Position numbers and translations under genes: made by a program
The notes under the pieces: model-generated
Seen by the model: only the letters and a program-made list of their open reading frames with translations
What the model was told of the DNA's origin: nothing
The model's database searches: none
Assembly: GCA_001785355.1 (NCBI GenBank)
Contig: MFTQ01000004.1
Coordinates: 3,612-67,611, forward strand
DNA length: 64,000 bases
Source: Candidatus Nomurabacteria bacterium RIFCSPHIGHO2_01_FULL_41_71
GTDB taxonomy: Bacteria > Patescibacteriota > Minisyncoccia > Phycocordibacterales > UBA9973
Reading direction: 5' to 3'
In this document: positions 1-64,000 of the stretch, piece after piece
Position numbering within the stretch: the stretch's first letter is position 1
Layout of the letters: each line of letters starts with the position of its first letter

Positions 1-887
1 ATGTTCGTCTGGAGGAAGGTGGAGCCATGGATTATACCGTTGTTGTTTCCGCTGGAGCATCAGAGTCAGCTGCTCTTTCTTACGTAGCGCCATATGCAGG
101 AGTATCCATTGCGGAATATTTTATGGATAAGGGAAAAGATGTGTTGATTATCTACGACGACCTGTCGAAACATGCGGTAGCTTACAGAGAAATATCCCTC
201 CTTCTCCGTCGTCCGCCTGGCCGAGAAGCCTTTCCGGGAGATGTTTTTTATCTTCATTCTCGCCTGCTTGAGCGCGCTTGCCGAAGAAACCAAAAATACG
301 GGGGTGGGTCTATCACTGCGCTTCCCATTATTGAAACTCAAGCGGGAGATATTTCGGCCTATATTCCAACCAATGTAATTTCCATTACCGACGGGCAAAT
401 ATTTCTAGAGACCGATCTTTTCTATAAAGGTATTCGTCCGGCGGTAAATGTCGGCTCTTCCGTTTCCCGTGTAGGTTCTGCCGCCCAGATCAAGGCTATG
501 AAGAAAGTGGCAGGCACTTTGAAGCTCGATCTCGCGCAATACCGGGAGCTCGAAGCTTTCTCTCAGTTTGGTTCTGATTTGGATGAAGCAACCAAGCGGA
601 CCCTCGAGCGTGGCAAAAGGGCGGTGGAGGTATTGAAACAACCCCAATATTCTCCGGAAAAGACAGAACATCAAGTGGTATCCCTTTACGCGCTTTCCAA
701 AGGGTTTATGGATGATGTTCCGGTGAATAAGATAAAAGAATTTGAGCGCGGACTTATCGACCATGCGGAACGTCATGCGAAGGCTTTCTTTAAAGATATT
801 GCGGAAACAAAGATGTGGAGTGAAAAAGGCGAAATTGAGTTAAAGAAAGTAATTGAAGATTTCAAAAAAGGTTTTAGTAACACTTAG
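1..887 (+). CDS. atpA: ATP synthase F1 alpha subunit, C-terminal part (5' end outside window)
   Basis: ORF open from the window start. The sequence (…[47 protein letters not shown]…) is a typical F1 alpha C-terminal region. atpG, atpD and atpC follow. The TAG stop (885-887) lies inside the 23-bp palindrome. Confidence 0.9.
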
Positions 888-904
888 TACTCCGAGTACT
901 AAGT
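882..904. repeat. 23-bp perfect palindrome ACTTAGTACTCCGAGTACTAAGT, copy 1, overlapping the atpA stop codon
   Basis: Read directly. The left arm ACTTAGTACTC is the reverse complement of the right arm GAGTACTAAGT around a central C. An identical copy lies at 27346..27368. Confidence 0.85.
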
Positions 905-921
905 GGTTTAAGGCGAATTTT

Positions 922-1836
922 ATGGCAGGAACAAAGGAAATAAAAAGACGAATAAAGTCGATAAAAAATACCAAGAAAATCACCAAGGCGATGGAACTGG
1001 TGGCGGCTTCGAAGATGAAGCGCGCGGTTTCGAGTACCCTTGCTTCCAGATTTTACGCCGGATATTCTTGGCAGATTCTGACTTCTATTGCCAAAAATGT
1101 CGAAAATTTAGAACATCCGCTTTTTTCATTGAAAGAAGGGATTGACGGTAAAAAAAATATTTTACTTCTTTTAATAAGCTCCAATCGCGGGCTTTGCGGA
1201 GCGTACAACGCGCAAATTATAAAAAAGGTTATTTCTATACTCAAAAGCAAAAATACTAATGTGGAAGTGGTCTCGGTAGGCAAAAAAGGAGATATCGCCA
1301 TACGTCGTCTGGGTATCCGGGTAGTTGCTTCTTTTTTGGAAATGGATGGCCAGATTTCTCTATCCGCGATAGTGCCCCTGTCTAAATTTGTGATAGATGA
1401 GTTTAGCTTTGGTAAATATGATAAAGTAATAGTGGCTTATACCGATTTTGTTTCTGCTCTGACCCAGCGACCCAACATCAAGCAGATTTTACCGGTAAGT
1501 CGCACAGAACTAAAAGATTTGATTCAATCGCTTGATCAAGTCGCTCCGGCGCTCGAAGACAACTCTCATGATAAGAAAATCGATTATTTGTTCGAAGGAG
1601 ACCAGAATAAACTTATCGGCTCGCTCGCGGAAAAACTTACTCGGATGCAGATTTATCAAATGCTTTTGGAATCCAATGCTTCCGAGCAGTCAAGCAGAAT
1701 GATGGCCATGAAGAACGCAAGCGAAGCCTCCGGAGAGATGATTGAAGATTTGACTTTGGTATTTAATAAAGCCAGACAATCGAATATTACCAGAGAAATA
1801 TCGGAAATCAGCGCGGGCATGGCATCAATAAGTTAA
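922..1836 (+). CDS. atpG: ATP synthase F1 gamma subunit
   Basis: N-terminus MAGTKEIKRRIKSIKNTKKITKAMELVAASKMKRA matches the gamma chain. ATG 922 is chosen over the ORF-track start 853 so the gene does not overlap atpA. Confidence 0.85.
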   Translation: MAGTKEIKRRIKSIKNTKKITKAMELVAASKMKRAVSSTLASRFYAGYSWQILTSIAKNVENLEHPLFSLKEGIDGKKNILLLLISSNRGLCGAYNAQIIKKVISILKSKNTNVEVVSVGKKGDIAIRRLGIRVVASFLEMDGQISLSAIVPLSKFVIDEFSFGKYDKVIVAYTDFVSALTQRPNIKQILPVSRTELKDLIQSLDQVAPALEDNSHDKKIDYLFEGDQNKLIGSLAEKLTRMQIYQMLLESNASEQSSRMMAMKNASEASGEMIEDLTLVFNKARQSNITREISEISAGMASIS

Positions 1837-1859
1837 AAGTTATAAAATTTATAAAGTAA

Positions 1860-3224
<1,365 letters not shown>

Positions 3225-3230
3225 AAATGT

Positions 3231-3677
3231 ATGTTCAAACACTTAAAATTAAAAATAATCACTCCGGAGCGATTGGTACTTGAAGAAGATGTGAATCAAG
3301 TCAGTCTGCCGACCACTGTGGGAGAAATTACTGTTTTACCGGAGCACATTCCGCTTATTAGCGAGATTACTTCCGGTGATATTGTTTCTCTTGTCGGGGG
3401 CGAATACATTCCCTTTGCCGTAGCGGGGGGATTCGTAGAAGTAAAAAAAAACGAAAATAATATTACCGAAGTCGCCGTGCTAGCAGATTTTGCCGAGCAT
3501 GTGTCGGAAATTTCGGATGAGGTCATAAAAAAGGCCAAGGCGCAGGCGGAAGAACTGCGTCAGCAGGCGGCAAACAAAGAAATCGTGGATTTCGAACACT
3601 TTGAGACTGAACTTGAACGTTCTCTTACCCGCGTCAAAATCGCGGACAAATGGAGGAGTAAAAAATACAGGAAATGA
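3231..3677 (+). CDS. atpC: ATP synthase F1 epsilon subunit
   Basis: 148 aa immediately after atpD. N-terminal LKLKIITPERLVLEEDV is typical of epsilon. Confidence 0.8.
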   Translation: MFKHLKLKIITPERLVLEEDVNQVSLPTTVGEITVLPEHIPLISEITSGDIVSLVGGEYIPFAVAGGFVEVKKNENNITEVAVLADFAEHVSEISDEVIKKAKAQAEELRQQAANKEIVDFEHFETELERSLTRVKIADKWRSKKYRK

Positions 3678-4351
3678 GTAAATTTTATGTTGTCGCAACT
3701 CCGATAGGAAACCTGGGAGACATTACCTTTCGGGCCGTTGAGACGTTAAAGAGCGTAGATTTGATATTATGCGAGGATACACGAGAGACTAAAAAAATTT
3801 TAAATAAATATAATATCAATACATCCATGATGAGCTATCATACTCACAGCAAACTCGCCAAAACAGATAAGATTTTTGAATTGTTATCCGAGGGGAAAAA
3901 TTTGGCTCTGGTTTCGGACGCGGGCACTCCCGGCATTTCTGATCCGGGGGCGATGCTTGTTTCCAAAATCAAAGATAATCTACGCCATAGCGTAGATGTA
4001 ATTCCAGTGCCGGGGCCGACCGCGCTTATCACGGCGCTTTCGGCTTCGGGACTGCCGACGCATGAATTTACGTTCTTGGGTTTTTTGCCGCACAAGAAAG
4101 GGAGAGAAACATTGTTTAAGGAAATAGCGCAATCCGGAAGGACTATGGTTTTTTATGAATCTCCCCATCGGATTTTAAAAACTCTGGAATCTCTCAGAAA
4201 ATTTTGCCCAAATAAGAAAGTGTGTTTGGCCCGAGAACTCACCAAGATTTATGAAGAATTCAAAACTGACCCTCCGGTCGAACTTTTAGAATATTTAAAA
4301 GAAAATCCAAAAAAACAGAAAGGGGAGTTTACCGTGCTGATTAGCGATTGA
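3674..4351 (+). CDS. rsmI: 16S rRNA (cytidine1402-2'-O)-methyltransferase, tetrapyrrole-methylase fold
   Basis: YVVATPIGNLGDITFRAVETLKSVDLILCEDTRETKKIL is the RsmI signature. There is an ATGA overlap with atpC. Confidence 0.85.
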   Translation: MSKFYVVATPIGNLGDITFRAVETLKSVDLILCEDTRETKKILNKYNINTSMMSYHTHSKLAKTDKIFELLSEGKNLALVSDAGTPGISDPGAMLVSKIKDNLRHSVDVIPVPGPTALITALSASGLPTHEFTFLGFLPHKKGRETLFKEIAQSGRTMVFYESPHRILKTLESLRKFCPNKKVCLARELTKIYEEFKTDPPVELLEYLKENPKKQKGEFTVLISD

Positions 4352-4430
4352 TGTTTACGGAAAAACTCATATGTACTTTTCAGTAGACAGGTGAATAAAG
4401 TAGAATTTATGAAAAAGTAAAGCAAGGTTT

Positions 4431-6401
4431 TTATAGCAGATCTTCCGGATCCACTTTGATTTTAAAGTTTCGGGGAAGGGAGCGGAGTTTTTGGGAAAGG
4501 TTCCGGTCAATGTTTCCACCCGTCAGGAGGGAAGGAAGAGACCATCTTTCAGGGTTTATTTTAAGCAACATATTGGCGGAATATTTATCTTTTATTCTTG
4601 GTATAAAACCGGAGAATATTTCCGGCTCATATTCCTTGAATATTTCTTTCAGTCTTTCCCTTGTTTCCAGGACTTCGGATTTTTTGCCCAAGAAAGTCGT
4701 TTTAATGAAGCGTTTGAAGGGCGGATAATGGAGGATTTTTCTATTTTCTATATCTTCTCTGATCAATGGCCATAGATTGCCTTCTTTCAGAGCAAGGAGG
4801 GTTTTATCCTGTATATTTTTAACCTGAATGATCAGTTTTTCTTCTGTTTTGTCCGATATGTCGAGAAGGATTCTAAGTATTTTCTCTCCCATTTTGAAAT
4901 TCGGGATACTCCAGAGCGAATCAAAGGAAGCAATGACTGAAAGCGGGACTTTCTCTCTCAAATAGTAGAGCGCCATCTCTGTGCCCACCAGTATGGCCCC
5001 GGAAGATTTAGAAAATCCTTCAGCTATTTTTTTTGCTCCGTTTTTGTTTCCGGCGGACTCTCGGTCTAATTTAAAAATCTTTGTTTTTCCCAAGTCTTTT
5101 TCGCGCCCCAGACTCTCTCTTAGATATTCAAGCACTGTTTCGATGCCAATTCCAAGCGGTATCAGGTTCCATCCCCCGCAGACATCGCACAGAATATCGG
5201 CATTTTTCTCTGCACCGCATTTATTACAAACGAACATTCTTTTTTTGCCGTCTTTCGAGGTATAAAGCACCAATACCGATTCACATTCGCCACAGGATAC
5301 CGTATTGCCGCAATCCCGGCATACAGTCATGGTAGAGAGACCCTTGCGCAGAGAAAAAATAAAAACATTCTTTTTTTCTCGGAGAGCGGAGAATACTTGG
5401 AGCATACTTTCCTCCTTTAGCACTTTGAACCCCCCCCATTTATTCTTTTCGGATTTTTGGCTCAAAATTTCCATTTTTATTTTGAGATCGGTTCTGAAAG
5501 AAAGAGGATGCAGGGGATTTATATTTTCCGTGTCTTTTCTCGCTATTGTTTCAAAGCGAAGAAGATCACTCGACATTATAAACCTTGCATTCATTTTCGA
5601 GGCAAAGATTTCGGCAAAGATTCGGAAGTCCAAGTGTGTCTGTCCCAGAGGGATGTAGCCATTTCCGTTTTCTTCTTCCAGAATGACAGTACCTAGATCA
5701 TTCCTTGGGATGGCAAGAAAAGGAGTAGTGCCCACTATCAGCACCGGATGCGTGGAAGAAAGTATTTTCTGACAATTTTTCATATTTTTCTTTTTATTTA
5801 TTCCACTGTGCATGGCGAAAGCAAATTCTCCAATGCCTTTGGATAACGCCTCTGAAAAAATTTCTATGCAAGTTTCTGTTCCGCAAATTATAAAGACGGA
5901 TTTTCCTCTGGCAAATGATTCTCGGATCATTGTCTTATACGCGCTTATACGGTCTTCCAGCGGAGCTTGAAAAAGTAATTTTTCAGGTTTGATTTCGATG
6001 GGAACCGTAGCTATGTTCTGTGGCATCTCTTTTTTAATTTTTTTTATAATTTCAGAAATTTTATCGTAGTCTTCCATAAAAATATTCGGAATTAAACAAG
6101 TGATTACTAATCCCTTATCTTCCACGAAATATTCGGCGGCATCTAAAGTAGCAGAAATGAATTCTTTTTGAAAAATCGACGGACCTTTATCCTCGGCAAC
6201 TTTTCTTAAATTGAAATTCATGTTTTTTATATTACCCTTGGCTTCTGAGAGTTCTTCCACCTTTGACACTAAGGCGAGAATTTTTTTATTTTTTATCGGT
6301 ACGGAAACGACATGCCCTTCGGGGATTGAAAGAGCGGTAAAATAAGCGAGATTTCCTACCGGAATGCCCTTTTTAAGCGGAATAACGGATACGACTTTCA
6401 T
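4431..6401 (-). CDS. priA: primosomal protein N' (PriA)-like with degenerate helicase motifs
   Basis: An N-terminal 3'-DNA-binding-like domain. A Cys-rich zinc-binding region, CRDCG…CGEC…CNKCG…CDVCG. ICGTETC replaces Walker A GSGKT, and ILEEEN replaces DEEH. Confidence 0.6.
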   Translation of the reverse strand: MKVVSVIPLKKGIPVGNLAYFTALSIPEGHVVSVPIKNKKILALVSKVEELSEAKGNIKNMNFNLRKVAEDKGPSIFQKEFISATLDAAEYFVEDKGLVITCLIPNIFMEDYDKISEIIKKIKKEMPQNIATVPIEIKPEKLLFQAPLEDRISAYKTMIRESFARGKSVFIICGTETCIEIFSEALSKGIGEFAFAMHSGINKKKNMKNCQKILSSTHPVLIVGTTPFLAIPRNDLGTVILEEENGNGYIPLGQTHLDFRIFAEIFASKMNARFIMSSDLLRFETIARKDTENINPLHPLSFRTDLKIKMEILSQKSEKNKWGGFKVLKEESMLQVFSALREKKNVFIFSLRKGLSTMTVCRDCGNTVSCGECESVLVLYTSKDGKKRMFVCNKCGAEKNADILCDVCGGWNLIPLGIGIETVLEYLRESLGREKDLGKTKIFKLDRESAGNKNGAKKIAEGFSKSSGAILVGTEMALYYLREKVPLSVIASFDSLWSIPNFKMGEKILRILLDISDKTEEKLIIQVKNIQDKTLLALKEGNLWPLIREDIENRKILHYPPFKRFIKTTFLGKKSEVLETRERLKEIFKEYEPEIFSGFIPRIKDKYSANMLLKINPERWSLPSLLTGGNIDRNLSQKLRSLPRNFKIKVDPEDLL

Positions 6402-6445
6402 ATTTTGATTCTAACATAGATAAATTATACCTCCATATTTTTTTC

Positions 6446-6474
6446 TTGATTAAAAGCAGATACGGGGGTATATT
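6446..6474 (+). promoter_or_regulatory. sigma70-like promoter (TTGATT-17-TATATT) abutting the mreB ATG, possibly leaderless
   Basis: The -35 box is at 6446-6451 and the -10 box at 6469-6474. The ATG is at 6481, only 6 nt after the -10, with no Shine-Dalgarno sequence. Confidence 0.35.
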
Positions 6475-6480
6475 GTTCTC

Positions 6481-7494
6481 ATGAGTTTTTTTTCACGCAA
6501 ATTAGGCATAGATTTAGGCACGGCAAATACCTTGGTATTTGTGCCCGGCAAAGGGATAGTTTTAAATGAGCCTTCGGTGGTGGCTGTGTCTGAACAGGAT
6601 AATAAAATTCTGGCAATAGGTTTTGAAGCTAAAGATATGATCGGCAAAACGCCCGAAAACATTATTACATATTGTCCTATGAAAGACGGAGTTATAGCGG
6701 ATTATCGGGTAACGGAAGCGATGCTTCGTTATTTTATAAATAAAGCCATGGGTAAATGGAGCTTATGGAAACCGGATGTGATGGTCTCGGTTCCAGCCGG
6801 TGTTACCTCTACCGAACGGCGAGCCGTGGTAGAAGCGGCTATCCGTGCGGGGGCTAAAAACGCTTATGTGGTGAAAGAGCCGATTCTTGCCGCTATCGGC
6901 GCGGGTATTCCAATTTATGAATCTAGGGGGCATATGGTGGTGGACATCGGAGGAGGTACTACGGATGTGGCGGTGATTTCTCTGGGTGGAATAGTAGCGT
7001 CCACTTCGGTCAAATGCGCCGGAAATAAAATAGATGCGGCTATTGCCGATTATATAAAAAAAACTTTTAACTTGGCCATAGGAGACAGAACAGCCGAAGA
7101 GGTGAAAATAAAGATAGGCGCGGCGGTGCCTCTGGGAGAAGAGCTTTCGGTTACGATCCGGGGAAGAGATTTTATTCAAGGATTACCCAGAAGCGCGAAA
7201 GTAAGCACCAACGAAATAGTGAAAGCAACAGACAGCGAACTCCGGCAAATTATTAAAGCTATCAAGGATGTTCTTCAAGAAACCCCACCCGAGCTTGCTT
7301 CCGATATCATGGAACACGGGATTATCATGACCGGAGGATCGTCTCTTTTGCGTAATTTGCCGGATCTGGTTTATCGGCGGACGGGAGTAAAAGCAATGCT
7401 TGCCGATGACGCGCTTTTCTGTGTGGCAAAAGGCACCGGTCTTGCTCTTGAGCACCTTGATGTGTATAAAAAAACAGTATTAAGCAAAAAATAG
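6481..7494 (+). CDS. mreB: rod shape-determining actin homolog MreB
   Basis: LGIDLGTANTLVFVPGKGIVLNEPSVVAV and the ATPase motifs DIGGGTTD and MTGGSS. Confidence 0.9.
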   Translation: MSFFSRKLGIDLGTANTLVFVPGKGIVLNEPSVVAVSEQDNKILAIGFEAKDMIGKTPENIITYCPMKDGVIADYRVTEAMLRYFINKAMGKWSLWKPDVMVSVPAGVTSTERRAVVEAAIRAGAKNAYVVKEPILAAIGAGIPIYESRGHMVVDIGGGTTDVAVISLGGIVASTSVKCAGNKIDAAIADYIKKTFNLAIGDRTAEEVKIKIGAAVPLGEELSVTIRGRDFIQGLPRSAKVSTNEIVKATDSELRQIIKAIKDVLQETPPELASDIMEHGIIMTGGSSLLRNLPDLVYRRTGVKAMLADDALFCVAKGTGLALEHLDVYKKTVLSKK

Positions 7495-7496
7495 CG

Positions 7497-8216
7497 ATGT
7501 TTTCAAATCATTTTGATTCGAATAATCTTCATCACGCGTATTTGATAGAAGGAGAAAGAATGAAAGCGTTATCGGAAATAATGCGATTTTTAGAAAGTAT
7601 CGACATTAAAACTTCCGGCAATGCCGACTTTTCTCTCATTTCTCTGGATTCTTTCAGTGTGGAAAATGCCAGAAATTTAAAATCTTTAAGCGTCGAAAAA
7701 AGCTTCTCCTCCAGTTTATCCGCGCAAGCAAATAAAAGAATTTTTATAATTTCAACCAATAATTTTCTTCTGGAAGCTCAAAACACTCTTCTGAAAATGT
7801 TTGAAGAGCCCATAGAAGACGTTATTTTTTTTCTGATAGTGCCGGACAAGAATGCTCTGCTTAAGACCCTTGCCTCCAGATTTTATGTGATTTCCTTGGA
7901 GCGGGCTTTGGGAGAGGAGGCGGAAATGGCAGATAAATTTTTAAATATGAGTTTACAAAAGAGGGTTGATTTTATAAAAGACCTTCTGATTGAAAACGAA
8001 GGGGAAGAAGAGGAGTTGGAAAAATCTGTCAGATTAAAGGCATTAAAATTTTTAAACGCCCTTGAACATATACTCCACAAAAAGTTAGTGTCAAGGACGG
8101 TCCTTGACATAGGTGTTTTTGAACATTTTTTCAAAGTTAGGAAATTTTTGCGTATGCCCGGGTCTTCTACCAAGAGTCTAATGGAATCCGTGGCGTTTTT
8201 AACTCCGAATTTATGA
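7497..8216 (+). CDS. holB: DNA polymerase III delta'-like clamp-loader subunit (no P-loop)
   Basis: HHAYLIEGE, followed by …NTLLKMFEEP…ASRF…, resembles delta prime. No Walker A is present. Confidence 0.45.
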   Translation: MFSNHFDSNNLHHAYLIEGERMKALSEIMRFLESIDIKTSGNADFSLISLDSFSVENARNLKSLSVEKSFSSSLSAQANKRIFIISTNNFLLEAQNTLLKMFEEPIEDVIFFLIVPDKNALLKTLASRFYVISLERALGEEAEMADKFLNMSLQKRVDFIKDLLIENEGEEEELEKSVRLKALKFLNALEHILHKKLVSRTVLDIGVFEHFFKVRKFLRMPGSSTKSLMESVAFLTPNL

Positions 8217-8231
8217 TATACTCAATCTTAT

Positions 8232-8783
8232 ATGCAATACAACTTTTCTAATTTCAAGGCAGGACTTAAGAAAGTGGAAGAATTCTTGAGCAAGGAATAT
8301 CGAGAGCTGAATGTCGGCCGAGCTTCTCCCTCTGTGCTTGACGGTGTATCTGTGGAATCATACGGTTCATTTATGCCCATAAAAAATCTTGCTTCTATTT
8401 CCATTGAAGATCCAAAAACTCTGCGCATAGCGCCTTGGGACAAGAGTCAAGTGAAGGATATCGAGAAAGCGATAGTTGTTTCAAATCTAGGGCTATCGGT
8501 AGCTACCGATGAAGTCGGCATCAGGGTAATATTTCCTCAATTAACTACCGAGACCAGACAGAAACTGGTAAAAGTCTTAAAAGAAAAGCTCGAAGAAAGC
8601 AGAATTACCGTGCGTAAAGAGCGTGAGCGGATATGGGACGAGGTGCAGAAACTAGAACGTGAAGGAAAAATGACCGAAGATGAAAAATTTCGAGCGAAAG
8701 AGGAGCTTCAGAAAATAATCGATGAAATTAATAAAAATCTGGGAAATGCTTTTGAAAAGAAAGAACGTGAAGTGATGGGATGA
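8232..8783 (+). CDS. frr: ribosome recycling factor
   Basis: 183 aa with an RRF-like N-terminus (MQYNFSNFKAGLKKVEE…GRASPSVLDGV). The mid-region VSNLGLSVATDEVGIRVIFPQLTTETRQKLVKV matches RRF. Confidence 0.9.
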   Translation: MQYNFSNFKAGLKKVEEFLSKEYRELNVGRASPSVLDGVSVESYGSFMPIKNLASISIEDPKTLRIAPWDKSQVKDIEKAIVVSNLGLSVATDEVGIRVIFPQLTTETRQKLVKVLKEKLEESRITVRKERERIWDEVQKLEREGKMTEDEKFRAKEELQKIIDEINKNLGNAFEKKEREVMG

Positions 8784-9907
8784 ATATTTTAATTTTTTTT
8801 ATAATTTTGTTAATTTTGGTGTTGGTCCATGAGTTTGGGCATTTTTTTGCGGCGAAGAAATTCGGCATACGAGTGGATGAATTTGGATTCGGCTTTCCGC
8901 CTAAATTGTTCGGGATTAAAAAAGGAGAAACAGAATATACTTTTAATTTGTTTCCAATTGGCGGATTTGTAAAAATTTTCGGTGAAAATCCAAATGAAGC
9001 AGAAGACTTGGAGGCCTTGCCTCCACTTGGAGGCAAGGCCTCCAAGTCGGGGAGTTTTTCTTTCAAGCCTAAATGGCAACAAGCTGTGGTTTTATCTGCC
9101 GGAATCTTGGCCAACTTTCTTCTTGCCTTTCTTCTTTTTTCTTATGCTTTTATTTCTGGTTTGCCCGTGGCGGCTGACGAAGGATTTGCCGGATATATAC
9201 CCAAGGATGTAAATACGGTAATTATTTCCGTAATTCCCGGTTTACCGGCCGCAAACGCTGATCTTAGGCCGGGAGACAAGATAATTTCAATGAAAAACAG
9301 CAGAGAAACCCTAACCTTAATCAATCCGGATAAAATTAAAATTTTTATTATTTCAAGTATCGGAGATGAAATAGAAATCGGTTTTGTGCGAAGTTCTAAA
9401 ACAAATAAATTACTTTTTACCAAGGTGATTCCCATTGTTTCCGGGCCAAACGAAGATCCGGTGGTCGGTATTAGTATGGATCAGATAGGCATAGTTAAAT
9501 TACCGATATGGCTTGCTTTGCCTGAGGGTATGAAAATGACGACATCCGCCATCAAAGAGACTGTTGTTGGGCTCTTTAAGCTTGCCAAAGAAAGTCTAAT
9601 GGGAAATGGCAGTTTAGATAATGTAGCCGGTCCGGTGGGGCTGGTCGGCATGGTGGGAGAAGTTTATGGTTTCGGTTTTTCTTATCTTATTTCTTTTACG
9701 GCTTTGATTTCTATTAATTTAGGCATTATAAACTTGGTTCCTTTTCCCGCGCTTGACGGAGGTAGGCTATTTTTTCTTCTGATTGAGAAGATAAAAGGTT
9801 CGCGTATTAATCGTAAATTTTTCAATATTGCAAACATGACGGGCTTCGCTATATTAATCTTATTCATGTTGGCGGTGACTTATAAGGACATAACGAAATT
9901 GTTTTAA
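8780..9907 (+). CDS. rseP: RseP-family site-2 zinc metalloprotease
   Basis: HEFGHFFAAKKFG (HExxH) and a C-terminal LDGG motif, with multiple TM segments. It carries the 40-bp palindromic element in-frame. Confidence 0.8.
   Translation: MNILIFFIILLILVLVHEFGHFFAAKKFGIRVDEFGFGFPPKLFGIKKGETEYTFNLFPIGGFVKIFGENPNEAEDLEALPPLGGKASKSGSFSFKPKWQQAVVLSAGILANFLLAFLLFSYAFISGLPVAADEGFAGYIPKDVNTVIISVIPGLPAANADLRPGDKIISMKNSRETLTLINPDKIKIFIISSIGDEIEIGFVRSSKTNKLLFTKVIPIVSGPNEDPVVGISMDQIGIVKLPIWLALPEGMKMTTSAIKETVVGLFKLAKESLMGNGSLDNVAGPVGLVGMVGEVYGFGFSYLISFTALISINLGIINLVPFPALDGGRLFFLLIEKIKGSRINRKFFNIANMTGFAILILFMLAVTYKDITKLF
9007..9046. repeat. 40-bp nested palindromic element, copy 1, in-frame within rseP
   Basis: CTTGGAGGCCTTGCCTCC-ACTT-GGAGGCAAGGCCTCCAAG has 18-bp arms that are reverse complements, and each arm is itself a GGAGGC/GCCTCC hairpin. 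It encodes LEALPPLGGKASK. Confidence 0.85.
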
Positions 9908-10624
9908 ATGAAACTGATTCATCAAGTTCGGGCGGTAAAAAATAAAAGAGAAATTGCCAATATTAAAAAAGCTCAAAAATTAAGCGAATTATTACTTTAT
10001 GATGTTTTGAAAAAGTTAAAAACAGGAGTAACGGAATTCGACATTGCTCGATTTATAACTAATCGGTTTGTAAAATTAGGCGCGCCAATACTTTCTTTTC
10101 CGCCCATTGTGGCTTTCGGTAAAAATTCAGCCAATATTCATCATACCCCCGGCAAGACAAAACTCAGAAGGGGAGATTTCATTATGCTTGATTTTGGTTG
10201 CACAATAAATGGGTATTGTTCGGATATGACTCGCACTTATTTCTGGGGCGAACCGACAAAAAAACAAAAGAAAATTTATTTGGCTGTATTAGGAGCTCAA
10301 AATCGCGCTTTGAAACAAATCCAGAAAGGAGAGCGCAGGGCCAAAATCATAGACAGATTCGCGCGGGGTTTTCTGGCGAAAGTTTTCAAGAATAATTTTA
10401 AACACGGGCTTGGTCACGGAGTGGGAACCGTGATTCATGAATGGCCGAATTTCAAGCCAAAAAGCGAAGATATTATCCCTGCCGGATGCGTGATGACTGT
10501 CGAACCCGGGCTCTATTTTAAAGGTTTCGGCGGGGTGCGAATAGAAGATATGATTTTAATTGCAAAAAATGGCTACAAAAACCTAACTAACGTGCCAAAA
10601 GATATAAAAAGTGTTATACTGTAA
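9908..10624 (+). CDS. M24-family metallopeptidase (Xaa-Pro peptidase/MetAP-like catalytic domain only)
   Basis: DFGCTINGYCSDMTRT, HGLGHGVG and VEPGLY…GGVRIED form a pita-bread fold with the expected metal ligands. Confidence 0.65.
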   Translation: MKLIHQVRAVKNKREIANIKKAQKLSELLLYDVLKKLKTGVTEFDIARFITNRFVKLGAPILSFPPIVAFGKNSANIHHTPGKTKLRRGDFIMLDFGCTINGYCSDMTRTYFWGEPTKKQKKIYLAVLGAQNRALKQIQKGERRAKIIDRFARGFLAKVFKNNFKHGLGHGVGTVIHEWPNFKPKSEDIIPAGCVMTVEPGLYFKGFGGVRIEDMILIAKNGYKNLTNVPKDIKSVIL

Positions 10625-10628
10625 AGGC

Positions 10629-13031
10629 ATGGCGCGTAACCATTTTTTGCAAAAAAAAATTAGAATCGCTATTTTAACTGGAGGGCCTTCCCTGGAACGT
10701 GGAATTTCACTCAATTCCGCCCGCAGTGTGCTTGATCATCTGGGAAGTCTGGAGGTCGATGTCGTTCCAATCTATTTTGATGAAAAGAAAAAACCGTATA
10801 AAATATCCACTGCTCAGCTTTATTCCAACACCCCGAGCGATTTTGATTTTAAGCTTCGAAAAACGGGTAGATTCCTTTCCGAATCCGCCCTTATTCGCGT
10901 TTTAAAGAGTGTTGATATTGTTTTTCCCGCCATTCACGGCTCTTTTGGCGAAGATGGCGAAATTCAAAGTTTTCTTGAAAAACACAAAATACCTTTTATT
11001 GGAACCTCTTCCAAATCATGCAAAATAGCTTTTGATAAATTTCGAGCCAATGAATATATCCGCTCGCTTGGTTTTTATGCTCCGAATTCCATAGTGCTCA
11101 AAATTACCGATACCAAGAAAAATATTTTTAAAAAAATAACCGAATTTTGGAATAAAGAAAAAATAACTCGCGCCATAATAAAACCTTCTTCCGGAGGTTC
11201 GAGTATTGGTGTGTTTTCGGTAGAAAATATTTCCGATGCAGTGACAAGTGTTGAGACGCTTTTTCGGAAACGTATGGATACTCGGGTGGTGATGGAACCT
11301 TTTATGAAGGGCAAGGAATTCACGGTGATTATATTGGAAAACAGATTTAACCAAGCGGTGGCCATGATACCTTCGGAGATCGAGGTTGAATATGATGAAA
11401 ATCAATTTTTCGATTTTCGCAAAAAATATCTTCCTACTCGCCAAGTGACCTACCATTGTCCGCCGAGATTCGGGAATGAGATTATCGAAAAGATTCAGAT
11501 AGAAGCCGAACAGCTTTTTTCTGTTTTTGGTATGCGGGATTTTGCGCGTTTTGACGGGTTTTTCTTGCCGGACGGCAATGTATGGTTTTCGGATTTTAAT
11601 CCAATTTCTGGCATGGAACAAAACAGTTTTCTCTTTCAGCAATCTTCCAGAGTTGGTTTTTCTCACCGGGATTTATTTCGTTTCATCATAAATAACGCTT
11701 TTTTACGCAGGAAAATCAAAAAAACAATTAAAAATATTTCGCTGTCGGAAAAAAGAAAACCGGTAGCGGTGCTTTTTGGAGGAGAAACCGCGGAAAAACA
11801 AACATCTCTTATGAGCGGTACGAATGTCTGGCTTAAATTGCGGGGCTCCAAGCTTTATAAACCTCTTCCTTATCTTTTGGGAAAGGACAGAGAGGTCTGG
11901 GAATTGCCCTACTCGTATATTCTCAATCATACAGTGGAAGAAATAACAGAAAATGCCAAAAAGGCCCAAAAAGATTTTGCTAGGCTTCGTTTTCTTGTAG
12001 AAAAAGTAAAGCTTGGTCTCGCGCTAAAAAGGGGAGAAGTCACGGAAGAATTTTTTATACCCAGAAAGCTTTCGATCGGAGATCTTATCAAACAGCATAA
12101 ATTTATTTTTCTCGGCTTGCATGGAGGGATAGGAGAAGATGGAACTATCCAAAAAATACTTGAAGAAAAAAAAGTGAAATTCAACGGATCCGGAAGCGTT
12201 GCCTCAAAACTCTGCATGGACAAGTGGGCGACAAGCGAGACCATAGCGGAAGCTCATATTCCGGGCGTAAGCGTAGCCAAACATTTTTTACTCCGTCAGG
12301 GCGATATCGCCGAAATTATTAAAACAAAACAACAAAATAAATACTGGAATATGCTTTTGCAAAAGCTTGGCACAAGAACATTGATTGTCAAGCCTCGAGG
12401 AGATGGATGTTCGGCCGGAGTGGTAAGGCTCCAGAATTCAAAAGATTTATTTGCTTATCTTTCTTTAATTAGAAAAAAAATTCTGATGGTCCCGCCTGGG
12501 ACTTTTACCAGACAAAAAACTCCCGTAAATATGCCCGAGAACCCCTCCGATATAATTTTTGAATCTTTTATTGAAACAGATAAACTGAAAACAGTCGGGG
12601 GCGAAATTGTCTATGTCAGACGAAGCGGATATTTGGAAATAACGATAGGGGTGCTGGAAAAAGACGGCAGGCTAGAGGTTCTCTCCCCCTCTATTACTAT
12701 TGCTGAATCGGTAATTCTTGGCGTGGAGGAGAAGTTTCAAGGAGGCACGGGGGTAAATATTACTCCTCCACCGAAAGAAATAATTTCTCAAAAAAATTTA
12801 AATAAAGTCAAAAAACAAATTGAACAGGTGCTAAAAACGCTCAAAGTTCGAGGATATGCCAGAATCGATGTCTTTGTCCAAATAGCCACAGGGAATATAA
12901 TAGTGATAGAGGTCAATACCTTACCCGGACTTACTCCCTCGACTGTGTTTTACCACCAAGCTCTTGCGGAGAATTTTCCGATTCAACCCATTCAATTATT
13001 GGAAAAAATTATAAAAAATGCCGGCTATTGA
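10629..13031 (+). CDS. ddl: tandem fusion of two D-alanine--D-alanine ligase-like ATP-grasp modules
   Basis: The N-terminal half has IAILTGGPSLERGISLNSA…ARFDGFF…NPISGME. The C-terminal half has VAVLFGGETAEKQTSL…ARIDVFV…EVNTLPGLTPSTVF. ATG 10629 is chosen because an AAGG lies 4 nt upstream. Confidence 0.75.
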   Translation: MARNHFLQKKIRIAILTGGPSLERGISLNSARSVLDHLGSLEVDVVPIYFDEKKKPYKISTAQLYSNTPSDFDFKLRKTGRFLSESALIRVLKSVDIVFPAIHGSFGEDGEIQSFLEKHKIPFIGTSSKSCKIAFDKFRANEYIRSLGFYAPNSIVLKITDTKKNIFKKITEFWNKEKITRAIIKPSSGGSSIGVFSVENISDAVTSVETLFRKRMDTRVVMEPFMKGKEFTVIILENRFNQAVAMIPSEIEVEYDENQFFDFRKKYLPTRQVTYHCPPRFGNEIIEKIQIEAEQLFSVFGMRDFARFDGFFLPDGNVWFSDFNPISGMEQNSFLFQQSSRVGFSHRDLFRFIINNAFLRRKIKKTIKNISLSEKRKPVAVLFGGETAEKQTSLMSGTNVWLKLRGSKLYKPLPYLLGKDREVWELPYSYILNHTVEEITENAKKAQKDFARLRFLVEKVKLGLALKRGEVTEEFFIPRKLSIGDLIKQHKFIFLGLHGGIGEDGTIQKILEEKKVKFNGSGSVASKLCMDKWATSETIAEAHIPGVSVAKHFLLRQGDIAEIIKTKQQNKYWNMLLQKLGTRTLIVKPRGDGCSAGVVRLQNSKDLFAYLSLIRKKILMVPPGTFTRQKTPVNMPENPSDIIFESFIETDKLKTVGGEIVYVRRSGYLEITIGVLEKDGRLEVLSPSITIAESVILGVEEKFQGGTGVNITPPPKEIISQKNLNKVKKQIEQVLKTLKVRGYARIDVFVQIATGNIIVIEVNTLPGLTPSTVFYHQALAENFPIQPIQLLEKIIKNAGY

Positions 13032-13848
13032 AGAAAAAAGAATAAGTAAAAAAATAAATACCAGACCGATAGGAGTATTTGATTCCGGAGTCGGCGGGCT
13101 CTCCGTGCTTCTCAAATTAAAACGCCTGCTCCCAAAAGAAAATTTTGTTTTTCTTGCGGATCAGTTGTATGTGCCCTATGGAGAGAAAAATAAAAAGGAG
13201 CTTGTAAATCGAGTATATAAAATCACCGACTACCTACGGAAGCGCCATGATATCAAAATGATGGTAGTGGCTTGCAATACCGCTACCTGCGCGGCCATTG
13301 GGGAGTTACGAAACAAATATTCGCTTCCGATAGTGGGTACCGTGCCGGCGATTAAAAAAGCGGCAGAAAATACCAAGACAAAAAAAATAGCTGTTATTTC
13401 CACCCCTTCCACTTCCAAAAGTCTTGCTTTGCAAAAACTTATTAAGGATTATTGCCAAGGAATTAAAGTGTTGAATATAGGATGCAAAGATTTGGAAGAT
13501 GCGGTGGAACGCGGAGAGCTTATGGGTGGAGAGGTTCGCAGATTGCTTTTTAAATATTTGGATAGAATTAAAAATTCAAAAATTGACCAGCTTGTCTTGG
13601 GTTGCACTCATTATCCTTTTCTTAAGCAAGCAATAGTGAAAATAGTGGGTCCGGGGGTGAATCTTTTGGACGGCGGGGAAGGAATTGCCAGACATGCCAA
13701 ATCTCTCTTATCTAATTATCTGATGGAAAATAATGCGGAGAAAAAAGAAAAAATAATCTATTTAACCACAGGAGATCCGAAAAAATTTTCAAAAATAGCA
13801 AGCAAACTTATGAAAGAAAAAATTAAATCAAGGAAAGTTGCTTTTTAA
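13018..13848 (+). CDS. murI: glutamate racemase
   Basis: IGVFDSGVGGLSVL, VVACNTAT and GCTHYPFL. Confidence 0.85.
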   Translation: MPAIEEKRISKKINTRPIGVFDSGVGGLSVLLKLKRLLPKENFVFLADQLYVPYGEKNKKELVNRVYKITDYLRKRHDIKMMVVACNTATCAAIGELRNKYSLPIVGTVPAIKKAAENTKTKKIAVISTPSTSKSLALQKLIKDYCQGIKVLNIGCKDLEDAVERGELMGGEVRRLLFKYLDRIKNSKIDQLVLGCTHYPFLKQAIVKIVGPGVNLLDGGEGIARHAKSLLSNYLMENNAEKKEKIIYLTTGDPKKFSKIASKLMKEKIKSRKVAF

Positions 13849-13872
13849 TGTAATTTGTAATAACATATAGTT

Positions 13873-14031
13873 ATGTCTCAAGATCGACTTATAAAACTTG
13901 CTTGTTCCGCTTGTAAACGTATAAATTATTGGTCTGCCAAAAACAAGAAACTGGTAACTAAAAAAATCGAACTCAAAAAATATTGCAAGTGGTGCAAAAA
14001 ACAAACCAAGCACAAAGAAGCGAAGAAATAA
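13873..14031 (+). CDS. rpmG: 50S ribosomal protein L33
   Basis: A 52-aa ORF absent from the track (below 60 aa): MSQDRLIKLACSACKRINYWSAKNKKLVTKKIELKKYCKWCKKQTKHKEAKK. It has two CxxC pairs, like L33. Confidence 0.8.
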   Translation: MSQDRLIKLACSACKRINYWSAKNKKLVTKKIELKKYCKWCKKQTKHKEAKK

Positions 14032-14088
14032 ATCAGTTTTTATTTTTTAACTTCTGATGTATAATCAGCTCGTTATTACCTAAATAAT

Positions 14089-14159
14089 GGGTGGTTAGTT
14101 AAGTGGCATAACTGCGGTCTCCAAAACCGCCGTCGGGGGTTCGATTCCCTCACCACCCG
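14089..14159 (+). tRNA. tRNA-Trp (anticodon CCA)
   Basis: The acceptor stem GGGTGGT pairs with ACCACCC. The anticodon stem GCGGT/ACCGC carries the loop CTCCAAA, and the T-loop is GGTTCGATTCC. No CCA is encoded. Confidence 0.8.
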
Positions 14160-14166
14160 CACGTTG

Positions 14167-14183
14167 AAATCAGCTGATTTTTT
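14167..14183 (+). terminator. weak hairpin plus T-run after tRNA-Trp
   Basis: AAATCAGCTGATTT palindrome followed by TTTTT. The stem is AT-rich. Confidence 0.3.
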
Positions 14184-14303
14184 ATGGGTTATTTTTTGAC
14201 GCTCTGAAAGGGAATGGAACTTTGTCTAGTATGTTAACCTCAGTTCGTCTAAGATAGTCAACCATTAATGCATCATTAACAGCTAGCACGAGACACATAG
14301 AAG

Positions 14304-14312
14304 TGCTAAAAT
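14304..14312 (+). promoter_or_regulatory. extended -10 (TGCTAAAAT) six nt upstream of the giant-ORF ATG, possibly leaderless
   Basis: The same TGCTAAAAT motif heads both 116-bp repeats at 18733 and 19843. Confidence 0.3.
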
Positions 14313-14318
14313 CTATAA

Positions 14319-17300
14319 ATGAAAATGGAGTCGCCAGTTTTTACAGAAAGGTCTAAAAGGTCAAAAGAACCTTTGGAACCACACGATATTCCCTCGGCTA
14401 TGAGCCAGATTAAAGAGGGACAAGAACAAACTCCTGACCAAGAAAGAATCTTGATTGATATACAAACCTATCTTGATGCAGCTCATGATATTTTTGAAGA
14501 TATAGAAACTAAAAGACCAATATTACCAGACTTACCCGAAAGCCCTAGCGCAGAAGTGCCGCTTGATTTCTCTGAACTTTCTCGGCAGTTGAAATCTAAA
14601 TTAGCTCAATTAGACAAAATGACTTCTAGAAGTTTTGGAGCACAACATAGGCTAAGCGAAGCTGGTCATAGAAATAGACGAAGAATAGAAAAAGTAGAAG
14701 ACCCTGTGGATGAATATTCCAAATGGTCGAGTACCTTGGAAAGTCAGTATTCAAATGTAAATTCCCAAATTAAACCTCTCGAAGCCGCATTAGTTCTACA
14801 TCGAGAATGCCAAGAATTAGGTAAAGAATATAAAACTATAATAAGCAGAAGATTTTCGGTGCCTGAGAAAGATTTAAGAAATCAGATAGATAAATTACTA
14901 GAAGAGTGCCTTTCACAAATAAGAGCTTTAGGAAGAAATCCTTTAAAATACACCGAGAAGCTAGCATTAAAAAGAAAGTGTGCTGAATTTATTGATATCA
15001 CACACAAAGTATATTTGATTGAAAATCTTTTTCCCGAAATAAGACATTCAGGATATAACTATGCTCTTAGTTGGAAAGATGGTTTAAAATATGACATATC
15101 GATACCCGTTGGCCATCTGTACGAACAAGTAGGTGTGAATTTACGTTTAAAAATCAATCAGTTAAAAACTTTAATCGCAGAAAGCAAAAAAAAAGAAACA
15201 GACGCAATTTCTCCGAAAGATTTAGCAATTCTTAAAGGAGATTTTTTTACAAAATATGTCCTTCCTCACATTTCCAATCTTCCTCCAGATATTCAAGCCG
15301 AAATATTATCCGAATATAATGAAAAAGGAACTGTTTACTTAAATCGATATGGTGTAGAAGACAGAAATGCCGCGGAAAGAATATCTTATGCTAGAATGAA
15401 TGAAAAAATAGAAGACAGTTTTAAATCGCTTGCTGATTTGCTTCGTAATGGAGATCCTGTCGGTGAAGCTTATAAATTGATTAAGCAAGAATTACCGAAG
15501 TTAATGGAAGAGCGTCCTTTGAAATATGATTTTGATGATATTTCTCGAACTCGACTTGAAAGTCCTATAATGAGAGCGGTCAAAGAATTACCTCGGCTGA
15601 AAGTTTTTATGGAAAGCCATGTGTTCCTTAATGCTACACCCGAAGAGCGAGAGAGGTTTCTAGAAAATGCCAGAAGTTTGATAAGTGAATATCTAAGTCA
15701 AGGAAAAATTATTGAGCCTACATCTCTAGCGGATAAATTATTATCACATCCAAACCCCGCAATCGCTCTAGAAATCATAGATTCTAGCTCCAATGAAAGC
15801 CGTAGTAGAAGCAACGAAGCAATACTTTTTATTTTTCAGCTTTTTCGGGAAAGTTCGGTAGAATCTGAAAGAAGTATTTTATCGAATATGCTTCATCGGT
15901 TCACCAATGACATAACTACCTATCAAGATCAGATTGTTGAAATCTTGCCCAGCCAAAGTAAAAGTATATATATTTTAGGCAGAGAGCTACTAATGAAACT
16001 GGCCACTCAAAATATGCCTATACCGCCTTTGTTATGGGAGCGAATGGAATCATATTTGGAAGATACGGTTGAACATATGGAAAAGGAAAAGGATTATAAG
16101 ATTCTAGTTCCTATTCTTAACGAAATCGCCAACGGAAGTGAAGCAGGTAATAGATATTTTGCCAACGAAGCGCTCATGTTGGCTATATATAGACATTTAG
16201 GTAAGGCTAATTTTATGCTTCCTGACGGATTGTTATTCATTAAAGATTCTAAAAACATCAATCTTATTATCGAGGGTTATAGAAAATATTTTGGTATGCA
16301 AAGCATCGATTTACCAGATAGCGAAAAATTCCAACTTGCTTTTCAAAAAGGATTGACCATTACTCAGCTATTTTCTCATTATGACAATGATGTAGAGAGT
16401 TTCTTTGACGATAAATTATTTCAAAAACTTTATGAATATCCGGAACTTGAGAAGCTTCTGACTGATCTTATTAGTCGCATTCAAACATTAAGCGATAGAA
16501 CTATTATTTCTCGAATTTTTTATTCTGTTCTACCATTCCTTCTAGAGACAGCATTCGCCGTCGATTCCAAAGAAGGTGAAACCGAATTTACGGCTCGTCT
16601 GAATAGAATATCAGAGTATTATGAAAAAGTTCTAGAAAAAACTAAGGAAGAAAAAAGTGCTCTTCAATTTTACTTGGGCGATAGTGCTTGGGAAGTAATA
16701 AAATTTCATCCACATCCAACCGATCTTCTTCTAGAATTTCCCGAACAAGCTCCGCTTTTATTTAAGGAAGAGCAAAGAGGACTTCAGAATCTCATATCTT
16801 CGAATTTTAATGTGCTTATAAAGGATAAGACGGATATGATTTTTCTAAATCAACTTGTTGGTAGATTTGGAGGAAATGCTCCCCAGCTAATAACAGACTA
16901 TCTTCAATGTTTAAAAGAAGGCGCGCTCACATTGGACGAAAAAGGATTAGTCGAAGAATTTCTTGGAAAATTTAGAGTTCTTTCGCCTGCCATTATAAAT
17001 GGTTATCGAGAAGCAAAAGCATCGCATACAGAGGAAGTTTTCATTGCTGGTTTAGAATCGATTGCCGAGCATGCTACTGGGCAAGGTAATCCAACTGAAA
17101 CACAACGACAGTCTCCATTTTATAAAGATGTTTTAAGGGCCATTTATCAAAACAATTCCGGACAATGGACTACTTTCGAGAAGAATGAGAGCTGTAAAGA
17201 CAGGTCAGCGGATTTACAAGGCTTCAAAATAAAAGAACGTTATGAAATCGATCTTCTGGCGGCTGGAGATATTAAAATGAAGCCAGGAGCAGAATTAGAT

Positions 17301-18521
17301 CGGAAAGGAATGGCGCAACTTGAAGAAGGAGTTACTTATATAGCAGACGAATTTAAGGCAGCTAATTTTGATCCGGAAATAGTTAAGAAAAAGGTCAATG
17401 ACCGTATCGAAGAAGTCTTCAATTTATTTACTGGAAGCGAAGTATTAAAAGATCTTGATGTAACGTCACTGACGCTTGAGCAAAAATTATTTATTATTTT
17501 ATCAGAAACAACTTACGGAACACCTCCAATTGAACCCAGAGAAGTTAAAAAACTTCTTTTTGAATACGAATTTGCTAACTTCGAAGATATTCGGGAATAC
17601 ATTCAAGGTACAAACGATAGAGTAGCAACTGCTCAAAATCGAGATTATGCTCTCTTGTGCGAATTCCATAGTCTTTTTGCCGACAGAATCAAAGAAATCA
17701 ACCGCCGACTGATTACGGCCGGATGGGAAAATACCGAGATTGCTAAAAAAATGCCGGCATATTTTGCGCAATTATCAAAAAAACGTGGAGACGCCGCAAG
17801 GGTAGAAAAAATAAATAAATTACAAATTGGAAAACTCGGCTTGAATGATACATTTTTGAAACAAATGAAAAGAGTGTTGAATAAAAAAGCAGGCACCAAT
17901 TATTCTGACGAACAAGTACGGCAAATTATTGCTAGATATGAAAGAATGACATCTGGATTGACAGAAACTAGTACATCTACCAAAGGAAGAACTCGCGAAT
18001 TTGCCGGTCAATTACGCGGGCAAAAAGAGAAAACCAGAAAAGCATTAGAGTTACTAGACGGCAAAAAACTAAATCCGGAAGAATTCCGTTTGGGCCATTT
18101 AGATTTCAATCAATATCTTGATGCCGAAAATGCAATTGGAAAAGGAACGTACAACGATGAACAATTTGCTTCATACACACTTCAACAATTTATCGGTATT
18201 TTTACCGAAGAACGAGAATTTGTTGAGGGAGAACTTGATAAATTTATGACTTCTTCCGGGAAAAATCGAGCGCGGCTTAGTGGTTACATTTCCAAATCTC
18301 CTGAGACTGCTCACGCCCGTATGGTTGGTGGAGTATGCGTTTCCGGAGATAATCCAAATCGAGGAGAAAAAAACATGTGGGATATGGAAAATTATTTTCA
18401 GTTAGTTCTTCAAGATCCAGAAACTAAACGCTGCCAGGGTATAGTATTGCTCCATCATTTCGAAGAGAACGGCCAGAAAATTTTAACTGCAGCTTTTAAT
18501 CCCTATGGCAAATGGATTTGA
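14319..18521 (+). CDS. 1400-aa orphan hypothetical protein, probably cytoplasmic
   Basis: One uninterrupted ORF. By eye it has no signal peptide or TM segment and no Walker A or HExxH motif. The sequence is rich in helix-favouring and acidic residues. Confidence 0.7.
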   Translation: MKMESPVFTERSKRSKEPLEPHDIPSAMSQIKEGQEQTPDQERILIDIQTYLDAAHDIFEDIETKRPILPDLPESPSAEVPLDFSELSRQLKSKLAQLDKMTSRSFGAQHRLSEAGHRNRRRIEKVEDPVDEYSKWSSTLESQYSNVNSQIKPLEAALVLHRECQELGKEYKTIISRRFSVPEKDLRNQIDKLLEECLSQIRALGRNPLKYTEKLALKRKCAEFIDITHKVYLIENLFPEIRHSGYNYALSWKDGLKYDISIPVGHLYEQVGVNLRLKINQLKTLIAESKKKETDAISPKDLAILKGDFFTKYVLPHISNLPPDIQAEILSEYNEKGTVYLNRYGVEDRNAAERISYARMNEKIEDSFKSLADLLRNGDPVGEAYKLIKQELPKLMEERPLKYDFDDISRTRLESPIMRAVKELPRLKVFMESHVFLNATPEERERFLENARSLISEYLSQGKIIEPTSLADKLLSHPNPAIALEIIDSSSNESRSRSNEAILFIFQLFRESSVESERSILSNMLHRFTNDITTYQDQIVEILPSQSKSIYILGRELLMKLATQNMPIPPLLWERMESYLEDTVEHMEKEKDYKILVPILNEIANGSEAGNRYFANEALMLAIYRHLGKANFMLPDGLLFIKDSKNINLIIEGYRKYFGMQSIDLPDSEKFQLAFQKGLTITQLFSHYDNDVESFFDDKLFQKLYEYPELEKLLTDLISRIQTLSDRTIISRIFYSVLPFLLETAFAVDSKEGETEFTARLNRISEYYEKVLEKTKEEKSALQFYLGDSAWEVIKFHPHPTDLLLEFPEQAPLLFKEEQRGLQNLISSNFNVLIKDKTDMIFLNQLVGRFGGNAPQLITDYLQCLKEGALTLDEKGLVEEFLGKFRVLSPAIINGYREAKASHTEEVFIAGLESIAEHATGQGNPTETQRQSPFYKDVLRAIYQNNSGQWTTFEKNESCKDRSADLQGFKIKERYEIDLLAAGDIKMKPGAELDRKGMAQLEEGVTYIADEFKAANFDPEIVKKKVNDRIEEVFNLFTGSEVLKDLDVTSLTLEQKLFIILSETTYGTPPIEPREVKKLLFEYEFANFEDIREYIQGTNDRVATAQNRDYALLCEFHSLFADRIKEINRRLITAGWENTEIAKKMPAYFAQLSKKRGDAARVEKINKLQIGKLGLNDTFLKQMKRVLNKKAGTNYSDEQVRQIIARYERMTSGLTETSTSTKGRTREFAGQLRGQKEKTRKALELLDGKKLNPEEFRLGHLDFNQYLDAENAIGKGTYNDEQFASYTLQQFIGIFTEEREFVEGELDKFMTSSGKNRARLSGYISKSPETAHARMVGGVCVSGDNPNRGEKNMWDMENYFQLVLQDPETKRCQGIVLLHHFEENGQKILTAAFNPYGKWI

Positions 18522-18732
18522 CCGGATAGAAGTTTCTAAAAGTAAAACAATCCGCACTAACCGGACTGGAGGAGAATTTGAACGTGAAATGGATCGACGA
18601 ATCACTGCAATTGGTGTCACTGATGCCTTTGCTGAACCTAGACAGTTCTCATTCAATCCGAACTATAATTTAAAAGACATGGACGTAATATGGGAGAAAA
18701 AAAAAGTATAGAGAATTATTTCTTTTAAAATG

Positions 18733-18848
18733 TGCTAAAATAAGGCTTGTTTATTAGATTAAGCAATCAAATTAAATCCTTCAAAAACACTATTCCACTT
18801 AAGAATCATTGTTTGTATAGTGTTCCACTCCAGGATTTGAAAGCCCGC
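18733..18848 (+). repeat. 116-bp direct repeat copy R1 (candidate structured sRNA)
   Basis: Aligns without gaps to 19843..19958 at 98/116 identity. It starts with TGCTAAAAT and contains the AACACTAT…ATAGTGTT hairpin. Confidence 0.7.
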
Positions 18849-19057
18849 ACAATTTAATTTCTTTTTCACTTTTAGTTTAGTGTTTTTGCTTTTAATATTT
18901 TCCCTTCAGAAACTTTCTAAGTTAAAAAACTTTTGAAGGGAGAGGGGTATGAACAAATCAATGCAAGAACCCCTCTTCTTATGTCTCACTACGCACGTGA
19001 GACCTGCGTCCTCATTTTTATAAAAACGGGGATAAAATTAAAGGACAGCGAAGGTCG

Positions 19058-19639
19058 CTACCACTCCGTGAACATGACCTTCCCGCCGTCATAGATAATC
19101 AGACGGCGGAAATTCATCCCAGGGATTCGGGTCAGAGCGAACTCGACATAACCCTTGTCTGCGTGATAGATGACCCCGTCTATCACTTGAGACTTCACGG
19201 CAAGGTGCGCCAAGTGCTGATGGGGTTGATTCCTGCCCTGATTCAGTGCGGGACAATCGAGAGTAACCAGGTCAATGTTCTGAATCTGGACGCCGTCAGC
19301 GCCGTGCCAGATCCCAACAATAACCCTAGTGCTATTCTGCACGTTCTGGAAGGTAAACGTGCAGAAGGGGACTTGACCATTCTCCCACAGCACTGCCGAC
19401 TTCCAGACTCCCTGGGCTCTCTTGACATCAAAATCCACCACTGGTTTTCCGTCAAGCACCTTGGGACAGGGACTCGCCATGTCAACAAGAATCCGTGCCA
19501 GATAGCGGATCGCGGGTTGGACATCCCTCTTGGCCAACCTTTCCAGCATTTCCGGACGTCCGCCCAAGGCGACGACCTCTTCCTCCAGTGCTTGCCAGAA
19601 CGACTTCCAGATGTCGCAGACGCGAATGAACTCCAACAT
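19058..19639 (-). CDS. hypothetical protein in a ~55% GC cassette
   Basis: 193-aa ORF (MLEFIRVCDIWKSFWQALEEEVVALGGRPE…). The overlapping ORFs 19163..19726(+) and 19243..19710(-) are judged GC-richness artefacts. No family was recognised. Confidence 0.4.
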   Translation of the reverse strand: MLEFIRVCDIWKSFWQALEEEVVALGGRPEMLERLAKRDVQPAIRYLARILVDMASPCPKVLDGKPVVDFDVKRAQGVWKSAVLWENGQVPFCTFTFQNVQNSTRVIVGIWHGADGVQIQNIDLVTLDCPALNQGRNQPHQHLAHLAVKSQVIDGVIYHADKGYVEFALTRIPGMNFRRLIIYDGGKVMFTEW

Positions 19640-19842
19640 ATGTCCCCCGTTACGCGGCTGTGCCCTATGGTCTGGCTTAATTGCCAGAGCTGTGAGCTGT
19701 ACCGCCGCATTCGAGCATTACTTTAACATACCTTTCAAATAAATCAAGGCCATAAGGTAATGTGAAAGCGGGCTTTCCATTTTTACTTTCTGTTCTATGA
19801 CTCAATAGTTAACCCCTTTAATTTTTAAAGGTAATTAAAGTA

Positions 19843-19958
19843 TGCTAAAATAAGGCTGGTTTATTAGATTAATTTACCAGATTAAAACCCTGGAAAACAC
19901 TATTCCATTTTATAACCATATTTTCTATAGTGTTCCAGTCCAGGATTTGAAAGCCCGC
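19843..19958 (+). repeat. 116-bp direct repeat copy R2
   Basis: 84% identical to R1. Substitutions at positions 48, 50, 51 and 96 create a CTGG/CCAG helix that R1 lacks. Confidence 0.7.
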
Positions 19959-20018
19959 TTTGAGTGGAAATAGGCTTTTCAAGAAACTTGAATGGGTATA
20001 TACTTATGACGTAACTTT

Positions 20019-20411
20019 ATGAAATACGTTTTCACCACAATTTTAATTTTTAGCTTTATCGGCATAGCTGTGTTCGGTTTGTTACAGTTTAGTCATGCCA
20101 GTCACACACCCGAGGCGCCGATGATAAATTGTCCCTACGCAGAGAATAGTTACTCAATCTGCCAAAGTAGTCTTGATCATATCAAAAACTGGCGTCAATT
20201 TTCGAATGTGATTATTCCATCGCTATCCATTTTCTCACTTCTGGTTTTAGGAATAGTCTTGTATCTATTCGGTAAACAGAATCTTTTAAAACAAAACCAG
20301 TATTTTTATAAATGGAAATATTTTTTATACGATCAAAAGTTACATACCTACAAAGAAAGAATAATCAAATGGCTAGCACTTTTTGAAAATAGCCCCTCTC
20401 TTTCATATTAA
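20019..20411 (+). CDS. hypothetical small membrane protein
   Basis: 130 aa with two hydrophobic helices and two Cys in the extracytoplasmic loop. Confidence 0.4.
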   Translation: MKYVFTTILIFSFIGIAVFGLLQFSHASHTPEAPMINCPYAENSYSICQSSLDHIKNWRQFSNVIIPSLSIFSLLVLGIVLYLFGKQNLLKQNQYFYKWKYFLYDQKLHTYKERIIKWLALFENSPSLSY

Positions 20412-20492
20412 GACATAGCTCTGAATTTTGTCGTAAAATTTTTAGTTATGTCTTTTAAGTCCTTCACAAGAGGATTTTTACTATTGTAAATT

Positions 20493-21071
20493 ATGGAAAA
20501 AAATATGAAAGACAAAAATAAAATTATCGCATTCATCGTTATAATAGCAATTCTTATCATTGGGCTTTTCTTTTTTGGAAAGCCTGGTAAAGATGAAGGT
20601 GTTGCAACCAGCGCTAAAGGAATTCCAGAAGGCGCTCAAGAATTAGTAAACTCACATACAGCAGGAACAGAAGATATAACTACAAGTATTTTGACTGCCC
20701 CAGAAACATTCTATGACTTCGGCACTATCTCTATGAAGAATGGCAATGTAAGTAAAGTATTTAAAGTAACTAACTTCACAACTCAAGATATAAAAGTACC
20801 AAGTTTAACCACTTCTTGTATGTGCACCACTGCGTACATCATAAAATCAGATGGAAGTAGAAGTAGACCTTTTGGTATGCCTGGTCACGGCGGGGCAGTT
20901 CCCAAGGCCAACGCTATCGTAGGAGCCGGTGGATCACTCGACATTGAAGTTGTCTTTGATCCGAATGCTCACGGTCCGGCCGGAGTCGGACTTATTGAGC
21001 GCGTCGTTTTTCTGGAAGACGAGAACAAAAATACAGTCGAGCTCAAGTTTAGAGCTAACGTAACTCCATAA
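20493..21071 (+). CDS. DUF1573-like membrane-anchored protein
   Basis: An N-terminal TM anchor, then FYDFGTISMKNGNVSKVFKVTN…SCMCTT…PGHGG. This resembles the DUF1573 S-C-x-C-T core. Confidence 0.5.
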   Translation: MEKNMKDKNKIIAFIVIIAILIIGLFFFGKPGKDEGVATSAKGIPEGAQELVNSHTAGTEDITTSILTAPETFYDFGTISMKNGNVSKVFKVTNFTTQDIKVPSLTTSCMCTTAYIIKSDGSRSRPFGMPGHGGAVPKANAIVGAGGSLDIEVVFDPNAHGPAGVGLIERVVFLEDENKNTVELKFRANVTP

Positions 21072-21076
21072 ATAAT

Positions 21077-21859
21077 ATGAAAAAATTCATTATTACAATT
21101 AGCATTATTATTATTATTGTTATAGTTGGATTAGTTGTGCTAAAAAATAGTTCAATTATTTCATCAATAATCTGGAGTTTGAGTAGAGAAGGTACTTGGC
21201 TTCTGCCCCTTGTCCTTATTGCCGCCATCCTAGATAGCGTGCATCCCTGCTCATTCTCAATTCTTCTTATAACCATTGCATTTCTTTTTGGTATGCAAGT
21301 AAGTCGAAAAAAAATCCTTCAACTAGGTGGGACATATGTAGTTGGTATATTCATGGCATATTTCCTAATTGGGCTTGGAATACTAAAAGTACTGCATCTC
21401 TTCAATACCCCCCATTTTATGGGGAAATTGGGGGCGACGGTTCTTATTATCTTTGGTGTGTTAAATCTTCTTAATCGTTTCTTTCCGGCATTTCCGATCA
21501 AACTCAAAATTCCAGGAGTAGCTCATTCAGCTATGAGTAAGTTCATGGATAAAGCGTCGTTTCTTGCTGTATTTATCCTTGGAATACTTGTTGGTATTTG
21601 CCAATTCCCATGTATGGGTGGACCATACCTTATGGTTATCGGACTCTTGCGCGATCAAATGACATATATGAGCGGATTCAATTATCTTTTGCTCTATAAC
21701 TTCATTCTGATTATTCCCTTGGTTGCGATTTTGTTCATATCAGCAAACAAATTATTGGTTGACAAAATGCAGATATGGAAGCGTGACAATATAGACGAAG
21801 TCCGACTTTGGGCGGGAATTGCCATGATTATTATTGGAATCTTAATTTTCTTTATTTAA
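21077..21859 (+). CDS. DsbD/CcdA-family thiol-disulfide transmembrane protein-like
   Basis: A polytopic membrane protein. It has a conserved LDSVHPCSFSILL helix and a second Cys-bearing helix, GICQFPCMGGPY. Confidence 0.45.
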   Translation: MKKFIITISIIIIIVIVGLVVLKNSSIISSIIWSLSREGTWLLPLVLIAAILDSVHPCSFSILLITIAFLFGMQVSRKKILQLGGTYVVGIFMAYFLIGLGILKVLHLFNTPHFMGKLGATVLIIFGVLNLLNRFFPAFPIKLKIPGVAHSAMSKFMDKASFLAVFILGILVGICQFPCMGGPYLMVIGLLRDQMTYMSGFNYLLLYNFILIIPLVAILFISANKLLVDKMQIWKRDNIDEVRLWAGIAMIIIGILIFFI

Positions 21860-21861
21860 TT

Positions 21862-22173
21862 ATGATTATTCCCATAATATCTATTTTTCTCTTGACTCTA
21901 AGCGTATGGGTAATTAATAAAAAATTGCCTATACAAATCTGTTCTATTTGCGCTGGGGTAACACTCACGTGGCTTTGGATGCTTGGAGGGATGTGGTTGG
22001 GGTTTATTTCTGTTTCTCGTTATGAGTTTCCAGTTGCAATCTTGATGGGCGCTACAATCGGGGGCATCGTGACAGAACTCAAAAAAATGTTCTTGAAATT
22101 CAGAAACAAAAATGAGTTAAAAGAAAATAAAGAAGTCGAATCATTAGAAGATAAGTTAAAAAATTGTTGCTGA
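21862..22173 (+). CDS. small membrane protein with a CxxC motif at a TM boundary
   Basis: MIIPIISIFLL…LPIQICSICAGVTLTWLWM and a C-terminal CC. An internal ATG is used to avoid overlap with the upstream gene. Confidence 0.4.
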   Translation: MIIPIISIFLLTLSVWVINKKLPIQICSICAGVTLTWLWMLGGMWLGFISVSRYEFPVAILMGATIGGIVTELKKMFLKFRNKNELKENKEVESLEDKLKNCC

Positions 22174-22174
22174 A

Positions 22175-22981
22175 ATGAAAAATAGAATAAAAGAAATATT
22201 ATATGGATTTTTAGTTATTTTTGTGATTTTGGTTTTGGGTTTTACTCCAGTTGCCCAAAAAGAATTATTTTCTTTGGATTGGAAAAACTTTGGCTTACAA
22301 ATGGTCGAAGCTGGAGTAATTGATCAAACAAAGTTTGAAAATCTCTATACCCAAAGAGGCGGACTGAGCGAAGCTGATAAAAAATTGCTTTACGGAGCTG
22401 ATAATAAAAATCTTGTAATTAATTCTGAAAACTCAGGAGTAGTGTTAAATATGCTTTGGGCTTTTGGGCTAGCTAATAAGAATCCGATTCTAGAAAATGG
22501 TTCGATAATGGACCCTAAATATGGAGGTGCGGGAAATTTCGCATCTACGGGCGGATGGACATTGGCCAAAGGAAATGCAATGGATCACTACAGTATGCAT
22601 TCGTTTGTGACACTTACACCAGAACAGCAAGCACTCGTCGAAAGGGTTTCAAAAGGAATATTTAGACCATGTTGCAACAATTCGACTTATTTTCCGGATT
22701 GTAATCACGGCATGGCTATGCTGGGATTACTAGAACTTATGGCTTCACAAGGAGCAACTGAAGCAGATATGTATAAAATTACCTTAGAGGTAAATACACT
22801 GTGGTTTCCAGATACATACGAAGCAATTAAAACCTTTGTCACATCTCAAGGTATTGATTGGAACACCATTGACCCAAAAAAAATCCTAGGAGCTGATTAT
22901 TCGAGTGTGTCGGGGTATCAAAAGATATTATCACAAATAAAACCACAGGAACAAAAGGGAGGAGCAAGCTGTGGAGCTTAA
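22175..22981 (+). CDS. membrane-anchored Cys-rich hypothetical protein
   Basis: An N-terminal TM anchor and the cluster RPCCNNSTYFPDCNHGM. Confidence 0.45.
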   Translation: MKNRIKEILYGFLVIFVILVLGFTPVAQKELFSLDWKNFGLQMVEAGVIDQTKFENLYTQRGGLSEADKKLLYGADNKNLVINSENSGVVLNMLWAFGLANKNPILENGSIMDPKYGGAGNFASTGGWTLAKGNAMDHYSMHSFVTLTPEQQALVERVSKGIFRPCCNNSTYFPDCNHGMAMLGLLELMASQGATEADMYKITLEVNTLWFPDTYEAIKTFVTSQGIDWNTIDPKKILGADYSSVSGYQKILSQIKPQEQKGGASCGA

Positions 22982-23002
22982 AAGATTAATTAAAAAATCA
23001 TT

Positions 23003-23533
23003 ATGAAAACAGAACACAAAGTATTTATAGGAATTGGATTATTAACATTAGTTATTATCGTGGGTGGCACATTGTTGTCTACCAAAGGGGGATTAAAAAA
23101 ACAAGAAGAACTTAGCAAGACCATGATGGGAGAAAAGATTGCTGATTTAGGCGCAGCGCATGTTGCAAAAAATGCGCCACATTCGGGATATAATTCAAAT
23201 CCTCCGACTTCCGGACCACATTGGACTGGCGTGGCGGGAGCCGGAATTAAAGACGAGCCTGTTCCCGACGAACTTGTGCTTCATAGTATGGAGCATGGCG
23301 CAGCGGTTGTGTGGTATAGGGAGGATTTAGCACAAAGTGATGTAGATATAATTAGGAGCGCATTTCAAAGTGCATCCGGGAAAAAAATAATGTTGCCACG
23401 TAAAGATCTAGATGTTCCAGTCGCTCTTACATCATGGGGTTACCTTCTTGAACTTGATACGATTGATGGTGAAAAAATTAAAAAATTCATAGAAACCAAT
23501 AACGATAGGGCCCCAGAGAAAGCGCCTATTTAA
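23003..23533 (+). CDS. DUF3105-like membrane-anchored protein
   Basis: NPPTSGPHW and HSMEHGAAVVWY motifs after an N-terminal TM segment. Confidence 0.5.
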   Translation: MKTEHKVFIGIGLLTLVIIVGGTLLSTKGGLKKQEELSKTMMGEKIADLGAAHVAKNAPHSGYNSNPPTSGPHWTGVAGAGIKDEPVPDELVLHSMEHGAAVVWYREDLAQSDVDIIRSAFQSASGKKIMLPRKDLDVPVALTSWGYLLELDTIDGEKIKKFIETNNDRAPEKAPI

Positions 23534-23559
23534 GGAATTGGTTATCCACAGCTCTTGAT

Positions 23560-23597
23560 TTGACAATAGGATATAGGGGTATATACTACTATAGTAG
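23560..23597 (+). promoter_or_regulatory. promoter TTGACA-16-TATACT with a CTACTATAGTAG palindrome over the -10/TSS (candidate CsoR operator)
   Basis: The -35 box is at 23560-23565 and the -10 box at 23582-23587. The 12-bp perfect palindrome is at 23586-23597, and csoR starts 31 nt downstream. Confidence 0.35.
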
Positions 23598-23627
23598 GTC
23601 GAGATTAATAACTAATTTATATAAATT

Positions 23628-23900
23628 ATGTTAGATCAAAAATTAAAAAAGAGAGCATTACATCGGGCTAAAATAATTCGTGGTCAGATAGATGGTCTAG
23701 TTAAAGCAATTGAGGTAGAAAAATATTGTGTTGATCTCATTACACAATCTCGGTCAATTCAACTGTCATTAAAAAGTATGGATAGGTTACTTTTGGCTAA
23801 CCATCTTCAGGGACATGTAAAGCATATGCTCAATGACACAAAACAAGAACATAAAGTCATTAAAGAACTCGTGGATCTGTATGCATTATCAAATAAATAA
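23628..23900 (+). CDS. CsoR/RcnR/FrmR-family metal-sensing transcriptional repressor
   Basis: 90 aa. LHRAKIIRGQIDGLVKAIEVEKYCVDLITQSRSIQ…ANHLQGHV shows the DUF156 fold signature with Cys and His ligand positions. Confidence 0.65.
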   Translation: MLDQKLKKRALHRAKIIRGQIDGLVKAIEVEKYCVDLITQSRSIQLSLKSMDRLLLANHLQGHVKHMLNDTKQEHKVIKELVDLYALSNK

Positions 23901-23905
23901 AATTT

Positions 23906-24157
23906 ATGAATACTACACGTGCCATTAAAATAGGATTAGCTTGGATAAACATCACATATATATTATGTTATGTCATTTGGGGATTATTGCCTATAGCCCG
24001 ACCATCAGTTCTTCCATATATTTTGCATCTTAATGTGGGTCCTGTAGAAACTATCTTTACCTTCGGTAATTTCATTGGTGGACTGGTTCTTTGGAATGTG
24101 ATTACGGGAGCTGGTATTTGGTTTGTTGGTTTTCTTGCTAAATATATTAAAAATTAA
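23906..24157 (+). CDS. hypothetical small membrane protein
   Basis: 83 aa and very hydrophobic. Confidence 0.4.
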   Translation: MNTTRAIKIGLAWINITYILCYVIWGLLPIARPSVLPYILHLNVGPVETIFTFGNFIGGLVLWNVITGAGIWFVGFLAKYIKN

Positions 24158-24171
24158 TTACAAAAATTGAT

Positions 24172-24417
24172 ATGATGTACGGATATAATAACTATGGTGA
24201 TTGGGGTGCTGGTAGTATGGTAGGTTGGTTTGGTGGTGGATTTATGATGTTTTTTTTCTGGGCTCTGATTATTATCTTCATTGTTTGGGTTGTGCGTGAA
24301 GTTGGCAGTAAAAATTCAAAATCAGGATCAAATGCTCTTGATATTTTAAAAGAACGATATGCAAAAGGTGAGATTGATAAAAAAGAGTTCGAGGAAAAGA
24401 AAAAAGATTTAATTTAG
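24172..24417 (+). CDS. SHOCT-domain membrane protein
   Basis: A TM helix, then LDILKERYAKGEIDKKEFEEKKKDL. This is the SHOCT short C-terminal motif. Confidence 0.6.
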   Translation: MMYGYNNYGDWGAGSMVGWFGGGFMMFFFWALIIIFIVWVVREVGSKNSKSGSNALDILKERYAKGEIDKKEFEEKKKDLI

Positions 24418-24431
24418 TAAAATAAAATTCT

Positions 24432-24755
24432 ATGAAACTAGGTATTATTTTACAATCAAATAAACCAGAACACATATGGAATACATTTCGTCTTGGCATT
24501 ACTACACTTAAAGCTGGGCATCAAGCGGAAGTTTTTTTAATGAACGAAGGTTCAGAATTAGACTCTATTCCTGACACCAAAGATTTTGATATTTCTGCAA
24601 GAGTGGCTGAATTCAAAAACCTAAAAGGTAATGTTTATGTTTGTGGCACTTGTATAAAATTACGGGGAAAAGAAAGCAACATATGTCCAGTTTCCACGAT
24701 GTCGGACTTACTTAAAATGGTTGAAAGTTCAGATAAAGTTTTAGTTTTTGGTTAA
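24432..24755 (+). CDS. DsrE/DsrF-like family protein
   Basis: 107 aa. ILQSNKPEH…VCGTC with a conserved Cys is typical of DsrE-like proteins. Confidence 0.5.
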   Translation: MKLGIILQSNKPEHIWNTFRLGITTLKAGHQAEVFLMNEGSELDSIPDTKDFDISARVAEFKNLKGNVYVCGTCIKLRGKESNICPVSTMSDLLKMVESSDKVLVFG

Positions 24756-24813
24756 AATTAGCATTTAATAAAAATAATTCTTAATTTTGGCATCTTAAAA
24801 AATCTTTAAAGAT

Positions 24814-27051
24814 ATGAAAAATAATTACCAAGATCATAAGGAAACAGAAGAAATAATATATACCTGCCCAATGCACCCGGAAGTAATCAAGAACATTCCT
24901 GGCTCATGCCCAAAGTGTGGCATGAGACTTGTGAAGACTGAAGCAAAAACACGCAATAGTGATCATGCTGGTCATGTAATGGGTGATCCATCAAAAATGG
25001 GTTTCTGGGAGAAATTTAAAATGAGCATGTCGATGACAATGGGTATGGATCATACAGGACTTGCCGGTCGGGAAATGGCGCGTCTCATGGAGATAGATAT
25101 TCGGAATAAATTCTTCTTCACGCTTATTCTTACAATTCCTATTATTTTGTATTCACCTCTAGGCACGGAGTTTCTGAAAATTAATCTTCCTTTCCCAATA
25201 CCACTTCCCTGGCTCCTCTTTATTTTAACAACACCGGTATTTTTCTATTCTGGTTGGATTTTTCTATATTCAACATACTTTGCTCTCAAAAGTAAGGTGC
25301 TCAATATGGCGGTGCTCATTGCCGTCGGTATTACCGCGGCTTATGGCTTCAGCATTTTATTAACCCTGATCGGTAGTGCCGATTCATATTACGAAGCGGC
25401 CGCTATGCTTATTACTTTTGTCTTGTTTGGTCACTGGATGGAGATGAAATCTCGTCGCGGAACAACCGACGCTCTCCAAGCACTTTTCAATCTCGTCCCG
25501 CCTCAAGCCAGAATTTTTAAAGATGGGAAGGAAGTAATGGTTTCCACTTCAGATATACAACTTGGCGACATTATTATATTGAAGCCGGGAGACAAGGTTC
25601 CTGTCGATGGAGAAATTACCGAAGGGGAAACCGCCATAGATGAATCTTTGGTTACTGGGGAATCAATTCCTACTTCAAAAAAGATTGGGGATCAAGTAAT
25701 TGGCGGATCAATCAACACTGCCGGATCGGTGAAATTTAAGGCGACAAAAGTCGGCAAAGACACCGCTCTTGCACGAATTGTGGCGATGGTTGAAGAAGCG
25801 CAGAATTCAAAAGCCCCTGGACAAAGAATTGCTGATCAGTTTGCAAAATATTTAGTTATTGGGGCAGTCGGATCTGGTCTTTTAGTTTTTGGTGTTTGGT
25901 ATTTTATTATGGGGGTACCGATTATTCTAGCACTCTCCTTTGCGATCGCTACGGTTGTCATTGCCTGTCCCGATGCGTTAGGACTTGCTACACCGACTGC
26001 TGTGGCTGTCGGCACAGGCCTCGGAGCAAAACATAATATTCTTATAAAAGATGCACCAACTCTTGAACAAGTTTCAAAAATCCAAGCCATTGTGCTCGAT
26101 AAAACAGGAACTCTAACTGAAGGAAAGCCGAAAATAATAGATGTTGCTACCGTAGATGGTTTTGATGCAAGCGAAGCACTTCGTCTAGTCGGTGCGGCTG
26201 AAGCTAAGTCATCCCACCCTTTGGCTGGTGCGGTACTCAATGAACTTAAAAAACGTGGCCTTACATTGCCAGAGTCGGTTGATAAATTTGAAAATCTTTC
26301 TGGCTTGGGGGTGAAAGCTATCGTAGATGGAAAACAAGTTCTGATAGGTACAGTGAAGCTCATGAAAGAAAACAACATTGTTCTCGGGGCATTAAAGAAA
26401 CAAATAAATGAGTTTCTGGAAAAAGGGGAAACGATCATGATTCTTGCGGTTGACGGCGCTGTCAAAGCTGTAATCGGTGCGGCTGATCCAATAAAACCTA
26501 CCGCTGTAAAAACGGTTGAACGATTGAAGGCTTTGGGTATTGAAATTGCCATGATCACGGGCGACAATAAAATGACCGCAGAAAAAGTAGCCAGTCAAAT
26601 TGGCATCGAAAGAGTGTTTGCTGAAGTAATGCCTGCAGACAAAGCAAGCTATGTAAAAAAGTTACAACAGGAAGGAAAATTCACGGCCATGGTCGGAGAT
26701 GGAGTTAACGACGCACCCGCGCTCGCTCAATCTGATGTGGGCATTGCCATTGGTGCAGGCACGGACGTAGCTATAGAGACCGCAAAAGTCGTGTTGATGA
26801 AATCTGACCCGTTAGATATACTGCGAGCAATAACCTTGAGCAAGGCAACAGTTCGCAAAATGAAACAAAATCTTTTCTGGGCTTCAATTTATAATGTTCT
26901 AGCGATACCAGTTGCCGGTGGAATTCTGTATCCTAGCTTCGGTATTATGCTTCGTCCGGAATTTGCGGCACTCCTTATGAGTATTTCTTCAATAATCGTT
27001 GCAACAAATGCAGTATTATTAAAAAGAGTCGAGAAAGATTTAGTAGTATAA
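24814..27051 (+). CDS. copA: copper-translocating P1B-type ATPase
   Basis: N-terminal TCPMHPEV…CPKCGM metal-binding domain and a Met-rich MSMSMTMGM stretch. The other motifs are TGES, DKTGTLT and GDGVNDAPAL. The TM6 motif reads CPD where CPC is usual. Confidence 0.9.
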   Translation: MKNNYQDHKETEEIIYTCPMHPEVIKNIPGSCPKCGMRLVKTEAKTRNSDHAGHVMGDPSKMGFWEKFKMSMSMTMGMDHTGLAGREMARLMEIDIRNKFFFTLILTIPIILYSPLGTEFLKINLPFPIPLPWLLFILTTPVFFYSGWIFLYSTYFALKSKVLNMAVLIAVGITAAYGFSILLTLIGSADSYYEAAAMLITFVLFGHWMEMKSRRGTTDALQALFNLVPPQARIFKDGKEVMVSTSDIQLGDIIILKPGDKVPVDGEITEGETAIDESLVTGESIPTSKKIGDQVIGGSINTAGSVKFKATKVGKDTALARIVAMVEEAQNSKAPGQRIADQFAKYLVIGAVGSGLLVFGVWYFIMGVPIILALSFAIATVVIACPDALGLATPTAVAVGTGLGAKHNILIKDAPTLEQVSKIQAIVLDKTGTLTEGKPKIIDVATVDGFDASEALRLVGAAEAKSSHPLAGAVLNELKKRGLTLPESVDKFENLSGLGVKAIVDGKQVLIGTVKLMKENNIVLGALKKQINEFLEKGETIMILAVDGAVKAVIGAADPIKPTAVKTVERLKALGIEIAMITGDNKMTAEKVASQIGIERVFAEVMPADKASYVKKLQQEGKFTAMVGDGVNDAPALAQSDVGIAIGAGTDVAIETAKVVLMKSDPLDILRAITLSKATVRKMKQNLFWASIYNVLAIPVAGGILYPSFGIMLRPEFAALLMSISSIIVATNAVLLKRVEKDLVV

Positions 27052-27888
27052 AGTTTTTTTAAAATAAATTTTTTTAGACGCATCAAACCATTTGATATCT
27101 TTATCGCGTTTAAACCAGGTCATCTGACGCTTGGCATATTTGATAGTTTCCGTTATTACTTTTTCAGGAGTTGGATGAAAATATTCAAAGCCAAGTTCTC
27201 GTAGTCTATTTTCCGAAACGCCCGATTTCTTTAACTTTTCGATTTCTTTTAAAAGTCCCGTTTTAAACATTTTTTTTACACGTTTTTCCACCTTCTCTTT
27301 TAATTTTTCTGGAGGCAGATATAATCCAATTTTGATAAATTTATAACTTAGTACTCCGAGTACTAAGTGGGGGACTTTACCTAAGGCTTTGGCTATTTCA
27401 ATTGCCCTGATCAATCTGACTTTATTTTTTGGATCTATATTTTTTGCTCTATTTTTGTCTAACTTTATCAATATACGAAATAATACGGTCGCACTTTTTT
27501 GTGCCAATTTGCGGCGTAATTTTTTATCAAGAGGAACTGAGGGAAATTTTAATCCTTTTGTTACCGCATCGATATAGAATCCGGTACCACCGCAGATGAT
27601 CGGAATTTTACCTCGGCTGACAATCTCCGCCATAGCGGAGATTGTCAGCTTTTGATATTTTTCAACTGAAAATTTATTTTTCGGACTAATCACATTTAAC
27701 AAATGATGGGGTGTCCCCATCATTTGTTTTTTGGTAATTTTACCGGTACCAATATCGAGCCCCTTATAGACTTGTCTCGAATCGGCCGAAATTATTTCGC
27801 CACCGATTTTTCCGGCAATTTTCACCGCTAAATCACTTTTACCAGTGGCGGTTTGGCCTAAAATGACGATTACTTTCGGTTTTTTCAT
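27040..27888 (-). CDS. miaA: tRNA dimethylallyltransferase
   Basis: P-loop ILGQTATGKS and ADSRQVYKGLDIGT. It carries the 23-bp palindrome in-frame. Confidence 0.85.
   Translation of the reverse strand: MKKPKVIVILGQTATGKSDLAVKIAGKIGGEIISADSRQVYKGLDIGTGKITKKQMMGTPHHLLNVISPKNKFSVEKYQKLTISAMAEIVSRGKIPIICGGTGFYIDAVTKGLKFPSVPLDKKLRRKLAQKSATVLFRILIKLDKNRAKNIDPKNKVRLIRAIEIAKALGKVPHLVLGVLSYKFIKIGLYLPPEKLKEKVEKRVKKMFKTGLLKEIEKLKKSGVSENRLRELGFEYFHPTPEKVITETIKYAKRQMTWFKRDKDIKWFDASKKIYFKKTLYY
27346..27368. repeat. 23-bp perfect palindrome, copy 2, in-frame within miaA (encodes HLVLGVLS)
   Basis: Identical to 882..904. Translated on the minus strand in the miaA frame: CCC CAC TTA GTA CTC GGA GTA CTA AGT. 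Confidence 0.85.
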
Positions 27889-27890
27889 TT

Positions 27891-29216
27891 TTAAATCCTC
27901 TTTATATCCGCGCCCAAGGCATTTAATTTTTCAACTATATTTTCATAACCGCGATCAATATGATTTGCAGGGTCGTTGATTATGCTTTTTCCTGGAGCTA
28001 GTAAACTGGCTAACAGCATATCTATACCGGCTCTTACGTCATGAGAATTCAATTCCGCAGACTGGAGTTTTGTCGGACCAAAGACATTGGCGCCGTAAGT
28101 TTCCTTGGCATTGTATTCCGAATCATTGAAATTATAAAATTTTGCGCCATAACCTTTAGGATGGAATAAATCATGCTTTAGGCCCATTTTTTGCAATTCG
28201 GCCAGATATCTCCATCTGGTTTCGAAAATTCTTTCATGAATCGTTGATTTACCTTTTGCCATATATGCAAGCAACAAAGTCATAAGCGGCTGCCAATCAG
28301 TCATAAAACCCGGATACCAATCGGTAATTATTTCCGTCGGTTTCAATGGTTTGTTGATTTTATTTATTTTTGCGGTATTTTTTTTAAAACCAATTTCAAC
28401 CCCGATTTTTTTTAAAGTTTCTATTAATGGTTCCAGAAGTTCCCTGGAAACGTTTTTAACAGTTATATTTCCACCGGTCATTATTGAAAGAATGATGGCT
28501 GTGGCCGCTTCAAGCCGGTCATAAATTGAATATGCATTTACTCCGCGCAAGAGGGGCGTCACTCCTATTATTTCAATAGTTCTCTGCTCGATTCTTTTTA
28601 TTTTCGCTCCCATATCATTCAGACAATTTATTAAATTATCAACTTCCGGCTCCGCCGCCGCATTTTTTAAAATTACTTTTCCTTCATTGAACACCGATGC
28701 CAAAATTAAATTTTCTGTTCCGGAATGGGTATTTTTTTCAAACGTATATATTGTTGATTTTGGTCTTTTTGGCATTGATATTTCTATTTTATTGTCATGT
28801 TCTAAAACTTTACCCCCCAGCGCTTTTATGCCTTCTAGGTGCCTGTTGAGCGGTCTTTTGCCGATGGCGTCTCCTCTGATGGGGTAGAAGATGACTTTAC
28901 CGGTTCTCGCCAGCGTCGCTCCAATAAAAAGCACCGATTGTCGCGCGGTCATTGCTTCAAGCGGAATTTCTGAAGAATTAATTTCTAAACTTTCAACTTC
29001 TATTATATTTTTATCCAAAAAACGCACTTTGCATCCGAGTGAAGTAAGCGCATCAATGGCTCTATAGGTATCCGAAATTCTCGGAATATTATGGAAAATA
29101 CATTTTTCTTTAGAAAGCAACGCTGTGATAGGCAGTTTTGGACCCGCATTTTTTGCCCCAGAAACAACGTATGTTCCCTTCAATGGTTTTCCACCCCATA
29201 CAATAAATTTACTCAT
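27891..29216 (-). CDS. murA: UDP-N-acetylglucosamine 1-carboxyvinyltransferase
   Basis: MSKFIVWGGKPLKGTYVVSGAKNAGPKLPITALL… The upstream 26 codons of the track ORF (MAELVDAHDSKS…) are the antisense translation of tRNA-Leu, so the start is set at the internal ATG. Confidence 0.85.
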   Translation of the reverse strand: MSKFIVWGGKPLKGTYVVSGAKNAGPKLPITALLSKEKCIFHNIPRISDTYRAIDALTSLGCKVRFLDKNIIEVESLEINSSEIPLEAMTARQSVLFIGATLARTGKVIFYPIRGDAIGKRPLNRHLEGIKALGGKVLEHDNKIEISMPKRPKSTIYTFEKNTHSGTENLILASVFNEGKVILKNAAAEPEVDNLINCLNDMGAKIKRIEQRTIEIIGVTPLLRGVNAYSIYDRLEAATAIILSIMTGGNITVKNVSRELLEPLIETLKKIGVEIGFKKNTAKINKINKPLKPTEIITDWYPGFMTDWQPLMTLLLAYMAKGKSTIHERIFETRWRYLAELQKMGLKHDLFHPKGYGAKFYNFNDSEYNAKETYGANVFGPTKLQSAELNSHDVRAGIDMLLASLLAPGKSIINDPANHIDRGYENIVEKLNALGADIKRI

Positions 29217-29218
29217 AG

Positions 29219-29300
29219 TGCCGGAGGAGAGAATCGAACTCTCACCCCTTGCGAGACACGATTTTGAGTCGTGCGCGTCTACCAATTCCGCCACTCCGGC
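29219..29300 (-). tRNA. tRNA-Leu (anticodon CAA)
   Basis: Minus-strand sequence GCCGGAGTGGCGGAATTGGTAGACGC…CTCAAAA…long variable arm…GGTTCGATTCTCTCCTCCGGCA. The anticodon stem is CACGA/TCGTG. Confidence 0.8.
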
Positions 29301-29340
29301 AGATTTACACTTTACTAAAATTTTATGTTAAAATCAATTC

Positions 29341-30321
29341 ATGTCCAATTTGTATTCCAATTCTATTTTTTGGATCGATACCGATAAGATTAAACCCAAT
29401 CCTTATCAGCCAAGGCGGGATTTCGATGAAACCAGACTGGAAGATTTGGCGACTTCAATCAAGCAATACGGAGTGCTTCAACCGCTTACTGTTTCCCGAA
29501 TGGAAGTGGAGAAAGACGACGGGGGAATAATGGCCGAATATGAACTCATCGCCGGAGAGCGAAGGCTTCGGGCCGCCAAGATTGCCGGAGTCTCCCAGGT
29601 GCCGGTTATTATCCGCACCGGAGATACTTCCATGATGAAACTCGAGCTTGCTATAATAGAAAATCTTCAGAGAGAAGATCTCAATGTGGTAGATCGGGCT
29701 CGGGCTTTTTTCCGTCTGGTAAAAGAATTCAAATTTACTCATAACGAAGTGGCAAAAAAAGTGGGTAAAAGCAGGGAATATGTGACGAACTCCTTGCGTA
29801 TTCTCTCTCTCCCCGAAGAAATACTGGTGGCGCTCTCTCAAGGAAAAATCACCGACGGGCACACCAGACCGTTACTTATGCTCTCGGATCGTTCCGAGGA
29901 GCAGATGGTTCTCTTTAAAGAAATAATATACAAGAAAATCACCGTGCGTGAGGCAGAAAAGCTGGCGCGAAAAATCGCTTATGATCGGGTACGCAAGAAA
30001 GAGTTTATGCCGGACCCCGAGATTATGGAGCTTGAAGAAGAATTTCAAAATAAGCTTGGCACCAGAGTCCACATAGATAGGCGAGAACTCGGTGGACAGA
30101 TAAAAATAGATTTTTTTTCCACTGACGATCTTCGGATGATTCTTGATCTGATCAACAAAAGTGAAGCGGGAAGGAGACCCGATGAACTTTTGGAAGATCA
30201 TATAACCAAAACAGAAATTGAATCGCAAAAAACAGAAATCACGCCGGAAGACGATAGATCAAAAGATGAAATAAAAGCGGACGACGCGAGTCTGTATAAT
30301 ATTTCCAATTTTAGCATCTAG
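29341..30321 (+). CDS. parB: ParB/Spo0J-family partition protein with no adjacent parA
   Basis: IDTDKIKPNPYQPRR, LIAGERRLRAAKIAG and an HTH motif. Confidence 0.85.
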   Translation: MSNLYSNSIFWIDTDKIKPNPYQPRRDFDETRLEDLATSIKQYGVLQPLTVSRMEVEKDDGGIMAEYELIAGERRLRAAKIAGVSQVPVIIRTGDTSMMKLELAIIENLQREDLNVVDRARAFFRLVKEFKFTHNEVAKKVGKSREYVTNSLRILSLPEEILVALSQGKITDGHTRPLLMLSDRSEEQMVLFKEIIYKKITVREAEKLARKIAYDRVRKKEFMPDPEIMELEEEFQNKLGTRVHIDRRELGGQIKIDFFSTDDLRMILDLINKSEAGRRPDELLEDHITKTEIESQKTEITPEDDRSKDEIKADDASLYNISNFSI

Positions 30322-31787
30322 GAACGCCCGAAAGATTTAAGTCTGGAGAGCAGGCTGTTTTTTTCCAGGTATGATCGGATATGTTTTTTCGCTCCGGCTG
30401 TCTTGACGAATCCAAGCCATTTACTCGAAGGGTGAGCTTCTTTTTTATCTATGATTTCCACAATATTCCCGTTTTTTAATTTTGTAAATATTTGAGACAT
30501 CTTGCCGTTTATTTTCGCTCCAAAAGTATGATCTCCGATATCCGAATGTATGGCGTAGGCGAAGTCTACCGGAGTGGAATCTTCCGGCAAATCTATCACA
30601 TCTCCCTTGGGGGTGAATATAAAGATTCTGTTATTAAAAAAATCCATTTTCAGATATTCGAGGAATTTATGCGGTTCATTGGGATTGTAATTTAGATTTT
30701 TTAGTTCCTCTATCCAAGTAAATCTAGATTTTTCACCGGGATTTTTATTTTTTTTATTTTCTTTATAAACGAAATGCGCCGCGATACCATAAGCCGCCTC
30801 GGCATGCATTTCTTGGGTTCTGATTTGAATTTCAGCGATGCCTCCGGATCCCGTAAACACAGTGGTGTGAATGGATCGATAGCCGTTGGGCTTGGGTACC
30901 GCGATATAATCCTTGATTCTGCCGGGAAGAGGATTCCACAGCGAATGCACCATCCCAAGCACTCGATAGCATTCTTCTATCGTTTCCACTACCACTCGCA
31001 AAGCGACGATATCATGGATTTTCTCCAGATCCATGTTGTATTTCAAAAGCTTCCGATACAAGCTGTATTTATGTTTTACCCGATAATCGATTTCAGTAAA
31101 TTTTATTTTTTGTTTATTTAATTCTTCTCCCAGCTTTCTACGTATTTCCGCAAGATATTTTTCATACAGATCTTTTTTATCTTTAATAATTTCTTCCACT
31201 TCTTTATATTCTTTCGGATATGCATAGGGGAATGCCGCGTCTTCAATTTCACCCTTGAGTTTTCCCATACCGAGGCGATTGGCGAGCGGAGCGTAAACTT
31301 CGATGGATTCCACGGCGATTCGTTTTCTTTTATCTTCTCTGATGTGTTCTAGGGTGCGTAAATTATGCAATCTGTCGGCGAATTTAATAATAACTACCCG
31401 CAGATCGCTTGCCATAGCCATGAAAAATTTTCTTAAACTTTCTACATGTCGTTCTTGCCCTCGATATTTTAAGGTTCCCAATTTGGTAACACCCTTAATA
31501 AGGAACACTATATTTTCTCCGAATTCTAGAAGAAGCTCTTCTTCGGAGATTTGCGTATCTTCCAGGGTATCGTGCAAGAGACCGGCGGCCACGGTAGCCG
31601 TGTCCATACCGAGTTTAGTTAGAATTTTTGCAGTTTCGAGCACATGCGTAAAATATGTGTCTCCGGAGAGCCTTTTCTGCCCTTGGTGAGCCTTGAGAGA
31701 AAAATTATAAGCGCGTTCCAAAAGCGCTCGCTCTTTTTGCGTAATTTTTCCGGTCAAATCCAGAAGTTCCTTGAGCCCCTGTTCCAT
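30318..31787 (-). CDS. rel: short bifunctional (p)ppGpp synthetase/hydrolase (HD, synthetase and TGS domains only)
   Basis: HD region HQGQKRLSGDTYFTHVLE…HDTLED. Synthetase motif DYIAVPKPNGYRSIHT. TGS domain. 489 aa. Confidence 0.85.
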   Translation of the reverse strand: MEQGLKELLDLTGKITQKERALLERAYNFSLKAHQGQKRLSGDTYFTHVLETAKILTKLGMDTATVAAGLLHDTLEDTQISEEELLLEFGENIVFLIKGVTKLGTLKYRGQERHVESLRKFFMAMASDLRVVIIKFADRLHNLRTLEHIREDKRKRIAVESIEVYAPLANRLGMGKLKGEIEDAAFPYAYPKEYKEVEEIIKDKKDLYEKYLAEIRRKLGEELNKQKIKFTEIDYRVKHKYSLYRKLLKYNMDLEKIHDIVALRVVVETIEECYRVLGMVHSLWNPLPGRIKDYIAVPKPNGYRSIHTTVFTGSGGIAEIQIRTQEMHAEAAYGIAAHFVYKENKKNKNPGEKSRFTWIEELKNLNYNPNEPHKFLEYLKMDFFNNRIFIFTPKGDVIDLPEDSTPVDFAYAIHSDIGDHTFGAKINGKMSQIFTKLKNGNIVEIIDKKEAHPSSKWLGFVKTAGAKKHIRSYLEKNSLLSRLKSFGRS

Positions 31788-31829
31788 ACCCCGATTTTAG
31801 CATTTATTGCTCCGAGCTTCAATTTCCCA

Positions 31830-31858
31830 TAGACAAGAAGTAAAAAGTAATGTATAAT
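31830..31858 (+). promoter_or_regulatory. sigma70-like promoter TAGACA-17-TATAAT with a downstream GAGGAGGAGG Shine-Dalgarno
   Basis: Read directly. The ATG is at 31903. Confidence 0.45.
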
Positions 31859-31902
31859 ATATTTGGACAATTTCGTCCCCCAAAGAAGAGGAGGAGGCAG
31901 CC

Positions 31903-32403
31903 ATGAATTTTGAGTATGGCACGACTCGCTTCGTCTTCTGTGTGGGGGGCGTAGCGATGAAAGTCGCCCGGGTAAAAGTAATTTACTGGGCGAAAAGGGT
32001 AATCGAGAAAATATTCGTGGCGCAACATGCCACGAATATTTTAAGAGGGGGAAATCCTCAACCGTTTGCTCGGTTGAGGCATTTGTTCGCCGGCGTAACG
32101 GCGAACCTGGAGGAAGGGCGGATGTATGCCCGCTATCCAGAGCTTCCTCTGGCCCCCACCCTTTTTTCGTTCTTCGGACTTGTGAATATCCAAGTCCGAG
32201 GAACACCGATCGGAAAGGACGAGCTCGTGCTTTGTCCTTTCCGGGACCTTGCTGACATCGAGTCGGCAGGGATTGACCTCAACAAGGCCGAGAATTTTGG
32301 CCGAATTGATGGTCGAATTGTGCTCCTCGATTGCGGGTTCGAGGGGCTCAACAAAATTTTGGCGAGATACGCGGAATCTCGCCAGATTGTTTACGATTTT
32401 TAA
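31903..32403 (+). CDS. hypothetical protein encoded in a GC-rich (~50%) patch
   Basis: 166 aa with a strong promoter and Shine-Dalgarno. No family was recognised. Confidence 0.5.
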   Translation: MNFEYGTTRFVFCVGGVAMKVARVKVIYWAKRVIEKIFVAQHATNILRGGNPQPFARLRHLFAGVTANLEEGRMYARYPELPLAPTLFSFFGLVNIQVRGTPIGKDELVLCPFRDLADIESAGIDLNKAENFGRIDGRIVLLDCGFEGLNKILARYAESRQIVYDF

Positions 32404-32446
32404 ATAGCCAGCAACACCCGAAAGGAGTATGTTCGCTGGCTATTTT
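32402..32446 (+). terminator. hairpin AAATAGCCAGC…GCTGGCTATTT plus T-run after the 31903 gene
   Basis: An 11-bp stem, a 22-nt loop and TTTTAATT. Confidence 0.4.
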
Positions 32447-32501
32447 AATTGTCTACGGAAATCAACATATGTGTTTTTCGGTAGACATTACAAAACAAAC
32501 A

Positions 32502-32541
32502 CATGTCGTGAATTTGCGCATATGCGCAAATTCACGACATG
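32502..32541. terminator. 40-bp perfect palindrome CATGTCGTGAATTTGCGCAT|ATGCGCAAATTCACGACATG between convergent genes
   Basis: Read directly. It lies 8 nt past the topA stop and is followed on the minus strand by GTTTGTTTTG. Confidence 0.4.
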
Positions 32542-32548
32542 GTGAAAT

Positions 32549-34798
32549 TTACTTCATCTTGTTCAATTTATCCGGACGGAAATTTGGGCAATCTTTTTTA
32601 CTGCATCGCTCGGGGATGGTTTTAGTGCCTTCCATCATGAGAGATCCGCATTCGGGGCAAATTTTACCGGTGGGTTTGGCCTTAATGGCAAACTTGCAAT
32701 TTGGATAGTTGGAACAAGAATAAAAAATTCCAAATCTTCCGCGCCGCTCACTAATATCGCCTTTCTTGCAAAGCGGGCAAACGACACCGGTGCGTTTTTT
32801 TGACTCCTCGGCTTCGTCTTTTTTAATGAATTTACATTTTGGATAGCGCGAACATGAAACAAAAGTGCCGGATCCGTCGCGGCGTTCTTTGATGATCAGT
32901 TTGCCAATTTCAGGTATTTTTTTCCTCCCCGCCTTTGCCGAGACTTCGGCGGACGCAGCGCATTCCGGACATATTTCTCCGGTTTCTTTCGGTCCTTTCA
33001 GTTCTGTGCCGTCGAGCATCAAGGCTCCGTCACAATCGGGATATTTTGAACAAGAATAAAATTTTCCCCCGCGGGAAAGTTTTATAATCATCGAATTCCC
33101 GCATTTTGGGCATTTTATGTTATCCGGCGCCAAACCGAGATTGGTGGCTTTTTCCAATTTTTCCTTGCTTTTTACATCTTTTAAAAAAGGAATATAAAAA
33201 TCTTTTAAGGTTTTTTCATATTCGCGCTCTCCTCTTGAAATTTCGTCCAATTCGTTTTCCATTTCTGCCGTAAAAGTGTCGGAAATATAATTCGCAAAAT
33301 GAGTTTCTAAAAAATCCGAAACTACTTCACCCACATCGGTGGGGAATAATGTTTTATTTTCTTTTCTGACATAATCCCGCTCTTCTATTGTTCTCATGAT
33401 CGAGGCATAGGTGCTGGGTCTGCCGATTCCGCGCTGTTCAAGCTCTTTGACAAGTCCAGCCTCGCTGTATCTCCCCGGGGGTTCGGTAAATTTTTCTTCC
33501 TTATTTAGATTCAACAATTTTAATTTTTCTCCGGAAGCGCATTTTGGAAGCTCCACATCTTCGCCTCCGGCATCTTTGTCCGCTTGAAGCCATCCGGGAA
33601 AGAGAAGACGGGAGCCGATGGCTGAGAAATCCGGCAAATCCTCGTGATTTATGATTTTTGCCGAAATTTTAGTTTTCAATAATTTTGCGTCTGCCATTTG
33701 AGAAGAAACAGCTCTCTCCCAGATGAGGCGATAAAGCCTGCTCTGCTCGTCGGCGCCCACTTGTAGTTTATTTATATGAGTGGGTCGAATGGCTTCATGC
33801 GCTTCTTGGGCGTTCTTTGATTTGGTTTTATAAATTCTCGCTTGCGCGTATTTTTCCCCGTATTCTTTTTTTATAAATGATATGATTTGTTCTCGGGCAG
33901 TTGAAGATAAATTAGTGCTGTCTGTTCTCATGTAAGTAATATGTCCCGCTTCATACAATTTCTGGGCTATCTGCATAGTGCGAGAAGGAGAGAAGCCCAA
34001 GCGCGAGCTTGCCGTCTGCTGGAGAGTAGAAGTAGTGAATGGAGCCCTAGGAGAACGTTTTTGTTCCGATTCTTTTACATCACTGACAATCCAATCTCCG
34101 TTTTCTCCGGCTTTTATAATTTTTTCAACCAATTTTTCGTCTCTTGGTTCTTCGGAACAATTCAGAATAATTCTGTCTTTATGTTCTGTTTCAAAAATTC
34201 CGTGAATTCTCCAAAATTTTTCCGGAATGAAAGCTCTGATTTCGCGCTCGCGTTCCATGATTATCCGCAAAGCCGGAGATTGCACTCGTCCGGCAGAAAG
34301 GCCGTATCTGACTTTTTTCCAGATAAGGCCGGAAAGATCGTATCCCACCAGACGGTCCAGCACTCGTCTAGCTTCCTGGGCTCGACGCAGAGCGGTATTT
34401 ATTTCCCTCGGATGCTTCAGCGCTTCTTCCACGGCTTTTTTGGTAATTTCATTGAAAGCCACTCTTTTTATTGAGGATTTTATTTTTTTGTCTTCTTTAA
34501 GCAATGTCTCGATATGCCAAGCAATGGCTTCTCCTTCACGGTCCGGGTCAGTGGCCAAAATTATCTCACTCGCTTTCTCGGCTAAATTTTTAAGTTCATA
34601 AACCACTTTTTCTTTTCCTTTCGATATTTCATAACGCGGAACGAATCCCGCTTCTATGTCAATGGCTGTTTTGTTGGATTTAGGCAAGTCACGGATGTGT
34701 CCCACCGAAGCGCGCACGGTAAAAGAGCCTTCCAGATATTTTTCTATTGTCCTCGCTTTCGACGGCGACTCGACAACAAGCAATCTCATATTTGCCAA
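32549..34798 (-). CDS. topA: DNA topoisomerase I with C-terminal zinc ribbons
   Basis: TOPRIM N-terminus LLVVESPSKARTIEKYLG, the active-site region, and multiple CxxC…CxxC ribbons. Confidence 0.9.
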   Translation of the reverse strand: MANMRLLVVESPSKARTIEKYLEGSFTVRASVGHIRDLPKSNKTAIDIEAGFVPRYEISKGKEKVVYELKNLAEKASEIILATDPDREGEAIAWHIETLLKEDKKIKSSIKRVAFNEITKKAVEEALKHPREINTALRRAQEARRVLDRLVGYDLSGLIWKKVRYGLSAGRVQSPALRIIMEREREIRAFIPEKFWRIHGIFETEHKDRIILNCSEEPRDEKLVEKIIKAGENGDWIVSDVKESEQKRSPRAPFTTSTLQQTASSRLGFSPSRTMQIAQKLYEAGHITYMRTDSTNLSSTAREQIISFIKKEYGEKYAQARIYKTKSKNAQEAHEAIRPTHINKLQVGADEQSRLYRLIWERAVSSQMADAKLLKTKISAKIINHEDLPDFSAIGSRLLFPGWLQADKDAGGEDVELPKCASGEKLKLLNLNKEEKFTEPPGRYSEAGLVKELEQRGIGRPSTYASIMRTIEERDYVRKENKTLFPTDVGEVVSDFLETHFANYISDTFTAEMENELDEISRGEREYEKTLKDFYIPFLKDVKSKEKLEKATNLGLAPDNIKCPKCGNSMIIKLSRGGKFYSCSKYPDCDGALMLDGTELKGPKETGEICPECAASAEVSAKAGRKKIPEIGKLIIKERRDGSGTFVSCSRYPKCKFIKKDEAEESKKRTGVVCPLCKKGDISERRGRFGIFYSCSNYPNCKFAIKAKPTGKICPECGSLMMEGTKTIPERCSKKDCPNFRPDKLNKMK

Positions 34799-34836
34799 GT
34801 ATTACACGAAATATAATTTTTTTGCAAATTTTTCTT

Positions 34837-35703
34837 TCAAAATGCCGCGCGAATTTCACCGAGCTCTTCTCTTATCAGACCTTTAATCTCCATTATCGAA
34901 AGCAGGGCATTGGCTTCGCCGGTGGGCATTTTCATCATCTGAATTAGTTCATCGCGAGACATCGGCTCCGTCAAAATTTTTAATACCGATTTTTCTTCCG
35001 GACGAGCGTCTTCAAAAAGATTTTGTTGTTTGCTTTTTTTGTCCACTTTAAAACCGAGCGCTTCCAAGATGTCATCGCTTGAAGTTATGGGGATGGCGCC
35101 TTGGCGAATGAGCTTATTAGTGCCTTTGGAAAATTCCGAATTGATATTTCCGGGTACCGCCAGCACGTCTTTATTGTAATCAAGAGCCATGCGCGCGGTG
35201 ATGAGAGTGCCGGATTTTTCCTGTGCTTCTATAATAAGAGCCGCTTTTGAAATTCCTGCCACCAGCCGGTTTCTCATTGGAAATGAATAATATTGCGCCT
35301 TGAAATCCGGCTCAAATTCGGAGAGCAGACATCCGCCCGCCTTGATTATCCTATGCGCTAACCCAAGACTGGTCGGAGGAAAAAACGCTTTTTCCGAGAT
35401 TCCCGAGCCGGGAAAAGCCACGGCGCAGAGTCCGGCGTCGAGCGCGGCTTCATGCGAGAGCGCGTCTATGCCGACTGCGAGACCCGAGACTATAGCTATC
35501 TTGTATCCCTTCAACCCGGAAATCAATTTTTTTACCGCGTCTTTGCCGTAAGTGGTGGCTTTTCTGGAACCGACTACCGCCAGACACACTGTGTCTTGGG
35601 GCGGCAAAGAGCCGGCTATATAAAGTTTTCCGGGCGGCTGGGGTATTTCTCTTAAATTTTCCGGAATATCTCTTCCTCTTAAAATTTTTAAATCAAATTC
35701 CAT
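34837..35703 (-). CDS. dprA: DNA processing protein DprA/Smf
   Basis: AVVGSRKATTYGKDAV…SGLAVGIDALSHEAAL. Confidence 0.85.
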   Translation of the reverse strand: MEFDLKILRGRDIPENLREIPQPPGKLYIAGSLPPQDTVCLAVVGSRKATTYGKDAVKKLISGLKGYKIAIVSGLAVGIDALSHEAALDAGLCAVAFPGSGISEKAFFPPTSLGLAHRIIKAGGCLLSEFEPDFKAQYYSFPMRNRLVAGISKAALIIEAQEKSGTLITARMALDYNKDVLAVPGNINSEFSKGTNKLIRQGAIPITSSDDILEALGFKVDKKSKQQNLFEDARPEEKSVLKILTEPMSRDELIQMMKMPTGEANALLSIMEIKGLIREELGEIRAAF

Positions 35704-35763
35704 ATTCTCTATTTTTATTTTTAATATTTTGCAATTATATCAATACTTCTCTATAATGGAAAT

Positions 35764-37032
35764 ATGTTGGACATAAAATTTATTCGGGAGAATGGGGACA
35801 TTGTGCGTTCCGGCGCGCGGAAAAAACACATTGAGATCGACATTGATAGCCTGATTGCGCTTGATGATGAACGGCTGGTAGAACAGAAAGAGATAGAGAA
35901 TCTTCGCGGTGAAATAAATCGAGTGTCAAACGACATTGCTCGAGATCAGGATCCGGCTCTGAAGATTCAGCTTATCGAAGAAATGCGGGTAGTAAAAGAA
36001 GAAATCAAGAAAAAGGAGGAGAAGTTAAAAACGATAATGGAAGAATGGCAGAAGCTGATGCTTCATGTGCCGAATGTGCCGGATATTTCCGTGCCGGAAG
36101 GAGCAAGCGATGCGGAAAATGCGGAAATTCGAGTTTGGGGAGAAAAACCGAAGTTTGATTTCACTCCCAGAAATCACGTTGAGCTTATGCTTATGCATAA
36201 TATGGCGGATTATGAGCGGGGGAGTAAGGTCGCTGGATTTCGAGGATATTTTTTAAAAAATGACGGAGCCAGGCTGGAATGGGCGCTTATGAGGTTTGTG
36301 GAAGAAAAATTTATGGATCGCGAAGGATTTACTCCAATGATTGTGCCTTCCCTGCTTCGGAGGGAGCCGTTTCTTGGCACCGGATATTTGCCTCAAAGTG
36401 AAGATGATTTGTATAAAACTCAAGATGGCGATTATCTTGCCGGTACAGCCGAAGTGGGCACTATGGGATATTTCATGAATGAAATAATAGACAAAAAAAA
36501 TCTTCCCCTTAAATTTTTTGCTTTTTCTCCATGTTTTCGCCGAGAAGCGGGCAGTCACGGCAAGGACACGAAGGGAATTTTTAGAATTCATGAATTTGTA
36601 AAATATGAACAGGTGATCTTGTGCGAAGCGTCTCATGAAGAATCGGTGCGTTTTCACGAAGAACTCACCTTAAATTCAGAAGCTCTGCTTCAAGAACTCG
36701 GTCTTCCTTATCATGTGGTGGTAAATTGCGGGGGAGACTTAGGGCTTGGCCAGGTAAAAAAATATGACATTGAAGTTTGGATGCCGAGCGAAGAGCGATA
36801 CAGAGAAACCCACTCCTCTTCTTATTTTCATGATTTTCAGACTAGAAGACTTGGCATAAGATATAAGGATGAAAACGGTAAAATGCAATTTGTTCATTCG
36901 CTCAACAATACGGCGCTTGCTATGCCTCGTTTGATTTGCCAAATAATCGAAAACTACCAGCAAGCCGACGGTTCGATAAAAATTCCGGAAGTTCTGCGCA
37001 AATATATGGGAGACAGGGAATTAATAAAGTAA
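35764..37032 (+). CDS. serS: seryl-tRNA synthetase
   Basis: An N-terminal coiled-coil arm and class II motifs (FRRE…, GLGQ…E). Confidence 0.9.
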   Translation: MLDIKFIRENGDIVRSGARKKHIEIDIDSLIALDDERLVEQKEIENLRGEINRVSNDIARDQDPALKIQLIEEMRVVKEEIKKKEEKLKTIMEEWQKLMLHVPNVPDISVPEGASDAENAEIRVWGEKPKFDFTPRNHVELMLMHNMADYERGSKVAGFRGYFLKNDGARLEWALMRFVEEKFMDREGFTPMIVPSLLRREPFLGTGYLPQSEDDLYKTQDGDYLAGTAEVGTMGYFMNEIIDKKNLPLKFFAFSPCFRREAGSHGKDTKGIFRIHEFVKYEQVILCEASHEESVRFHEELTLNSEALLQELGLPYHVVVNCGGDLGLGQVKKYDIEVWMPSEERYRETHSSSYFHDFQTRRLGIRYKDENGKMQFVHSLNNTALAMPRLICQIIENYQQADGSIKIPEVLRKYMGDRELIK

Positions 37033-37033
37033 T

Positions 37034-37891
37034 ATGGCGAGAAAAGGCGTTTTAAATTCTTCCCGTCTGCGCGATCTCAAAAAAAAACGACGCATGATTT
37101 TGGGTACAAAGATTGCTCTTGCGGCTTTGGCTTTTTTGGTTTTGCTTTGGATACTTGCTTACGTTGCCAGACTTCCGGCGTTTAATATTTCTGAAATTAA
37201 AATTTCCGGAGAAAAGGCGGTGGATACAGAAAGCATAACGGAAGTAGTTGAAAAAAACTTGAAGACAAAACACCTTTGGATTTTCCCGAAGTCCAATTTT
37301 CTTCTCCTTCCGAAGAATCAAATAAAAAAAGAGCTTATGGTTGAATTTTCCAGACTTGAGAATGTTTCCTTCAATCTTCAGAATTTGCGAACCTTGCTTG
37401 TTTCGGTATCCGAAAGGGAAAACAAATATATCTGGTGCGGCGCGAATATGGAAATCGAGTTTTCTGAAAATTCAGAAAAAGGATGTTTTTTTATGGATGC
37501 GAGCGGATATGTCTTCGATCAAGCCCCGTATTTCTCCGGCGATGTGTATTTCAGATTTTTTGGCGCGCTAAAAGAAAATTATTTTTTTCCGGAAGTCTTC
37601 GGCAAATTTATATCGTTCATAGATGTTCTGCCTCGCTTTGGGTTTGTGCCGGTGTCCCTGTACTCAAAGATCGACGGCGATATAGAGATTCATCTTTCTT
37701 CGGATTCTTCATATTTAAACTCGCCAAAAATAATTTTTAAAAAAAATTCTGACTTGGAGAAAATCTCCGAAAATCTCCAAGCGGCGCTTGATACGGAACC
37801 TCTCCGTACGGAACTCAAAAACAAGTATTCTTTTCTTCAATATATTGATTTAAGATTCGGAAATAAAGTTTATTATAAATTCGATGAATGA
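37034..37891 (+). CDS. FtsQ/DivIB-like cell-division protein (POTRA)
   Basis: N-terminal TM, then FNISEIKISGEKAV…, a POTRA-like start. Confidence 0.4.
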   Translation: MARKGVLNSSRLRDLKKKRRMILGTKIALAALAFLVLLWILAYVARLPAFNISEIKISGEKAVDTESITEVVEKNLKTKHLWIFPKSNFLLLPKNQIKKELMVEFSRLENVSFNLQNLRTLLVSVSERENKYIWCGANMEIEFSENSEKGCFFMDASGYVFDQAPYFSGDVYFRFFGALKENYFFPEVFGKFISFIDVLPRFGFVPVSLYSKIDGDIEIHLSSDSSYLNSPKIIFKKNSDLEKISENLQAALDTEPLRTELKNKYSFLQYIDLRFGNKVYYKFDE

Positions 37892-38882
37892 ATTGGGATT
37901 TTGGAAAAAACTTAAAAAACCTGTTTTTTGCCTGGCGCCCATGGCGGATGTCACAGACTGCGCATTTAGGCAGATAATCGCAAAATATGGGAAGCCGGAT
38001 ATCTTTTGGACGGAGTTCGTCTCTGCCGACGGATTATGTTCTCCGGGAAAAGAAAAGATTCTTGTTGATTTAAAATACGAAGAAAACGAGCGTCCAATAG
38101 TGGCGCAAATATTCGGCGGTAAGCCTGAAAACATAAAGAAAGCAGTTTCTTTGTGCCGAAAACTTGGTTTTGACGGAGTGGACATAAATATGGGCTGTCC
38201 GGACCGCTCTGTAGAGAAGCAATACGCCGGGGCGGCCATGATGAAAAATAAAAACCTTGCCCGTGAAGTTATCAAAGCGGCCAAGGAAGGAGCTCGCGGA
38301 TTGCCGATCTCGGTAAAAACCCGCTTGGGATACAATCAGATTGATTTAGAATGGATACGCTTTCTTCTGGAAGAAGATTTAGCGGCGCTTGCCGTTCATC
38401 TACGTACTCGCAAAGAAATGTCCGATGCCCCCGCTCATTGGGAATTTATGAAAAAAATAATTCAAATTCGAGATGAAATGAAGAAGGAGACATTTATCAT
38501 CGGCAATGGCGATGTCGTAGACATAAACGACGCTAAGAAAAAATGTAAAGAAACAGGTTGCGACGGAGTGATGCTAGGTAGGGCGATATTCGGAAATCCA
38601 TGGCTATTTGTAAAATGTCAAAGAGACACTTTGACACCAGACTTGTCAAAGTGTCTCTTTGACAAGTCTATAAAAGAAAAATTAAAAGTGTTGGTGGAAC
38701 ACACGAAACTTTTTGAAAAAATGCTCGGAAAACAAAAAAATTTTGCCATTATGAAGAAACATTATAAAGCTTATGCAAATGGCTTTGACGACGCCAAGGA
38801 ACTTAGAATGAAATTAATGGAAACAGAAAACGCCGGGCAAGTGGAAACTATCGTTAATAATTTTTTTAATAAAATTACCTAA
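37884..38882 (+). CDS. dus: tRNA-dihydrouridine synthase
   Basis: LAPMADVTDCAFRQI and NMGCPD with the catalytic Cys. It carries the TGTCAAAG palindromes in-frame. Confidence 0.85.
   Translation: MNELGFWKKLKKPVFCLAPMADVTDCAFRQIIAKYGKPDIFWTEFVSADGLCSPGKEKILVDLKYEENERPIVAQIFGGKPENIKKAVSLCRKLGFDGVDINMGCPDRSVEKQYAGAAMMKNKNLAREVIKAAKEGARGLPISVKTRLGYNQIDLEWIRFLLEEDLAALAVHLRTRKEMSDAPAHWEFMKKIIQIRDEMKKETFIIGNGDVVDINDAKKKCKETGCDGVMLGRAIFGNPWLFVKCQRDTLTPDLSKCLFDKSIKEKLKVLVEHTKLFEKMLGKQKNFAIMKKHYKAYANGFDDAKELRMKLMETENAGQVETIVNNFFNKIT
38616..38664. repeat. inverted pair of 21-bp palindromes (TGTCAAAGAGACACTTTGACA / TGTCAAAGTGTCTCTTTGACA), in-frame in dus
   Basis: The two halves are exact reverse complements separated by CCAGACT. 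They encode KCQRDTLTPDLSKCLFDK. Confidence 0.8.
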
Positions 38883-38961
38883 CTCTACCGGTCGAAAAAG
38901 TTAGGTAATTTAAAAACTTAAACAGTTTTGATAAAACCATATTTTGAGTTAGAATAATACG

Positions 38962-40011
38962 ATGCATCAACTTGCGCTATATCGCAAATACAGGCCGAAG
39001 AATTTCGACGATGTTCTGGGCCAAGATCATATCGTGAAAGTTCTGGAGAATGCGATAGAAACCAAAAAAGTTTCTCATGCTTATCTGTTCGTGGGTTCTC
39101 GCGGTACGGGTAAGACTTCCGTCGCCCGGATATTCGCGGGAAAAATAGGAGTCTCCGCCAATGATCTCTATGAGATAGATGCCGCCTCAAATCGCGGAAT
39201 TGAAGATATAAAAGAGCTTCGCGACGGGGTGCGAGTTCTCCCATTTGACTCTAAATATAAAGTTTACATTATCGACGAAGTGCATATGCTCTCTAAGGAT
39301 GCCTGGGGCGCTTTACTCAAGACTCTGGAGGAACCCCCAAAACATGTAATTTTCATTCTGGCTACTACCGAGCTGGAGAAAGTGCCGGAAACCATAGTTT
39401 CCCGTTGCCAAGTTTTTACTTTCAAAAAGGCGACTGGCGCTATTTGCCGGAAAATGCTGATTGATATCGGAAAGAAAGAGGGCTTCGAACTTGATGCCGG
39501 AAGCGCGGAATTAGTGGCAATACTGGGAGACGGATCTTTTCGGGACGCGCTCGGGGCCCTTCAGAAGATTCTGAATTTTTCAAAGGGAAATAAAATTAAA
39601 AAAGAAGATGCGGAGAAAATTACCGGCGCCCCAAAAACAACTTTGATAAATAATTTTTTGTCCGCCATTGCTGAAAAAAATTTGGAAAAAGGGATATCAG
39701 TCGTGCGTCAAGCTTCTATGGAAAATTTGGATATGAAATTATATCTTAAACTTATTATCCAAAAATTTCGCTTGGCTATAATTTTGCGATATGCACCAGA
39801 AATTGAAAGTGAAATGAAAGCGGACGTAAATGAATCCGATTTGGAATTTTTGAAAGAACTGATAAAAATAGACAAAGAAAGTATGATCCGCTCCCCGGCG
39901 CTCTCCATACTGCTTGAAGAATATCAGAATATCGATGACGCTTTTATCGCCGAACTCCCGCTCGAACTTGCGTTAGTGAGAATTTTGGAACAAAAAGGAA
40001 ATAAAACATAA
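38962..40011 (+). CDS. dnaX: DNA polymerase III gamma/tau subunit, short form (domains I-III)
   Basis: YRPKNFDDVLGQDH, GSRGTGKTS and IDEVHML. 349 aa. Confidence 0.85.
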   Translation: MHQLALYRKYRPKNFDDVLGQDHIVKVLENAIETKKVSHAYLFVGSRGTGKTSVARIFAGKIGVSANDLYEIDAASNRGIEDIKELRDGVRVLPFDSKYKVYIIDEVHMLSKDAWGALLKTLEEPPKHVIFILATTELEKVPETIVSRCQVFTFKKATGAICRKMLIDIGKKEGFELDAGSAELVAILGDGSFRDALGALQKILNFSKGNKIKKEDAEKITGAPKTTLINNFLSAIAEKNLEKGISVVRQASMENLDMKLYLKLIIQKFRLAIILRYAPEIESEMKADVNESDLEFLKELIKIDKESMIRSPALSILLEEYQNIDDAFIAELPLELALVRILEQKGNKT

Positions 40012-40097
40012 CATTGCATATTTTTATGCATATATATATATACTCCGATTTGAATGTAGATTCCGTGGCCCCAAAGAAGGCCACAAGGGGGATATAT

Positions 40098-40625
40098 ATG
40101 GATGAATTTTTTTCGCTTTTCGGCGTAGATTCAAACCAGGCTCTGCAGTTTTTTGAGGAATATCTCAAAGACGAGCTTGGTTCTGAATCAGGTTTAGTGG
40201 GTGTGGAAGAGAGGCTGTATGTTGCCTCTTTTTTTGCCCACTACACTCAGACGCCACGTGACGAGATGGACTCGTCCGTGGCGCCGTCGGGGAGTCCTCG
40301 AGAGCTCCTCGATAATTTTGTGCTCCCGGAGCTCACGGCCGAGGGAGCAAGGAGGGTCGGCAACCCCGGGACTTTGGAAGTCGCCGGGGCCCAGACCTTG
40401 GTGGTGGTTAGCTTTTTTAGTGACCACCTGGAAAAAAAAGCCAACCCGAGGTTTTATGAGAGCCTCGGGCAATCTTTTTTTAGTCGGGCTAGTTTAGCCA
40501 CGCCGAGCAGGAAGAAAGCTCTCCTGCTCTGGCAGGTGGCCCGGCATTTTCCCCTCTGGGCCAATACCGGCCGGAGGGTAAGCAGACGGCTCCGCGACGA
40601 GCCGTATTTGCTTAAAATTCCGTAG
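40098..40625 (+). CDS. hypothetical protein in a GC-rich (~55%) patch
   Basis: ATG 40098 is preceded by AAGGGGGA. The track ORF (40014) starts with an AT-rich leader. Several ORFs overlap on both strands in this patch. Confidence 0.4.
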   Translation: MDEFFSLFGVDSNQALQFFEEYLKDELGSESGLVGVEERLYVASFFAHYTQTPRDEMDSSVAPSGSPRELLDNFVLPELTAEGARRVGNPGTLEVAGAQTLVVVSFFSDHLEKKANPRFYESLGQSFFSRASLATPSRKKALLLWQVARHFPLWANTGRRVSRRLRDEPYLLKIP

Positions 40626-40632
40626 GGTCGCA

Positions 40633-40677
40633 GAGCCACGGTCCCGCACGCGGGACCGTGGCTCAAAATTTTTTTGA
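40633..40677. terminator. GC-rich hairpin GAGCCACGGTCCCGC/GCGGGACCGTGGCTC flanked by A- and T-runs (bidirectional)
   Basis: A 15-bp perfect inverted repeat, then AAAATTTTTTT. It lies at the convergent junction with the MazG-like gene. Confidence 0.55.
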
Positions 40678-41037
40678 GACTCCTGTTAAAATTTTCTTCA
40701 TATTGGGCTTAAAATAATTCTTGCCTTTTAACATTTTGTATTTACTATAATCTTTACTCATATGGGAAAGATGTACTTCTTTGAAAATTTCGTCTATGTC
40801 GTCTTGTAATCCATGTTCTAAAATTGTTCCGTATACTCCGTATAGTATATCAACTAATTCTTTTGCAATATTTTTCAAATCGCCATTTTTGGCCCCAAGC
40901 AGGTATTCCTCCACTTCTTCTTTCATTAACTCGTATCTAAGGTCTGACCTATTTTTTGGAATCAATGATGGTTTTTTGAGGACAGGGACTTTAAATTTTT
41001 TATGAAATTCTTTAACTAAATCTATTCTTTTAGTCAT
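40663..41037 (-). CDS. MazG-like nucleotide pyrophosphohydrolase family protein
   Basis: 124 aa. LRYELMKEEVEEYLLGAKNGDLKNIAKELVDILYGVYG is an all-alpha NTP-PPase EExxE pattern. Confidence 0.5.
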   Translation of the reverse strand: MTKRIDLVKEFHKKFKVPVLKKPSLIPKNRSDLRYELMKEEVEEYLLGAKNGDLKNIAKELVDILYGVYGTILEHGLQDDIDEIFKEVHLSHMSKDYSKYKMLKGKNYFKPNMKKILTGVSKKF

Positions 41038-41038
41038 T

Positions 41039-41629
41039 TTATTTTTCTACTGGTTTCAATAACTTTTTTAATTCTTCTATTTTTTTGGGTTGTAGTTTCG
41101 CTTCCAAAATCTTTATTTTTAACTCGTCTCCAAATTTATCATCATTTACAGCAAGGTCAATGAACTCATCAAAAGTTATAAATTTTAATTCAATCTTTTC
41201 TGCACCATCTAAATTCTGTTCTGCAATTTTTTTACATCCCTTAGCAATGAAAGTGTAAATAGCCCATTCAATTTTACTTACAGGCTGGATTGCATCAAAT
41301 AAAATCCATTCTTTTGCTTCATATCCTGTTTCTTCTAAAAGCTCTCGTTTGGCGGCTTGTAAAATATCTTCTCCCTCATCAACTCTTCCCCCGACCGTGC
41401 CTATGAATGGCGGTTTATGGGGTTGTTCTTGTAGGGCAACGATAATTTTGCCATTTTCTGTAACAGGAATAATCATTGTAGTATCGGGACGCTTTAATTT
41501 TTCAAAAATTTTTTTACTACCGTCATATCCTTCTACTTCCCATTGATATGTATCAAACATAATGCCCTTAAAAACAAGTTTTGCATTTTCTGGTAATGGT
41601 TGTTTAGATTTTGGGCGTTCTATTTTCAT
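41039..41629 (-). CDS. NUDIX hydrolase
   Basis: Nudix box GGRVDEGEDILQAAKRELLEETG. Confidence 0.8.
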   Translation of the reverse strand: MKIERPKSKQPLPENAKLVFKGIMFDTYQWEVEGYDGSKKIFEKLKRPDTTMIIPVTENGKIIVALQEQPHKPPFIGTVGGRVDEGEDILQAAKRELLEETGYEAKEWILFDAIQPVSKIEWAIYTFIAKGCKKIAEQNLDGAEKIELKFITFDEFIDLAVNDDKFGDELKIKILEAKLQPKKIEELKKLLKPVEK

Positions 41630-41654
41630 GTTTATAAATTTTTTACTTTCTTTG

Positions 41655-41725
41655 CTGGGAGACTTGGAATCGAACCAAGATTCACGGCTTCAAAGGCCGC
41701 TGTCCTACCGTTAGACGATCTCCCA
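41655..41725 (-). tRNA. tRNA-Gln (anticodon TTG)
   Basis: Minus-strand sequence TGGGAGATCGTCTAACGGTAGGACAGCGGCCTTTGAAGCCGT…CTTGGTTCGATTCCAAGTCTCCCAG. It has a 3-bp D-stem, as tRNA-Gln does. Confidence 0.7.
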
Positions 41726-41863
41726 ATGTCTCAAGAAAGATTATCATATTTTTAATAATTTTGGTATTTTTATTTGTAAGTCATGCTATAATGATTTCAT
41801 GCTGGAGAGTGAACTTAGAACGCGCATGCGGTCTTGTGACTTAATTAAGACATATTGTAGAAT

Positions 41864-43018
41864 ATGAATATGAAAAATTTATATAAAATATTACTGGCTG
41901 GAACGATGGCTTTAATCGCGATTCCGATGTTTGCTTTAGCGGCGGAATTTAAAGCGGGGGAGCAAGTTTCGCTTTCTTCCGAAACGCGCATAGAAGGTGA
42001 TTTATATATGGCTGGAGGGAATACAACCAGCGCCGGAGATGTCCGGGGCGATCTTTTTGTCGTCGGCGGATCAGTCTTGATTTCCGGACCGGTGGCTGGA
42101 GATGTGGCGACGGGAGGAGGCAATGTCACCATACTCGGCGATATTGCGGATGATCTCCGCGCTGGAGGCGGAACTATTGTCGTGCAAGGCCGAGTGCGGG
42201 GAGATGTTCTGATAGGTGGGGGGCAAATTAATCTTTTAGGTAAGCTAATAAGCGGGGATGCGGTGGTTGCGGGAGGTATGGTTAGAGTTGATTCAATAAT
42301 CGGAGGAGATCTAAAATTTATCGGCGGAGAAATATATTTGAATTCCTCGGTAGCTAAAAATGTAAATATTAAAGCTGACAAGGTAACCCTCGGCCCCAAG
42401 GCCGATATTGGAGGAGATTTCACTTATGAAGCAAAAGAGCTGGCTGTAATGGAAAAAGGAGCCGTTGTTCGAGGAGAAACAAATTTTAAAGAAAAAAACG
42501 TTAAGGACACAACTGAGGGTCAATTCCAAGCCAGACTTGTCGCTTTATTTACATTTTGGTTTATCGCTAAATTCCTGATGTTTTTAATCGCAGGACTTCT
42601 TCTTGGATTGATTTTCCGTCGATACAGCCGGGAATTGGTGGAGAAAGCCACGGCAAACCCCCTTCGTGAATTTGGTCGCGGAGTGATCGCTTTCATTGTC
42701 CTACCTGTTTTATCTTTAATTCTTCTTGCTACTGTGGTGGGTATTCCATTAGGAATTCTTGGAATTATATCTTTTCTGGCCTTAACTATCTTTGCCGTTA
42801 TCACCACACCCATATTCTTGGGATCAGTTATTTATAAATGGGTATCAAAAAATACGCACCATGAAATAAATTGGAAAACGATTCTTTTCGGCATTGTCGT
42901 GTATTTCATGCTTGGTTTTATTCCTATCCTCGGATGGATCGCCATATTTATTTCTATGATGATCACAATTGGCTCCGCGCTTAGTATTAAGTGGACCATT
43001 GTAAAAGAATGGAGATAA
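41864..43018 (+). CDS. secreted beta-helical (bactofilin-like repeat) protein with a C-terminal multi-TM domain
   Basis: Signal peptide, repeated GDV/GG-V-x-G units and four C-terminal TM helices. Confidence 0.45.
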   Translation: MNMKNLYKILLAGTMALIAIPMFALAAEFKAGEQVSLSSETRIEGDLYMAGGNTTSAGDVRGDLFVVGGSVLISGPVAGDVATGGGNVTILGDIADDLRAGGGTIVVQGRVRGDVLIGGGQINLLGKLISGDAVVAGGMVRVDSIIGGDLKFIGGEIYLNSSVAKNVNIKADKVTLGPKADIGGDFTYEAKELAVMEKGAVVRGETNFKEKNVKDTTEGQFQARLVALFTFWFIAKFLMFLIAGLLLGLIFRRYSRELVEKATANPLREFGRGVIAFIVLPVLSLILLATVVGIPLGILGIISFLALTIFAVITTPIFLGSVIYKWVSKNTHHEINWKTILFGIVVYFMLGFIPILGWIAIFISMMITIGSALSIKWTIVKEWR

Positions 43019-43027
43019 AATCCGGAA

Positions 43028-44608
43028 TTGATAAATTATATGATCGATAATTTGAAAAATCTTTGGATAAAATTAATTAAAAAAGTAAAAAATCAGCCAA
43101 AAAATAAAAAAATACTTTACGGATCAATCTTTTTGGTTCTGGTTTTTGCGAGTTATAAAATTTTCGCGAGAAACGACGGCGATGGCATAACCACAGAAAA
43201 AGTAATACGCGGAGATTTGGCGGAAACCGTCTTGGCGACAGGGCAAATAGTTTCTTCCGCGAATTTCGATCTGTCTTTTTATAAAAGCGGTACGGTCCGA
43301 AACGTTCGCGTTTCCGTGAGCGACAAGGTGAATGAAGGAGCAATATTGGCGACTCTTGATCAGGGTAAAGAACTTGCCGCTCTCACTTCCGCTCGAGGAG
43401 CGGAAGCCGCCGCCCGCGCAAAGTATCAGAAAATTTTAGACGGATCTTCTAGTGAAGAAATAATGCTCGCTGAAGTGGCGCTTTTAAACGCAAAAAATGA
43501 TTTTGAACGAGTTAAATCCCAGCAAGAAATTTTAACCCAAAATGCTTATAAAGATCTATTAAATTCTACTCCTGAAGCAAGGCCTACTTCTACTTCCAGT
43601 TCGGGGAACTATATTGCTCCCGTAATATCCGGTAATTATTCTAAAGATATAGAAGGCGATATTATTGTTTCCCTTTATCAGTCCGGCACTGGCCAGGCTT
43701 TTGGTTTAAGGGGATTAACGCAGGGCGAAGGTATAGTTGCTTCCATTACCGCTCAACCTTTGGGAGATTCCGGATTATATATCAGCTTCTCCGGAGTGGA
43801 TGTAAATAACGTAAAAGAATGGACTATCTCAATTCCGAATAAAAAAGCATCTGATTATCAAACAAACTGGAACGCGTACCAAGAAGCTTTAGAAACAAAA
43901 AATTTAGCTATAGGGAACGCTGAAGCGTTGATAAACCAAAGAAAAGCTGAATTATCCATTAAACAATCTTCAGCCACACCCGCCGATTTGGCGTTGGCAG
44001 AAGCCGATATTTTATCGGCAAGAGGACAATTGGAGAATGCCAGGGCTGATTTTGAATATACTATTATTCGAGCTCCGGTTGCGGGAACCATTACCAGAGT
44101 GGATATAAAACCGGGCGAACTGGCGCAATCCTCTAAAGCGGTAATTGCCCTGGAGGATGTGGATAATTTATTCATTGAAGTTCCTATTAACGAATCCGAT
44201 ATAACTTATCTGAAAGTCGGCCAAAACGCCGATATAACCTTTGACGCTTTTGGGGAAAGTCGAAAATTCACGGGAGTAGTCGCTCATATCGATCCGAGTG
44301 CCGTTACTGAAGACGGAATAGTAAATTATAAGATAAAAGTTTACTTGGGCGACCAGAACCCCGATATCCGCATAGGAATGAATACCAATGTTAAAATCCT
44401 GGCCGGAGAAGTAAAAAATGCGCTGATCATTCCGTTCGTGGCTATTTTTGAGCGAGAAGGAAAGTCATTCGCGCAAGTGTTTTCCGAAAGCGGAAAATTT
44501 GAAGAACGGGAAATAATAACCGGTTTTCGGGGAGAAAATAATATGGTAGAAATAATATCCGGACTTAGCCTGGGAGAGGAAGTAGCGCTTGAAAAAAATC
44601 CAAAATAA
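43028..44608 (+). CDS. efflux periplasmic adaptor (HlyD/MacA family)
   Basis: N-terminal TM, a coiled-coil and YTIIRAPVAGTITRVDIKPGE. Confidence 0.75.
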   Translation: MINYMIDNLKNLWIKLIKKVKNQPKNKKILYGSIFLVLVFASYKIFARNDGDGITTEKVIRGDLAETVLATGQIVSSANFDLSFYKSGTVRNVRVSVSDKVNEGAILATLDQGKELAALTSARGAEAAARAKYQKILDGSSSEEIMLAEVALLNAKNDFERVKSQQEILTQNAYKDLLNSTPEARPTSTSSSGNYIAPVISGNYSKDIEGDIIVSLYQSGTGQAFGLRGLTQGEGIVASITAQPLGDSGLYISFSGVDVNNVKEWTISIPNKKASDYQTNWNAYQEALETKNLAIGNAEALINQRKAELSIKQSSATPADLALAEADILSARGQLENARADFEYTIIRAPVAGTITRVDIKPGELAQSSKAVIALEDVDNLFIEVPINESDITYLKVGQNADITFDAFGESRKFTGVVAHIDPSAVTEDGIVNYKIKVYLGDQNPDIRIGMNTNVKILAGEVKNALIIPFVAIFEREGKSFAQVFSESGKFEEREIITGFRGENNMVEIISGLSLGEEVALEKNPK

Positions 44609-44610
44609 AA

Positions 44611-45888
44611 ATGGACAGAAAGGAAAAAACAGAGAATTCTTTTTCGCAGAATTTAAAAGTGGGCTGGTTTTTGGCCTCGCGCGATCTTCGACATGCCAAC
44701 ATATGGACTACCACCCTTATCGTCTTCGTAATGACACTTACATTTCTGAATCTGATCATCGTATCCGGGATTTTAATCGGTCTTATTCAGGGATCGGAAG
44801 ATGCCCAAAAAAAATACGCCATCGGAGATATCGTCATTTCGCCTTTCTTGAATCGCTCCGTCATCGAACAGACTCCGAAAATTTCCGAAATAATAAAAAC
44901 CGTTCCCGGTTATAAAAATCATACAATTAGATTTACCGGTGCAGCTCGAGTCGAATCAAACTACAGGGACACCATCAGACCCGGAGATAAGCGCGATGGC
45001 GTGGGCGCCGCGCTTTTGGGTATTTCTCCGGCGGGAGAAGAAAAATTTTCCGGTATTTCCAAATTCATAATACGGGGAAATTATCTGGAAGAAACCGATC
45101 AAGACAGCGTGCTTATAGGCAAAAATCTTCTTTACGAATTTACACCCATTGAAGCTCCCGGTTTTCAAACCTTAAAAAACATAGAAGTGGGCCAGAGGGT
45201 GAAAGTCAAAGCCGATAATATTTCGAAAGAATATTTCATTAAAGGAATAGTATCCAGCAAGGTTGATGAATTCGATACTTCCGTAATAGCGCTCGACAGC
45301 GAAGTAAGAAAACTAACCGGTCGATCTGATCTAAACGCGGGAACTATAGCCATTCAACTCTTGCCCGGATCCGATCCAATATTGGCCAGAAATTTTTTGC
45401 TTCGAAACGGGGTTGGTTCTTATGCCCGGGTGCAAACAGCCGAAGAAGCTTTCCCGAAATTTTTAAAAGATATTAAGGCCACTTTCGGTATTTTAGGATC
45501 CGCAATTTCCGGTATTGGATTAGTAGTGGCTTCGATTACTATTTTTATTGTGATTTTTGTAAATGCCATCACCAGACGCAGATACATAGGCATCCTGAAA
45601 GGTATAGGAATAAATCAAAAAGCCATATTATTTTCCTACATATATCAAGCGTTCTTTTATGCCGCCTTGGGAATAATTCTTGGCATGATTTTAATTTTCT
45701 TTTTAATCAAGCCGTATTTTGCCGTCCACCCGATAAATTTCCCTTTCTCGGACGGAATATTGGTGGCTACGGTTCCTTCCGCCATGCTTCGAGCTTGGAT
45801 TTTACTCGCTACCACCATCATCGCTGGATACATACCGGCGCGAATCGTAATCCGCCAAAATACTCTAAATGCCATTTTAGGCAGATAA
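44611..45888 (+). CDS. ABC transporter permease, FtsX/MacB-type
   Basis: An N-terminal TM, a large periplasmic domain and a C-terminal FtsX-like 3-TM module. Confidence 0.7.
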   Translation: MDRKEKTENSFSQNLKVGWFLASRDLRHANIWTTTLIVFVMTLTFLNLIIVSGILIGLIQGSEDAQKKYAIGDIVISPFLNRSVIEQTPKISEIIKTVPGYKNHTIRFTGAARVESNYRDTIRPGDKRDGVGAALLGISPAGEEKFSGISKFIIRGNYLEETDQDSVLIGKNLLYEFTPIEAPGFQTLKNIEVGQRVKVKADNISKEYFIKGIVSSKVDEFDTSVIALDSEVRKLTGRSDLNAGTIAIQLLPGSDPILARNFLLRNGVGSYARVQTAEEAFPKFLKDIKATFGILGSAISGIGLVVASITIFIVIFVNAITRRRYIGILKGIGINQKAILFSYIYQAFFYAALGIILGMILIFFLIKPYFAVHPINFPFSDGILVATVPSAMLRAWILLATTIIAGYIPARIVIRQNTLNAILGR

Positions 45889-45894
45889 AATTAT

Positions 45895-46572
45895 ATGCTT
45901 GAAATAAGAAATCTGACTAAAAAATTCAAAAGCGGAGACGAGACCATCGTAGCGGTCAATGACCTTTCTTTTTCGGTTCCAGCCGGGCAATTTCTTACTA
46001 TCACCGGCAAATCAGGTTCGGGTAAATCCACCCTGCTTTACCAGCTCGGCCTTTTGGATATGCCGACAGCGGGAGAAGTTATTATAAACGGACAAAATTT
46101 AGTGTCGCTTCCGGAAGAAGAACGCACAAAAATCAGATTAAACGACCTCGGATATATTTTTCAAGATTACGCCATTCTTCCGTCACTGACTGCTCTCGAA
46201 AATACGATGCTTCCCTTGCTTATGCAAGGGTATAATTTTAAGGGAGCGGAGCGGCAAGCGAAGAAAGCCCTTGCCAAAGTGGGGCTTACCGATCGGGAAA
46301 ACAATTTACCCGGCGAGCTTTCAGGCGGACAGCAACAGCGCGTATCAATAGCGCGCGCTATTGCTCATGACCCAAAAATAATTTTTGCCGATGAACCGAC
46401 AGCTAATCTTGATACCGAAACTTCCGGACAAGTCATGCAAGCGTTCCTCGAACTCAATAAAGAAGGACAAACTATCATTATGGTAACGCACGAAGCCCAA
46501 TACGCAAATCTTTCAGACCGGACTATTCTGCTTGTCGATGGACATATCGTAAGCGACACTATGAATAAATAA
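45895..46572 (+). CDS. ABC transporter ATP-binding protein
   Basis: GKSGSGKSTLL, LSGGQQQRVSIARA and FADEPT. Confidence 0.85.
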   Translation: MLEIRNLTKKFKSGDETIVAVNDLSFSVPAGQFLTITGKSGSGKSTLLYQLGLLDMPTAGEVIINGQNLVSLPEEERTKIRLNDLGYIFQDYAILPSLTALENTMLPLLMQGYNFKGAERQAKKALAKVGLTDRENNLPGELSGGQQQRVSIARAIAHDPKIIFADEPTANLDTETSGQVMQAFLELNKEGQTIIMVTHEAQYANLSDRTILLVDGHIVSDTMNK

Positions 46573-46621
46573 ATTAAATTCCAAATTGACTAAATTCTTT
46601 TTCTAAGTATAATTACAGATA

Positions 46622-48106
46622 ATGAATGAAAGATCCTCAAAATTTGCCCGATCGAAAAATCTGGGAGTGGGACTGACTTTTGATGATGTGCTTTTAGTGC
46701 CCGGCTATAGTGAGGTCTTGCCGAAAGAAGTGGAAACTAAAACCCTTCTGACAAAAAATATTTCCCTACATATACCTTTGATATCTGCCGCCATGGATAC
46801 GGTAACCGAAAGCGCGATGGCGATAGCTATTGCCGAAGAAGGAGGCATAGGTATCATTCATAAAAATCTCTCCTTGGCGGATCAGGCGAAGGAAGTGGAG
46901 AAAGTCAAACGCTATGAATCTGGACGCATTCTAAATCCTGTTACTCTTTTTGTCGGAGCAACGGTCGGAGACGCTTTTACCATACAGAAAAAATCCGGTT
47001 TCGGAGGATTTCCGGTCTTGGATAAAAAGGGTCTGCTGGTGGGTATTGTTACCAACCGCGACCTGCGTTTCCAAAAAAATGAATCTGCACCCATCGAGAA
47101 GATAATGACCACCAAATTAATTACCGGCGGACCCGACACTACCATAGAAGAAGCCAATAAGATTTTTAATAAATATGCCATAGAAAAACTTCCACTTGTC
47201 GACAAAAAAGGAAAACTTGCCGGAATGATTACTTATCGGGATATTGCAAAATCAAAAGAACATCCGAATGCCACCAAAGATCGTTTCGGCAGACTGAGGG
47301 TGGGAGCGGCAGTCGGAGTCGGCAGGGATGTGCTTGCGCAAGTGGAAATTTTAACAAAGAGCGAAGTAGACATAATCTGTGTGGATACGGCTCACGGACA
47401 TTCCAAGGGTGTGCTTGATGCGGTAAAGAAAATACGCGAAGCATATCCTAAACTTGATATTATCGCCGGAAATGTGGCAACAGGGGAAGCGGCTAAAGAT
47501 TTAATAAAAGCCGGAGCCAGCGCCATTAAGGTCGGAATCGGCCCCGGATCCATATGCACCACTCGCGTGGTTTCAGGCGTAGGCGTGCCCCAGCTCTCCG
47601 CCATACTTTCCGTTTATGAGATATGCAGAAAATATAATATTCCGGTTATTGCTGACGGAGGTATCAAGCATTCAGGAGATGTTGTCAAGGCTCTCTCTTT
47701 TGGGGCGGATGTAGTGATGGCTGGAAGTTTATTCGCCGGGACAGATGAGTCTCCAGGGGATACCATAGTTATGAATGACCAAAAATTTAAAAAGTATCGC
47801 GGTATGGGGTCGCTTGGAGCCATGCAACGCGGAAGCAAGGATAGATATTTTCAGGATGATCAATACGATCCAGCCAAGCTAGTGCCGGAGGGAGTCTCCG
47901 GCCATGTAGCCTACAAGGGAGCTCTTTCGGAAGTAATCCATCAATATATCGGAGGACTTCGAGCAGGCATGGGATATTTGGGCGCAAAAAATATTCTTAA
48001 ATTACGGAAAAGTTCATATTACACTATTACTTCGTCCGGACTTTCTGAAAGCCATATTCATGACATATTCATGGTAAGCCCAGCTCCTAACTACAAGAGA
48101 CGGTAG
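46622..48106 (+). CDS. guaB: IMP dehydrogenase
   Basis: A CBS pair and the catalytic [11 protein letters not shown]. Confidence 0.9.
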
Positions 48107-48119
48107 TTTCTTAATAAGA

Positions 48120-49508
48120 ATGAAAAAAAAGAAAAGATCAAAAATTACTCCGGTAATAGGTCTCCAGTGGGGAGATGAGGGCAAGGGCAAAGGTGTGGCG
48201 AGGATTGCTTCCAAGCTTTCAAAAAATGATTTAATAGTGAGATTTCAGGGTGGAAATAATGCCGGGCATACCATATGGCACAAAGGCAAACCCTATGTCT
48301 TCAAACTGATTCCTTCCGGGGTTTTTGGCAAAGCTCAAATACATTTAGGCGCCGGTATGGTTATTAATCCCGGAGCTCTGCTTCAAGAAACTAAAACTAT
48401 ACCGAAAAATATCTCCTTTTTAAATCGTATTTCTATTTCGCCACATGCTGTGCTGACCTTACCCACGCACATCCTACTTGATTCCGTTTCGGAACAAAAA
48501 AAAGGAAAGAAAAAAATAGGCTCGACTGGTAAAGGAATCTCGCCTTCTTATACCGATTTGATCATGCGGAAAGCGCTGAGAGTGGGGGATATTTTTCATA
48601 ATGATTTTAAGCAAAAATATGATAAACTTTCTTTGGAACATAAAAAAATGCTGAGTAAAATTTTTCAATATAAAGTAAAAAATAAAGAATTAAAAGAAAA
48701 TGAAGAAAAATTCTGGCATGGTATAAAATTTTTACGCAAACTCTCCGTTATAAATTCGGCTAAATTAACAGAGAGAACTTTAAAAAACGGTCGAAAAATA
48801 ATCGCGGAAGGAGCGCAGGGGACGTTGCTGGATCTCCGTTTCGGCAACTATCCATTCGTCACATCATCGCACACCATCGCCTCCGGTATAGGCACGGGAC
48901 TCGGTCTTGCGCCGTCCTCGATTGGTGGGTCTATCGGTATCTTTAAAGCTTATACCACGAAGGTGGGCGAAGGACCTTTCCCGACAGAGCTTGGTGGATT
49001 AAAATCAGCCGTTTGGTGCCGAGACAAAAATTTTAGCCATGAAAAAGAAAAATTTTACAATCTCGACCCGAACAGTAAAAACGAATTCGAGCAGGGTATA
49101 GCGCTTCGAAGGCTCGGCTTTGAAATCGGAGCAGTTACCGGCCGGTTACGAAGAACAGGCTGGCTCGATATTCCGCTTCTTAAATACGCCATAAATATCA
49201 ATAATGCCACCAAGCTGGTACTGACCAAGCTCGATGTTCTTAATGGATTTAAAATAATAAAAGTTTGCACGGGTTATATTATTAACAATAAAAAAACTGC
49301 GGAAATCCCATTTGATCTTTCCCGAGAAAATATAAAATGCGTTTATAAATCTTTCCCTGTTTGGAAAGGCAAGCTGTCTGATTACGGCGGGAAATTGCCG
49401 AAAGAGGCCCTTCGCTATGTCAAATTTTTAGAAAAAACGCTCCGCGCAGAAATAATTTATGTCGGAACGGGGGCAGAAGAACATCATGTAGTGGAGCGTT
49501 ATTGGTGA
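48120..49508 (+). CDS. purA: adenylosuccinate synthetase
   Basis: GLQWGDEGKGKGV and GTTGKGI. Confidence 0.9.
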   Translation: MKKKKRSKITPVIGLQWGDEGKGKGVARIASKLSKNDLIVRFQGGNNAGHTIWHKGKPYVFKLIPSGVFGKAQIHLGAGMVINPGALLQETKTIPKNISFLNRISISPHAVLTLPTHILLDSVSEQKKGKKKIGSTGKGISPSYTDLIMRKALRVGDIFHNDFKQKYDKLSLEHKKMLSKIFQYKVKNKELKENEEKFWHGIKFLRKLSVINSAKLTERTLKNGRKIIAEGAQGTLLDLRFGNYPFVTSSHTIASGIGTGLGLAPSSIGGSIGIFKAYTTKVGEGPFPTELGGLKSAVWCRDKNFSHEKEKFYNLDPNSKNEFEQGIALRRLGFEIGAVTGRLRRTGWLDIPLLKYAININNATKLVLTKLDVLNGFKIIKVCTGYIINNKKTAEIPFDLSRENIKCVYKSFPVWKGKLSDYGGKLPKEALRYVKFLEKTLRAEIIYVGTGAEEHHVVERYW

Positions 49509-49513
49509 TATTT

Positions 49514-50494
49514 CTAATTTTTTTCTATTATTGTCTTGATAGAGTTTGTTAATTTAGCCGGATCATGGCGGATATATCCGCGAGAAACTTGAAAAGTTTC
49601 TTTCTTGTTTCGAATCACTACTCTTAAAGAGAGGAGGGGGGCACGGACAACCCTTTTTTCTTCCAGGTCATCCAACACCAACGCTCCTTTTCCTTCTTCT
49701 GATTCGTAGGCTTTTATTTGAGCAGGGTTCGGTTTCTTGTTATTTACGAGGATTATATCTATCTTCTTCCCAATGCGTTCTTCTATATCTCTGACATAAT
49801 CGCTTACTCTCCAGCCGGCAGTATGCCCAAGCTTATTGGTAAGATTGACGGGAAAGATGATTTTTGCCCGACTTTTATTTATTGCCTCTTTAAAACCGCC
49901 TATTATTAAATTCGGGACAATAGAACAATAATAATTACCAGGACCGAGAATAATCGCATCCGCATTTAGAATAGCGACTTTGGCGTGTTCACTTAAGGAA
50001 ATTTTATTTTTATAAAATATTTTTTTAATTCCATTTCTTTGGACATTGGTATTTTGAATTGCATTTTCTCCATTTATAATTTTGCCATTCGAAAGTTCAA
50101 CCAACAGATCGGCTTTATCTTTGGTAATCGGCACAACCTTTCCTTTTATTTTTAGAATTTCCGAAGCAATTTCCACCCCTAGAGCAAAATCTCCGGTTAC
50201 TTTTTCCAATGCCGCCAAAAAAATATTGCCAAAGCTGTGACCAGAGAGGGCTCCGTTTTGAAATCTATAATTCATCAATTTGCGCACTTTATCACTGTGT
50301 TCGGAAAGGGCCACAAGGCACTGCCTTACATCTCCCGGAGGAAGCACTCCCAATTCATCACGCAATACTCCCGTTGAACCGCCATCATCCGCCATAGATA
50401 CAATGGCAGAAATTGAAATATTCGGAATATTTTTTAGGCCGGAAAGCACGGTATAGCTTCCGGTTCCTCCGCCGATAGTAACTATATTTTTCAT
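49514..50494 (-). CDS. yvcK: YvcK/CofD-family protein (UPF0052)
   Basis: IGGGTGSYTVLSGLK…SMADDGGSTGVLRDELGVLPPGDVRQC. Confidence 0.8.
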   Translation of the reverse strand: MKNIVTIGGGTGSYTVLSGLKNIPNISISAIVSMADDGGSTGVLRDELGVLPPGDVRQCLVALSEHSDKVRKLMNYRFQNGALSGHSFGNIFLAALEKVTGDFALGVEIASEILKIKGKVVPITKDKADLLVELSNGKIINGENAIQNTNVQRNGIKKIFYKNKISLSEHAKVAILNADAIILGPGNYYCSIVPNLIIGGFKEAINKSRAKIIFPVNLTNKLGHTAGWRVSDYVRDIEERIGKKIDIILVNNKKPNPAQIKAYESEEGKGALVLDDLEEKRVVRAPLLSLRVVIRNKKETFQVSRGYIRHDPAKLTNSIKTIIEKN

Positions 50495-50546
50495 TAAAAT
50501 TTAAAGATTATTTGTTTTTAATTCATCCATATTATACTATATCTCT

Positions 50547-53468
50547 ATGATTTCAAGGATATATGTGACAGAAAAGGGGAAAGTCAATTTCCTTTATTCT
50601 TATCTTCTTTCACATAATTTTTCGCGTGAAGAAATATTAAAAATAGCCAGCGCCCTTACCAATCCCATTCTTGAAGAATTTTCAATAGATAAATTTCCGG
50701 ACGTTGGACATCCGACGTCTTTTACTTATGCGATTGAAATTGGTTTTAAGCCGGGTGTTACGGACAACATCGCTCACACCGTCAAAGAAACTATTGGAGA
50801 TCTGTTGCATTTAAAAGAAAATTCGTTCGCTGTCTACACATCGAAAATCTATTTAATTTATAAGAAAATAGACAGAACAGGGGCGGAGAAGATCGCTTTT
50901 TCTCTTCATAATCCTCTAATTGAAAGAGCAAATATATTCAACGCAAAAGAAATAAAAAAAACAAAAAGTTTACCAGACGATGTTCCTGAAGTATTTTTAA
51001 AGAAGTCTGACTTGGTTATTAAAATTCCGCTCGGGCTCGAGGACATGGAGCTGGAGAAAATAGGCAGGGAAGGAATAATGGACGATACAAATACGCGTAG
51101 AGGACCTCTTGCTCTCGATCTCCCTTCTATGAAAGCTATTCGATCATATTTCAGTAAAAAAAATAGAGATCCAAATGATATAGAAATCGAAGCCCTTGCC
51201 CAGACCTGGTCCGAACATTGCAAACACACTATTTTCGCAAACCCGATAGATGATATAAAAGACGGCTTGTATAAAACTTATATAAAAGGGGCGACTAATG
51301 AAATAAGAAAAAAGAAAGGGAGGAATGATTTTTGCGTTTCTGTTTTTTCTGACAATGCCGGAGGAATAATTTTCGACAAAAACTATTTAATAACCCATAA
51401 AGTTGAAACACACAACAGCCCTTCGGCCTTGGATCCATTTGGTGGAGCAATCACTGGCATCGTGGGGGTAAATCGAGATACTATCGGATTCGGATTAGGA
51501 GCTAAGCCGGTAGCGAATACTTACGGATTTTGTTTCGGCAATCCCAATGATAAAAAAGAATATTTTAAAGATAAAAATTTAAAACAGAAAATGTTATTGC
51601 CAAAGAGGATCATGGAAGGAGTTATCAAAGGAATAAACGTTGGAGGTAATTGTTCCGGAATTCCAACTCTTTCTGGTTTTATAAAATTTGATGATCGTTA
51701 TCGAGCCAAACCCATGGTTTTTGCCGGCACTGTGGGACTTTTGCCTCGCAAAATAGGAAAAAAACTATTGCATGAAAAAAAAGCGGAAACGGGGGGTTAT
51801 ATCGTTGTTGTGGGGGGGAGGGTTGGATTGGATGGAATTCATGGAGCGACATTTTCATCTGTCGCCATAGACTCTAATTCTCCCACAAGCGCTGTGCAAA
51901 TCGGCGACCCGATTACCCAAAAAAAGTTAAGCGACGCGATAGTAAAAGAGGCTCGCGATATGAACTTATACAATAGCATTACGGACAATGGCGCGGGGGG
52001 TTTGTCCTGCTCGGTGGCGGAAATGGCTAAAGAATGCGGAGGCGCAAAAGTTTTTTTAGAAAAAGTCCCTCTTAAATATCCCGGCTTGCGACCTTGGGAA
52101 ATTTGGATTTCAGAATCACAAGAACGTATGACTCTCTCGGTGCCAAAGAAAAAATGGAAGAGATTTTACAATCTTATGCAAAGCCGCGGCGTGGAAGCGG
52201 CAGTAATAGGAGAATTCACGAATTCCGGAAAAGTTATCGTAAAATATAAAGGCAAAGTGATAATGGATATAGATATGGAATTCTTGCACAATGGTTTACC
52301 TAAACATCATCTAACAACACAGCCGATAATTCGAACCCACTTAGAGCCTAAAATACTGAAACACGGATCACTTACTGGAATCTTAGAAAAGTTGCTTGGA
52401 AAAAATAATTTGCGCGGATTTTCTTTTATTTCCGAACAATATGACCATGAAGTGCAGGCATCTTCCGTTTTAAAGCCATTATCCGGGCGAGGAAGAATAA
52501 ATACCGATGCGCAAGTTTTCCGACCCGTTCTCTCGTCTAACAGGGGAGTCGTCTTATCAGAAGCTTTATATCCTTCATATTCCGACATCAATACTTATCA
52601 TATGGCCGCCTGCGCGCTAGACACCGCCGTAAGAAACGCGATTTGCGCGGGGGGCACAATGTCGCACCTTGCTCTCTTAGACAATTTTTGTTGGTATTCT
52701 TCAAATGATCCAACACGTCTAGCCGAATTAAAAGACGCTGTAAAAGCCTGCTATGATTATGCGGTCGGATATGGCACTCCATTTATTTCCGGCAAAGACA
52801 GCATGTTTAACGATTTTAAAGGCTACGATTCCAAAGGAGATCCGGTAGCCATTTCTATTCCACCAACACTTTTAATTTCCGCTATTGGGGTAATGCCTGA
52901 TTTTTATAAAGCTGTTTCGCCGGAGTTTAAAAATACTGGCGATGTAATTTATTTATTAGGAGAAACATATGATGAATTGGGCGGAAGTGAATATTATAAA
53001 ATGTTTGGTTTTGTTGGAAACAATGTGCCAAAAGTTAATTTAGAAAAAAATCTAAAAACTTATTTGGCGCTCGAAAAAGCGATAAAGAAAGAACTGATCG
53101 CCTCTGCGATCTCGGTCGCTTCCGGTGGGCTTGGCATAACGCTCGCCAAAGCCTGTATCGGCGGAATGCTCGGCTGCAACGTTTCATTTGCCAAGGTTGC
53201 CAAATGTTGCCAAAGCAAGGCTTTGGCAACTTCCACAGAGGTGAAGCTTTTTTCCGAAAGCCAGGGAAGGATATTAGTATCAGTATCTCCTAAAAATATA
53301 AAACAATTTGAAAAAACATGCATAGGAGTTTCCTATGCAAACTATGCAAAATTGGGAGAAGTTTCAAGGGACGGAAAGGTAATAATCACGGAGGGAAGAA
53401 ATAAAATAGTTGAAACTAGTGTAAAAAAATTACATGATATTTACCACAGATTTTCAAAAAATATATGA
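50547..53468 (+). CDS. purL: FGAM synthase PurL with an N-terminal PurS-like extension (purSL fusion)
   Basis: GFKPGVTDNIAHTVKE resembles PurS. WSEHCKH and the AIRS-like domains follow. 973 aa. Confidence 0.85.
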   Translation: MISRIYVTEKGKVNFLYSYLLSHNFSREEILKIASALTNPILEEFSIDKFPDVGHPTSFTYAIEIGFKPGVTDNIAHTVKETIGDLLHLKENSFAVYTSKIYLIYKKIDRTGAEKIAFSLHNPLIERANIFNAKEIKKTKSLPDDVPEVFLKKSDLVIKIPLGLEDMELEKIGREGIMDDTNTRRGPLALDLPSMKAIRSYFSKKNRDPNDIEIEALAQTWSEHCKHTIFANPIDDIKDGLYKTYIKGATNEIRKKKGRNDFCVSVFSDNAGGIIFDKNYLITHKVETHNSPSALDPFGGAITGIVGVNRDTIGFGLGAKPVANTYGFCFGNPNDKKEYFKDKNLKQKMLLPKRIMEGVIKGINVGGNCSGIPTLSGFIKFDDRYRAKPMVFAGTVGLLPRKIGKKLLHEKKAETGGYIVVVGGRVGLDGIHGATFSSVAIDSNSPTSAVQIGDPITQKKLSDAIVKEARDMNLYNSITDNGAGGLSCSVAEMAKECGGAKVFLEKVPLKYPGLRPWEIWISESQERMTLSVPKKKWKRFYNLMQSRGVEAAVIGEFTNSGKVIVKYKGKVIMDIDMEFLHNGLPKHHLTTQPIIRTHLEPKILKHGSLTGILEKLLGKNNLRGFSFISEQYDHEVQASSVLKPLSGRGRINTDAQVFRPVLSSNRGVVLSEALYPSYSDINTYHMAACALDTAVRNAICAGGTMSHLALLDNFCWYSSNDPTRLAELKDAVKACYDYAVGYGTPFISGKDSMFNDFKGYDSKGDPVAISIPPTLLISAIGVMPDFYKAVSPEFKNTGDVIYLLGETYDELGGSEYYKMFGFVGNNVPKVNLEKNLKTYLALEKAIKKELIASAISVASGGLGITLAKACIGGMLGCNVSFAKVAKCCQSKALATSTEVKLFSESQGRILVSVSPKNIKQFEKTCIGVSYANYAKLGEVSRDGKVIITEGRNKIVETSVKKLHDIYHRFSKNI

Positions 53469-54304
53469 AAATAAAAAATAAAAAAAAACCAAGAATTATA
53501 ATTATGTCCGGATACGGACTGAATTGCGAAGAAGAAACAAAATTTGCTTTTGATTGGGCGGGCGGAAGCGCGGATATTGTGCATATCAATGACTTGATAA
53601 AAAAACCAAAGATGCTCAAAGAATATCAAATAATGGTATTTCCGGGCGGATTTTCTTACGGAGATGATACCGGTAGCGGAAAAGCTTACGCAAACAAATT
53701 TAAAAATCATCTTTCAAAAGAACTGGAAGAATTTCTATCTCATGACACTTTGCTTATCGGTATTTGCAACGGATTCCAGATTATAACAAACCTTGGAATC
53801 GTCCCCGGCGCGCTGACTTATAATAAAAATGGAAAATATATTGATCGCTGGGTGGATTTGAAGCCAGTCGGCAAAAGCCCTTGGCTCAAAGGTATTAAAA
53901 ATATTTCTTTACCGATAGCGCACGGAGAAGGCAGATATATAAAGGAAAAAAAAGTAAAAAATTTAGCCGTAGCTTTTAAGTATACAAAAGGAGAGATATA
54001 CGATTTTCAAAATTTGGAATCTAATCCGAACGGTTCAGAGAGTGATATTGCCGGAGTTTTAGCGTATAATGGACGGGTACTGGGGCTCATGCCACATCCG
54101 GAACGAGCGATGTTCTTCCACCAAAGCCCGCTGTGGCAAACTAAAAAACAAAAAAGTAGAAAAATCCCAAAAGGGGGTATGAGTTTGCAGATTTTTAAAA
54201 ACGCAATAAATTATTTCGACAAGCGAGAAGCACGTGAGGGAGTAATCTCGCTCACAGCGTCCGAGTCGATGTCGAAACATCGTAATCGATATTTCAAACA
54301 ATAA
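53465..54304 (+). CDS. purQ: FGAM synthase glutaminase subunit
   Basis: GICNGFQI with the catalytic Cys, and an HPE triad. Confidence 0.85.
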   Translation: MKIKNKKKPRIIIMSGYGLNCEEETKFAFDWAGGSADIVHINDLIKKPKMLKEYQIMVFPGGFSYGDDTGSGKAYANKFKNHLSKELEEFLSHDTLLIGICNGFQIITNLGIVPGALTYNKNGKYIDRWVDLKPVGKSPWLKGIKNISLPIAHGEGRYIKEKKVKNLAVAFKYTKGEIYDFQNLESNPNGSESDIAGVLAYNGRVLGLMPHPERAMFFHQSPLWQTKKQKSRKIPKGGMSLQIFKNAINYFDKREAREGVISLTASESMSKHRNRYFKQ

Positions 54305-54305
54305 T

Positions 54306-55718
54306 ATGTCAGAATTAAGAGAAAAATGCGGTATCGTAGGAGTATACGGCAAGGGATTGCCTGTTTCCAGACTTTGTTTCTTCGGGCTTTTTGCTCTGCA
54401 ACACCGAGGCCAAGAGGCTTCCGGCATCACTACCAATGATGGAGATAAATTGCATACTCATAAAGGCGCGGGTTTGGTATCTCAAGTTTACCGTGAAGAA
54501 GACATTGAAAAACTTTCCGGCTACATCGGTATTGGGCACAACAGATATTCCACATCCGGGGGCGGAGCTTTAAATCATGCCCAGCCAGTCTTAAACGACA
54601 CGGAGACTTTTGCCTTGGCACACAACGGCAACTTGCCTTCCGTCAAAGCATTAGAAGATTTTTTAAAATCAAAAAACGCGCTGAAAAAAGACCGTAGTGA
54701 TTCGGAATTGATTACCGACGCCATAGATTTTTATCTAAAAGAGAAGTTAACGCTTCAAGAAGCGATGGAGAAAGTATACCCTTTGCTCACCGGCGCTTTT
54801 GCTTTGGTGATGATGACACATCATACTTTAATAGCTGTCAGAGATGAATACGGCATGAGGCCTCTCTGTCTTGGCTCGCTTAATTCTTCTTTGGGGGATG
54901 GATTTGTGATAGCATCGGAAACTTGCGCGCTTAAAACTATCGGTGCGGATTTTATCCAGGAAGTTATGCCGGGAGAAATGCTTGTAATAAATGAACAAGG
55001 GCTCAAATGCGTAAACTTGGCCCCCGCTAATCCCAAGCACGATATTTTTGAATATATCTACTTTGCGCGGCCTGATAGTGTACTCAACGGCAGACTCATC
55101 TACAATGTTCGCAAAAATTTTGGTAAAATGCTGGCTAGAGAATGCAATAATCTGGCGGTTGATGCCGTTGTGCCCGTACCGGATACAGCTATGCCGGTGG
55201 CTATAGGATTCTCGGAAACTTCGGGTGTGCCACTCGAGCTTGGAATAGTGAAAAATCGCTATGTGCACCGCACTTTCATCGAACCCACTCAAGAATCGCG
55301 CAGGCATAGCGTAGCCCTGAAACTCGTGCCTTTGCCGGAAGTTCTTAAAGATAAAAGAATCGCAGTGATTGATGACTCTATCGTCCGAGGACACACTTCC
55401 AAAAAACTGGTCACGTCTTTGTTTGAAAACGGCGCCAAGGAAGTGCACTTGCTCATTTCTTCTCCGCCGGTGCGCTTCCCGGATTTTTACGGCATTGATA
55501 CCCCAAAGCAAAAAGAACTCATCGCCTCGAATATGACCGTCGAAGAGATTCGCAAGTGGCTCGGGGCCACTTCTCTTCAGTATCTTTCATTGGAGGGATT
55601 GATCGAATCCATAGGAATTCCAAAAAATCATTTATGCACTTCCTTTTTTACCGGCGAGTACCCGATAGATTTAAAAGAGAGAAAATCCGAAGTTAGCTAT
55701 GATGTCCCAAACGAGTAA
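54306..55718 (+). CDS. purF: amidophosphoribosyltransferase
   Basis: N-terminal CGIVG with the nucleophile Cys, and a PRT domain. Confidence 0.9.
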   Translation: MSELREKCGIVGVYGKGLPVSRLCFFGLFALQHRGQEASGITTNDGDKLHTHKGAGLVSQVYREEDIEKLSGYIGIGHNRYSTSGGGALNHAQPVLNDTETFALAHNGNLPSVKALEDFLKSKNALKKDRSDSELITDAIDFYLKEKLTLQEAMEKVYPLLTGAFALVMMTHHTLIAVRDEYGMRPLCLGSLNSSLGDGFVIASETCALKTIGADFIQEVMPGEMLVINEQGLKCVNLAPANPKHDIFEYIYFARPDSVLNGRLIYNVRKNFGKMLARECNNLAVDAVVPVPDTAMPVAIGFSETSGVPLELGIVKNRYVHRTFIEPTQESRRHSVALKLVPLPEVLKDKRIAVIDDSIVRGHTSKKLVTSLFENGAKEVHLLISSPPVRFPDFYGIDTPKQKELIASNMTVEEIRKWLGATSLQYLSLEGLIESIGIPKNHLCTSFFTGEYPIDLKERKSEVSYDVPNE

Positions 55719-56250
55719 AAAAAAATTAGTACTGATGGTTCATGAGGGAGGTAGTCACACTAATTTAAAGACAATACGAAGGGCGGTTGATGCCGGTAAA
55801 ATTAATGCGGAAATTTCCGCGGTAGTTTCTGATAAAGAGAACGCGATACCGGTATTGGAGAAAATGTCCCCGGACTATATATGTCTCGCTGGTTGGAAGA
55901 AAATTATTCCTAAAAAAATTATAAAAGAATATAAGAACAAAATCTTAAATATACATCCGGGTTTAATTCCTGATACAGTCAACGAAAAAGTGAAAAATCC
56001 TGACGACACGGAAGCTTTGTGGAATAAAGAAATGTATGGTAATAAAGCCGTTCAGAATTTTTTAGATCGGAAAGCAACTTTTGCCGGCTCTTCTATTCAT
56101 TTTTTAACCCTTGACTTTGATTTTGGGCCGGTTTTAGGGAGAACTTTTGAAAAAATTCAAATTAATGATACTGTTGAATCTCTATATGCACGGCTCAAAA
56201 AAAAAGAAAATGAGTTATATGTGGAGATTTTAGAAAAATTAACTCAATGA
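55699..56250 (+). CDS. purN: phosphoribosylglycinamide formyltransferase
   Basis: NIHPGLIP motif, within the pur operon. Confidence 0.7.
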   Translation: MMSQTSKKKLVLMVHEGGSHTNLKTIRRAVDAGKINAEISAVVSDKENAIPVLEKMSPDYICLAGWKKIIPKKIIKEYKNKILNIHPGLIPDTVNEKVKNPDDTEALWNKEMYGNKAVQNFLDRKATFAGSSIHFLTLDFDFGPVLGRTFEKIQINDTVESLYARLKKKENELYVEILEKLTQ

Positions 56251-57599
56251 AAAAACAAAAAATTTTAATAATCGGTGCGGGTGGGGGCAGGGAACATGCG
56301 ATCGGGTGGAAAATAGCGCAGTCGCCGAGAGCGGGGAAATTATTTTTTGCGCGAGGAAATGCCGGTACGGCAGAGCTTGGAACCAATCTAGAAATTAAAG
56401 AGAGGGAAATTTCAAAACTTATTGATTTCGCAAAAAACGAAAAAATAGATTTGACTTTGGTTGTAGCAGATGAGCCATTAGCACTCGGTGTCGTGGATGA
56501 ATTTAAGAAAAATAATTTGCGAGTCTGGGGCCCGACCAAGGTAGCCGCACAAATAGAATGGTCCAAAGCGTATTCCAAGAATTTTATGCGCAAACACAAT
56601 TTACCGACGGCCAGATTTGAAATATTTAGTAATTTTGAGAAGGCAAAAGCTTACTTGGAGGCAAGGCCTCCACTTGGAGGCCTTGCCTCCAAGTCCTCCC
56701 TTGTAATTAAGGCAAGCGGACTGGCGCTCGGTAAGGGAGTAGTGATAGTAAAAACACTTTCAGAATCCCTGCAAACACTTGAAGAGATGATGATAAAAAA
56801 AGTTTTTGGCGGCGCGGGCAATGAAGTGGTGATCGAAGAATTTTTGACAGGCCCGGAAATTTCCATTCATGTATTTTCCGACGGAAAAACATATAAAATA
56901 TTTCCAGCTTCTCAAGATCATAAAAAAATTGGAGAAAGAGATACGGGGCTGAACACCGGAGGAGTGGGTGTTGTTGCTCCGCTCCCTTTCATGAATAAAG
57001 AAATGATGCAAAGAATTGAAAAAGAAATTATTGCGCCTACCATAAAAAATCTCAATGCCGAAGAACCATTTGTGGGAATACTTTATCCCGGTCTTATGCT
57101 CACGCCCGACGGTCCGAAAATTCTGGAATTCAACGCGCGCTTCGGCGACCCGGAAGCGGAAGCTTATATGAGGCTTTTAGACACGGATCTGCTCGATATA
57201 GTAGACGCTTCTATTGATGGAAAATTGGAGGAAGTTGAAGTCAGATGGAAAAATAAATTTGCTTGCAATGTTGTGCTTTGCTCCGGCGGGTACCCGGGGA
57301 GTTATGAGAAGGAAAAAATAATTTCGGGGGTGTGTCAAAGAGTCTCTTTGACAAAAGATTCTATGTCAAAGAGTCTCTTTGACAATGACGACGACATCGT
57401 TATTTTTCACGCTGGCACCAAAATAAATGAGAGAGAACAATTGGTCACTAACGGCGGACGGGTGCTTGGAGTTTCGGCATTGGGAAATTCTTTAGAAGAA
57501 GCGCTAGAAAAAGCCTACAAGACTATTGAAAAAATTTCGTTCGAGGGAATGCAATATAGAAGAGATATTGGTAAAAAAGCTCTAGAAATGATAAAATAA
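56247..57599 (+). CDS. purD: phosphoribosylamine--glycine ligase
   Basis: ILIIGAGGGREHA and an ATP-grasp domain. It carries the 40-bp element and two TGTCAAAGAG palindromes in-frame. Confidence 0.85.
   Translation: MKKQKILIIGAGGGREHAIGWKIAQSPRAGKLFFARGNAGTAELGTNLEIKEREISKLIDFAKNEKIDLTLVVADEPLALGVVDEFKKNNLRVWGPTKVAAQIEWSKAYSKNFMRKHNLPTARFEIFSNFEKAKAYLEARPPLGGLASKSSLVIKASGLALGKGVVIVKTLSESLQTLEEMMIKKVFGGAGNEVVIEEFLTGPEISIHVFSDGKTYKIFPASQDHKKIGERDTGLNTGGVGVVAPLPFMNKEMMQRIEKEIIAPTIKNLNAEEPFVGILYPGLMLTPDGPKILEFNARFGDPEAEAYMRLLDTDLLDIVDASIDGKLEEVEVRWKNKFACNVVLCSGGYPGSYEKEKIISGVCQRVSLTKDSMSKSLFDNDDDIVIFHAGTKINEREQLVTNGGRVLGVSALGNSLEEALEKAYKTIEKISFEGMQYRRDIGKKALEMIK
56654..56693. repeat. 40-bp nested palindromic element, copy 2, in-frame within purD
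   Basis: CTTGGAGGCAAGGCCTCC-ACTT-GGAGGCCTTGCCTCCAAG. The inner arm loops (AAG, CTT) are swapped relative to copy 1. It encodes LEARPPLGGLASK. Confidence 0.85.
57333..57384. repeat. two direct copies of the 21-bp perfect palindrome TGTCAAAGAGTCTCTTTGACA, in-frame in purD
   Basis: Copies at 57333-57353 and 57364-57384, separated by 10 bp. They encode CQRVSLTKDSMSKSLFDN. Confidence 0.8.
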
Positions 57600-57608
57600 A
57601 ATAAACTT

Positions 57609-58130
57609 ATGAAAAAAAGTGTGAAAGTAAGTATAATTATGGGCTCAGATACGGATTTAGAGGTGTTTTCCGAATCGGCAAAGGTTCTCGAAGAATTCGG
57701 TGTCTTATATGATATGACGGTGGCATCAGCCCACAGAAGCCCTAATTTGGTTCATAAATGCGTTACCACTGCCAAAGAACGCGGAATTATGGTTATCATA
57801 GCGGGAGCCGGCGGAGCAGCGCATTTAGCGGGAGTGGCTGCATCTTTGACTACTTTGCCGGTAATTGGAATTCCAATAAAAACAAAAAGCTTGGACGGGC
57901 TGGATTCTCTTCTCTCCACCGTGAGCATGCCTCCCGGCGTGCCAGTGGCCACGGTCGGCATCAACGCCGGAAAAAATGCCGGGCTTCTGGCTGTCCAAAT
58001 TCTCGCCACCTCTGATAAAAATTTAGAGAAAAAATTGCTTCTATATAAAAAAAAATTATCTAAAGATACTGAAGTCAAGGGTAAGAAACTTTTAAAAATC
58101 GGGTATAAAAAATATTTAAATCAGAAATAA
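57609..58130 (+). CDS. purE: N5-CAIR mutase / AIR carboxylase catalytic subunit
   Basis: VSIIMGSDTDL. Confidence 0.85.
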   Translation: MKKSVKVSIIMGSDTDLEVFSESAKVLEEFGVLYDMTVASAHRSPNLVHKCVTTAKERGIMVIIAGAGGAAHLAGVAASLTTLPVIGIPIKTKSLDGLDSLLSTVSMPPGVPVATVGINAGKNAGLLAVQILATSDKNLEKKLLLYKKKLSKDTEVKGKKLLKIGYKKYLNQK

Positions 58131-58132
58131 AA

Positions 58133-59311
58133 ATGTTAAACACCTTTTACTTTCAGAAAAATTCTCAACGCGTAAAAGCTTATGCGGAAGATGGTGTGGA
58201 TGTAGAAGAAGAAGCGCTATTTTCCAGTTTCGCCGGGTCGGTTTGCAAAGCGAGTTACAAAAATTCTCCGTTTGTGGAAGTACACGACTTATCCGGCGGA
58301 GGATTCCGAGGTCCTCGTCCTTTCACCTTTAAAAATCTCCCCGAAGGATATTTTATTGAAGCCTCCACCGACGGAATCGGAACAAAGGGTATCATTATTG
58401 ATGCCGCTAAAACCCATCATCTGGCAGCCTATGACCTCGTTGCCATGACCGCGAGCGATATTACCCGCTTTGGAGGCATTCCTTTGGTCTTGGTGAATGT
58501 TTTCGACACCACCAGCATAGGCAAGAAAGGCGATAAAATCAGCGAAACTTATAAGAGCGCCATAGCCGGACTGGGGGAAGTAGCCAAAGAAGAAAAAATT
58601 GTGATATTGAAAGGAGAAACCGCGCAAATGGGAGACGCACTTGGTTCAGAAATAAGCGATTCTAAAACCAAATTAAACTGGTCAGGCACGATGATCGGAG
58701 CCTATCATAAGGATAAAATGATCACCGGAGAAAATCTGGCACCCGGGCAGGTGATAATCGCGCTAAAAGAAAATGGTTTCCGGTGCAACGGCATAAGCTC
58801 TATTCGCGGAGCGCTTCGAGTAAAATACGGCAAGGAGTGGTGGAGAAATCCGGATGCGAAAGAACGCATCCGACAGACCGCGACCCCGTCCGTACTTTAT
58901 GATGCCTATGTAAACACTCTGCACGGCTGGTATGATAAAAATTTCAAACCGGAAATTACGCTTCACGCAGTAGTTCATCTTTCCGGAGGGGCGTTCAGAG
59001 AAAAATTGGCCAAGGATATTCTCTTACCTAAAAAACTTTCCGCGGAACTTTTCGATCTATGGGATCCGCCTCAAATCATGCGAGAATGCGCTTTTTGGCG
59101 AAACATCACCGATGAAGAATTTTACGAGGTGTGGCACGGAGGGCAAGGAATGCTTCTGGTGGTGGACGAAAAAGACGCCGAGTACTGCGTTAAAAGAGCA
59201 AAAGATTTTGAAATTCAAGCAAAGATTGCAGGAAAAGTAACAAAAGAATCAGAACCTCAAGTTTCCATAAAATCCAAATTAACACCAGATAAAATAATTA
59301 TTTATAAATAA
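58133..59311 (+). CDS. purM: AIR synthetase-family protein (PurM-like)
   Basis: ASTDGIGTKG. 392 aa. Confidence 0.7.
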   Translation: MLNTFYFQKNSQRVKAYAEDGVDVEEEALFSSFAGSVCKASYKNSPFVEVHDLSGGGFRGPRPFTFKNLPEGYFIEASTDGIGTKGIIIDAAKTHHLAAYDLVAMTASDITRFGGIPLVLVNVFDTTSIGKKGDKISETYKSAIAGLGEVAKEEKIVILKGETAQMGDALGSEISDSKTKLNWSGTMIGAYHKDKMITGENLAPGQVIIALKENGFRCNGISSIRGALRVKYGKEWWRNPDAKERIRQTATPSVLYDAYVNTLHGWYDKNFKPEITLHAVVHLSGGAFREKLAKDILLPKKLSAELFDLWDPPQIMRECAFWRNITDEEFYEVWHGGQGMLLVVDEKDAEYCVKRAKDFEIQAKIAGKVTKESEPQVSIKSKLTPDKIIIYK

Positions 59312-60274
59312 ATGGATATTGAAATAATCAAAAAACACATAGATGATGTATTAGTGGAAACAAATTTTACGAATTTGGGTAAAAAGAAAATCGGTAAAGT
59401 GCGGGACATCTATGTGGCCAAAAACACAGTAACTTTAATTTCCACCGACCGGCATTCTTCTTTTGACAGGATTATCGCGCATGTGCCTTTTAAAGGAGAA
59501 GTGCTTAATCAAATCAGTTTGTTCTGGTTTGATAAAACGAAAGATATTATAGAAAACCACGTCTTCGGCACTCCCGACCCTAATGTGGTTGTAGCCAAAA
59601 AATGCACTCCGCTTCCTATTGAATGTGTTGTTCGCGGATACATTACGGGAGTCACATCTACTTCGCTTTGGACCCATTATAAAGAAGGTAAACGCAATTT
59701 TGGCAATTTTGTTTTGCCCGAAGGAATTAAGAAAAATCAAAAATTGCCAGAGCCGGTTTTCACTCCTACCACCAAGTCAGAAGATCACGACCGACCCATC
59801 ACTCCGGACGAAATAGTATCCGAAGGATTGCTCTCTCTGGAATTAACACAAGAAATCGAACGCGTTGCCAAGACCTTGTTCAAAAGAGGTCAAGAGATAG
59901 CGTTAGAGCAGGGATGGTTGTTGGTAGACACAAAATACGAATTCGGCCTAGACCAGGAAGGAAAATTGATCCTGATAGATGAAATTCATACACCGGACTC
60001 ATCGCGTTATTGGAAAGCTGAGAGCTATGATGAACGTTTCAACGACGAACAGGAGCCGGAATATTTCGACAAGGAGTTTCTGCGCCTGTGGTTCAAAGAC
60101 AACTGCGATCCATATAAAGACAAAACACTCCCCAAGGCTCCGACCCATCTCATCGCGGAGCTTTCTCGCCGTTACATTGAAATATACGAAACCATAACCG
60201 GTAAACCTTTCAATCATGACCTTTCACAACCAACCAAAGAACGCGTCGCGAAAAATTTAAAAAATAAATTATAA
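59312..60274 (+). CDS. purC: SAICAR synthetase
   Basis: GKVRDIY and the long-form fold. Confidence 0.85.
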   Translation: MDIEIIKKHIDDVLVETNFTNLGKKKIGKVRDIYVAKNTVTLISTDRHSSFDRIIAHVPFKGEVLNQISLFWFDKTKDIIENHVFGTPDPNVVVAKKCTPLPIECVVRGYITGVTSTSLWTHYKEGKRNFGNFVLPEGIKKNQKLPEPVFTPTTKSEDHDRPITPDEIVSEGLLSLELTQEIERVAKTLFKRGQEIALEQGWLLVDTKYEFGLDQEGKLILIDEIHTPDSSRYWKAESYDERFNDEQEPEYFDKEFLRLWFKDNCDPYKDKTLPKAPTHLIAELSRRYIEIYETITGKPFNHDLSQPTKERVAKNLKNKL

Positions 60275-60308
60275 TCCTTGCAAATTATTATTATTTATGG
60301 TATAATAT

Positions 60309-61688
60309 ATGAGTATGGTAAACAACTCCATTAGTCCACTCGATGGCAGATATTTTAAAAAAACGCGAGCGCTCACGCCCTACTTTTCCGAGCAAGCTCT
60401 GATGAAATACCGAGTGGTAATGGAAGGGGAATATCTGATTTTTCTTTCTTTATCGGGAAAAACAAAATTAAAAAAATTCAAAAACACCGAAATTAAAAAA
60501 ATTAGAAGTTTCTATAAATTGTCTCCAAAGGATTATGAGCGCATAAAAAAATTAGAGGAGACAATCAACCATGATGTAAAAGCGGTAGAATATTTTTTGA
60601 AAGAAAAATATTCAAAAACATCTTTAAAAAATAGGGTGGGGTGGATTCATTTTGCTCTTACTTCAGAGGACACCAATAATATCGCTTACGCGTTGATGCT
60701 TCGAGATGCCCTAGAGCATGTAATGATTCCCGGCGTCAAAGAGATAATCGGAAGTTTAAATCAATTAGCTAAAAAATATAAAAATTTACCGATGCTCGCC
60801 AGAACGCACGGCCAATCTGCCAGCCCCACCACTTTCGGCAAAGAAATGTTCGTTTTCAGCACCCGCTTAGAAAAAAGACTGGAAGGACTTAAAAATATAA
60901 AGATAGGCACAAAATTAAATGGAGCTACAGGAAATTACAACGCCCATGTCGCGGCATATAAAAATACAGACTGGGTAAAGTTCAGTAAAAAATTTATCAA
61001 CAGTTTCAACAAACAAAAACCCGGAGTCTTGAAACTGGAACCTAATCTAACCACTACTCAAATAGAATGCCATGATAGTTATATTGCCATCTTTGATACC
61101 TTGAGGCGGATAAATACTATTCTTCTTGATTTCAATCAAGATATGTGGAGATATATTTCTGATGGTTGGGTAGAGCAGATGCCAAAGAAGAGGGAAGTGG
61201 GTTCTTCTACTATGCCCCACAAGATAAATCCAATTGATTTTGAAAACAGTGAAGGAAATTTGGGGCTGGCCAACGCACTTTTTGAATTTTTTGCCCGCAA
61301 ACTGCCAATCTCCAGACTGCAAAGAGACCTTTCAGACTCTACGGTGGAACGTTCTTTCGGCACAGCTTTCGGATATACCTATTTGGCCCATACTTCTCTC
61401 TTAAAAGGATTGAGCAAAATCAGAATTGACAAAGAGAAGATAGGGGAAGATTTGCAGAATCATCCGGAAGTAATCACCGAAGCCATTCAGACCATCCTGC
61501 GTCGTGAAGGAATGATGATGCCCTATGAGAAATTAAAAGAGCTCTCCCGCGGAAAAAAAGTCACTCTGGCCGAGATTCATGAATTTATAGATACTCTCAA
61601 AGTGAGCGGAAAAATAAAAGAAGAACTAAAAAAAATCACTCCGGAAAATTACATTGGTCTGGCCTCAAAATTGGCAGGGTTAAAATAG
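60309..61688 (+). CDS. purB: adenylosuccinate lyase
   Basis: GSSTMPHKINP fumarate-lyase signature. Confidence 0.9.
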   Translation: MSMVNNSISPLDGRYFKKTRALTPYFSEQALMKYRVVMEGEYLIFLSLSGKTKLKKFKNTEIKKIRSFYKLSPKDYERIKKLEETINHDVKAVEYFLKEKYSKTSLKNRVGWIHFALTSEDTNNIAYALMLRDALEHVMIPGVKEIIGSLNQLAKKYKNLPMLARTHGQSASPTTFGKEMFVFSTRLEKRLEGLKNIKIGTKLNGATGNYNAHVAAYKNTDWVKFSKKFINSFNKQKPGVLKLEPNLTTTQIECHDSYIAIFDTLRRINTILLDFNQDMWRYISDGWVEQMPKKREVGSSTMPHKINPIDFENSEGNLGLANALFEFFARKLPISRLQRDLSDSTVERSFGTAFGYTYLAHTSLLKGLSKIRIDKEKIGEDLQNHPEVITEAIQTILRREGMMMPYEKLKELSRGKKVTLAEIHEFIDTLKVSGKIKEELKKITPENYIGLASKLAGLK

Positions 61689-61720
61689 CGACTTGTTTAC
61701 CTGTATGCTAAGATGGGCAT

Positions 61721-61984
61721 ATGAAAATGCGGATTCTGGCTTCCGTGGCGCTTCTCATATCTGTATTCATTATGCCTTTTTGGGTATCTTTAATATTAGC
61801 TTTTTTGGAAATGTTTTATTTCCATTTTTTTGCTGAAGCGGTAATCATTTCTTTAATATCAGATCTTCTCTACAGCGCGCCGGTTCAAGTATTCTCGGGA
61901 GTGACCGGTGTGTTTTTTATCGTTTCCTTGGTTGTTTTTATCATTTTGGAATTATTGAAAAAGAAAATAAGATTAGAATATTGA
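61721..61984 (+). CDS. small polytopic membrane protein, possibly MreD-like given its position before PBP2
   Basis: 87 aa with three hydrophobic helices. Confidence 0.3.
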   Translation: MKMRILASVALLISVFIMPFWVSLILAFLEMFYFHFFAEAVIISLISDLLYSAPVQVFSGVTGVFFIVSLVVFIILELLKKKIRLEY

Positions 61985-61988
61985 TATC

Positions 61989-63698
61989 ATGATTTTGCGT
62001 AGATTCAAAAAAAATCGAATAAAAAATACCCTGGTAGATCCGGATGAGATATTTCTGGATTCTACCAATCTTCAAAATTTCGATCGTCAACAATTTGAAG
62101 GTCGAATAGAAAAACCAATTTCCAAAAAAACCGCCGCGGGATTGGGAATCTTTTTTTTAATTTTTATTTTGACTTTTCTGGGCAGATTGGGATATCTGCA
62201 AATCAAAAAAGGAGAAGCCTATTATAAAAGAAGTGAAAACAACACCCTAGAGAGAGCCATTATTTTCGCCGAAAGGGGAATAATTTACGACAGAAATAAG
62301 AAGGAACTTGCATGGAATCAAAAAATGGGGCATGAAGGGGGAGGAGGCAGTAAATTCGGCATACGCGCATATTTAAAAGATGGTTTCGCGCATCTTTTGG
62401 GTTATGTAAGCTATCCGGCGCAAGATAAATCCGGGAATTATTGGCAGGGAGAATTTAAAGGAATTGATGGACTGGAAAAACAATATGACACCATTCTTCA
62501 AGGTAAAAATGGTTCAAAAATAGTTGAAAGAGACGCTTATGGAAAAATTCATTCGGAAAATATAGTAAATGCTCCAAAAAGGGGACAAGATTTGATAACC
62601 GCCATAGATGCTTCAATACAGGCAAAATTATTTTCTCTAATTAAAGAAGCTTCCCAAAAAAGTACTTTCGTCGGCGGAGCAGGAATACTTCTTGATGCCA
62701 AAAACGGCGAAGTATTGGCCGTCACAAGTTATCCGGAATACGATCCAGAAATATTGTCTTTGGGGAAAGACACAAAGATAATAAACGGCTATCTTGCCGA
62801 TAAACGCGGAGTTTTTATAGATAGAACTATTTCCGGGTTGTATGCTCCAGGTTCGATAGTTAAACCTATTTTCGCGCTTGGCGCCCTTGTCGAAAATATT
62901 ATCAATCCTAAAAAAGAAATTCTGTCGATTGGTGAAATTTCTATACCTAATCCCTATATCAAAGGAGAATTTTCTGTTTTTAAAGATTGGAAAGCTCACG
63001 GTTGGACAAATATGCAAGAAGCTCTGGCGGTATCATCGGATGTATATTTTTATACAATCGGAGGCGGTTTTGAAAGTCAAAAAGGTCTGGGTATATCCAA
63101 TCTGGAAAAATATGCTCGGCTCTTCGGTGTCGGAGAAAAAACAGGAATAGACCTGCCAGATGAAAAAAGCGGCACTATCCCGAGTCCTGAATGGAAAGAA
63201 AAAAATTTCAAAGGAGATCCATGGCGCATCGGAGACACTTACAATACCTCTATCGGGCAGTATGGCTTCCAGGTGACTCCCATGGAAATGTCTCGGGTGG
63301 CGGCAGCTATTGCAAACGGTGGCACATTGATATCTCCCCATATTATGAACTTGGAGGCCTTGCCTCCAAGTGGAGACCTTGTCTCAAAATTAGATTTTAA
63401 CAAAGAATATTTAGATATAGTGCACGAGGGCATGAGAGGAGCGGTAACATACGGCACGGCGGTAGCGCTCAATGTGCCATATGTAAAAGTAGCGGCCAAA
63501 ACCGGAACCGCGGAACTTGGACTCGCAAAAAATAAAATTAATTCCTGGGTAATCGGATTTTTCCCATATGAAAATCCGCGATATGTATTTACAATTTTAA
63601 TGGAATCCGGACGAGCATCCGGTCTCATTAGCGCTTCTTCAATAATGCGAGACCTTTTGGACTGGATGTATATAAACACGCCGGAATACCTAAAGTAA
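61989..63698 (+). CDS. mrdA: penicillin-binding protein 2 (class B transpeptidase)
   Basis: SIVKP (SxxK), SSD (SxD) and KTGTAE. It carries a decayed copy of the 40-bp element. Confidence 0.8.
   Translation: MILRRFKKNRIKNTLVDPDEIFLDSTNLQNFDRQQFEGRIEKPISKKTAAGLGIFFLIFILTFLGRLGYLQIKKGEAYYKRSENNTLERAIIFAERGIIYDRNKKELAWNQKMGHEGGGGSKFGIRAYLKDGFAHLLGYVSYPAQDKSGNYWQGEFKGIDGLEKQYDTILQGKNGSKIVERDAYGKIHSENIVNAPKRGQDLITAIDASIQAKLFSLIKEASQKSTFVGGAGILLDAKNGEVLAVTSYPEYDPEILSLGKDTKIINGYLADKRGVFIDRTISGLYAPGSIVKPIFALGALVENIINPKKEILSIGEISIPNPYIKGEFSVFKDWKAHGWTNMQEALAVSSDVYFYTIGGGFESQKGLGISNLEKYARLFGVGEKTGIDLPDEKSGTIPSPEWKEKNFKGDPWRIGDTYNTSIGQYGFQVTPMEMSRVAAAIANGGTLISPHIMNLEALPPSGDLVSKLDFNKEYLDIVHEGMRGAVTYGTAVALNVPYVKVAAKTGTAELGLAKNKINSWVIGFFPYENPRYVFTILMESGRASGLISASSIMRDLLDWMYINTPEYLK
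63350..63385. repeat. 40-bp palindromic element, degenerate copy 3, in-frame within PBP2
   Basis: CTTGGAGGCCTTGCCTCC-AAGT-GGAGACCTTGTCTC. The left arm is intact and the right arm is decayed. It encodes LEALPPSGDLVSK. Confidence 0.65.
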
Positions 63699-63738
63699 AA
63701 TATTTGCGCTATAAATACAAGTAAGATATAATGAAATT

Positions 63739-63972
63739 ATGTCTAAGGGGAAAATACTTCTAATGGCGGGTATTTGGATAAGCGTACTTCCGTACCTTGG
63801 GTTTCCTTATGGACTGAAAAATATCCTTTTTACTCTCTCTGGATTTGGAATTATTTATATAGGTTATATGCTTTATAAAGAAAACAAAAAAGGATTGAAA
63901 AAAGAGGGGACTTTATTTGAGAACTTTTCGGAAAACACAGATTTTACCGGAGAAGATATTGGAAATAATTAG
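63739..63972 (+). CDS. hypothetical small membrane protein
   Basis: 77 aa with two hydrophobic helices. Confidence 0.3.
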   Translation: MSKGKILLMAGIWISVLPYLGFPYGLKNILFTLSGFGIIYIGYMLYKENKKGLKKEGTLFENFSENTDFTGEDIGNN

Positions 63973-64000
63973 AAACATTAAAGATTTTAAAAAGTAAAAT

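Follow-up and report, generated by a model that had tools for sequence, protein, structure and literature searches.

A large gene next to tRNA-Trp in Candidatus Nomurabacteria belongs to an unnamed Patescibacteria protein family and carries a deletion in its predicted GNAT-like domain

The 1400-codon gene studied here probably comes from a Patescibacteria family, still unnamed, with a helical plus GNAT-like module; it would be a copy damaged by a deletion and heading a 12.9-kb insertion next to a tRNA-Trp gene. It is located in a 64,000-nucleotide stretch from Candidatus Nomurabacteria bacterium RIFCSPHIGHO2_01_FULL_41_71 (MFTQ01000004.1:3612-67611), subsequently referred to as the window.

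The ORF at 14319..18521 (plus strand, ATG start, 1400 amino acids) is a genuine protein-coding gene of Candidatus Nomurabacteria. Three identical protein records (OGI74407.1, OGI77674.1, and OGI89046.1) are listed at NCBI as "hypothetical protein, Candidatus Nomurabacteria". Relative to the homologue L001, the dN/dS ratio is 0.125 over the whole gene and 0.03-0.06 in the conserved module described below, indicating that the gene is under purifying selection. While the original prediction was right about the extent of this ORF, position 18521 is not the natural end of the gene, since homologous proteins are ∼90 amino acids longer. The protein is rich in glutamate, lysine, and leucine. No transmembrane segment was found (the maximum Kyte-Doolittle mean over 19 residues is 1.47), and the 1400 residues contain neither a Walker A, HExxH, or CxxC motif nor a signal peptide or secretion-associated motif, in agreement with the earlier description of a charged protein devoid of a signal peptide, transmembrane segment, Walker A, or HExxH motif. 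Sequence searches against Pfam, NCBIfam, PHROG, PADLOC, and PDB did not return a single match, just as the earlier inspection had not recognised any domain.

The TG-extended -10-like box TGCTAAAAT (14304..14312, plus strand), already pointed out in the original prediction, is separated from the ATG by 6 nt and is also conserved in L001. This short distance had been presented as an oddity, but the same spacing occurs at 12 other gene starts of the window. Overall, a TAnnnT motif ends 4-10 nt upstream of 22 of the 54 gene starts, compared to a background of 13.5%, and exactly 6 nt upstream of 13. The same box, with the same spacing, also precedes relA/spoT (30318..31787, minus strand), and Shine-Dalgarno motifs are nearly absent from the gene starts of the window. 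The 6-nt spacing is the usual arrangement in this genome and is consistent with leaderless mRNAs; TGCTAAAAT is likely the promoter of such a leaderless mRNA for the big gene.

As judged by sequence comparison, the big gene is part of a large family that has no name; the genomes known to carry it are mostly assigned to groups of the ultra-small Patescibacteria/CPR bacteria. An exhaustive HMMER search against representatives of 50%-identity clusters identified 193 homologues at E<=1e-3, 119 of them at E<=1e-30, so that the orphan status originally assigned to the protein does not hold. Homologues are also encoded at 25 loci in GTDB species genomes, distributed over several Patescibacteria candidate phyla (genome titles: Gottesman-, Roizman-, Woese-, Uhr-, and Peribacteria, Parcubacteria, Paceibacterota). 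The record titles of the homologues mostly name Patescibacteria groups as well, with other labels on 12, and the family members are called "hypothetical protein" throughout in their sources. All homologue matches cover the C-terminal ∼600 amino acids. The family members share a C-terminal module of ∼660 amino acids, preceded by a variable helical N-terminal region of 300-1400 amino acids. The closest homologue, P0002, shows 81% identity; the flanks of L001 do not align with the window.

Three parts can be distinguished in the window protein. The variable N-terminal region (residues 1-830; 14319..16808, plus strand) has a full-length match to P0002 only (81% identity) and a dN/dS ratio of 0.16-0.24. 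The N-termini of other family members are unrelated to their counterpart in the window, and two members contain HEAT repeats. It is followed by a conserved all-helical domain (residues ∼831-1308; 16809..18242, plus strand), which is defined by the family-wide alignment and an AF2 model. This alignment revealed invariant D, Y, E, K, and R positions in the helical domain, the dN/dS ratio of which is only 0.03-0.06. The AF2 model was built on residues 830-1485 of P0002 (pLDDT 79.4, pTM 0.61); its residues 1-476 correspond to the helical domain (pLDDT mostly 70-93), for which Foldseek did not find any credible structural match over the ∼470 amino acids. The third part (18243..18502, plus strand) is, by the AF2 topology, the first half (β1-β4) of a GNAT-like α/β domain, which stops at the deletion junction described below.

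In the model, residues 479-654 follow the GNAT order β1-α1-α2-β2-β3-β4-α3-β5-α4-β6-β7, but with a single helix between β1 and β2. The high-probability Foldseek matches in PDB and BFVD were exclusively GNAT acetyltransferases. The best was NatD/Naa40 (7kd7), with an E-value of 1e-3 for the full model and 2e-4 for the domain model, followed by KKT23, Hat1, Naa50, RimJ, and GNA1. These structural matches are modest (TM 0.4-0.6, identity 8-15%). When the window protein, P0002, P0003, and 30 further members were searched, no acetyltransferase profile (Pfam Acetyltransf_1 and related, NCBIfam) matched, and PDB profile searches did not return a GNAT either. Motif A (Q/R-x-x-G-x-G/A) is absent between β4 and α3 in the family alignment, and this position holds the conserved sequence N-P-S-S-T-Y-L-Y-x-V-D-E (NPSSTYLY). 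Given that the canonical CoA-pyrophosphate motif is missing, both cofactor and chemistry could differ. At the level of structure prediction, the C-terminal α/β domain can be described as a divergent GNAT-like fold. To our knowledge, the family invariants ARMVGGVC-SGD and TNRTGG have no counterpart in GNATs.

A more far-reaching reading would combine these observations into a Patescibacteria-wide, undescribed class of large proteins, in which the 470-aa helical domain represents a new fold and the GNAT-like domain has a non-canonical active or cofactor site (with invariant Cys, Asp, Arg, and Asn in ARMVGGVC-SGD, NPSS, and TNRTGG). Such proteins would modify a component of the division machinery or the envelope, a target suggested by the position of the gene behind ftsZ in one subclade, and would be exchanged among CPR lineages via tRNA-flanking hotspots. 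Taken as a whole, we regard this combination as possible but doubtful.

The genomic context places the gene at the beginning of an accessory segment. On its left, the core genome ends with rpmG (ribosomal protein L33; 13873..14031, plus strand; Pfam PF00471 [Ribosomal_L33] 1.2e-16, TIGR01023) and tRNA-Trp (CCA; 14089..14160, plus strand; ARAGORN, Rfam RF00005 63 bits), the last conserved feature, and these assignments agree with the placement originally given for both genes. The first core gene on the right is miaA (27040..27888, minus strand; Pfam IPPT 3.9e-60). For comparison, we used 16 relatives (MurI 58-68% identical) that all keep murI-rpmG; their rpmG, beside murI, is 70-93% identical. 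In most of them, map/ddl is located upstream of murI-rpmG and tRNA-Trp downstream. The rpmG-tRNA-Trp pair is kept in 13 of the 16 closest relatives (L030, L032, L034-L045); L031 and L033 end before tRNA-Trp and L049 ends within murI. Nine relatives with map/ddl-murI-rpmG-tRNA-Trp have a sufficiently long downstream sequence; all nine have miaA on the minus strand behind tRNA-Trp, and in four of them murA (minus strand), tRNA-Leu, and parB come next. In relatives, miaA and tRNA-Trp are 12-1000 nt apart. tRNA-Trp abuts miaA in L042, L043, and L036, and other relatives carry 0.6-3.6 kb of differing cargo at this junction. It had been assumed that secE-nusG-rplK normally follow, but this does not hold for the clade, and secE-nusG occurs at this locus in no relative; secE, nusG, and rplK are indeed missing from the annotated ORFs of the window, as had been noticed. 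At locus L009, tRNA-Trp is followed by ORFs of 436 and 448 amino acids, too long for secE or nusG.

None of the window genes between tRNA-Trp and miaA was found at the same site in any relative examined. Since the relatives have tRNA-Trp followed directly by miaA and lack these genes, the synteny identifies the 12.9 kb at 14161..27039 as a lineage-specific insertion at a hypervariable tRNA-Trp/miaA junction, in line with the predicted island headed by the giant gene. The low GC3 supports the same view: the big gene has a value of 0.266, and the other island genes, apart from one cassette ORF, range from 0.22 to 0.37, compared to ∼0.30-0.46 (most 0.35-0.46) for core genes. The codon-usage distance of the big gene is 0.176, that of other long genes 0.11-0.14. 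Behind the big gene and its tail ORF, the insertion contains a GC-rich cassette between two 124-nt direct repeats, a 130-aa ORF, and genes for a DUF1573 protein, a DsbD-like protein, two proteins of 121 and 268 amino acids, a DUF3105 protein, a CsoR-like repressor, DsrE, and a copper P-type ATPase. The repeats, high-GC cassette, and metal island of the original prediction were thus recovered, the latter as a copper cluster. The first repeat copy (18725..18848, plus strand) carries a TGCTAAAAT box, and the second (19835..19958, plus strand), 84% identical to it, lies upstream of the 130-aa ORF. Between them, the cassette ORF (19058..19639, minus strand, 193 amino acids; GC 0.545, GC3 0.675) is accompanied by a terminator-like hairpin (19062-19044, minus strand); it had no match in any library searched. 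Several insertions may have contributed to this segment as a mosaic; the GC-rich cassette, for instance, is bracketed by its own 124-nt repeats.

The difference from the relatives could also have arisen by loss: the gene would then be ancestral at the tRNA-Trp locus and missing from the sampled relatives, which we consider unlikely. It is true that tRNA-Trp lies 1.4-6 kb from the family gene in L006, L009, and L017, i.e., three of 22 other loci. Together with the window, this amounts to four of 23 loci; chance alone would, by our estimate, account for ∼0.4 in a genome of ∼1 Mb. Moreover, no integrase or recombinase domain was detected in the island ORFs (Pfam, NCBIfam), no mobility genes were found in the insertion, and no copy of at least 16 nt of the tRNA-Trp sequence (one mismatch allowed) that could serve as an att repeat exists elsewhere in the window. 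But orientation and distance to tRNA-Trp differ in all four loci, so there is no conserved synteny, and in L006 a serine recombinase adjoins tRNA-Trp, which shows that elements integrate at this tRNA in the phylum. Of the closest relatives, all nine that extend to miaA lack the big gene together with all other island genes at the site, with tRNA-Trp abutting miaA in three, and both GC3 and codon usage deviate from the core genes. Gain in this lineage is the preferred explanation.

With regard to function, the family could represent a cell-division or envelope scaffold acting together with FtsZ/FtsA and a small partner of ∼88 amino acids; the GNAT-like domain would then have a structural or regulatory role and not be a general acetyltransferase. 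This idea derives from the gene order murG-ftsQ-like-ftsA-ftsZ-(87-91-aa ORF)-family gene in L003, L004, L014, L010, and L111, continued by ileS-ftsW in L003, L004, and L014 and by ileS in L010. L003, L004, and L014 seem to represent a single species. In L003, L010, and L111, as well as in L002 and L112, there is an overlap between the small ORF and the beginning of the big gene or of its N-terminal fragment, and in the window the left flank contains ddl, murI, and mreB and the right flank murA. But the linkage is confined to one subclade, while some 20 other loci have unrelated neighbours, and chance adjacency to division genes is likely because dcw genes are plentiful in the small CPR genomes. 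In addition, the small partner is not present in the window, the gene is missing at the locus from this genome's close relatives, and the window copy is broken. A scaffold function of this kind therefore seems improbable to us.

We also have little confidence in the view that the protein is a lineage-restricted orphan effector, brought in by the island and destined for export or for display to the episymbiont's host cell. The island location is supported, the N-terminal 830 amino acids are common to one close homologue only and evolve faster (dN/dS 0.16-0.24), and the highly variable N-termini of the family are what would be expected of interaction surfaces under diversifying pressure. However, the protein is not an orphan, it lacks a signal peptide, transmembrane segment, and secretion-associated motif, and no secretion genes are located nearby. 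Elsewhere, the gene is found among core genes, including directly after ftsA-ftsZ, and its position in the division cluster of one subclade points to an intracellular role there. Finally, the window copy is truncated.

This truncation is due to a deletion of 74 nt relative to L001 (junction 18502..18503, plus strand), which removes SSTYLYSVDEKALFGGLLKSLEEFAT and shifts the reading frame. SSTYLYSVDEKALFGGLLKSLEEFAT comprises the β4-α3 loop and helix α3; 26 amino acids are lost, including the family-invariant F589 and A590 (alignment A3 numbering). Compared with full-length homologues, the frameshift thus eliminates conserved residues. The remainder of the GNAT-like domain (β5-α4-β6-β7) is still encoded out of frame by a 68-aa tail ORF (18505..18711, plus strand), separately annotated as OGI74408.1, which aligns with the C-termini of P0002 and P0003, is 83% identical to P0002, and retains the TNRTGG motif. 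It contains no internal stop codon, and its dN/dS ratio is 0.14, suggesting that either the deletion is recent or the two pieces keep some function. For comparison, the ratio is 0.03 in the module segment next to the tail, the value for the tail being based on 66 codons only. An assembly or sequencing artefact hiding an intact protein of ∼1490 amino acids is very unlikely: the tail ORF is still intact and conserved and the MAGs with the truncated gene all appear to derive from the same study system, but the identical pair of 1400-aa and 68-aa ORFs recurs in three NCBI MAGs (three accessions each), the two ORFs are present on 10 and 17 contigs, respectively, from several assemblies (NCBI, JGI, ENA, Logan, SRC), and assembly errors do not typically leave a clean 74-nt gap in coding sequence that is unique and non-repetitive. 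Most likely, the window copy is a catalytically dead, decaying accessory gene, a loss of function that we infer from the deletion.

Taken together, we favour the explanation of a damaged family member at the head of an insertion. In intact members, the helical part would serve as a platform that binds the substrate or as a scaffold, and the GNAT-like domain may move an acyl group, probably acetyl, to a protein or cell-envelope substrate, as far as the predicted fold allows one to suggest a chemistry. The window gene would have a promoter of its own, the TG-extended -10 box, and its mRNA would probably be leaderless. With the β4-α3 core of the GNAT-like domain taken out by the deletion and the frame shifted, its product would be a 1400-aa protein lacking a complete transferase domain, next to the leftover 68-aa ORF.

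With tRNA-associated islands and hotspots, the insertion shares its position directly 3' of a tRNA gene, a deviant composition, an accessory cargo (copper resistance), and the fact that close relatives lack it at this site; the junction carries different cargo from one relative to another. In contrast to such islands, it lacks an integrase and other mobility genes, and the tRNA 3' end is not recognisably duplicated as an att site. The predicted C-terminal ∼175 amino acids of the family share the order of strands and helices with NatD/Naa40 (PDB 7kd7, 4u9w), Naa50, Hat1, KKT23, and RimJ (Foldseek probability ∼1.0). Unlike NatD-type GNATs, the family has NPSSTYLY in place of Q/RxxGxG/A and is not matched by Pfam acetyltransferase profiles, and its domain is fused to the conserved helical domain of ∼470 amino acids and a long variable N-terminus. 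Large bacterial protein acetyltransferases of the Pat/PatZ type, which have a C-terminal GNAT domain, and eukaryotic NatA (the GNAT subunit Naa10 plus the helical Naa15) combine a small catalytic GNAT unit with a far bigger non-catalytic part responsible for substrate selection. In Pat, the N-terminal part is a relative of acyl-CoA synthetases; in NatA, Naa15 is a TPR protein. While neither an acyl-CoA synthetase nor a TPR signature was detected in the family proteins, they may resemble Pat/PatZ and NatA in concept, with a small GNAT unit attached to or partnered with a large non-catalytic part.

The gene under study is a single long ORF with an ATG start, encoding 1400 aa (14319..18521, plus strand). 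It is located 3' of rpmG (13873..14031, plus strand; Pfam Ribosomal_L33, 1.2e-16), with tRNA-Trp(CCA) (14089..14160) between the two genes and a double-length ddl and murI upstream of rpmG/tRNA-Trp. The residues L, E and K are abundant in the deduced protein, which lacks hydrophobic segments (the highest 19-residue Kyte-Doolittle mean is 1.47) as well as Walker A, HExxH, CxxC and LPXTG motifs. A TGCTAAAAT box (14304..14312) is found 6 nt from the ATG. Coordinates, motif absences and the spacing of this box were all given correctly in the original prediction, which also took the protein to be an orphan. A word-indexed search returned the identical protein, two homologues termed P0002 (1485 aa, 81% identity) and P0003 (42%), and nothing else; with the full-length alignment as query it gave three proteins, with low-complexity words dominating, and with the C-terminal module it gave 12. 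With HMMER run exhaustively against 1.84 billion cluster representatives, 193 proteins were identified at E<=1e-3 (119 at E<=1e-30), which refutes the orphan status. All of these proteins, with lengths of 600-2100 aa, match the C-terminal ~600 residues, and the N-termini of the family members are mutually unrelated.

When each GTDB species was represented by one genome, a pattern scan located 25 loci. The titles of 13 of them read Gottesman-, Roizman-, Woese-, Uhr-, Peri- or Saccharibacteria, Parcubacteria, Paceibacterota or 'Patescibacteria group', and the other 12 are third-party MAGs titled Gammaproteobacteria or Pseudomonadales. The NCBI entries OGI74407.1, OGI77674.1 and OGI89046.1 are identical to the 1400-aa protein and are annotated as 'hypothetical protein [Candidatus Nomurabacteria bacterium]', a name that leads to the Parcubacteria group within the Patescibacteria group. 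Neither the 1400-aa protein nor its homologues matched Pfam, NCBIfam, PHROGs or PADLOC models; a Pfam scan of 30 members yielded HEAT repeats in the N-terminus of two and isolated, unrelated matches in two more. A defence-system identity was rejected on the PADLOC result. A phage origin was rejected on IMG/VR, which contains a single 37-aa fragment of the family, so that it is essentially absent from viral contigs. A functional name was not attached to any member in any source, and our literature searches found no specific description of the family. Taken together, these results make the gene a truncated representative of an uncharacterised but widespread Patescibacteria family.

We modelled the conserved C-terminal module with AlphaFold2, using P0002 residues 830-1485 and an alignment of 15 sequences (pLDDT 79.4, pTM 0.61). 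Model residues 1-476 are all-helical with one hairpin, and residues 479-654 form an alpha/beta domain of the order beta-alpha-beta-beta-beta-alpha-beta-alpha-beta-beta. The only high-probability Foldseek matches of this model in the PDB were GNAT acetyltransferases, namely NatD/Naa40 (7kd7, E 1e-3), KKT23, Hat1, RimJ, Naa50 and GNA1, with TM scores relative to the targets of ~0.3-0.55; at high probability, BFVD returned viral GNATs only. A model of the alpha/beta domain alone was less confident (pLDDT 67.9) and recovered the same GNAT list with E values down to 2e-4. For the helical domain, Foldseek gave no credible structural match in PDB or BFVD. None of the sequence profiles detected a GNAT domain in the family. 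A PDB profile search with the full-length alignment produced coiled-coil and designed-helix noise from the N-termini alone, and searches with the module or with the domain alone returned nothing real. According to these models, the architecture of the family is a helical module joined to a divergent GNAT-like domain.

The homologues run ~90 residues beyond the stop codon of the window ORF. Alignment of the window with L001, the contig that carries P0002, extends over 14304-18502 and 18507-18705 at 82-84% identity, and when the two are aligned globally, 74 nt are cleanly missing from the window at 18502/18503. The 26 codons missing from the window copy encode SSTYLYSVDEKALFGGLLKSLEEFAT. Past the deletion the shifted frame reaches a stop after five codons, and the remainder of the domain lies in another frame as a 68-aa tail ORF (18505..18711; MANGFDRIEVSKSKTIRTNRTGGEFE...). 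An assembly error is an unlikely source of the deletion, because the 1400-aa protein and the 68-aa tail recur with three NCBI accessions each, on 10 and 17 contigs, respectively, from several assemblies. The dN/dS values relative to L001 (0.125 overall, 0.16-0.24 for the N-terminal 830 codons and 0.03-0.06 for the conserved module) clearly point to a coding gene that was under selection through most of its past. A value of 0.14 was obtained for the tail ORF, whose 66 codons are not enough to infer relaxed selection. The beta4-alpha3 loop and helix alpha3, which hold the CoA pyrophosphate in GNATs, are taken out by the deletion, including family-invariant F and A residues. In this organism the transferase-like domain must be incomplete, and the window copy is most likely non-functional as an enzyme. 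At two other loci, the family gene appears as a pair of successive ORFs (L009, 5356-9959, 579+973 aa; L010, 1949-6174, 704+660 aa), which may reflect recurrent disruption of the gene or sequencing errors. L001 itself is a 4.6-kb contig, and its homology to the window covers the TGCTAAAAT box, starting 15 nt 5' of the ATG, and ends with the stop codon. No alignment to the window was obtained for the GC-rich flanks of L001 (1-121, 4595-4626), as would be expected if the gene lay in another genomic context or the contig were chimeric.

Relatives of the locus were found by searching metagenome contigs with the window MurI, and we compared the 16 closest loci in which rpmG adjoins murI on the same strand (L030-L045; MurI 58-68% identical). 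The murI-rpmG pair is kept in all 16, with rseP, map and ddl upstream in most, and rpmG is followed by tRNA-Trp in 13/16; the contigs of L031 and L033 end first. In the nine loci with sufficiently long contigs (L030, L032, L034, L036, L037, L041-L044), a minus-strand miaA lies downstream of tRNA-Trp, and four of these nine (L030, L041, L043, L044) continue with murA (minus), tRNA-Leu, parB and relA/spoT (minus), exactly the gene set of window positions 27040..31787. L042 (tRNA-Trp ending at 11183, miaA on the minus strand at 11195-12019) and L043 (tRNA-Trp 11052-11123, miaA 11216-12028, murA 12039-13361, tRNA-Leu 13651, parB 13816) show what is presumably the ancestral layout of the junction. 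Neither the big gene nor any other gene of 14161..27039 was found at this position in any of 80 loci. The junction is hypervariable in content, with no insert in L042, L043 and L036 and a gene for a DedA-like membrane protein in L030, L032, L041 and L044. L037 carries 3.6 kb of inserted DNA encoding three unrelated ORFs (552, 458 and 203 aa), and L035, L038 and L040 have other ORFs (all cargo assigned by eye from the translations).

The composition of the region agrees with an insertion. GC3 is 0.266 in the big gene and 0.22-0.37 in the other island genes, as compared to ~0.30-0.46 (most 0.35-0.46) in the core genes, leaving out one GC-rich outlier (ORF 40014..40625), and the codon-usage distance is 0.176 for the big gene versus 0.11-0.14 for other long genes. 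Both the relatives' junctions, which lack the genes of 14161..27039, and the deviating GC3 and codon usage bear out the earlier proposal of an island next to tRNA-Trp: of the genes in a 12.9-kb insertion at a tRNA-Trp/miaA hotspot, the big gene comes first. Since no integrase was found among the island ORFs and no att-like repeat of the tRNA-Trp sequence in an att-site search, we use 'island' only for a lineage-specific insertion at a hotspot, possibly assembled stepwise. A displacement of secE-nusG from rpmG/tRNA-Trp, which had also been proposed, did not hold: secE, nusG and rplK were not found beside tRNA-Trp in any relative or among the annotated window ORFs, and they are not at this locus in this clade. 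Elsewhere in the phylum tRNA-Trp appears to serve as an integration target: in L006 (Gottesmanbacteria, 9683-12056), the order is rpmG, a 170-aa ORF, tRNA-Trp and a large serine recombinase of 620 aa with Resolvase, Recombinase and Zn_ribbon_recom domains, which suggests an element integrated there.

Downstream of the tail ORF, two copies of a 124-nt direct repeat (18725-18848 and 19835-19958; 84% identical) enclose a GC-rich cassette (18849-19834). The repeat begins with a TGCTAAAAT promoter-like box and contains a conserved hairpin (AACACTAT...ATAGTGTT) with an RNA fold z of about -2.6 in both copies; Rfam searches of the repeats and of the whole window gave tRNAs only. The cassette ORF (19058..19639, minus strand) has a GC content of 0.545, a GC3 of 0.675 and its own terminator-like hairpin, and has no homologue in Pfam, NCBIfam, PADLOC, plasmid and phage collections or IMG/VR. 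Single-crossover (Campbell-type) integration of a foreign element would be compatible with this layout. In one NCBI MAG, the locus-tag numbering suggests a contig break at the same spot. The second compositional outlier in the window, ORF 40014..40625 (203 aa; GC 0.518, GC3 0.588), lies far above its neighbours and has no match in Pfam. The window ddl (10611..13031) encodes an 806-aa tandem double D-Ala-D-Ala ligase, in which Pfam matches the N and C domains twice each; the double Ddl is conserved in L032, L035, L037, L038 and L040, and other relatives have a single Ddl matching both halves.

With the exception of one subclade, the neighbours of the family gene vary between loci. It is preceded by murG, an ftsQ-like gene, ftsA and ftsZ in L003/L004/L014, L010 and L111; on its downstream side are ileS in L010 and the pair ileS-ftsW in L003/L004/L014. 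A conserved ORF of 87-91 aa without Pfam match lies directly upstream in the ftsZ-linked loci and also in L002 and L112 (L002 243-506, L003 9742-10011, L010 1687-1959, L111 4592-4867, L112 2611-2874). It overlaps by ~11 nt with the 5' end of the big gene or, in L010 and L111, of the N-terminal fragment; the family gene is split in L010, and an extra 281-aa ORF precedes it in L111. This partner ORF is absent from the window. The ileS and cell-wall neighbours prompted us to consider a FemX-like aminoacyl-tRNA transferase, but no Fem structure was among the top 50 Foldseek matches. The family gene is often located near tRNA genes, with tRNA-Thr 4 nt after its stop codon in L012, a tmRNA gene 1.1 kb away in L023, and tRNA-Trp within 1.4-6 kb, in differing orientations, in L006, L009 and L017. 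The window island also carries a copper-resistance pair, a CsoR-like repressor and an HMBD-containing P-type ATPase (23628..27051). A homologous Cu-ATPase and CsoR (12871-15876) are found 3-6 kb from the family gene in L012, a Roizmanbacteria chromosome; this may be shared accessory-region content, not a functional link.

The 6-nt distance between TGCTAAAAT and the ATG, which the original prediction had pointed out, turned out to be normal for this genome and not special to the big gene. TGCTAAAAT occurs five times in the window (1.65 expected; five reached in 3/100 shuffles), again with 6-nt spacing at the start of relA/spoT (30318..31787, minus strand). A TAnnnT hexamer ends 4-10 nt before the start codon at 22 of 54 window gene starts, as compared to a background of 13.5%, and the spacing is exactly 6 nt at 13 gene starts, including that of the big gene (examples in the survey are 4431..6401 (minus), 6481, 29341, 30318..31787 (minus), 35764 and 38962). 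Shine-Dalgarno-like motifs precede merely 3/54 starts. A -10 element ~6-7 nt from the start codon places the transcript start at or beside that codon, giving a leaderless mRNA. By this standard promoter geometry, leaderless mRNAs appear to be the norm in the genome of the window.

Much of bacterial diversity falls within the Patescibacteria, and the functions of most proteins conserved in this group are not known. An apparent orphan has become a recognisable family of at least 190 sequence clusters, which offers a defined module, a testable GNAT-like fold assignment and a small set of invariant residues. In Nomurabacteria, accessory DNA accumulates at the tRNA-Trp/miaA junction, a hotspot at which islands can be without integrases. 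The practical message is more modest: the window gene is a damaged accessory copy and not a working effector, of moderate value as an entry to an unnamed CPR family and of low value as an 'orphan effector'.

Besides the family's NPSSTYLY motif, further invariant positions are K, R in ARMVGG, C, D in SGD, N-P, T-N-R-x-G-G, Y and W, and such conservation suggests a real active or binding site of unspecified chemistry. For intact members, the leading candidate function is scaffolded transfer of an acyl group, with a protein or an envelope component as the target, proposed here only tentatively because it derives from the predicted fold. The alpha/beta domain of the module follows the GNAT order, with the exception that the model has a single helix between beta1 and beta2, and its identity to the GNAT matches is 8-15%. 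In place of the Q/RxxGxG/A loop of GNATs between beta4 and alpha3, the family carries a strongly conserved motif of its own, NPSSTYLY.

What the first reader, a model, noticed from the sequence alone, without database searches (positions are those of the whole stretch)
18733..19958. Two 116-bp direct repeats, each headed by an extended -10 and carrying a hairpin with compensatory changes, bracket a high-GC cassette
R1 (18733..18848) and R2 (19843..19958) align without gaps at 98/116 identity. Both begin with TGCTAAAAT, the same extended -10 found 6 nt upstream of the giant ORF. Both contain the hairpin AACACTAT…ATAGTGTT. The substitutions between copies are concentrated where they create alternative helices: R2 gains CTGG/CCAG through changes at positions 48, 50, 51 and 96, while R1 instead pairs TTCAAA with TTTGAA. 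This pattern suggests transcribed, structured sRNAs under selection rather than inert repeats. Alternatively they are the terminal direct repeats of a 1.2-kb mobile cassette whose cargo is the 55% GC gene at 19058..19639.
Basis: seen in the sequence. Interest (0 to 1): 0.7.

Follow-up and report, generated by a model that had tools for sequence, protein, structure and literature searches.

The report
Shared end-sequence of stacked tRNA-Trp island cassettes
The two 116-bp repeats are the common right-hand ends of two gene modules stacked behind a tRNA-Trp gene in an uncultured groundwater bacterium; they most likely serve as recombination sites for swapping accessory genes, and the evidence does not support a pair of small-RNA genes.

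Summary
The repeat is real: 98/116 identical, two copies in the window. The "compensatory changes" reading fails once five more variants are added (no covariation above shuffles).

R1 and R2 each close one module of a 5,798-bp island (14161-19958) that starts right after tRNA-Trp. Near-clonal strains from the same aquifer (Cand. Nomurabacteria, CPR) lack the island. In them the tRNA end ...CCCGC joins directly to the sequence that follows R2's ...CCCGC. The 20.4 kb of flanks differ by one base.

R-family copies occur at seven further places in related genomes. Each lies at the right end of unrelated cargo: HicAB, radical SAM + CYTH, OtsA + a membrane protein. Each ends in the invariant ...TCCAGGATTTGAAAGCCCGC and diverges immediately afterwards. 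Where the contig reaches far enough, tRNA-Trp lies to the left. No cargo encodes a recombinase.

One near-clonal variant swapped module B for another. Five of its six mismatches lie inside R1, so homologous recombination also uses R.

Best reading (about 0.55): R is the element-borne arm plus core of an att-type site on integrase-less cassettes, and probably also carries an outward promoter (TGCTAAAAT). It is integron-like in layout but is not a canonical attC. I rate it a new variant of a known kind, of moderate interest.

The parts
14089..14160 (+). tRNA-Trp (CCA) gene. Its last bases CCCGC (14156-14160) are the shared core, or junction, of the island.
   Evidence: ARAGORN and Rfam. The empty-site haplotype L004 reads ...caccacccgc|tttgagtgg. 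The BLAST overlap of the left and right flanks is CCCGC.
14161..19958 (+). The 5,798-bp island, made of module A plus module B. It is present or absent as a block in near-clonal genomes.
   Evidence: Compared with L004, the left flank is 9,940/9,940 identical and the right flank is 10,457/10,458 identical, and the island is missing. Empty alleles are L004, L008, L012, L166, L168 and L169. Filled alleles are L005, L007, L011, L140 and others, some from the same samples.
14161..14318 (+). Left end of module A. It holds a palindrome plus T-run (AAATCAGCTGATTT at 14167-14180 followed by a T-run; terminator-like), an inverted copy of the tRNA-Trp T-arm (AGGGAATGGAAC, 14209-14220) and TGCTAAAAT (14304-14312).
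   Evidence: Sequence. The 12-mer matches the minus strand of the tRNA T-arm with one mismatch, and recurs at the same +48 offset in the left end of L138 module 2.
14319..18521 (+). Cargo of module A: an orphan 1,400-aa ORF, probably leaderless.
   Evidence: No Pfam, PHROG, NCBIfam or PDB match. Only 3 relatives among 5.8 billion proteins. The relative in L159 keeps TGCTAAAAT-N6-ATG. The ORF is split in some strains.
18505..18711 (+). Cargo of module A: a 68-aa ORF overlapping the end of the giant ORF.
   Evidence: always found together with the giant ORF.
18725..18848 (+). R1, the right-end repeat of module A. It ends in GAAAGCCCGC (core 18844-18848).
   Evidence: In L141 the same module A is followed by a hybrid R and then by a different module.
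18849..19842 (.). Cargo of module B: a self-contained expression unit for a 193-aa protein (19058-19639, minus strand; 54.5% GC), with its own promoter/leader region (about 19640-19730) and downstream hairpins.
   Evidence: Homologues at 51-57% identity, with the same leader, sit in four other variable CPR loci.
19765..19777 (-). GAAAGCCCGCTTT, an inverted exact copy of the 13 nt that span the junction between R2 and the chromosome. It is seen only at R2 and is unexplained.
   Evidence: The ssDNA fold of 19755-19970 closes with this 13-bp stem, z = -4.5.
19787..19958 (+). R2, the right-end repeat of module B. The 116-nt body is 19843-19958, and a further upstream extension of about 40-55 nt is shared with L024, L130 and L131. 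The core is 19954-19958.
19959..20411 (+). Native chromosomal flank with its own promoter-like site (TTTTCA-17-TATACT, 19976-20004), and the 130-aa ORF (20019-20411) that starts a metal-resistance cluster.
   Evidence: It is identical in empty and filled alleles. Promoter scan; gene content.

Best explanation
R1 and R2 are copies of one conserved end-sequence, about 116-170 nt long. It closes each gene module in a variable island built directly behind the tRNA-Trp gene of Candidatus Nomurabacteria.

Proposed mechanism. A module (cargo + R) recombines through the short core (G)CCCGC at the very 3' end of R. Its partner is the identical core at the 3' end of tRNA-Trp or at the end of an R already in place. 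Modules therefore stack head-to-tail (tRNA | A-R1 | B-R2 | chromosome) and can leave again precisely. R would be the element-side arm of the att site, bound by a recombinase supplied in trans, because no module encodes one. Because all modules carry R, it also works as portable homology, and homologous recombination inside R swaps the downstream modules. R probably also carries an outward-facing extended -10 promoter (TGCTAAAAT) that reads into whatever lies to its right.

Shown: the architecture, the precise presence/absence, the sharp 3' boundary, the unrelated cargo, and one homologous-recombination event inside R.

Inferred: the site-specific recombinase, the circular intermediate, and promoter activity.
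For: (1) Precise empty site. L004 and the window are identical over 9,940 nt on the left and differ at 1 of 10,458 nt on the right. The 5,798-bp island is bounded by CCCGC on both sides. Both alleles coexist in the same samples.

(2) Seven distinct R variants sit at different right ends of unrelated cargo. These are the giant ORF; the 193-aa gene; HicB/HicA (L137); CYTH + radical SAM (L138/L024); and OtsA + OtsB or NeuB + a 151-aa membrane protein (L130/L131). Cross-comparison of the loci finds nothing shared except R.

(3) Every copy is identical through ...TCCAGGATTTGAAAGCCCGC and unrelated from the next base onward. The last 32 columns hold 1 variable site against 26 of 85 elsewhere, Fisher p = 0.001. 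The 5' edge is ragged: it is replaced by a terminator in L137 and by an ORF end in R1.

(4) tRNA-Trp lies to the left in the window, L137 and L138. In L138 a degenerate R' (...CCACTCTGAAAGCCCGC) separates two modules. In L137 the tRNA's own last 17 nt are repeated 151 nt downstream. That is a classical att remnant, and the HicAB + R unit starts right after it. All six unit left ends examined begin CCCGC|A.

(5) Two left ends (window module A and L138 module 2) share AGGGAATGGAAC at the same +48 offset, which could be a P'-arm.

(6) L141 matches the window over 15,831 nt with 6 mismatches. Five of them fall within 26 nt of the centre of R1, and a different module follows CCCGC. This indicates a crossover inside R.

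(7) Promoter. TGCTAAAAT-N6-ATG occurs at the giant ORF, at relA, and in the 81%-identical homologue in L159. The 9-mer is intact in 5 of 7 R variants.
Against: No recombinase was found in any module or anywhere in the 64-kb window. No circular or episomal form and no parent element with an integrase was found.

The identity between R and the tRNA end is only 5-6 nt, which is short for a tyrosine-recombinase overlap plus binding sites. Most left ends show no convincing common sequence.

The one module swap that could be dated (L141) used homologous recombination, not the core. In a transformable population (dprA at 34837-35703) the empty/filled polymorphism could be maintained by homologous recombination alone. 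The junction in L131 looks like a deletion remnant rather than a clean site.

Only seven variants are known, and all come from one lineage in groundwater metagenomes.
Confidence: 0.55

Rival explanations
1. R is only a conserved linker. Modules are exchanged purely by natural transformation and homologous recombination, using tRNA-Trp/rpmG on the left and R or the flanking genes on the right. This is the 'minimal mobile element' style, and no site-specific recombinase is involved.
For: L141 shows a crossover inside R in a near-clonal background. dprA is in the window. R variants are mosaics of each other. No recombinase was found.
Against: Homologous recombination cannot create the first insertion. 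The island joins the tRNA end and the native flank to the base through a 5-nt core. R's terminal bases equal the tRNA's terminal bases. Each of at least 5 units (window A and B, L137 HicAB, L138 modules 1 and 2) is bracketed by CCCGC. The last 32 nt of R are nearly invariant (p = 0.001), which homology alone does not require.
Confidence: 0.2
2. R1 and R2 are independent small-RNA genes. They would be transcribed from TGCTAAAAT, fold into a hairpin-containing structure, and be kept by selection on the RNA.
For: The extended -10 is plausible and is used elsewhere in this genome. The 8-bp hairpin is kept in all 7 variants, and its only two changes give G-U/U-G pairs on the plus strand. GGCT/AGCC could close the 5' and 3' ends. 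Fold z-scores are about -2 on the plus strand and weaker on the minus strand.
Against: Covariation equals the shuffles (445/500). The proposed alternative helices do not co-vary in the extra copies. No terminator lies within R or is conserved after it. There is no Rfam family. The promoter part is replaced in L137 and weakened in L024, yet the 3' 100 nt are kept. R is absent from near-clonal strains, so it is dispensable. Two wobble changes are expected by chance about one time in four.
Confidence: 0.12
3. R is a canonical integron attC site, and the island is an integron array or a CALIN.
For: The layout matches: stacked cassettes of unrelated, often single, genes (including a toxin-antitoxin pair), each closed by a conserved, imperfectly palindromic site of about 120 nt, at 84-93% identity as in sedentary chromosomal integrons. 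There is no recombinase inside the cassettes. A 193-aa homologue sits in an attC-like array in L020.
Against: R has no GTTRRRY or RYYYAAC box on either strand. The crossover is at CCCGC. No intI or attI lies next to the array; the neighbours are rpmG and housekeeping genes. One module is 4.7 kb with two genes. The array is anchored on a tRNA end.
Confidence: 0.04
4. R2 with its upstream extension (19765-19961) is a MITE-like element of about 197 nt with 13-bp terminal inverted repeats, and R1 is a truncated copy.
For: There is a perfect 13-bp inverted repeat AAAGCGGGCTTTC/GAAAGCCCGCTTT. The ssDNA fold has z = -4.5.
Against: The left inverted repeat is absent from all six other variants. The right repeat includes 3 nt (TTT) that belong to the native flank in the empty allele. 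There is no target-site duplication. Copies always sit at module ends in one orientation relative to tRNA-Trp.
Confidence: 0.04

Closest known systems
tRNA-gene-linked genomic islands built by tandem site-specific integration, including integrase-less cis-mobilizable elements (CIMEs, described for Streptococcus thermophilus ICESt1/ICESt3) and tycheposon arrays at tRNA genes in Prochlorococcus (both recalled from my own knowledge)
   Same: The island starts exactly at the 3' end of an intact tRNA gene. Several units are stacked head-to-tail, and each is delimited by a repeated att-type sequence. Units without their own integrase would depend on one supplied in trans. Presence/absence between close strains is precise. 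Classical tRNA-3'-end repeats occur at the same kind of site in L137 and in a Doudnabacteria locus.
   Different: The repeated sequence is not a copy of the tRNA 3' part. R shares only 5-6 nt (CCCGC or GCCCGC) with the tRNA and otherwise is a 116-170-nt element-specific sequence. No integrase-bearing parent element was found. The modules are very small, 0.6-4.7 kb.
Integron gene cassettes and attC sites, especially sedentary chromosomal integrons and CALINs
   Same: Unrelated cargo units each end in a similar, partly palindromic site of about 120 nt. The recombinase is not in the cassette. Toxin-antitoxin cassettes are present. The site copies are 84-93% alike within a lineage.
   Different: There are no R''/R' consensus boxes. 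No IntI/attI neighbour is present. The anchor is a tRNA end. The crossover core is CCCGC. Some modules are multigene and carry their own promoters.
Minimal mobile elements of Neisseria (cassette exchange between conserved flanks by transformation and homologous recombination; recalled from my own knowledge)
   Same: Different cargo lies between conserved sequences in otherwise near-identical strains. There is direct evidence of a homologous crossover inside R. A competence-associated gene, dprA, is in the window.
   Different: The conserved anchor here travels with the cargo: R is absent from the empty allele, so it is not a chromosomal flank. The outer junctions also share a short core with the tRNA end.

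Membership tests
Integron attC site / CALIN | R'' (RYYYAAC) and R' (GTTRRRY) core boxes at the two ends of the site, with the crossover in G|TT | tested here: not met
   Neither box occurs on either strand of R1 (18725-18860) or extended R2 (19765-19970). The junctions fall after CCCGC.
Integron attC site / CALIN | A folded imperfect palindrome whose structure is conserved while its sequence varies | tested here: inconclusive
   The central 8-bp hairpin is always kept. The outer helices are 77-83% paired, with no covariation above shuffles. The IntegronFinder attC covariance model was not available.
Integron (complete) | An intI tyrosine recombinase and attI adjacent to the first cassette | tested here: not met
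   The genes upstream of the array are rpmG, a racemase, ddl, map, rseP and frr. No recombinase domain was found among the ORFs of at least 150 aa in the 64-kb window.
tRNA-integrating genomic island (Campbell-type, integrase-mediated) | Insertion exactly at, or inside the 3' part of, a tRNA gene that stays intact | tested here: met
   tRNA-Trp at 14089-14160 is intact and the island starts at 14161. The empty allele is known. The same holds in L137 and L138.
tRNA-integrating genomic island (Campbell-type, integrase-mediated) | A direct repeat of the tRNA 3' segment (the att core) at the far end of the element | tested here: inconclusive
   Only CCCGC (window) or GCCCGC (L137/L138-type tRNA) is repeated at the end of R. 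A true 17-nt tRNA repeat exists in L137, but for a different remnant.
tRNA-integrating genomic island (Campbell-type, integrase-mediated) | An integrase gene within the element, usually next to the tRNA | tested here: not met
   Pfam, PHROG and NCBIfam scans of the cargo ORFs in the window modules, and Pfam scans of ten cargo ORFs from L130, L131 and L138, found none. The small ORFs of L137 and L141 and the L138 radical-SAM ORF were not scanned.
Cis-mobilizable element (integrase-less unit flanked by att sites) | Bounded by functional att sites and mobilised by a related element's integrase | not testable with these tools
   The architecture fits, but no integrase or parent element was found.
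Bacterial sRNA gene | Its own promoter and its own terminator, or a defined 3' end, giving a discrete transcript | tested here: inconclusive
   A promoter-like TGCTAAAAT is present in 5 of 7 variants. No terminator-like site lies on the plus strand after R1 or R2, and the flanks are not conserved. No expression data were available.
Bacterial sRNA gene | Secondary structure supported by covariation | tested here: not met
Any Rfam family | A score at or near the gathering threshold | tested here: not met
   Only three tRNAs were found in the window. Nothing in R scores at E<=10.
MITE | Terminal inverted repeats on all copies, target-site duplication, dispersed copies | tested here: not met
   An inverted repeat occurs only at R2. 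There is no duplication beyond the core. The window has just the two R copies, both at module ends in the tRNA-Trp island.

The most novel reading that the evidence does not exclude
Nomurabacteria (CPR) possess a previously undescribed, integron-like cassette system. Its acceptor site is the 3' end of tRNA-Trp. Its cassettes each carry a folded or protein-bound site of about 120-170 nt (R) ending in GAAAGCCCGC. A single chromosomal or phage-borne recombinase, unrelated to IntI, would act on them in trans. R would also supply an outward promoter that expresses the next cassette.
Probability: 0.2. Interest if true: 0.75.

Novelty: new variant of a known kind. Interest (0 to 1): 0.45.

Why it matters
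Mobile elements and the routes of gene flow in CPR/Patescibacteria are poorly known. These organisms have tiny genomes, and few recognisable integrases or transposons have been described in them.

This locus gives a concrete, testable case. The insertion point is fixed (the tRNA-Trp 3' end). The end-sequence that tags accessory modules is recognisable. Empty and filled alleles coexist in an almost clonal population. Homologous recombination inside the tag has demonstrably swapped modules. If a dedicated recombinase is found, R would define a new cassette system. If not, R is an example of portable homology that lets small-genome bacteria shuffle accessory genes by transformation.

There is also a practical point. 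Several of the contigs examined here end in or next to R, so R can explain assembly breaks in these metagenome-assembled genomes.

Tried and rejected
- Rfam, at the gathering threshold over the whole window and at E<=10 over 18400-20200: only tRNAs plus noise.
- Exact-pattern scans of viral contigs for the R 3' block, for the hairpin, and for an R-core-left-end 'attP junction': no hits. The looser CCCGC-A...AGGGAATGGAAC pattern gave 10 GC-rich chance hits with no tRNA nearby.
- BLAST of extended R2 against phage and plasmid collections: no match.
- The genome-collection scan with an 18-mer returned 108 loci, of which only L024 was real; the rest were chance matches.
- An nhmmer profile of R against all held loci found no further diverged copies, apart from the degenerate R' in L138.
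- Covariation and RNAalifold gave no support for the proposed helices.
- The giant ORF as a hidden recombinase: no domain, PDB or family match, and only 3 relatives. Not supported, but not excluded.
- AlphaFold model of the 193-aa protein: pLDDT 50, too poor for a fold search. Its function remains unknown.
- L131 as an independent clean junction: rejected, because about 20 nt after R resemble the start of the 87-aa ORF.
- Similarity of R's 3' end to the tRNA T-arm/acceptor: none beyond CCCGC, judged by eye from the sequences.
- Literature searches for CPR islands or integrons gave nothing specific.
Full report
**1. The observation**

R1 (18733-18848) and R2 (19843-19958) are a genuine direct repeat. 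They share 98 of 116 positions without gaps, and the homology runs 8 nt further left. Degenerate searches for three blocks of the repeat find only these two copies in the window, and none is expected by chance.

Both copies begin with TGCTAAAAT and contain the 8-bp hairpin AACACTAT/ATAGTGTT. The gene between them (19058-19639, minus strand, 193 aa) is 54.5% GC, against 40% for the window. No Rfam family matches, even at E<=10.

**2. The organism and the empty site**

The 193-aa protein is the hypothetical protein A2737_03150 of a Candidatus Nomurabacteria MAG from the Rifle aquifer.

I looked up contigs that encode exactly the 130-aa protein just right of R2, and the racemase and L33 genes on the left. 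This showed two alleles in the same samples. In one allele, rpmG - tRNA-Trp is followed directly by the 130-aa ORF. In the other, the giant 1,400-aa ORF, a 68-aa ORF, R1, the 193-aa gene and R2 lie between them.

The empty allele reads ...caccacccgc|tttgagtgg. Against the window, its left flank is 9,940/9,940 identical and its right flank is 10,457/10,458 identical. The two alignments overlap by exactly CCCGC.

So 14161-19958 (5,798 bp) is an island inserted at, or excised from, the last bases of tRNA-Trp in an almost clonal background. R2 is its right terminus. Each module ends in R.

**3. More copies of R**

One genome-collection scan and one metagenome scan with the invariant 3' block gave real copies in L024/L138, L135/L130, L131/L132 and L137. 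A strain variant of R1 turned up in L141. That makes seven distinct variants, 84-93% alike (alignment A3).

Their cargo differs throughout:
- HicB/HicA in L137
- a CYTH protein and a high-GC radical-SAM enzyme in L138/L024
- OtsA, then OtsB or NeuB, then a 151-aa membrane protein in L130/L131

None of the cargo ORFs scanned is a recombinase. An all-against-all comparison finds nothing shared between the islands except R.

Every copy is identical through ...TCCAGGATTTGAAAGCCCGC and unrelated from the next base. Variation is strongly skewed: 1 variable column in the last 32 against 26 in the other 85 (Fisher p = 0.001). The 5' edge is ragged. In L137 the first 17 nt are replaced by the terminator of hicA. 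In R1 the edge abuts an ORF. In R2, L024, L130 and L131 a further 40-55 nt are shared.

**4. The link to tRNA-Trp**

Where the contig reaches far enough, tRNA-Trp lies to the left.
- L138: tRNA-Trp | aldo-keto reductase ... CCACTCTGAAAGCCCGC (a degenerate R') | CYTH, radical SAM, R | miaA.
- L137: tRNA-Trp | a 151-nt remnant ending in a 17-nt direct repeat of the tRNA 3' end | HicBA, R | miaA.

The tRNA-derived repeat in L137 is the classical signature of integrase-mediated insertion at this tRNA. A Doudnabacteria locus shows the same at tRNA-Asn.

Each unit is bracketed by CCCGC, and in the six left ends examined the base after it is A. The left ends of window module A and of L138 module 2 share AGGGAATGGAAC at the same +48 offset. 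This 12-mer is an inverted copy of the tRNA-Trp T-arm with one mismatch, and it may be part of a P'-type arm.

**5. The RNA reading**

Only one pair shows a double change. RNAalifold keeps just the hairpin and a GGCT/AGCC closing stem, with no covariation energy.

The substitution at position 96 does not track those at 48/50/51 in the new copies. No terminator lies inside R, and none is conserved after it. Near-clonal strains lack R altogether. The two changes in the hairpin give G-U and U-G on the plus strand. That is compatible with folding of that strand, but it is expected by chance about one time in four.

I therefore rate a dedicated sRNA at about 0.12.

The promoter part of the reading holds up better. 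TGCTAAAAT sits 6 nt before the start codons of the giant ORF and of relA, and it is kept in an 81%-identical homologue of the giant ORF. It is therefore probably a real extended -10 that serves leaderless mRNAs in this organism. In R it would face outward, toward the next module. In L130/L132 an 87-aa ORF starts 2 nt after R.

**6. Mechanism**

The data fit stacked, integrase-less cassettes. In this model R is the element-borne arm, and (G)CCCGC is the crossover core shared with the tRNA end.

What argues for site-specific recombination:
- the base-perfect empty site
- the common end point in eight contexts
- the identity of R's last bases with the tRNA's last bases
- the near-invariance of the terminal 32 nt
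- the presence of classical att remnants at the same site

What argues for caution:
- No recombinase exists in the modules or in the 64-kb window.
- No episomal or viral parent was found.
- The one datable swap used homologous recombination. L141 is identical to the window over 15.8 kb except for six mismatches, five of them clustered in 26 nt at the centre of R1, and a different module follows. R variants are also mosaics of one another.

Both processes probably operate. Site-specific insertion would create units, and homologous recombination within R, helped by transformation (dprA in the window), would reshuffle them.

**7. Comparison with known systems**

The layout resembles a sedentary integron or CALIN. 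However, R has no RYYYAAC/GTTRRRY boxes, there is no intI/attI, and the anchor is a tRNA end, so it is not a member of that family.

It is closest to tRNA-linked island arrays and cis-mobilizable elements. The difference is that the repeated sequence is element-specific rather than a tRNA fragment.

A MITE reading rests only on a 13-nt inverted copy next to R2. That copy is absent from all other variants and remains unexplained.

**8. Cargo**

The 193-aa gene is a self-contained unit with its own promoter-like region, a conserved leader hairpin and high GC. It recurs at 51-57% identity in four other variable CPR loci, one of which (L020) looks like an attC-type array. Its function is unknown: there are no family or PDB matches, and the AlphaFold model has pLDDT 50.

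The giant ORF is an orphan and is already split in some strains.

**Verdict**

The repeats are the shared right ends of two modules in a tRNA-Trp-anchored cassette island. They most likely act as recombination sites that also provide portable homology and an outward promoter. I rate this a new variant of a known kind, in a phylum where such elements are barely described, with an interest score of 0.45.

Noticed in passing
L020 3700-12800 (JGI Ga0633490_0000518): An array of about 100-nt repeats lies between small genes of mixed orientation. Each repeat has GTTCTAAC ... GCCGAGCCAAC ... hairpin ... GTTAGAAC, which looks attC-like. One cassette holds a homologue of the window's 193-aa gene, and a terminase gene sits at the contig's left end.
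   Followed up: partly
window 14304-14312 (+) and 31794-31802 (-); L159 122-130: TGCTAAAAT lies exactly 6 nt before the ATG of the giant ORF and of relA/spoT, and is conserved in an 81%-identical homologue. This suggests leaderless transcription from an extended -10 in this organism.
   Followed up: partly
window 19765-19777 (-) and 19949-19961 (+): The 13-mer GAAAGCCCGCTTT, which spans the junction between R2 and the chromosome, recurs inverted 65 nt upstream of R2. Single-stranded 19755-19970 folds with this 13-bp closing stem (z = -4.5). The inverted copy is absent from all other R variants and is unexplained.
   Followed up: partly
window 14209-14220; L138 10413-10424: AGGGAATGGAAC, an inverted near-copy of the tRNA-Trp T-arm, lies 48 nt after the CCCGC core in two unrelated modules.
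   Followed up: partly
L137 9138-9155 and 9289-9306; L016 6087-6099 and 6328-6340: Short direct repeats of the tRNA 3' end lie 150-240 nt downstream of the tRNA genes (17 nt of tRNA-Trp, 13 nt of tRNA-Asn). These are classical remnants of integrated elements in two CPR lineages.
   Followed up: partly
window 19640-19730 (-); L160 760-858; L020 7900-8000: The 193-aa gene family carries a conserved 5' leader with a CTGGCA...GCCAG hairpin and keeps a high GC content in several low-GC CPR hosts.
   Followed up: no
window 19959-27051: The metal-resistance cluster (DUF1573, DsbD-like, CsoR-like repressor, SHOCT, DsrE, heavy-metal P-type ATPase) lies between the island and miaA. In L137, L138 and L131, R abuts miaA directly, so this 7-kb cluster may itself be a variable segment.
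   Followed up: no
L152/L165 (199 + 1132 aa), L167 (203 aa + 460 aa, the latter cut by the contig end): In some strains the giant ORF is called as two ORFs, which suggests frameshift decay of module A's cargo.
   Followed up: no
window 10611-13031: An 800-806-aa protein carries two tandem D-Ala-D-Ala ligase units (a Ddl-Ddl fusion), next to an Asp/Glu racemase.
   Followed up: no
L016 7192-7243 and 8594-8645: In the Doudnabacteria locus, 52-nt terminator-like direct repeats (98% identical) bracket a 1.4-kb unit that holds a SnoaL-like gene and the 188-aa homologue. The unit lies downstream of tRNA-Asn.
   Followed up: partly

Follow-up and report, generated by a model that had tools for sequence, protein, structure and literature searches.

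CsoR-controlled copZA and copA operons, as in Mycobacterium tuberculosis, Bacillus subtilis and Corynebacterium glutamicum, place a PF02583 repressor beside a P1B-type ATPase, and their promoter overlaps a GC-tract box that has AT inverted repeats on both sides. Copper tolerance can also rest on a DsbD-superfamily protein acting with exported Cys proteins, as in ScsABCD (the Scs system, for suppressor of copper sensitivity) and in the DsbD-dependent reductive pathways CcdA-ResA and CcdA/TlpA-Sco. The copB-copL pair of Staphylococcus aureus joins a non-CPC P1B pump to a membrane-anchored surface copper-handling protein in a single-membrane cell, while in MerT and MerF soft metals are handed from thiol to thiol by two Cys within a hydrophobic segment and a vicinal CC at the C-terminus. 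A “novel” P1B subtype with a CPD motif (P1B-3) has been reported in Rhizobiales (PMC5552934).

The window analysed here, a stretch of 64,000 nucleotides, comes from Candidatus Nomurabacteria, a tiny groundwater bacterium. Eleven of its genes (g1-g11) share features with each of these systems. The repressor, pump and promoter-overlapping box follow the CsoR pattern, and the repressor has the same x-C-H-H ligand set as Thermus thermophilus CsoR, but the locus lacks a CopZ chaperone, its pump is CPD rather than CPC, the box of its subclade is a G-G tract (ATAGG…GGGGTAT) rather than a C/G palindrome, and six thiol/His envelope genes are attached. The logic of the Scs and DsbD-dependent pathways is also shared, and relatives carry a true DsbD_TM protein and a TlpA-like Redoxin beside g5; in contrast to those pathways, there is no thioredoxin-fold CxxC protein in the window, the partners are instead DUF1573, g1, g4, g5 and DUF3105 proteins, the host is of a Patescibacteria lineage, and CsoR and a P1B pump are tied in with the module. 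The pairing of a non-CPC pump with an anchored surface protein recalls copB-copL, although CopL is of an unrelated family and that system has no CcdA-like component. The Cys arrangement of MerT and MerF recurs in g4, but family and homologue searches detected no homology, and neither MerA nor MerR is present. Finally, g11 resembles the Rhizobiales subtype (PMC5552934) in TM4 CPD, YN(X)4P, MSxSS and a His-poor N-terminus, but differs in a zinc-ribbon-like HMBD N-terminus of the kind found in Legionella CopA (LpCopA).

Gene content and boundaries

The eleven same-strand ORFs listed in an earlier note on this DNA are all present, on the plus strand (Table 1), with the starts of g2 and g4 corrected from gene calls in identical strains. 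Domain searches on each ORF upheld nearly all of the assignments in that note: the Pfam families DUF1573 (g2, with its SCMCT motif), DUF3105 (g6), CsoR/RcnR (g7), SHOCT (g9), DsrE (g10) and P1B ATPase (g11) were confirmed, the DsbD/CcdA-like match of g3 was below cut-off, and g1, g4 and g5 matched no Pfam or NCBIfam family.

Table 1. Features of the locus, in window coordinates.
Feature	Position	Strand	Evidence
Strain-specific insertion at 3' end of tRNA-Trp, 5,793 bp	14161-19953		strain comparison
Putative promoter of g1-g6 operon, TTTTCA-17-TATACT	19976-20004	+	promoter scan
g1, 130-aa two-TM protein, exofacial loop with C38, C48, H54	20019-20411	+	conservation, TM segments
g2, membrane-anchored DUF1573 (Ig-like) protein, 188 aa	20505-21071	+	Pfam PF07610, 35.8 bits (cut-off 26.1)
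g3, multi-TM protein of DsbD/CcdA-LysE superfamily	21077-21859	+	DsbD_TM 25.0 bits, below 27.1 cut-off
g4, 103-aa membrane protein, iCxiCAGV in hydrophobic segment, C-terminal CC	21862-22173	+	conservation
g5, 268-aa anchored exofacial protein, defines module	22175-22981	+	conservation; no known family
g6, anchored DUF3105 protein	23003-23533	+	Pfam PF11303, E 1e-26
TTATCCACA box, identical to DnaA-box consensus	23542-23550	+	just upstream of -35 hexamer
csoR-ATPase operon promoter, TTGACA-16-TATACT	23560-23587	+	11/12 consensus positions
Probable CsoR operator, G-tract box ATAGGATATAGGGGTAT / ATAGGATATAGGGGTATAT	23566-23584	+	fills -35/-10 spacer
Palindrome CTACTATAGTAG, previously proposed site	23586-23597	+	single occurrence in window
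g7, CsoR-family repressor	23628-23900	+	PF02583 (Trns_repr_metal, CsoR/RcnR family), E 6e-17
g8, 83-aa two-TM protein, weakly DUF5676-like	23906-24157	+	PF18926, E 5e-4, below cut-off
g9, 81-aa single-TM protein, C-terminal SHOCT	24172-24417	+	PF09851, 37.5 bits
g10, 107-aa cytoplasmic DsrE-like protein (VCGTC…CP)	24432-24755	+	PF02635, 33.3 bits (cut-off 22.7)
g11, P1B-type ATPase, 745 aa	24814-27051	+	Pfam

The locus had previously been described as an accessory island bounded by the repeat R2 and convergent miaA. Both landmarks are real: R2 is a 124-nt repeat in two copies (18725-18848 and 19835-19958, 84% identical), and miaA converges on g11, overlapping the ATPase stop by 12 nt. The island itself does not hold up, however, as both R2 copies lie inside the insertion at tRNA-Trp (14089-14160), which is missing from three strains (L083, L093 and L085) with flanks 99.9-100% identical, whereas the module occupies the same site between tRNA-Trp and miaA in all sampled strains, including those whose flanks are 99.98-100% identical, and shows no deviation in GC content. 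The variable part is the R2-bearing neighbour, an insertion that is separate from the copper module yet forms its left boundary.

Linkage across genomes

Among 82 loci fetched via g5, in tallies not corrected for phylogenetic relatedness, a P1B ATPase occurred in 63, DUF1573 in 52, CsoR in 47, a g3-type protein in 42, g1 in 40 (heading g2-g3 every time) and g4 in 25, mostly placed between g3 and g5. In other Patescibacteria, the ATPase lies within 10 kb of g5 in 32 of the 33 loci whose sequence extends 7 kb or more to either side of g5. This co-occurrence is far beyond chance. The gene order also recurs across Patescibacteria, usually as csoR-ATPase-g1-g2-g3-(g4)-g5-(g6, DUF3105), and in about 25 loci the thiol genes stand directly behind the CsoR promoter. 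The gene grouping seen earlier is thus confirmed as real, and the idea that it is not a lone copA but a pump coupled to Cys-motif envelope proteins holds on purely comparative evidence. Two promoters are present here, the first without a full CsoR box, as might be expected if g1-g6 and the csoR-ATPase operon were adjacent with no functional coupling; persistence of the linkage across Nomura-, Jorgensen-, Yanofsky-, Colwell-, Giovannoni-, Uhr-, Woykebacteria and other candidate Patescibacteria, and in Burkholderia, makes this highly improbable.

In loci that lack g3, the 3.5 kb upstream of g5 encode genuine DsbD_TM proteins (18 ORFs) and TlpA-like Redoxins (11 ORFs), as well as DSBA, Sco and VKOR; the order at L001 is DsbD_TM-Redoxin-x-g5. 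Downstream of g5, relatives have DsbD_2 proteins (14) and, in the same gene set, HMA matches (12), which may or may not fall on the same proteins, together with cupredoxins. Their accessory genes include DUF305, DUF302, YHS, CopG/DUF411 and DUF2933, which are typical of resistance islands. On Burkholderia plasmids, g5 homologues carry Tat-type RR signals and sit within CueR-CcdA-redoxin-ATPase clusters, adjoined by SCO, TlpA and c-type cytochrome genes; the order on the B. contaminans plasmid is cueR-…-CcdA-peroxiredoxin-thioredoxin-ICMT-…-P-type ATPase-g5 homologue. A P. fungorum plasmid, too, has DsrE genes, placed after a P-type ATPase.

These neighbours bear on whether the module delivers copper rather than detoxifies it, with the pump and the exofacial proteins supplying the metal to exported copper proteins, for instance cupredoxins or enzymes of the NirK type. 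Such a role would resemble the CcdA/TlpA-Sco-PCuAC pathways. The SCO, TlpA and cytochrome neighbours in Burkholderia agree with it, as do 10 loci with Cupredoxin_1 genes downstream of g5 and 3 with Sco-like genes upstream of it. We nevertheless consider it improbable: the module in the window contains neither a cupredoxin nor a Sco gene, a promoter under CsoR repression would be switched on by surplus copper, and the accessory genes of relatives are of the resistance type.

Envelope thiol proteins

The module is defined by g5, in which RPCCxNxTxFPDCNHG, H142 and a Cys in a flexible C-terminal tail (GGxSCGA) are invariant; the conserved Cys/His positions are C166-C167/C176/H178/C266, and the PCCN…DCNHG motif that had drawn attention to this anchored protein is among them. 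Its homologues number more than 7,500 and fall into 499 clusters when grouped at 50% identity, and at least 581 genome stretches match it, but searches of Pfam, NCBIfam and the PDB returned no relative. Its AF2 model is all-alpha (pLDDT 84), and Foldseek found nothing significant, the best match being the periplasmic domain of CcmH (E 2.1). Because there is no recognisable fold relative, a redox site and a metal site cannot be told apart from the structure.

The other envelope genes also carry conserved Cys or His residues. C38, C48 and H54 of g1 are conserved among homologues, and g2 has conserved TSCMCT, GMPGH and DPxAHGPxG motifs; selenocysteine variants of DUF1573 have a UGC motif at the CxC position (PMC9312934). 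Invariant residues of g3 are P57-C58 in TM1, C175, and P178-C179 in TM4, and a sequence search for a solved-structure relative found none. Of 30 g3 orthologues, 9 matched DsbD_TM and 16 matched SfLAP, which we take to be a member of the same Pfam clan. The DsbD/CcdA-like label given to g3 earlier therefore holds for the superfamily and the paired PC motifs, but the DsbD_TM score is sub-cut-off and SfLAP is the commoner match; from its sequence, g3 could be a permease instead. In g4, both the CxxC and the C-terminal CC are conserved, none of 86 homologues has a Pfam domain, and all source-named ones are from Patescibacteria MAGs. The DUF3105 protein g6 has no Cys but an invariant His/Glu set (H53, H60, NPPTSGPH73, D89-E90, H94xxE97H98), and the top Foldseek matches of its AF2 model (pLDDT 72) are mostly thioredoxin-fold, at E 0.01-0.1, below significance.

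A redox role is favoured by the paired PC motifs of g3, the DsbD_TM and Redoxin neighbours, the DUF1573 selenocysteine variants and the thioredoxin-like DUF3105 model. We also entertain, tentatively, a scheme in which the Cys pairs of g1-g5 bind Cu(I) directly and, on the outside of the cell, relay or trap it so that exported copper does not get back in, with g3 as a thiol-lined conduit and no electron carrier. In g2 (GMPGH, AHGP), g5 (C-x-H) and g1 (C…C…H), the Cys motifs are accompanied by conserved Met and His of the kind usual at Cu(I) sites, terminal Cys “arms” occur on both g4 and g5, and the transmembrane CxxC and C-terminal CC of g4 resemble MerT and MerF. The DsbD_2/HMA gene sets and cupredoxins downstream in relatives, the Tat-type signals in Burkholderia, common on cofactor binders, and the loose DsbD affinity of g3 point the same way. 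What speaks against it is that, in many loci, the electron-transfer partners DsbD_TM and TlpA-like Redoxin replace g2-g4 upstream of g5. Thiolate relay and disulfide repair fit the same data, and they are compatible because extracellular Cys-based copper sites need a reductant.

Repressor, operator and pump

The csoR-ATPase promoter is the best promoter-like site in a scan of 18500-27500, and the G-tract box in its spacer is the probable CsoR operator. At the same position the closest relatives have ATAGGGGGT(G/A)GGGGTAT and most other csoR promoters have ATACCCC-N2-4-GGGGTAT, with a box at the matching position in 40-odd csoR homologues; the published CsoR box is ATACCCCnnnGGGGTAT (PMC5057107). 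The earlier note had instead put the CsoR site at CTACTATAGTAG, which is probably not the operator: the window contains 24 perfect 12-nt palindromes, this one included, and it is absent in the closest relatives L001, L004 and L053, whereas the G-tract box is conserved. Of 59 CsoR boxes, 12 have an exact TTATCCACA box in the 60 nt upstream of them (0.12 expected), and 26 do if a single mismatch is tolerated (1.1 expected). At the g1 promoter, the right half of the CsoR box alone remains (GGGTATATACTTATG, 19994-20008). L001 and L004, the two loci sharing the window's own gene order, show in the alignment a second full CsoR box, TACCC..GGGTA, at 35 nt before the start of g1. Since GGGTATAWW recurs at other promoters in the window, the half box alone is no evidence of CsoR control.

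In an alignment with reference sequences, g7 reads x-C34-H59-H63, C-H-H against the canonical C-H-C, with a single Cys and the second-shell Y33 and E80 kept; T. thermophilus CsoR is a precedent (PMC11672702). The pump g11 begins with an HMBD domain (CPMH…CPKCGM) and a Met-rich linker, and has a rare CPD in TM4, NX6YNX4P in TM7 and MSISS in TM8, the last two of Cu(I) type. Its best solved relative is Cu(I)-exporting LpCopA (3rfu, E 3e-167). The earlier name CopA calls for a qualification, as TM4 has CPD instead of CPC and the repressor is C-H-H. The CPD clade is kept in 10 related loci, g11 is roughly equidistant (about 41% identity) from the CPH and CPC pumps of related loci, and no characterised CPD pump was found in the literature searched.

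With these residues, the specificity of the C-H-H sensor and the CPD pump for copper may be less than strict, and the substrate might be a different metal of the soft or borderline class (Ag, Zn, Cd, Co, Ni or Hg), or several. RcnR (Ni/Co) shows the C-H-H pattern too, and the T. thermophilus C-H-H CsoR answers several metals in vitro (PMC5057107, PMC11672702). CPD swaps a Cu(I)-ligating Cys for a hard carboxylate, and C-H-C sensors pair with CPC pumps only (17/17) while C-H-H sensors pair with CPH (7), CPD (6) and CPC (7) pumps (Fisher p = 2e-5, uncorrected for phylogeny). We regard another metal as unlikely, however: the RcnR His3 and N-terminal ligand set are missing in g7 (N-terminus MLDQK), the second-shell Tyr33 and Glu80 of Cu(I) sensors are retained, g11 has Cu(I)-type TM7/TM8 residues and the Met-rich linker, and many relatives have the same thiol genes behind canonical C-H-C/CPC pairs.

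Between sensor and pump, g8 weakly resembles DUF5676 proteins, which 7 other loci carry downstream of g5 (best E 1.4e-18), and g9 is found again after csoR in 10. No g10 homologue was found among the 82 related loci, and g10 seems to be cargo that this lineage in particular carries between csoR and the ATPase.

A model for the module

The reading we prefer, to which we give a probability of roughly 55%, is Cu(I) efflux under CsoR control combined with an exofacial thiol relay fed by the CcdA-like protein. In operon 2 (23560-27051), g7 would bind the G-tract box between -35 and -10 and block RNA polymerase. Cu(I) at C34/H59/H63 would release it, switching on csoR, the two small membrane protein genes, the DsrE-like gene and the CPD-type ATPase, and g11 would export Cu(I) from the cytoplasm. 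In operon 1 (g1-g6), conserved Cys and His residues lie in the membrane or are predicted to face outward. We infer that g3 takes reducing equivalents out of the cytoplasm and hands them on, beyond the membrane, to anchored g1, the DUF1573 CxC protein g2 and above all g5, whose contribution would be its CC…C-x-H site and the Cys on its flexible C-terminal “arm”. Such a relay would keep surface thiols reduced and reverse copper-catalysed disulfides, and would also hold exported Cu(I) off the membrane. At somewhat better than even odds, then, the two operons together form a copper-defence module of a type characteristic of Patescibacteria, and it looks like a genuine one that has so far gone uncharacterised.

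Gene layout and linkage of the module

In the window, which derives from a genome of Candidatus Nomurabacteria (Patescibacteria), all eleven same-strand genes described in an earlier note are present as plus-strand ORFs (Table), and within each of the two operons, g1-g6 and g7-g11, the intergenic gaps are short, from 1 to ~90 nt, with 94 nt separating g6 from g7. The convergent gene miaA overlaps the stop of g11, the P1B ATPase gene. Domain searches confirmed the assignments proposed for g2 (DUF1573, 35.8 bits versus a cut-off of 26.1), g6 (DUF3105, 93.9 bits versus 25 in Pfam), g7 (CsoR/RcnR family, PF02583, 62.2 bits versus 22.8), g9 (SHOCT domain) and g10 (DsrE/DsrF-like, 33.3 bits versus 22.7), the last with a predicted role in sulfur transfer; g8 is weakly DUF5676-like, and g1, g4 and g5 have no match in Pfam or NCBIfam. 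A search of positions 18400-27300 against Rfam gave no match.

Table. Coordinates of the features discussed; an empty cell means that no value is given.
Feature	Record	Positions	Strand	Remarks
tRNA-Trp	window	14089-14160		ends CCCGC
Strain-specific insertion	window	14161-19953		5,793 bp; exactly at tRNA-Trp 3' end; absent from contigs with otherwise 100% identical flanks
Insertion ORF, 1,400 aa	window	14319-18521		no Pfam match
Insertion ORF, 68 aa	window	between 14161 and 19953
Insertion ORF, 193 aa	window	19058-19639	minus	GC-rich (48%); seen on only 2 contigs
R2 direct repeats, 124 nt	window	18725-18848, 19835-19958		each ends GATTTGAAAGCCCGC
Module, g1-g11	window	20019-27051	plus
Operon 1, g1-g6	window	20019-23533	plus
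g2 start	window	20505	plus	gene calls of identical strains
g4 start	window	21862	plus	gene calls of identical strains
TTATCCACA box	window	23542-23550		identical to DnaA-box consensus
csoR promoter	window	23560-23587		TTGACA-16-TATACT
Palindrome CTACTATAGTAG	window	23586-23597
Operon 2, g7-g11	window	23628-27051	plus
GGGTATAWW	window	6460-6473, 19994-20002, 23577-23585		four more in window
Longest murA ORF	window	27891-29294	minus
tRNA-Leu (CAA)	window	29218-29300
Two extra genes, sister strain	L097	350-1339		between g8 and SHOCT gene
g5 homologue	L100	9001-9696		Burkholderia or Paraburkholderia plasmid
g5 homologue	L101	9001-9699		Burkholderia or Paraburkholderia plasmid
g5 homologue	L102	10001-10696		Burkholderia or Paraburkholderia plasmid

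The Cys-rich anchored protein g5 matches a protein of Nomurabacteria bacterium RIFCSPHIGHO2_02_FULL_41 at 100% identity. Its homologues number more than 7,500 (499 clusters at 50% identity), and at least 581 genome stretches of the genome collection encode a relative. Eighty such loci and two more were searched with the eleven proteins of the window. Among these 82 loci, the companions of g5 were a P1B ATPase (63 loci), DUF1573 (52), CsoR (47), a g3-type protein (42), g1 (40), g4 (25) and DUF3105 (16). Many of the loci are cut by contig ends; where at least 7 kb flanks g5 on either side, the ATPase was present in 32 of 33, which supports the suggestion that the pump is not a lone copA. Gene order also recurs, most commonly as csoR-ATPase-g1-g2-g3-(g4)-g5-(g6) on one strand; the order of the window, g1-g6 followed by csoR and the ATPase, is a permutation shared with the related loci L001 and L004. 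Neighbours not recognised by the window's proteins, identified with Pfam up to 3.5 kb upstream of g5, include DsbD_TM (18), AhpC-TSA/Redoxin (11), DUF302, DSBA/Thioredoxin_4, DUF411 (CopG family), Sco and VKOR, and those up to 2.5 kb downstream include DsbD_2 (14), HMA (12), Cupredoxin_1 (10), DUF5676, DUF302 and DUF305. By these counts, a copper pump and a membrane protein of the DsbD superfamily are therefore nearly always neighbours of g5. Mere adjacency of the genes is a less likely account of this arrangement, and a role of the module in cuproprotein maturation likewise appears less likely.

The interval between csoR and the ATPase seems, from its varied gene content, to collect cargo. 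In a sister strain it contains two additional genes, which encode a 73-aa protein and a 249-aa short-chain dehydrogenase, and in L001 it holds a dozen small metal-related genes (DUF302, YHS, DUF305, DUF2933, ICMT and others).

The module and its variable neighbour

The module had been described as an accessory island bounded by the repeat R2, but it occupies the same site in all sampled strains. In contigs of the same population, whose flanks are 99.98-100% identical to the window, it lies directly after tRNA-Trp and before miaA-murA-parB-relA. A mobile genomic island was considered and rejected: these strains show no presence/absence polymorphism, Pfam identifies no integrase among the module genes, and composition is not deviant, with a module GC of 0.33-0.44 against a range of 0.33-0.49 in the window. 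No homologue was found in phage records. The copper module is fixed in the sampled strains.

The only difference between the window and the same-population contigs in this comparison is the insertion at tRNA-Trp, which resembles a tandem cassette insertion at a tRNA site, judging from its repeats: the R2 copies flank the 193-aa ORF, and their ends recall that of the tRNA gene. Because both copies lie within this strain-specific insertion, R2 marks a neighbouring variable element. On the other side of the module, the longest murA ORF starts inside tRNA-Leu, so that its first 26 codons (MAELVDAHDSKSC…) translate the tRNA gene; position 29216, from which the 441 aa called in a sister contig would be encoded, is probably the true start.

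Envelope proteins of the first operon

The membrane protein g3 scores 25.0 bits against DsbD_TM (PF02683), just below the gathering score of 27.1. Of 30 orthologues, nine match DsbD_TM and 16 match SfLAP, a family of the same Pfam clan. Two PC motifs, P57-C58 in TM1 and P178-C179 in TM4, are invariant in 30 sequences, C175 is also conserved, and seven hydrophobic segments are predicted, compared with the six-TM core of DsbD/CcdA proteins. Those transporters pass electrons from cytoplasmic thioredoxin to an exported partner, and TM1 and TM4 of their core each have an essential Cys in a PC motif. Conserved thiols and histidines recur in the other products: C38, C48 and H54 in the loop between the two TMs of g1; TSCMCT (a CxC motif), GMPGH and AHGP in g2; a CxxC and a C-terminal CC in g4; and C166-C167, C176, H178 and C266 in g5. 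The DUF3105 protein g6 has no Cys but an invariant set of His and Glu residues. By our reading of hydropathy, charge and conservation, the conserved Cys and His residues of g1-g6 would lie in the membrane or face outward.

Sequence searches of g2, g3, g5 and g6 against the PDB gave no match. The predicted model of g5 (pLDDT 84) is all-alpha, with a disordered C-terminal tail bearing C266, and Foldseek found no significant PDB match for it, the best being the periplasmic domain of CcmH (E 2.1, 63 columns). The top matches of the g6 model (pLDDT 72) are mostly thioredoxin-fold proteins at E 0.01-0.1, which suggests, short of proof, that g6 has a thioredoxin-like fold that lacks Cys and carries a His cluster. 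Some g5 homologues of 430-550 aa (P0163, P0172, P0196 and 14 other long ones) have an N-terminal multi-TM domain with CPxC(G) in a hydrophobic segment, and the domain fusions of long homologues were uninformative, with no Pfam match except for one BNR fusion. Homology of this CPxC domain to g4 found no support, since the hhalign alignment spanned just 16 columns with a probability of 21%, and the likeness is one of analogy only.

The repressor and its probable operator

The metal-ligand fingerprint of g7 is C34-H59-H63, and the protein contains only one Cys. It departs from the canonical Cu(I)-CsoR fingerprint x-C-H-C in its third ligand, which is His, while the second-shell Tyr and Glu are kept as Y33, next to the Cys, and E80; these align with Y35 and E81 of the M. 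tuberculosis reference sequence. The x-C-H-H variant is known from Thermus thermophilus CsoR (PMC11672702), with which the g7 fingerprint agrees. Assignment to RcnR, whose H-C-H-H fingerprint includes His3 and the N-terminal amine, was rejected, given an N-terminus of MLDQK without His3 and an NCBIfam RcnR score of 24.8 bits against a cut-off of 138. The DsrE neighbour prompted consideration of a CstR-type persulfide sensor (x-C-x-C), which is excluded because g7 has a single Cys.

The top promoter of the region lies ahead of csoR and has the spacer ATAGGATATAGGGGTA; the candidate operator ATAGGATATAGGGGTAT, a GC tract with AT inverted repeats, sits between its -35 and -10 elements. At the same promoter position the nearest relatives carry ATAGGGGGT(G/A)GGGGTAT and most other csoR homologues ATACCCC-N2-4-GGGGTAT, which is the published CsoR box (PMC5057107). 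The earlier note had instead proposed the palindrome CTACTATAGTAG as the CsoR site, but the nearest relatives L001, L004 and L053 do not conserve it, and in the window it is just one among 24 perfect 12-nt palindromes; we therefore discarded it.

A second full CsoR box lies 35 nt upstream of g1 in L001 and L004; of this box, the g1 promoter of the window retains just the right half (GGGTATATACTTATG), which also resembles an ordinary promoter context here. This half box is not proof of CsoR control, because GGGTATAWW is enriched at other promoters, such as that of mreB at 6466. The motif occurs seven times in the window against 1.6 expected, and at least the promoters of mreB, g1 and csoR have it in their -10 region; it may represent an extended, G-rich -10 context of this organism. 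The box TTATCCACA is found 13-21 nt upstream of CsoR boxes, not only in the window but also in L004, L006, L011, L025, L028, L049, L053, L059, L061 and others. It is exact at 12 of 59 CsoR boxes (0.12 expected); when one mismatch is allowed, the number rises to 26 of 59 (1.1 expected). The surroundings of further exact copies in the loci are likewise AT-rich and promoter-like. A second regulator may bind the box, or it may serve Patescibacteria as a promoter element.

The ATPase pump

The nearest solved relative of g11 is Legionella CopA (LpCopA, 3rfu; E 3e-167), and its N-terminus has an HMBD plus a Met-rich stretch. Its naming as CopA holds in part: this P1B ATPase shows Cu(I)-type motifs in TM7 (NX6YNX4P, NLFWASIYNVLAIP) and TM8 (MSISS), together with DKTGT, TGES and GDGVND, but TM4 carries CPD (VIACPDALGLATP) rather than the CPC of P1B-1 pumps. 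The P1B-3 CopB type (CPH, MSxST and a His-rich N-terminus) was rejected on the same three regions, and a module serving another metal is a less likely reading. The CPD motif is conserved across a clade of 10 related loci, which is ~41% identical to the CPH and CPC pump groups alike; other g5 loci have CPC pumps with an HMA domain (n = 30) or CPH pumps, 14 with an HMBD and three without a recognisable N-terminal domain. The one earlier mention of CPD in the searched literature calls it a "novel" subtype of Rhizobiales (PMC5552934). Sensors of the C-H-C type were paired with CPC pumps in 17 of 17 cases, and C-H-H sensors with CPH (7), CPD (6) or CPC (7) pumps (Fisher p = 2e-5, with loci counted without phylogeny correction).

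Homologues on Burkholderia plasmids

Homologues of g5 with 35-38% identity are found on Burkholderia and Paraburkholderia plasmids, where they keep RPCCDNSTxFQDCNHG and carry twin-arginine signals. In B. contaminans the order is cueR-…-DUF2933-CcdA-peroxiredoxin-thioredoxin-ICMT-peroxiredoxin-P-type ATPase-g5 homologue-SAM methyltransferase-cytochrome c-TlpA, and the plasmid clusters of B. thailandensis and P. fungorum follow the same theme; in P. fungorum a CPC-type ATPase is followed by three DsrE genes, an echo of g10. These are metal-resistance clusters, combining CueR or another heavy-metal-responsive regulator with CcdA, TlpA or peroxiredoxin, ICMT and a P-type ATPase, and they further hold SAM methyltransferase, DUF411 and DUF2933 genes. 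Unlike the module of the window, the related plasmid cluster is clearly accessory.

Proposed role of the module

In the model that we propose, Cu(I) would release the C-H-H CsoR from its promoter-embedded box, a predicted step in the best supported part of the scheme, and the CPD pump would export Cu(I). The products of g1-g6 would form an exofacial thiol system built on the CcdA-like g3, which may supply reductant to the Cys proteins g5, g2 and g1, otherwise oxidised by copper. The recurrent DsbD_TM and Redoxin genes in place of g2-g4 favour such electron transfer. Alternatively, Cu(I) itself may be passed along and held on thiolates of the system, as favoured by the Met/His-decorated Cys motifs and terminal Cys arms, by the DsbD_2 and HMA neighbours and by Tat targeting. 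Either reading may apply, and both may hold, because a reductant is required wherever Cu(I) is bound to thiolates on the outer face.

In its regulator and pump, the module is a variant of CsoR-CopA systems. Its coupling of redox and copper chemistry is like that of Scs, and the module may work in a similar way, but Scs has an ScsB-type DsbD with periplasmic domains and the thioredoxin-fold CxxC protein ScsC, and Pfam and NCBIfam searches found no thioredoxin-fold CxxC protein in the window, so that the module is not a member. CcdA-TlpA-Sco pathways follow a similar logic with different protein families, whereas those here are the unannotated g1, g4 and g5 together with DUF1573 and DUF3105. We did not find the module described in the searchable literature (DUF3105, DUF1573 with copper, Patescibacteria CsoR, and CPR copper or DsbD).

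With a probability of about 0.45, we propose that g5, with its RPCC…DCNHG motif and C-terminal Cys arm, is the founding member of a family of exported Cys4/His proteins that is widespread but unannotated, and that P1B copper pumps and CcdA-type membrane proteins are the constant partners of this family both in Patescibacteria and on Burkholderia plasmids, where it is Tat-targeted; that with g1-g4 it makes up a previously unrecognised envelope arm of bacterial copper defence; and that the CPD pump and C-H-H sensor represent a distinct, uncharacterised sensor-exporter class. The analysis offers a context-based functional hypothesis for three unannotated families (g1, g4 and g5) and for DUF1573 and DUF3105, and it highlights that C-H-H sensors are paired with CPD or CPH pumps, a combination so far uncharacterised. 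It is chiefly of value for placing the large, unannotated g5 family in a well-supported functional context and for opening a tractable test route: as plasmids of Burkholderia that can be cultivated carry homologues in CueR-ATPase-CcdA clusters, the question is open to ordinary genetics and not confined to uncultured organisms. The genomes of Patescibacteria are tiny and little is known of their envelope biology; a module so widely kept in such genomes therefore probably matters for life at the cell surface.
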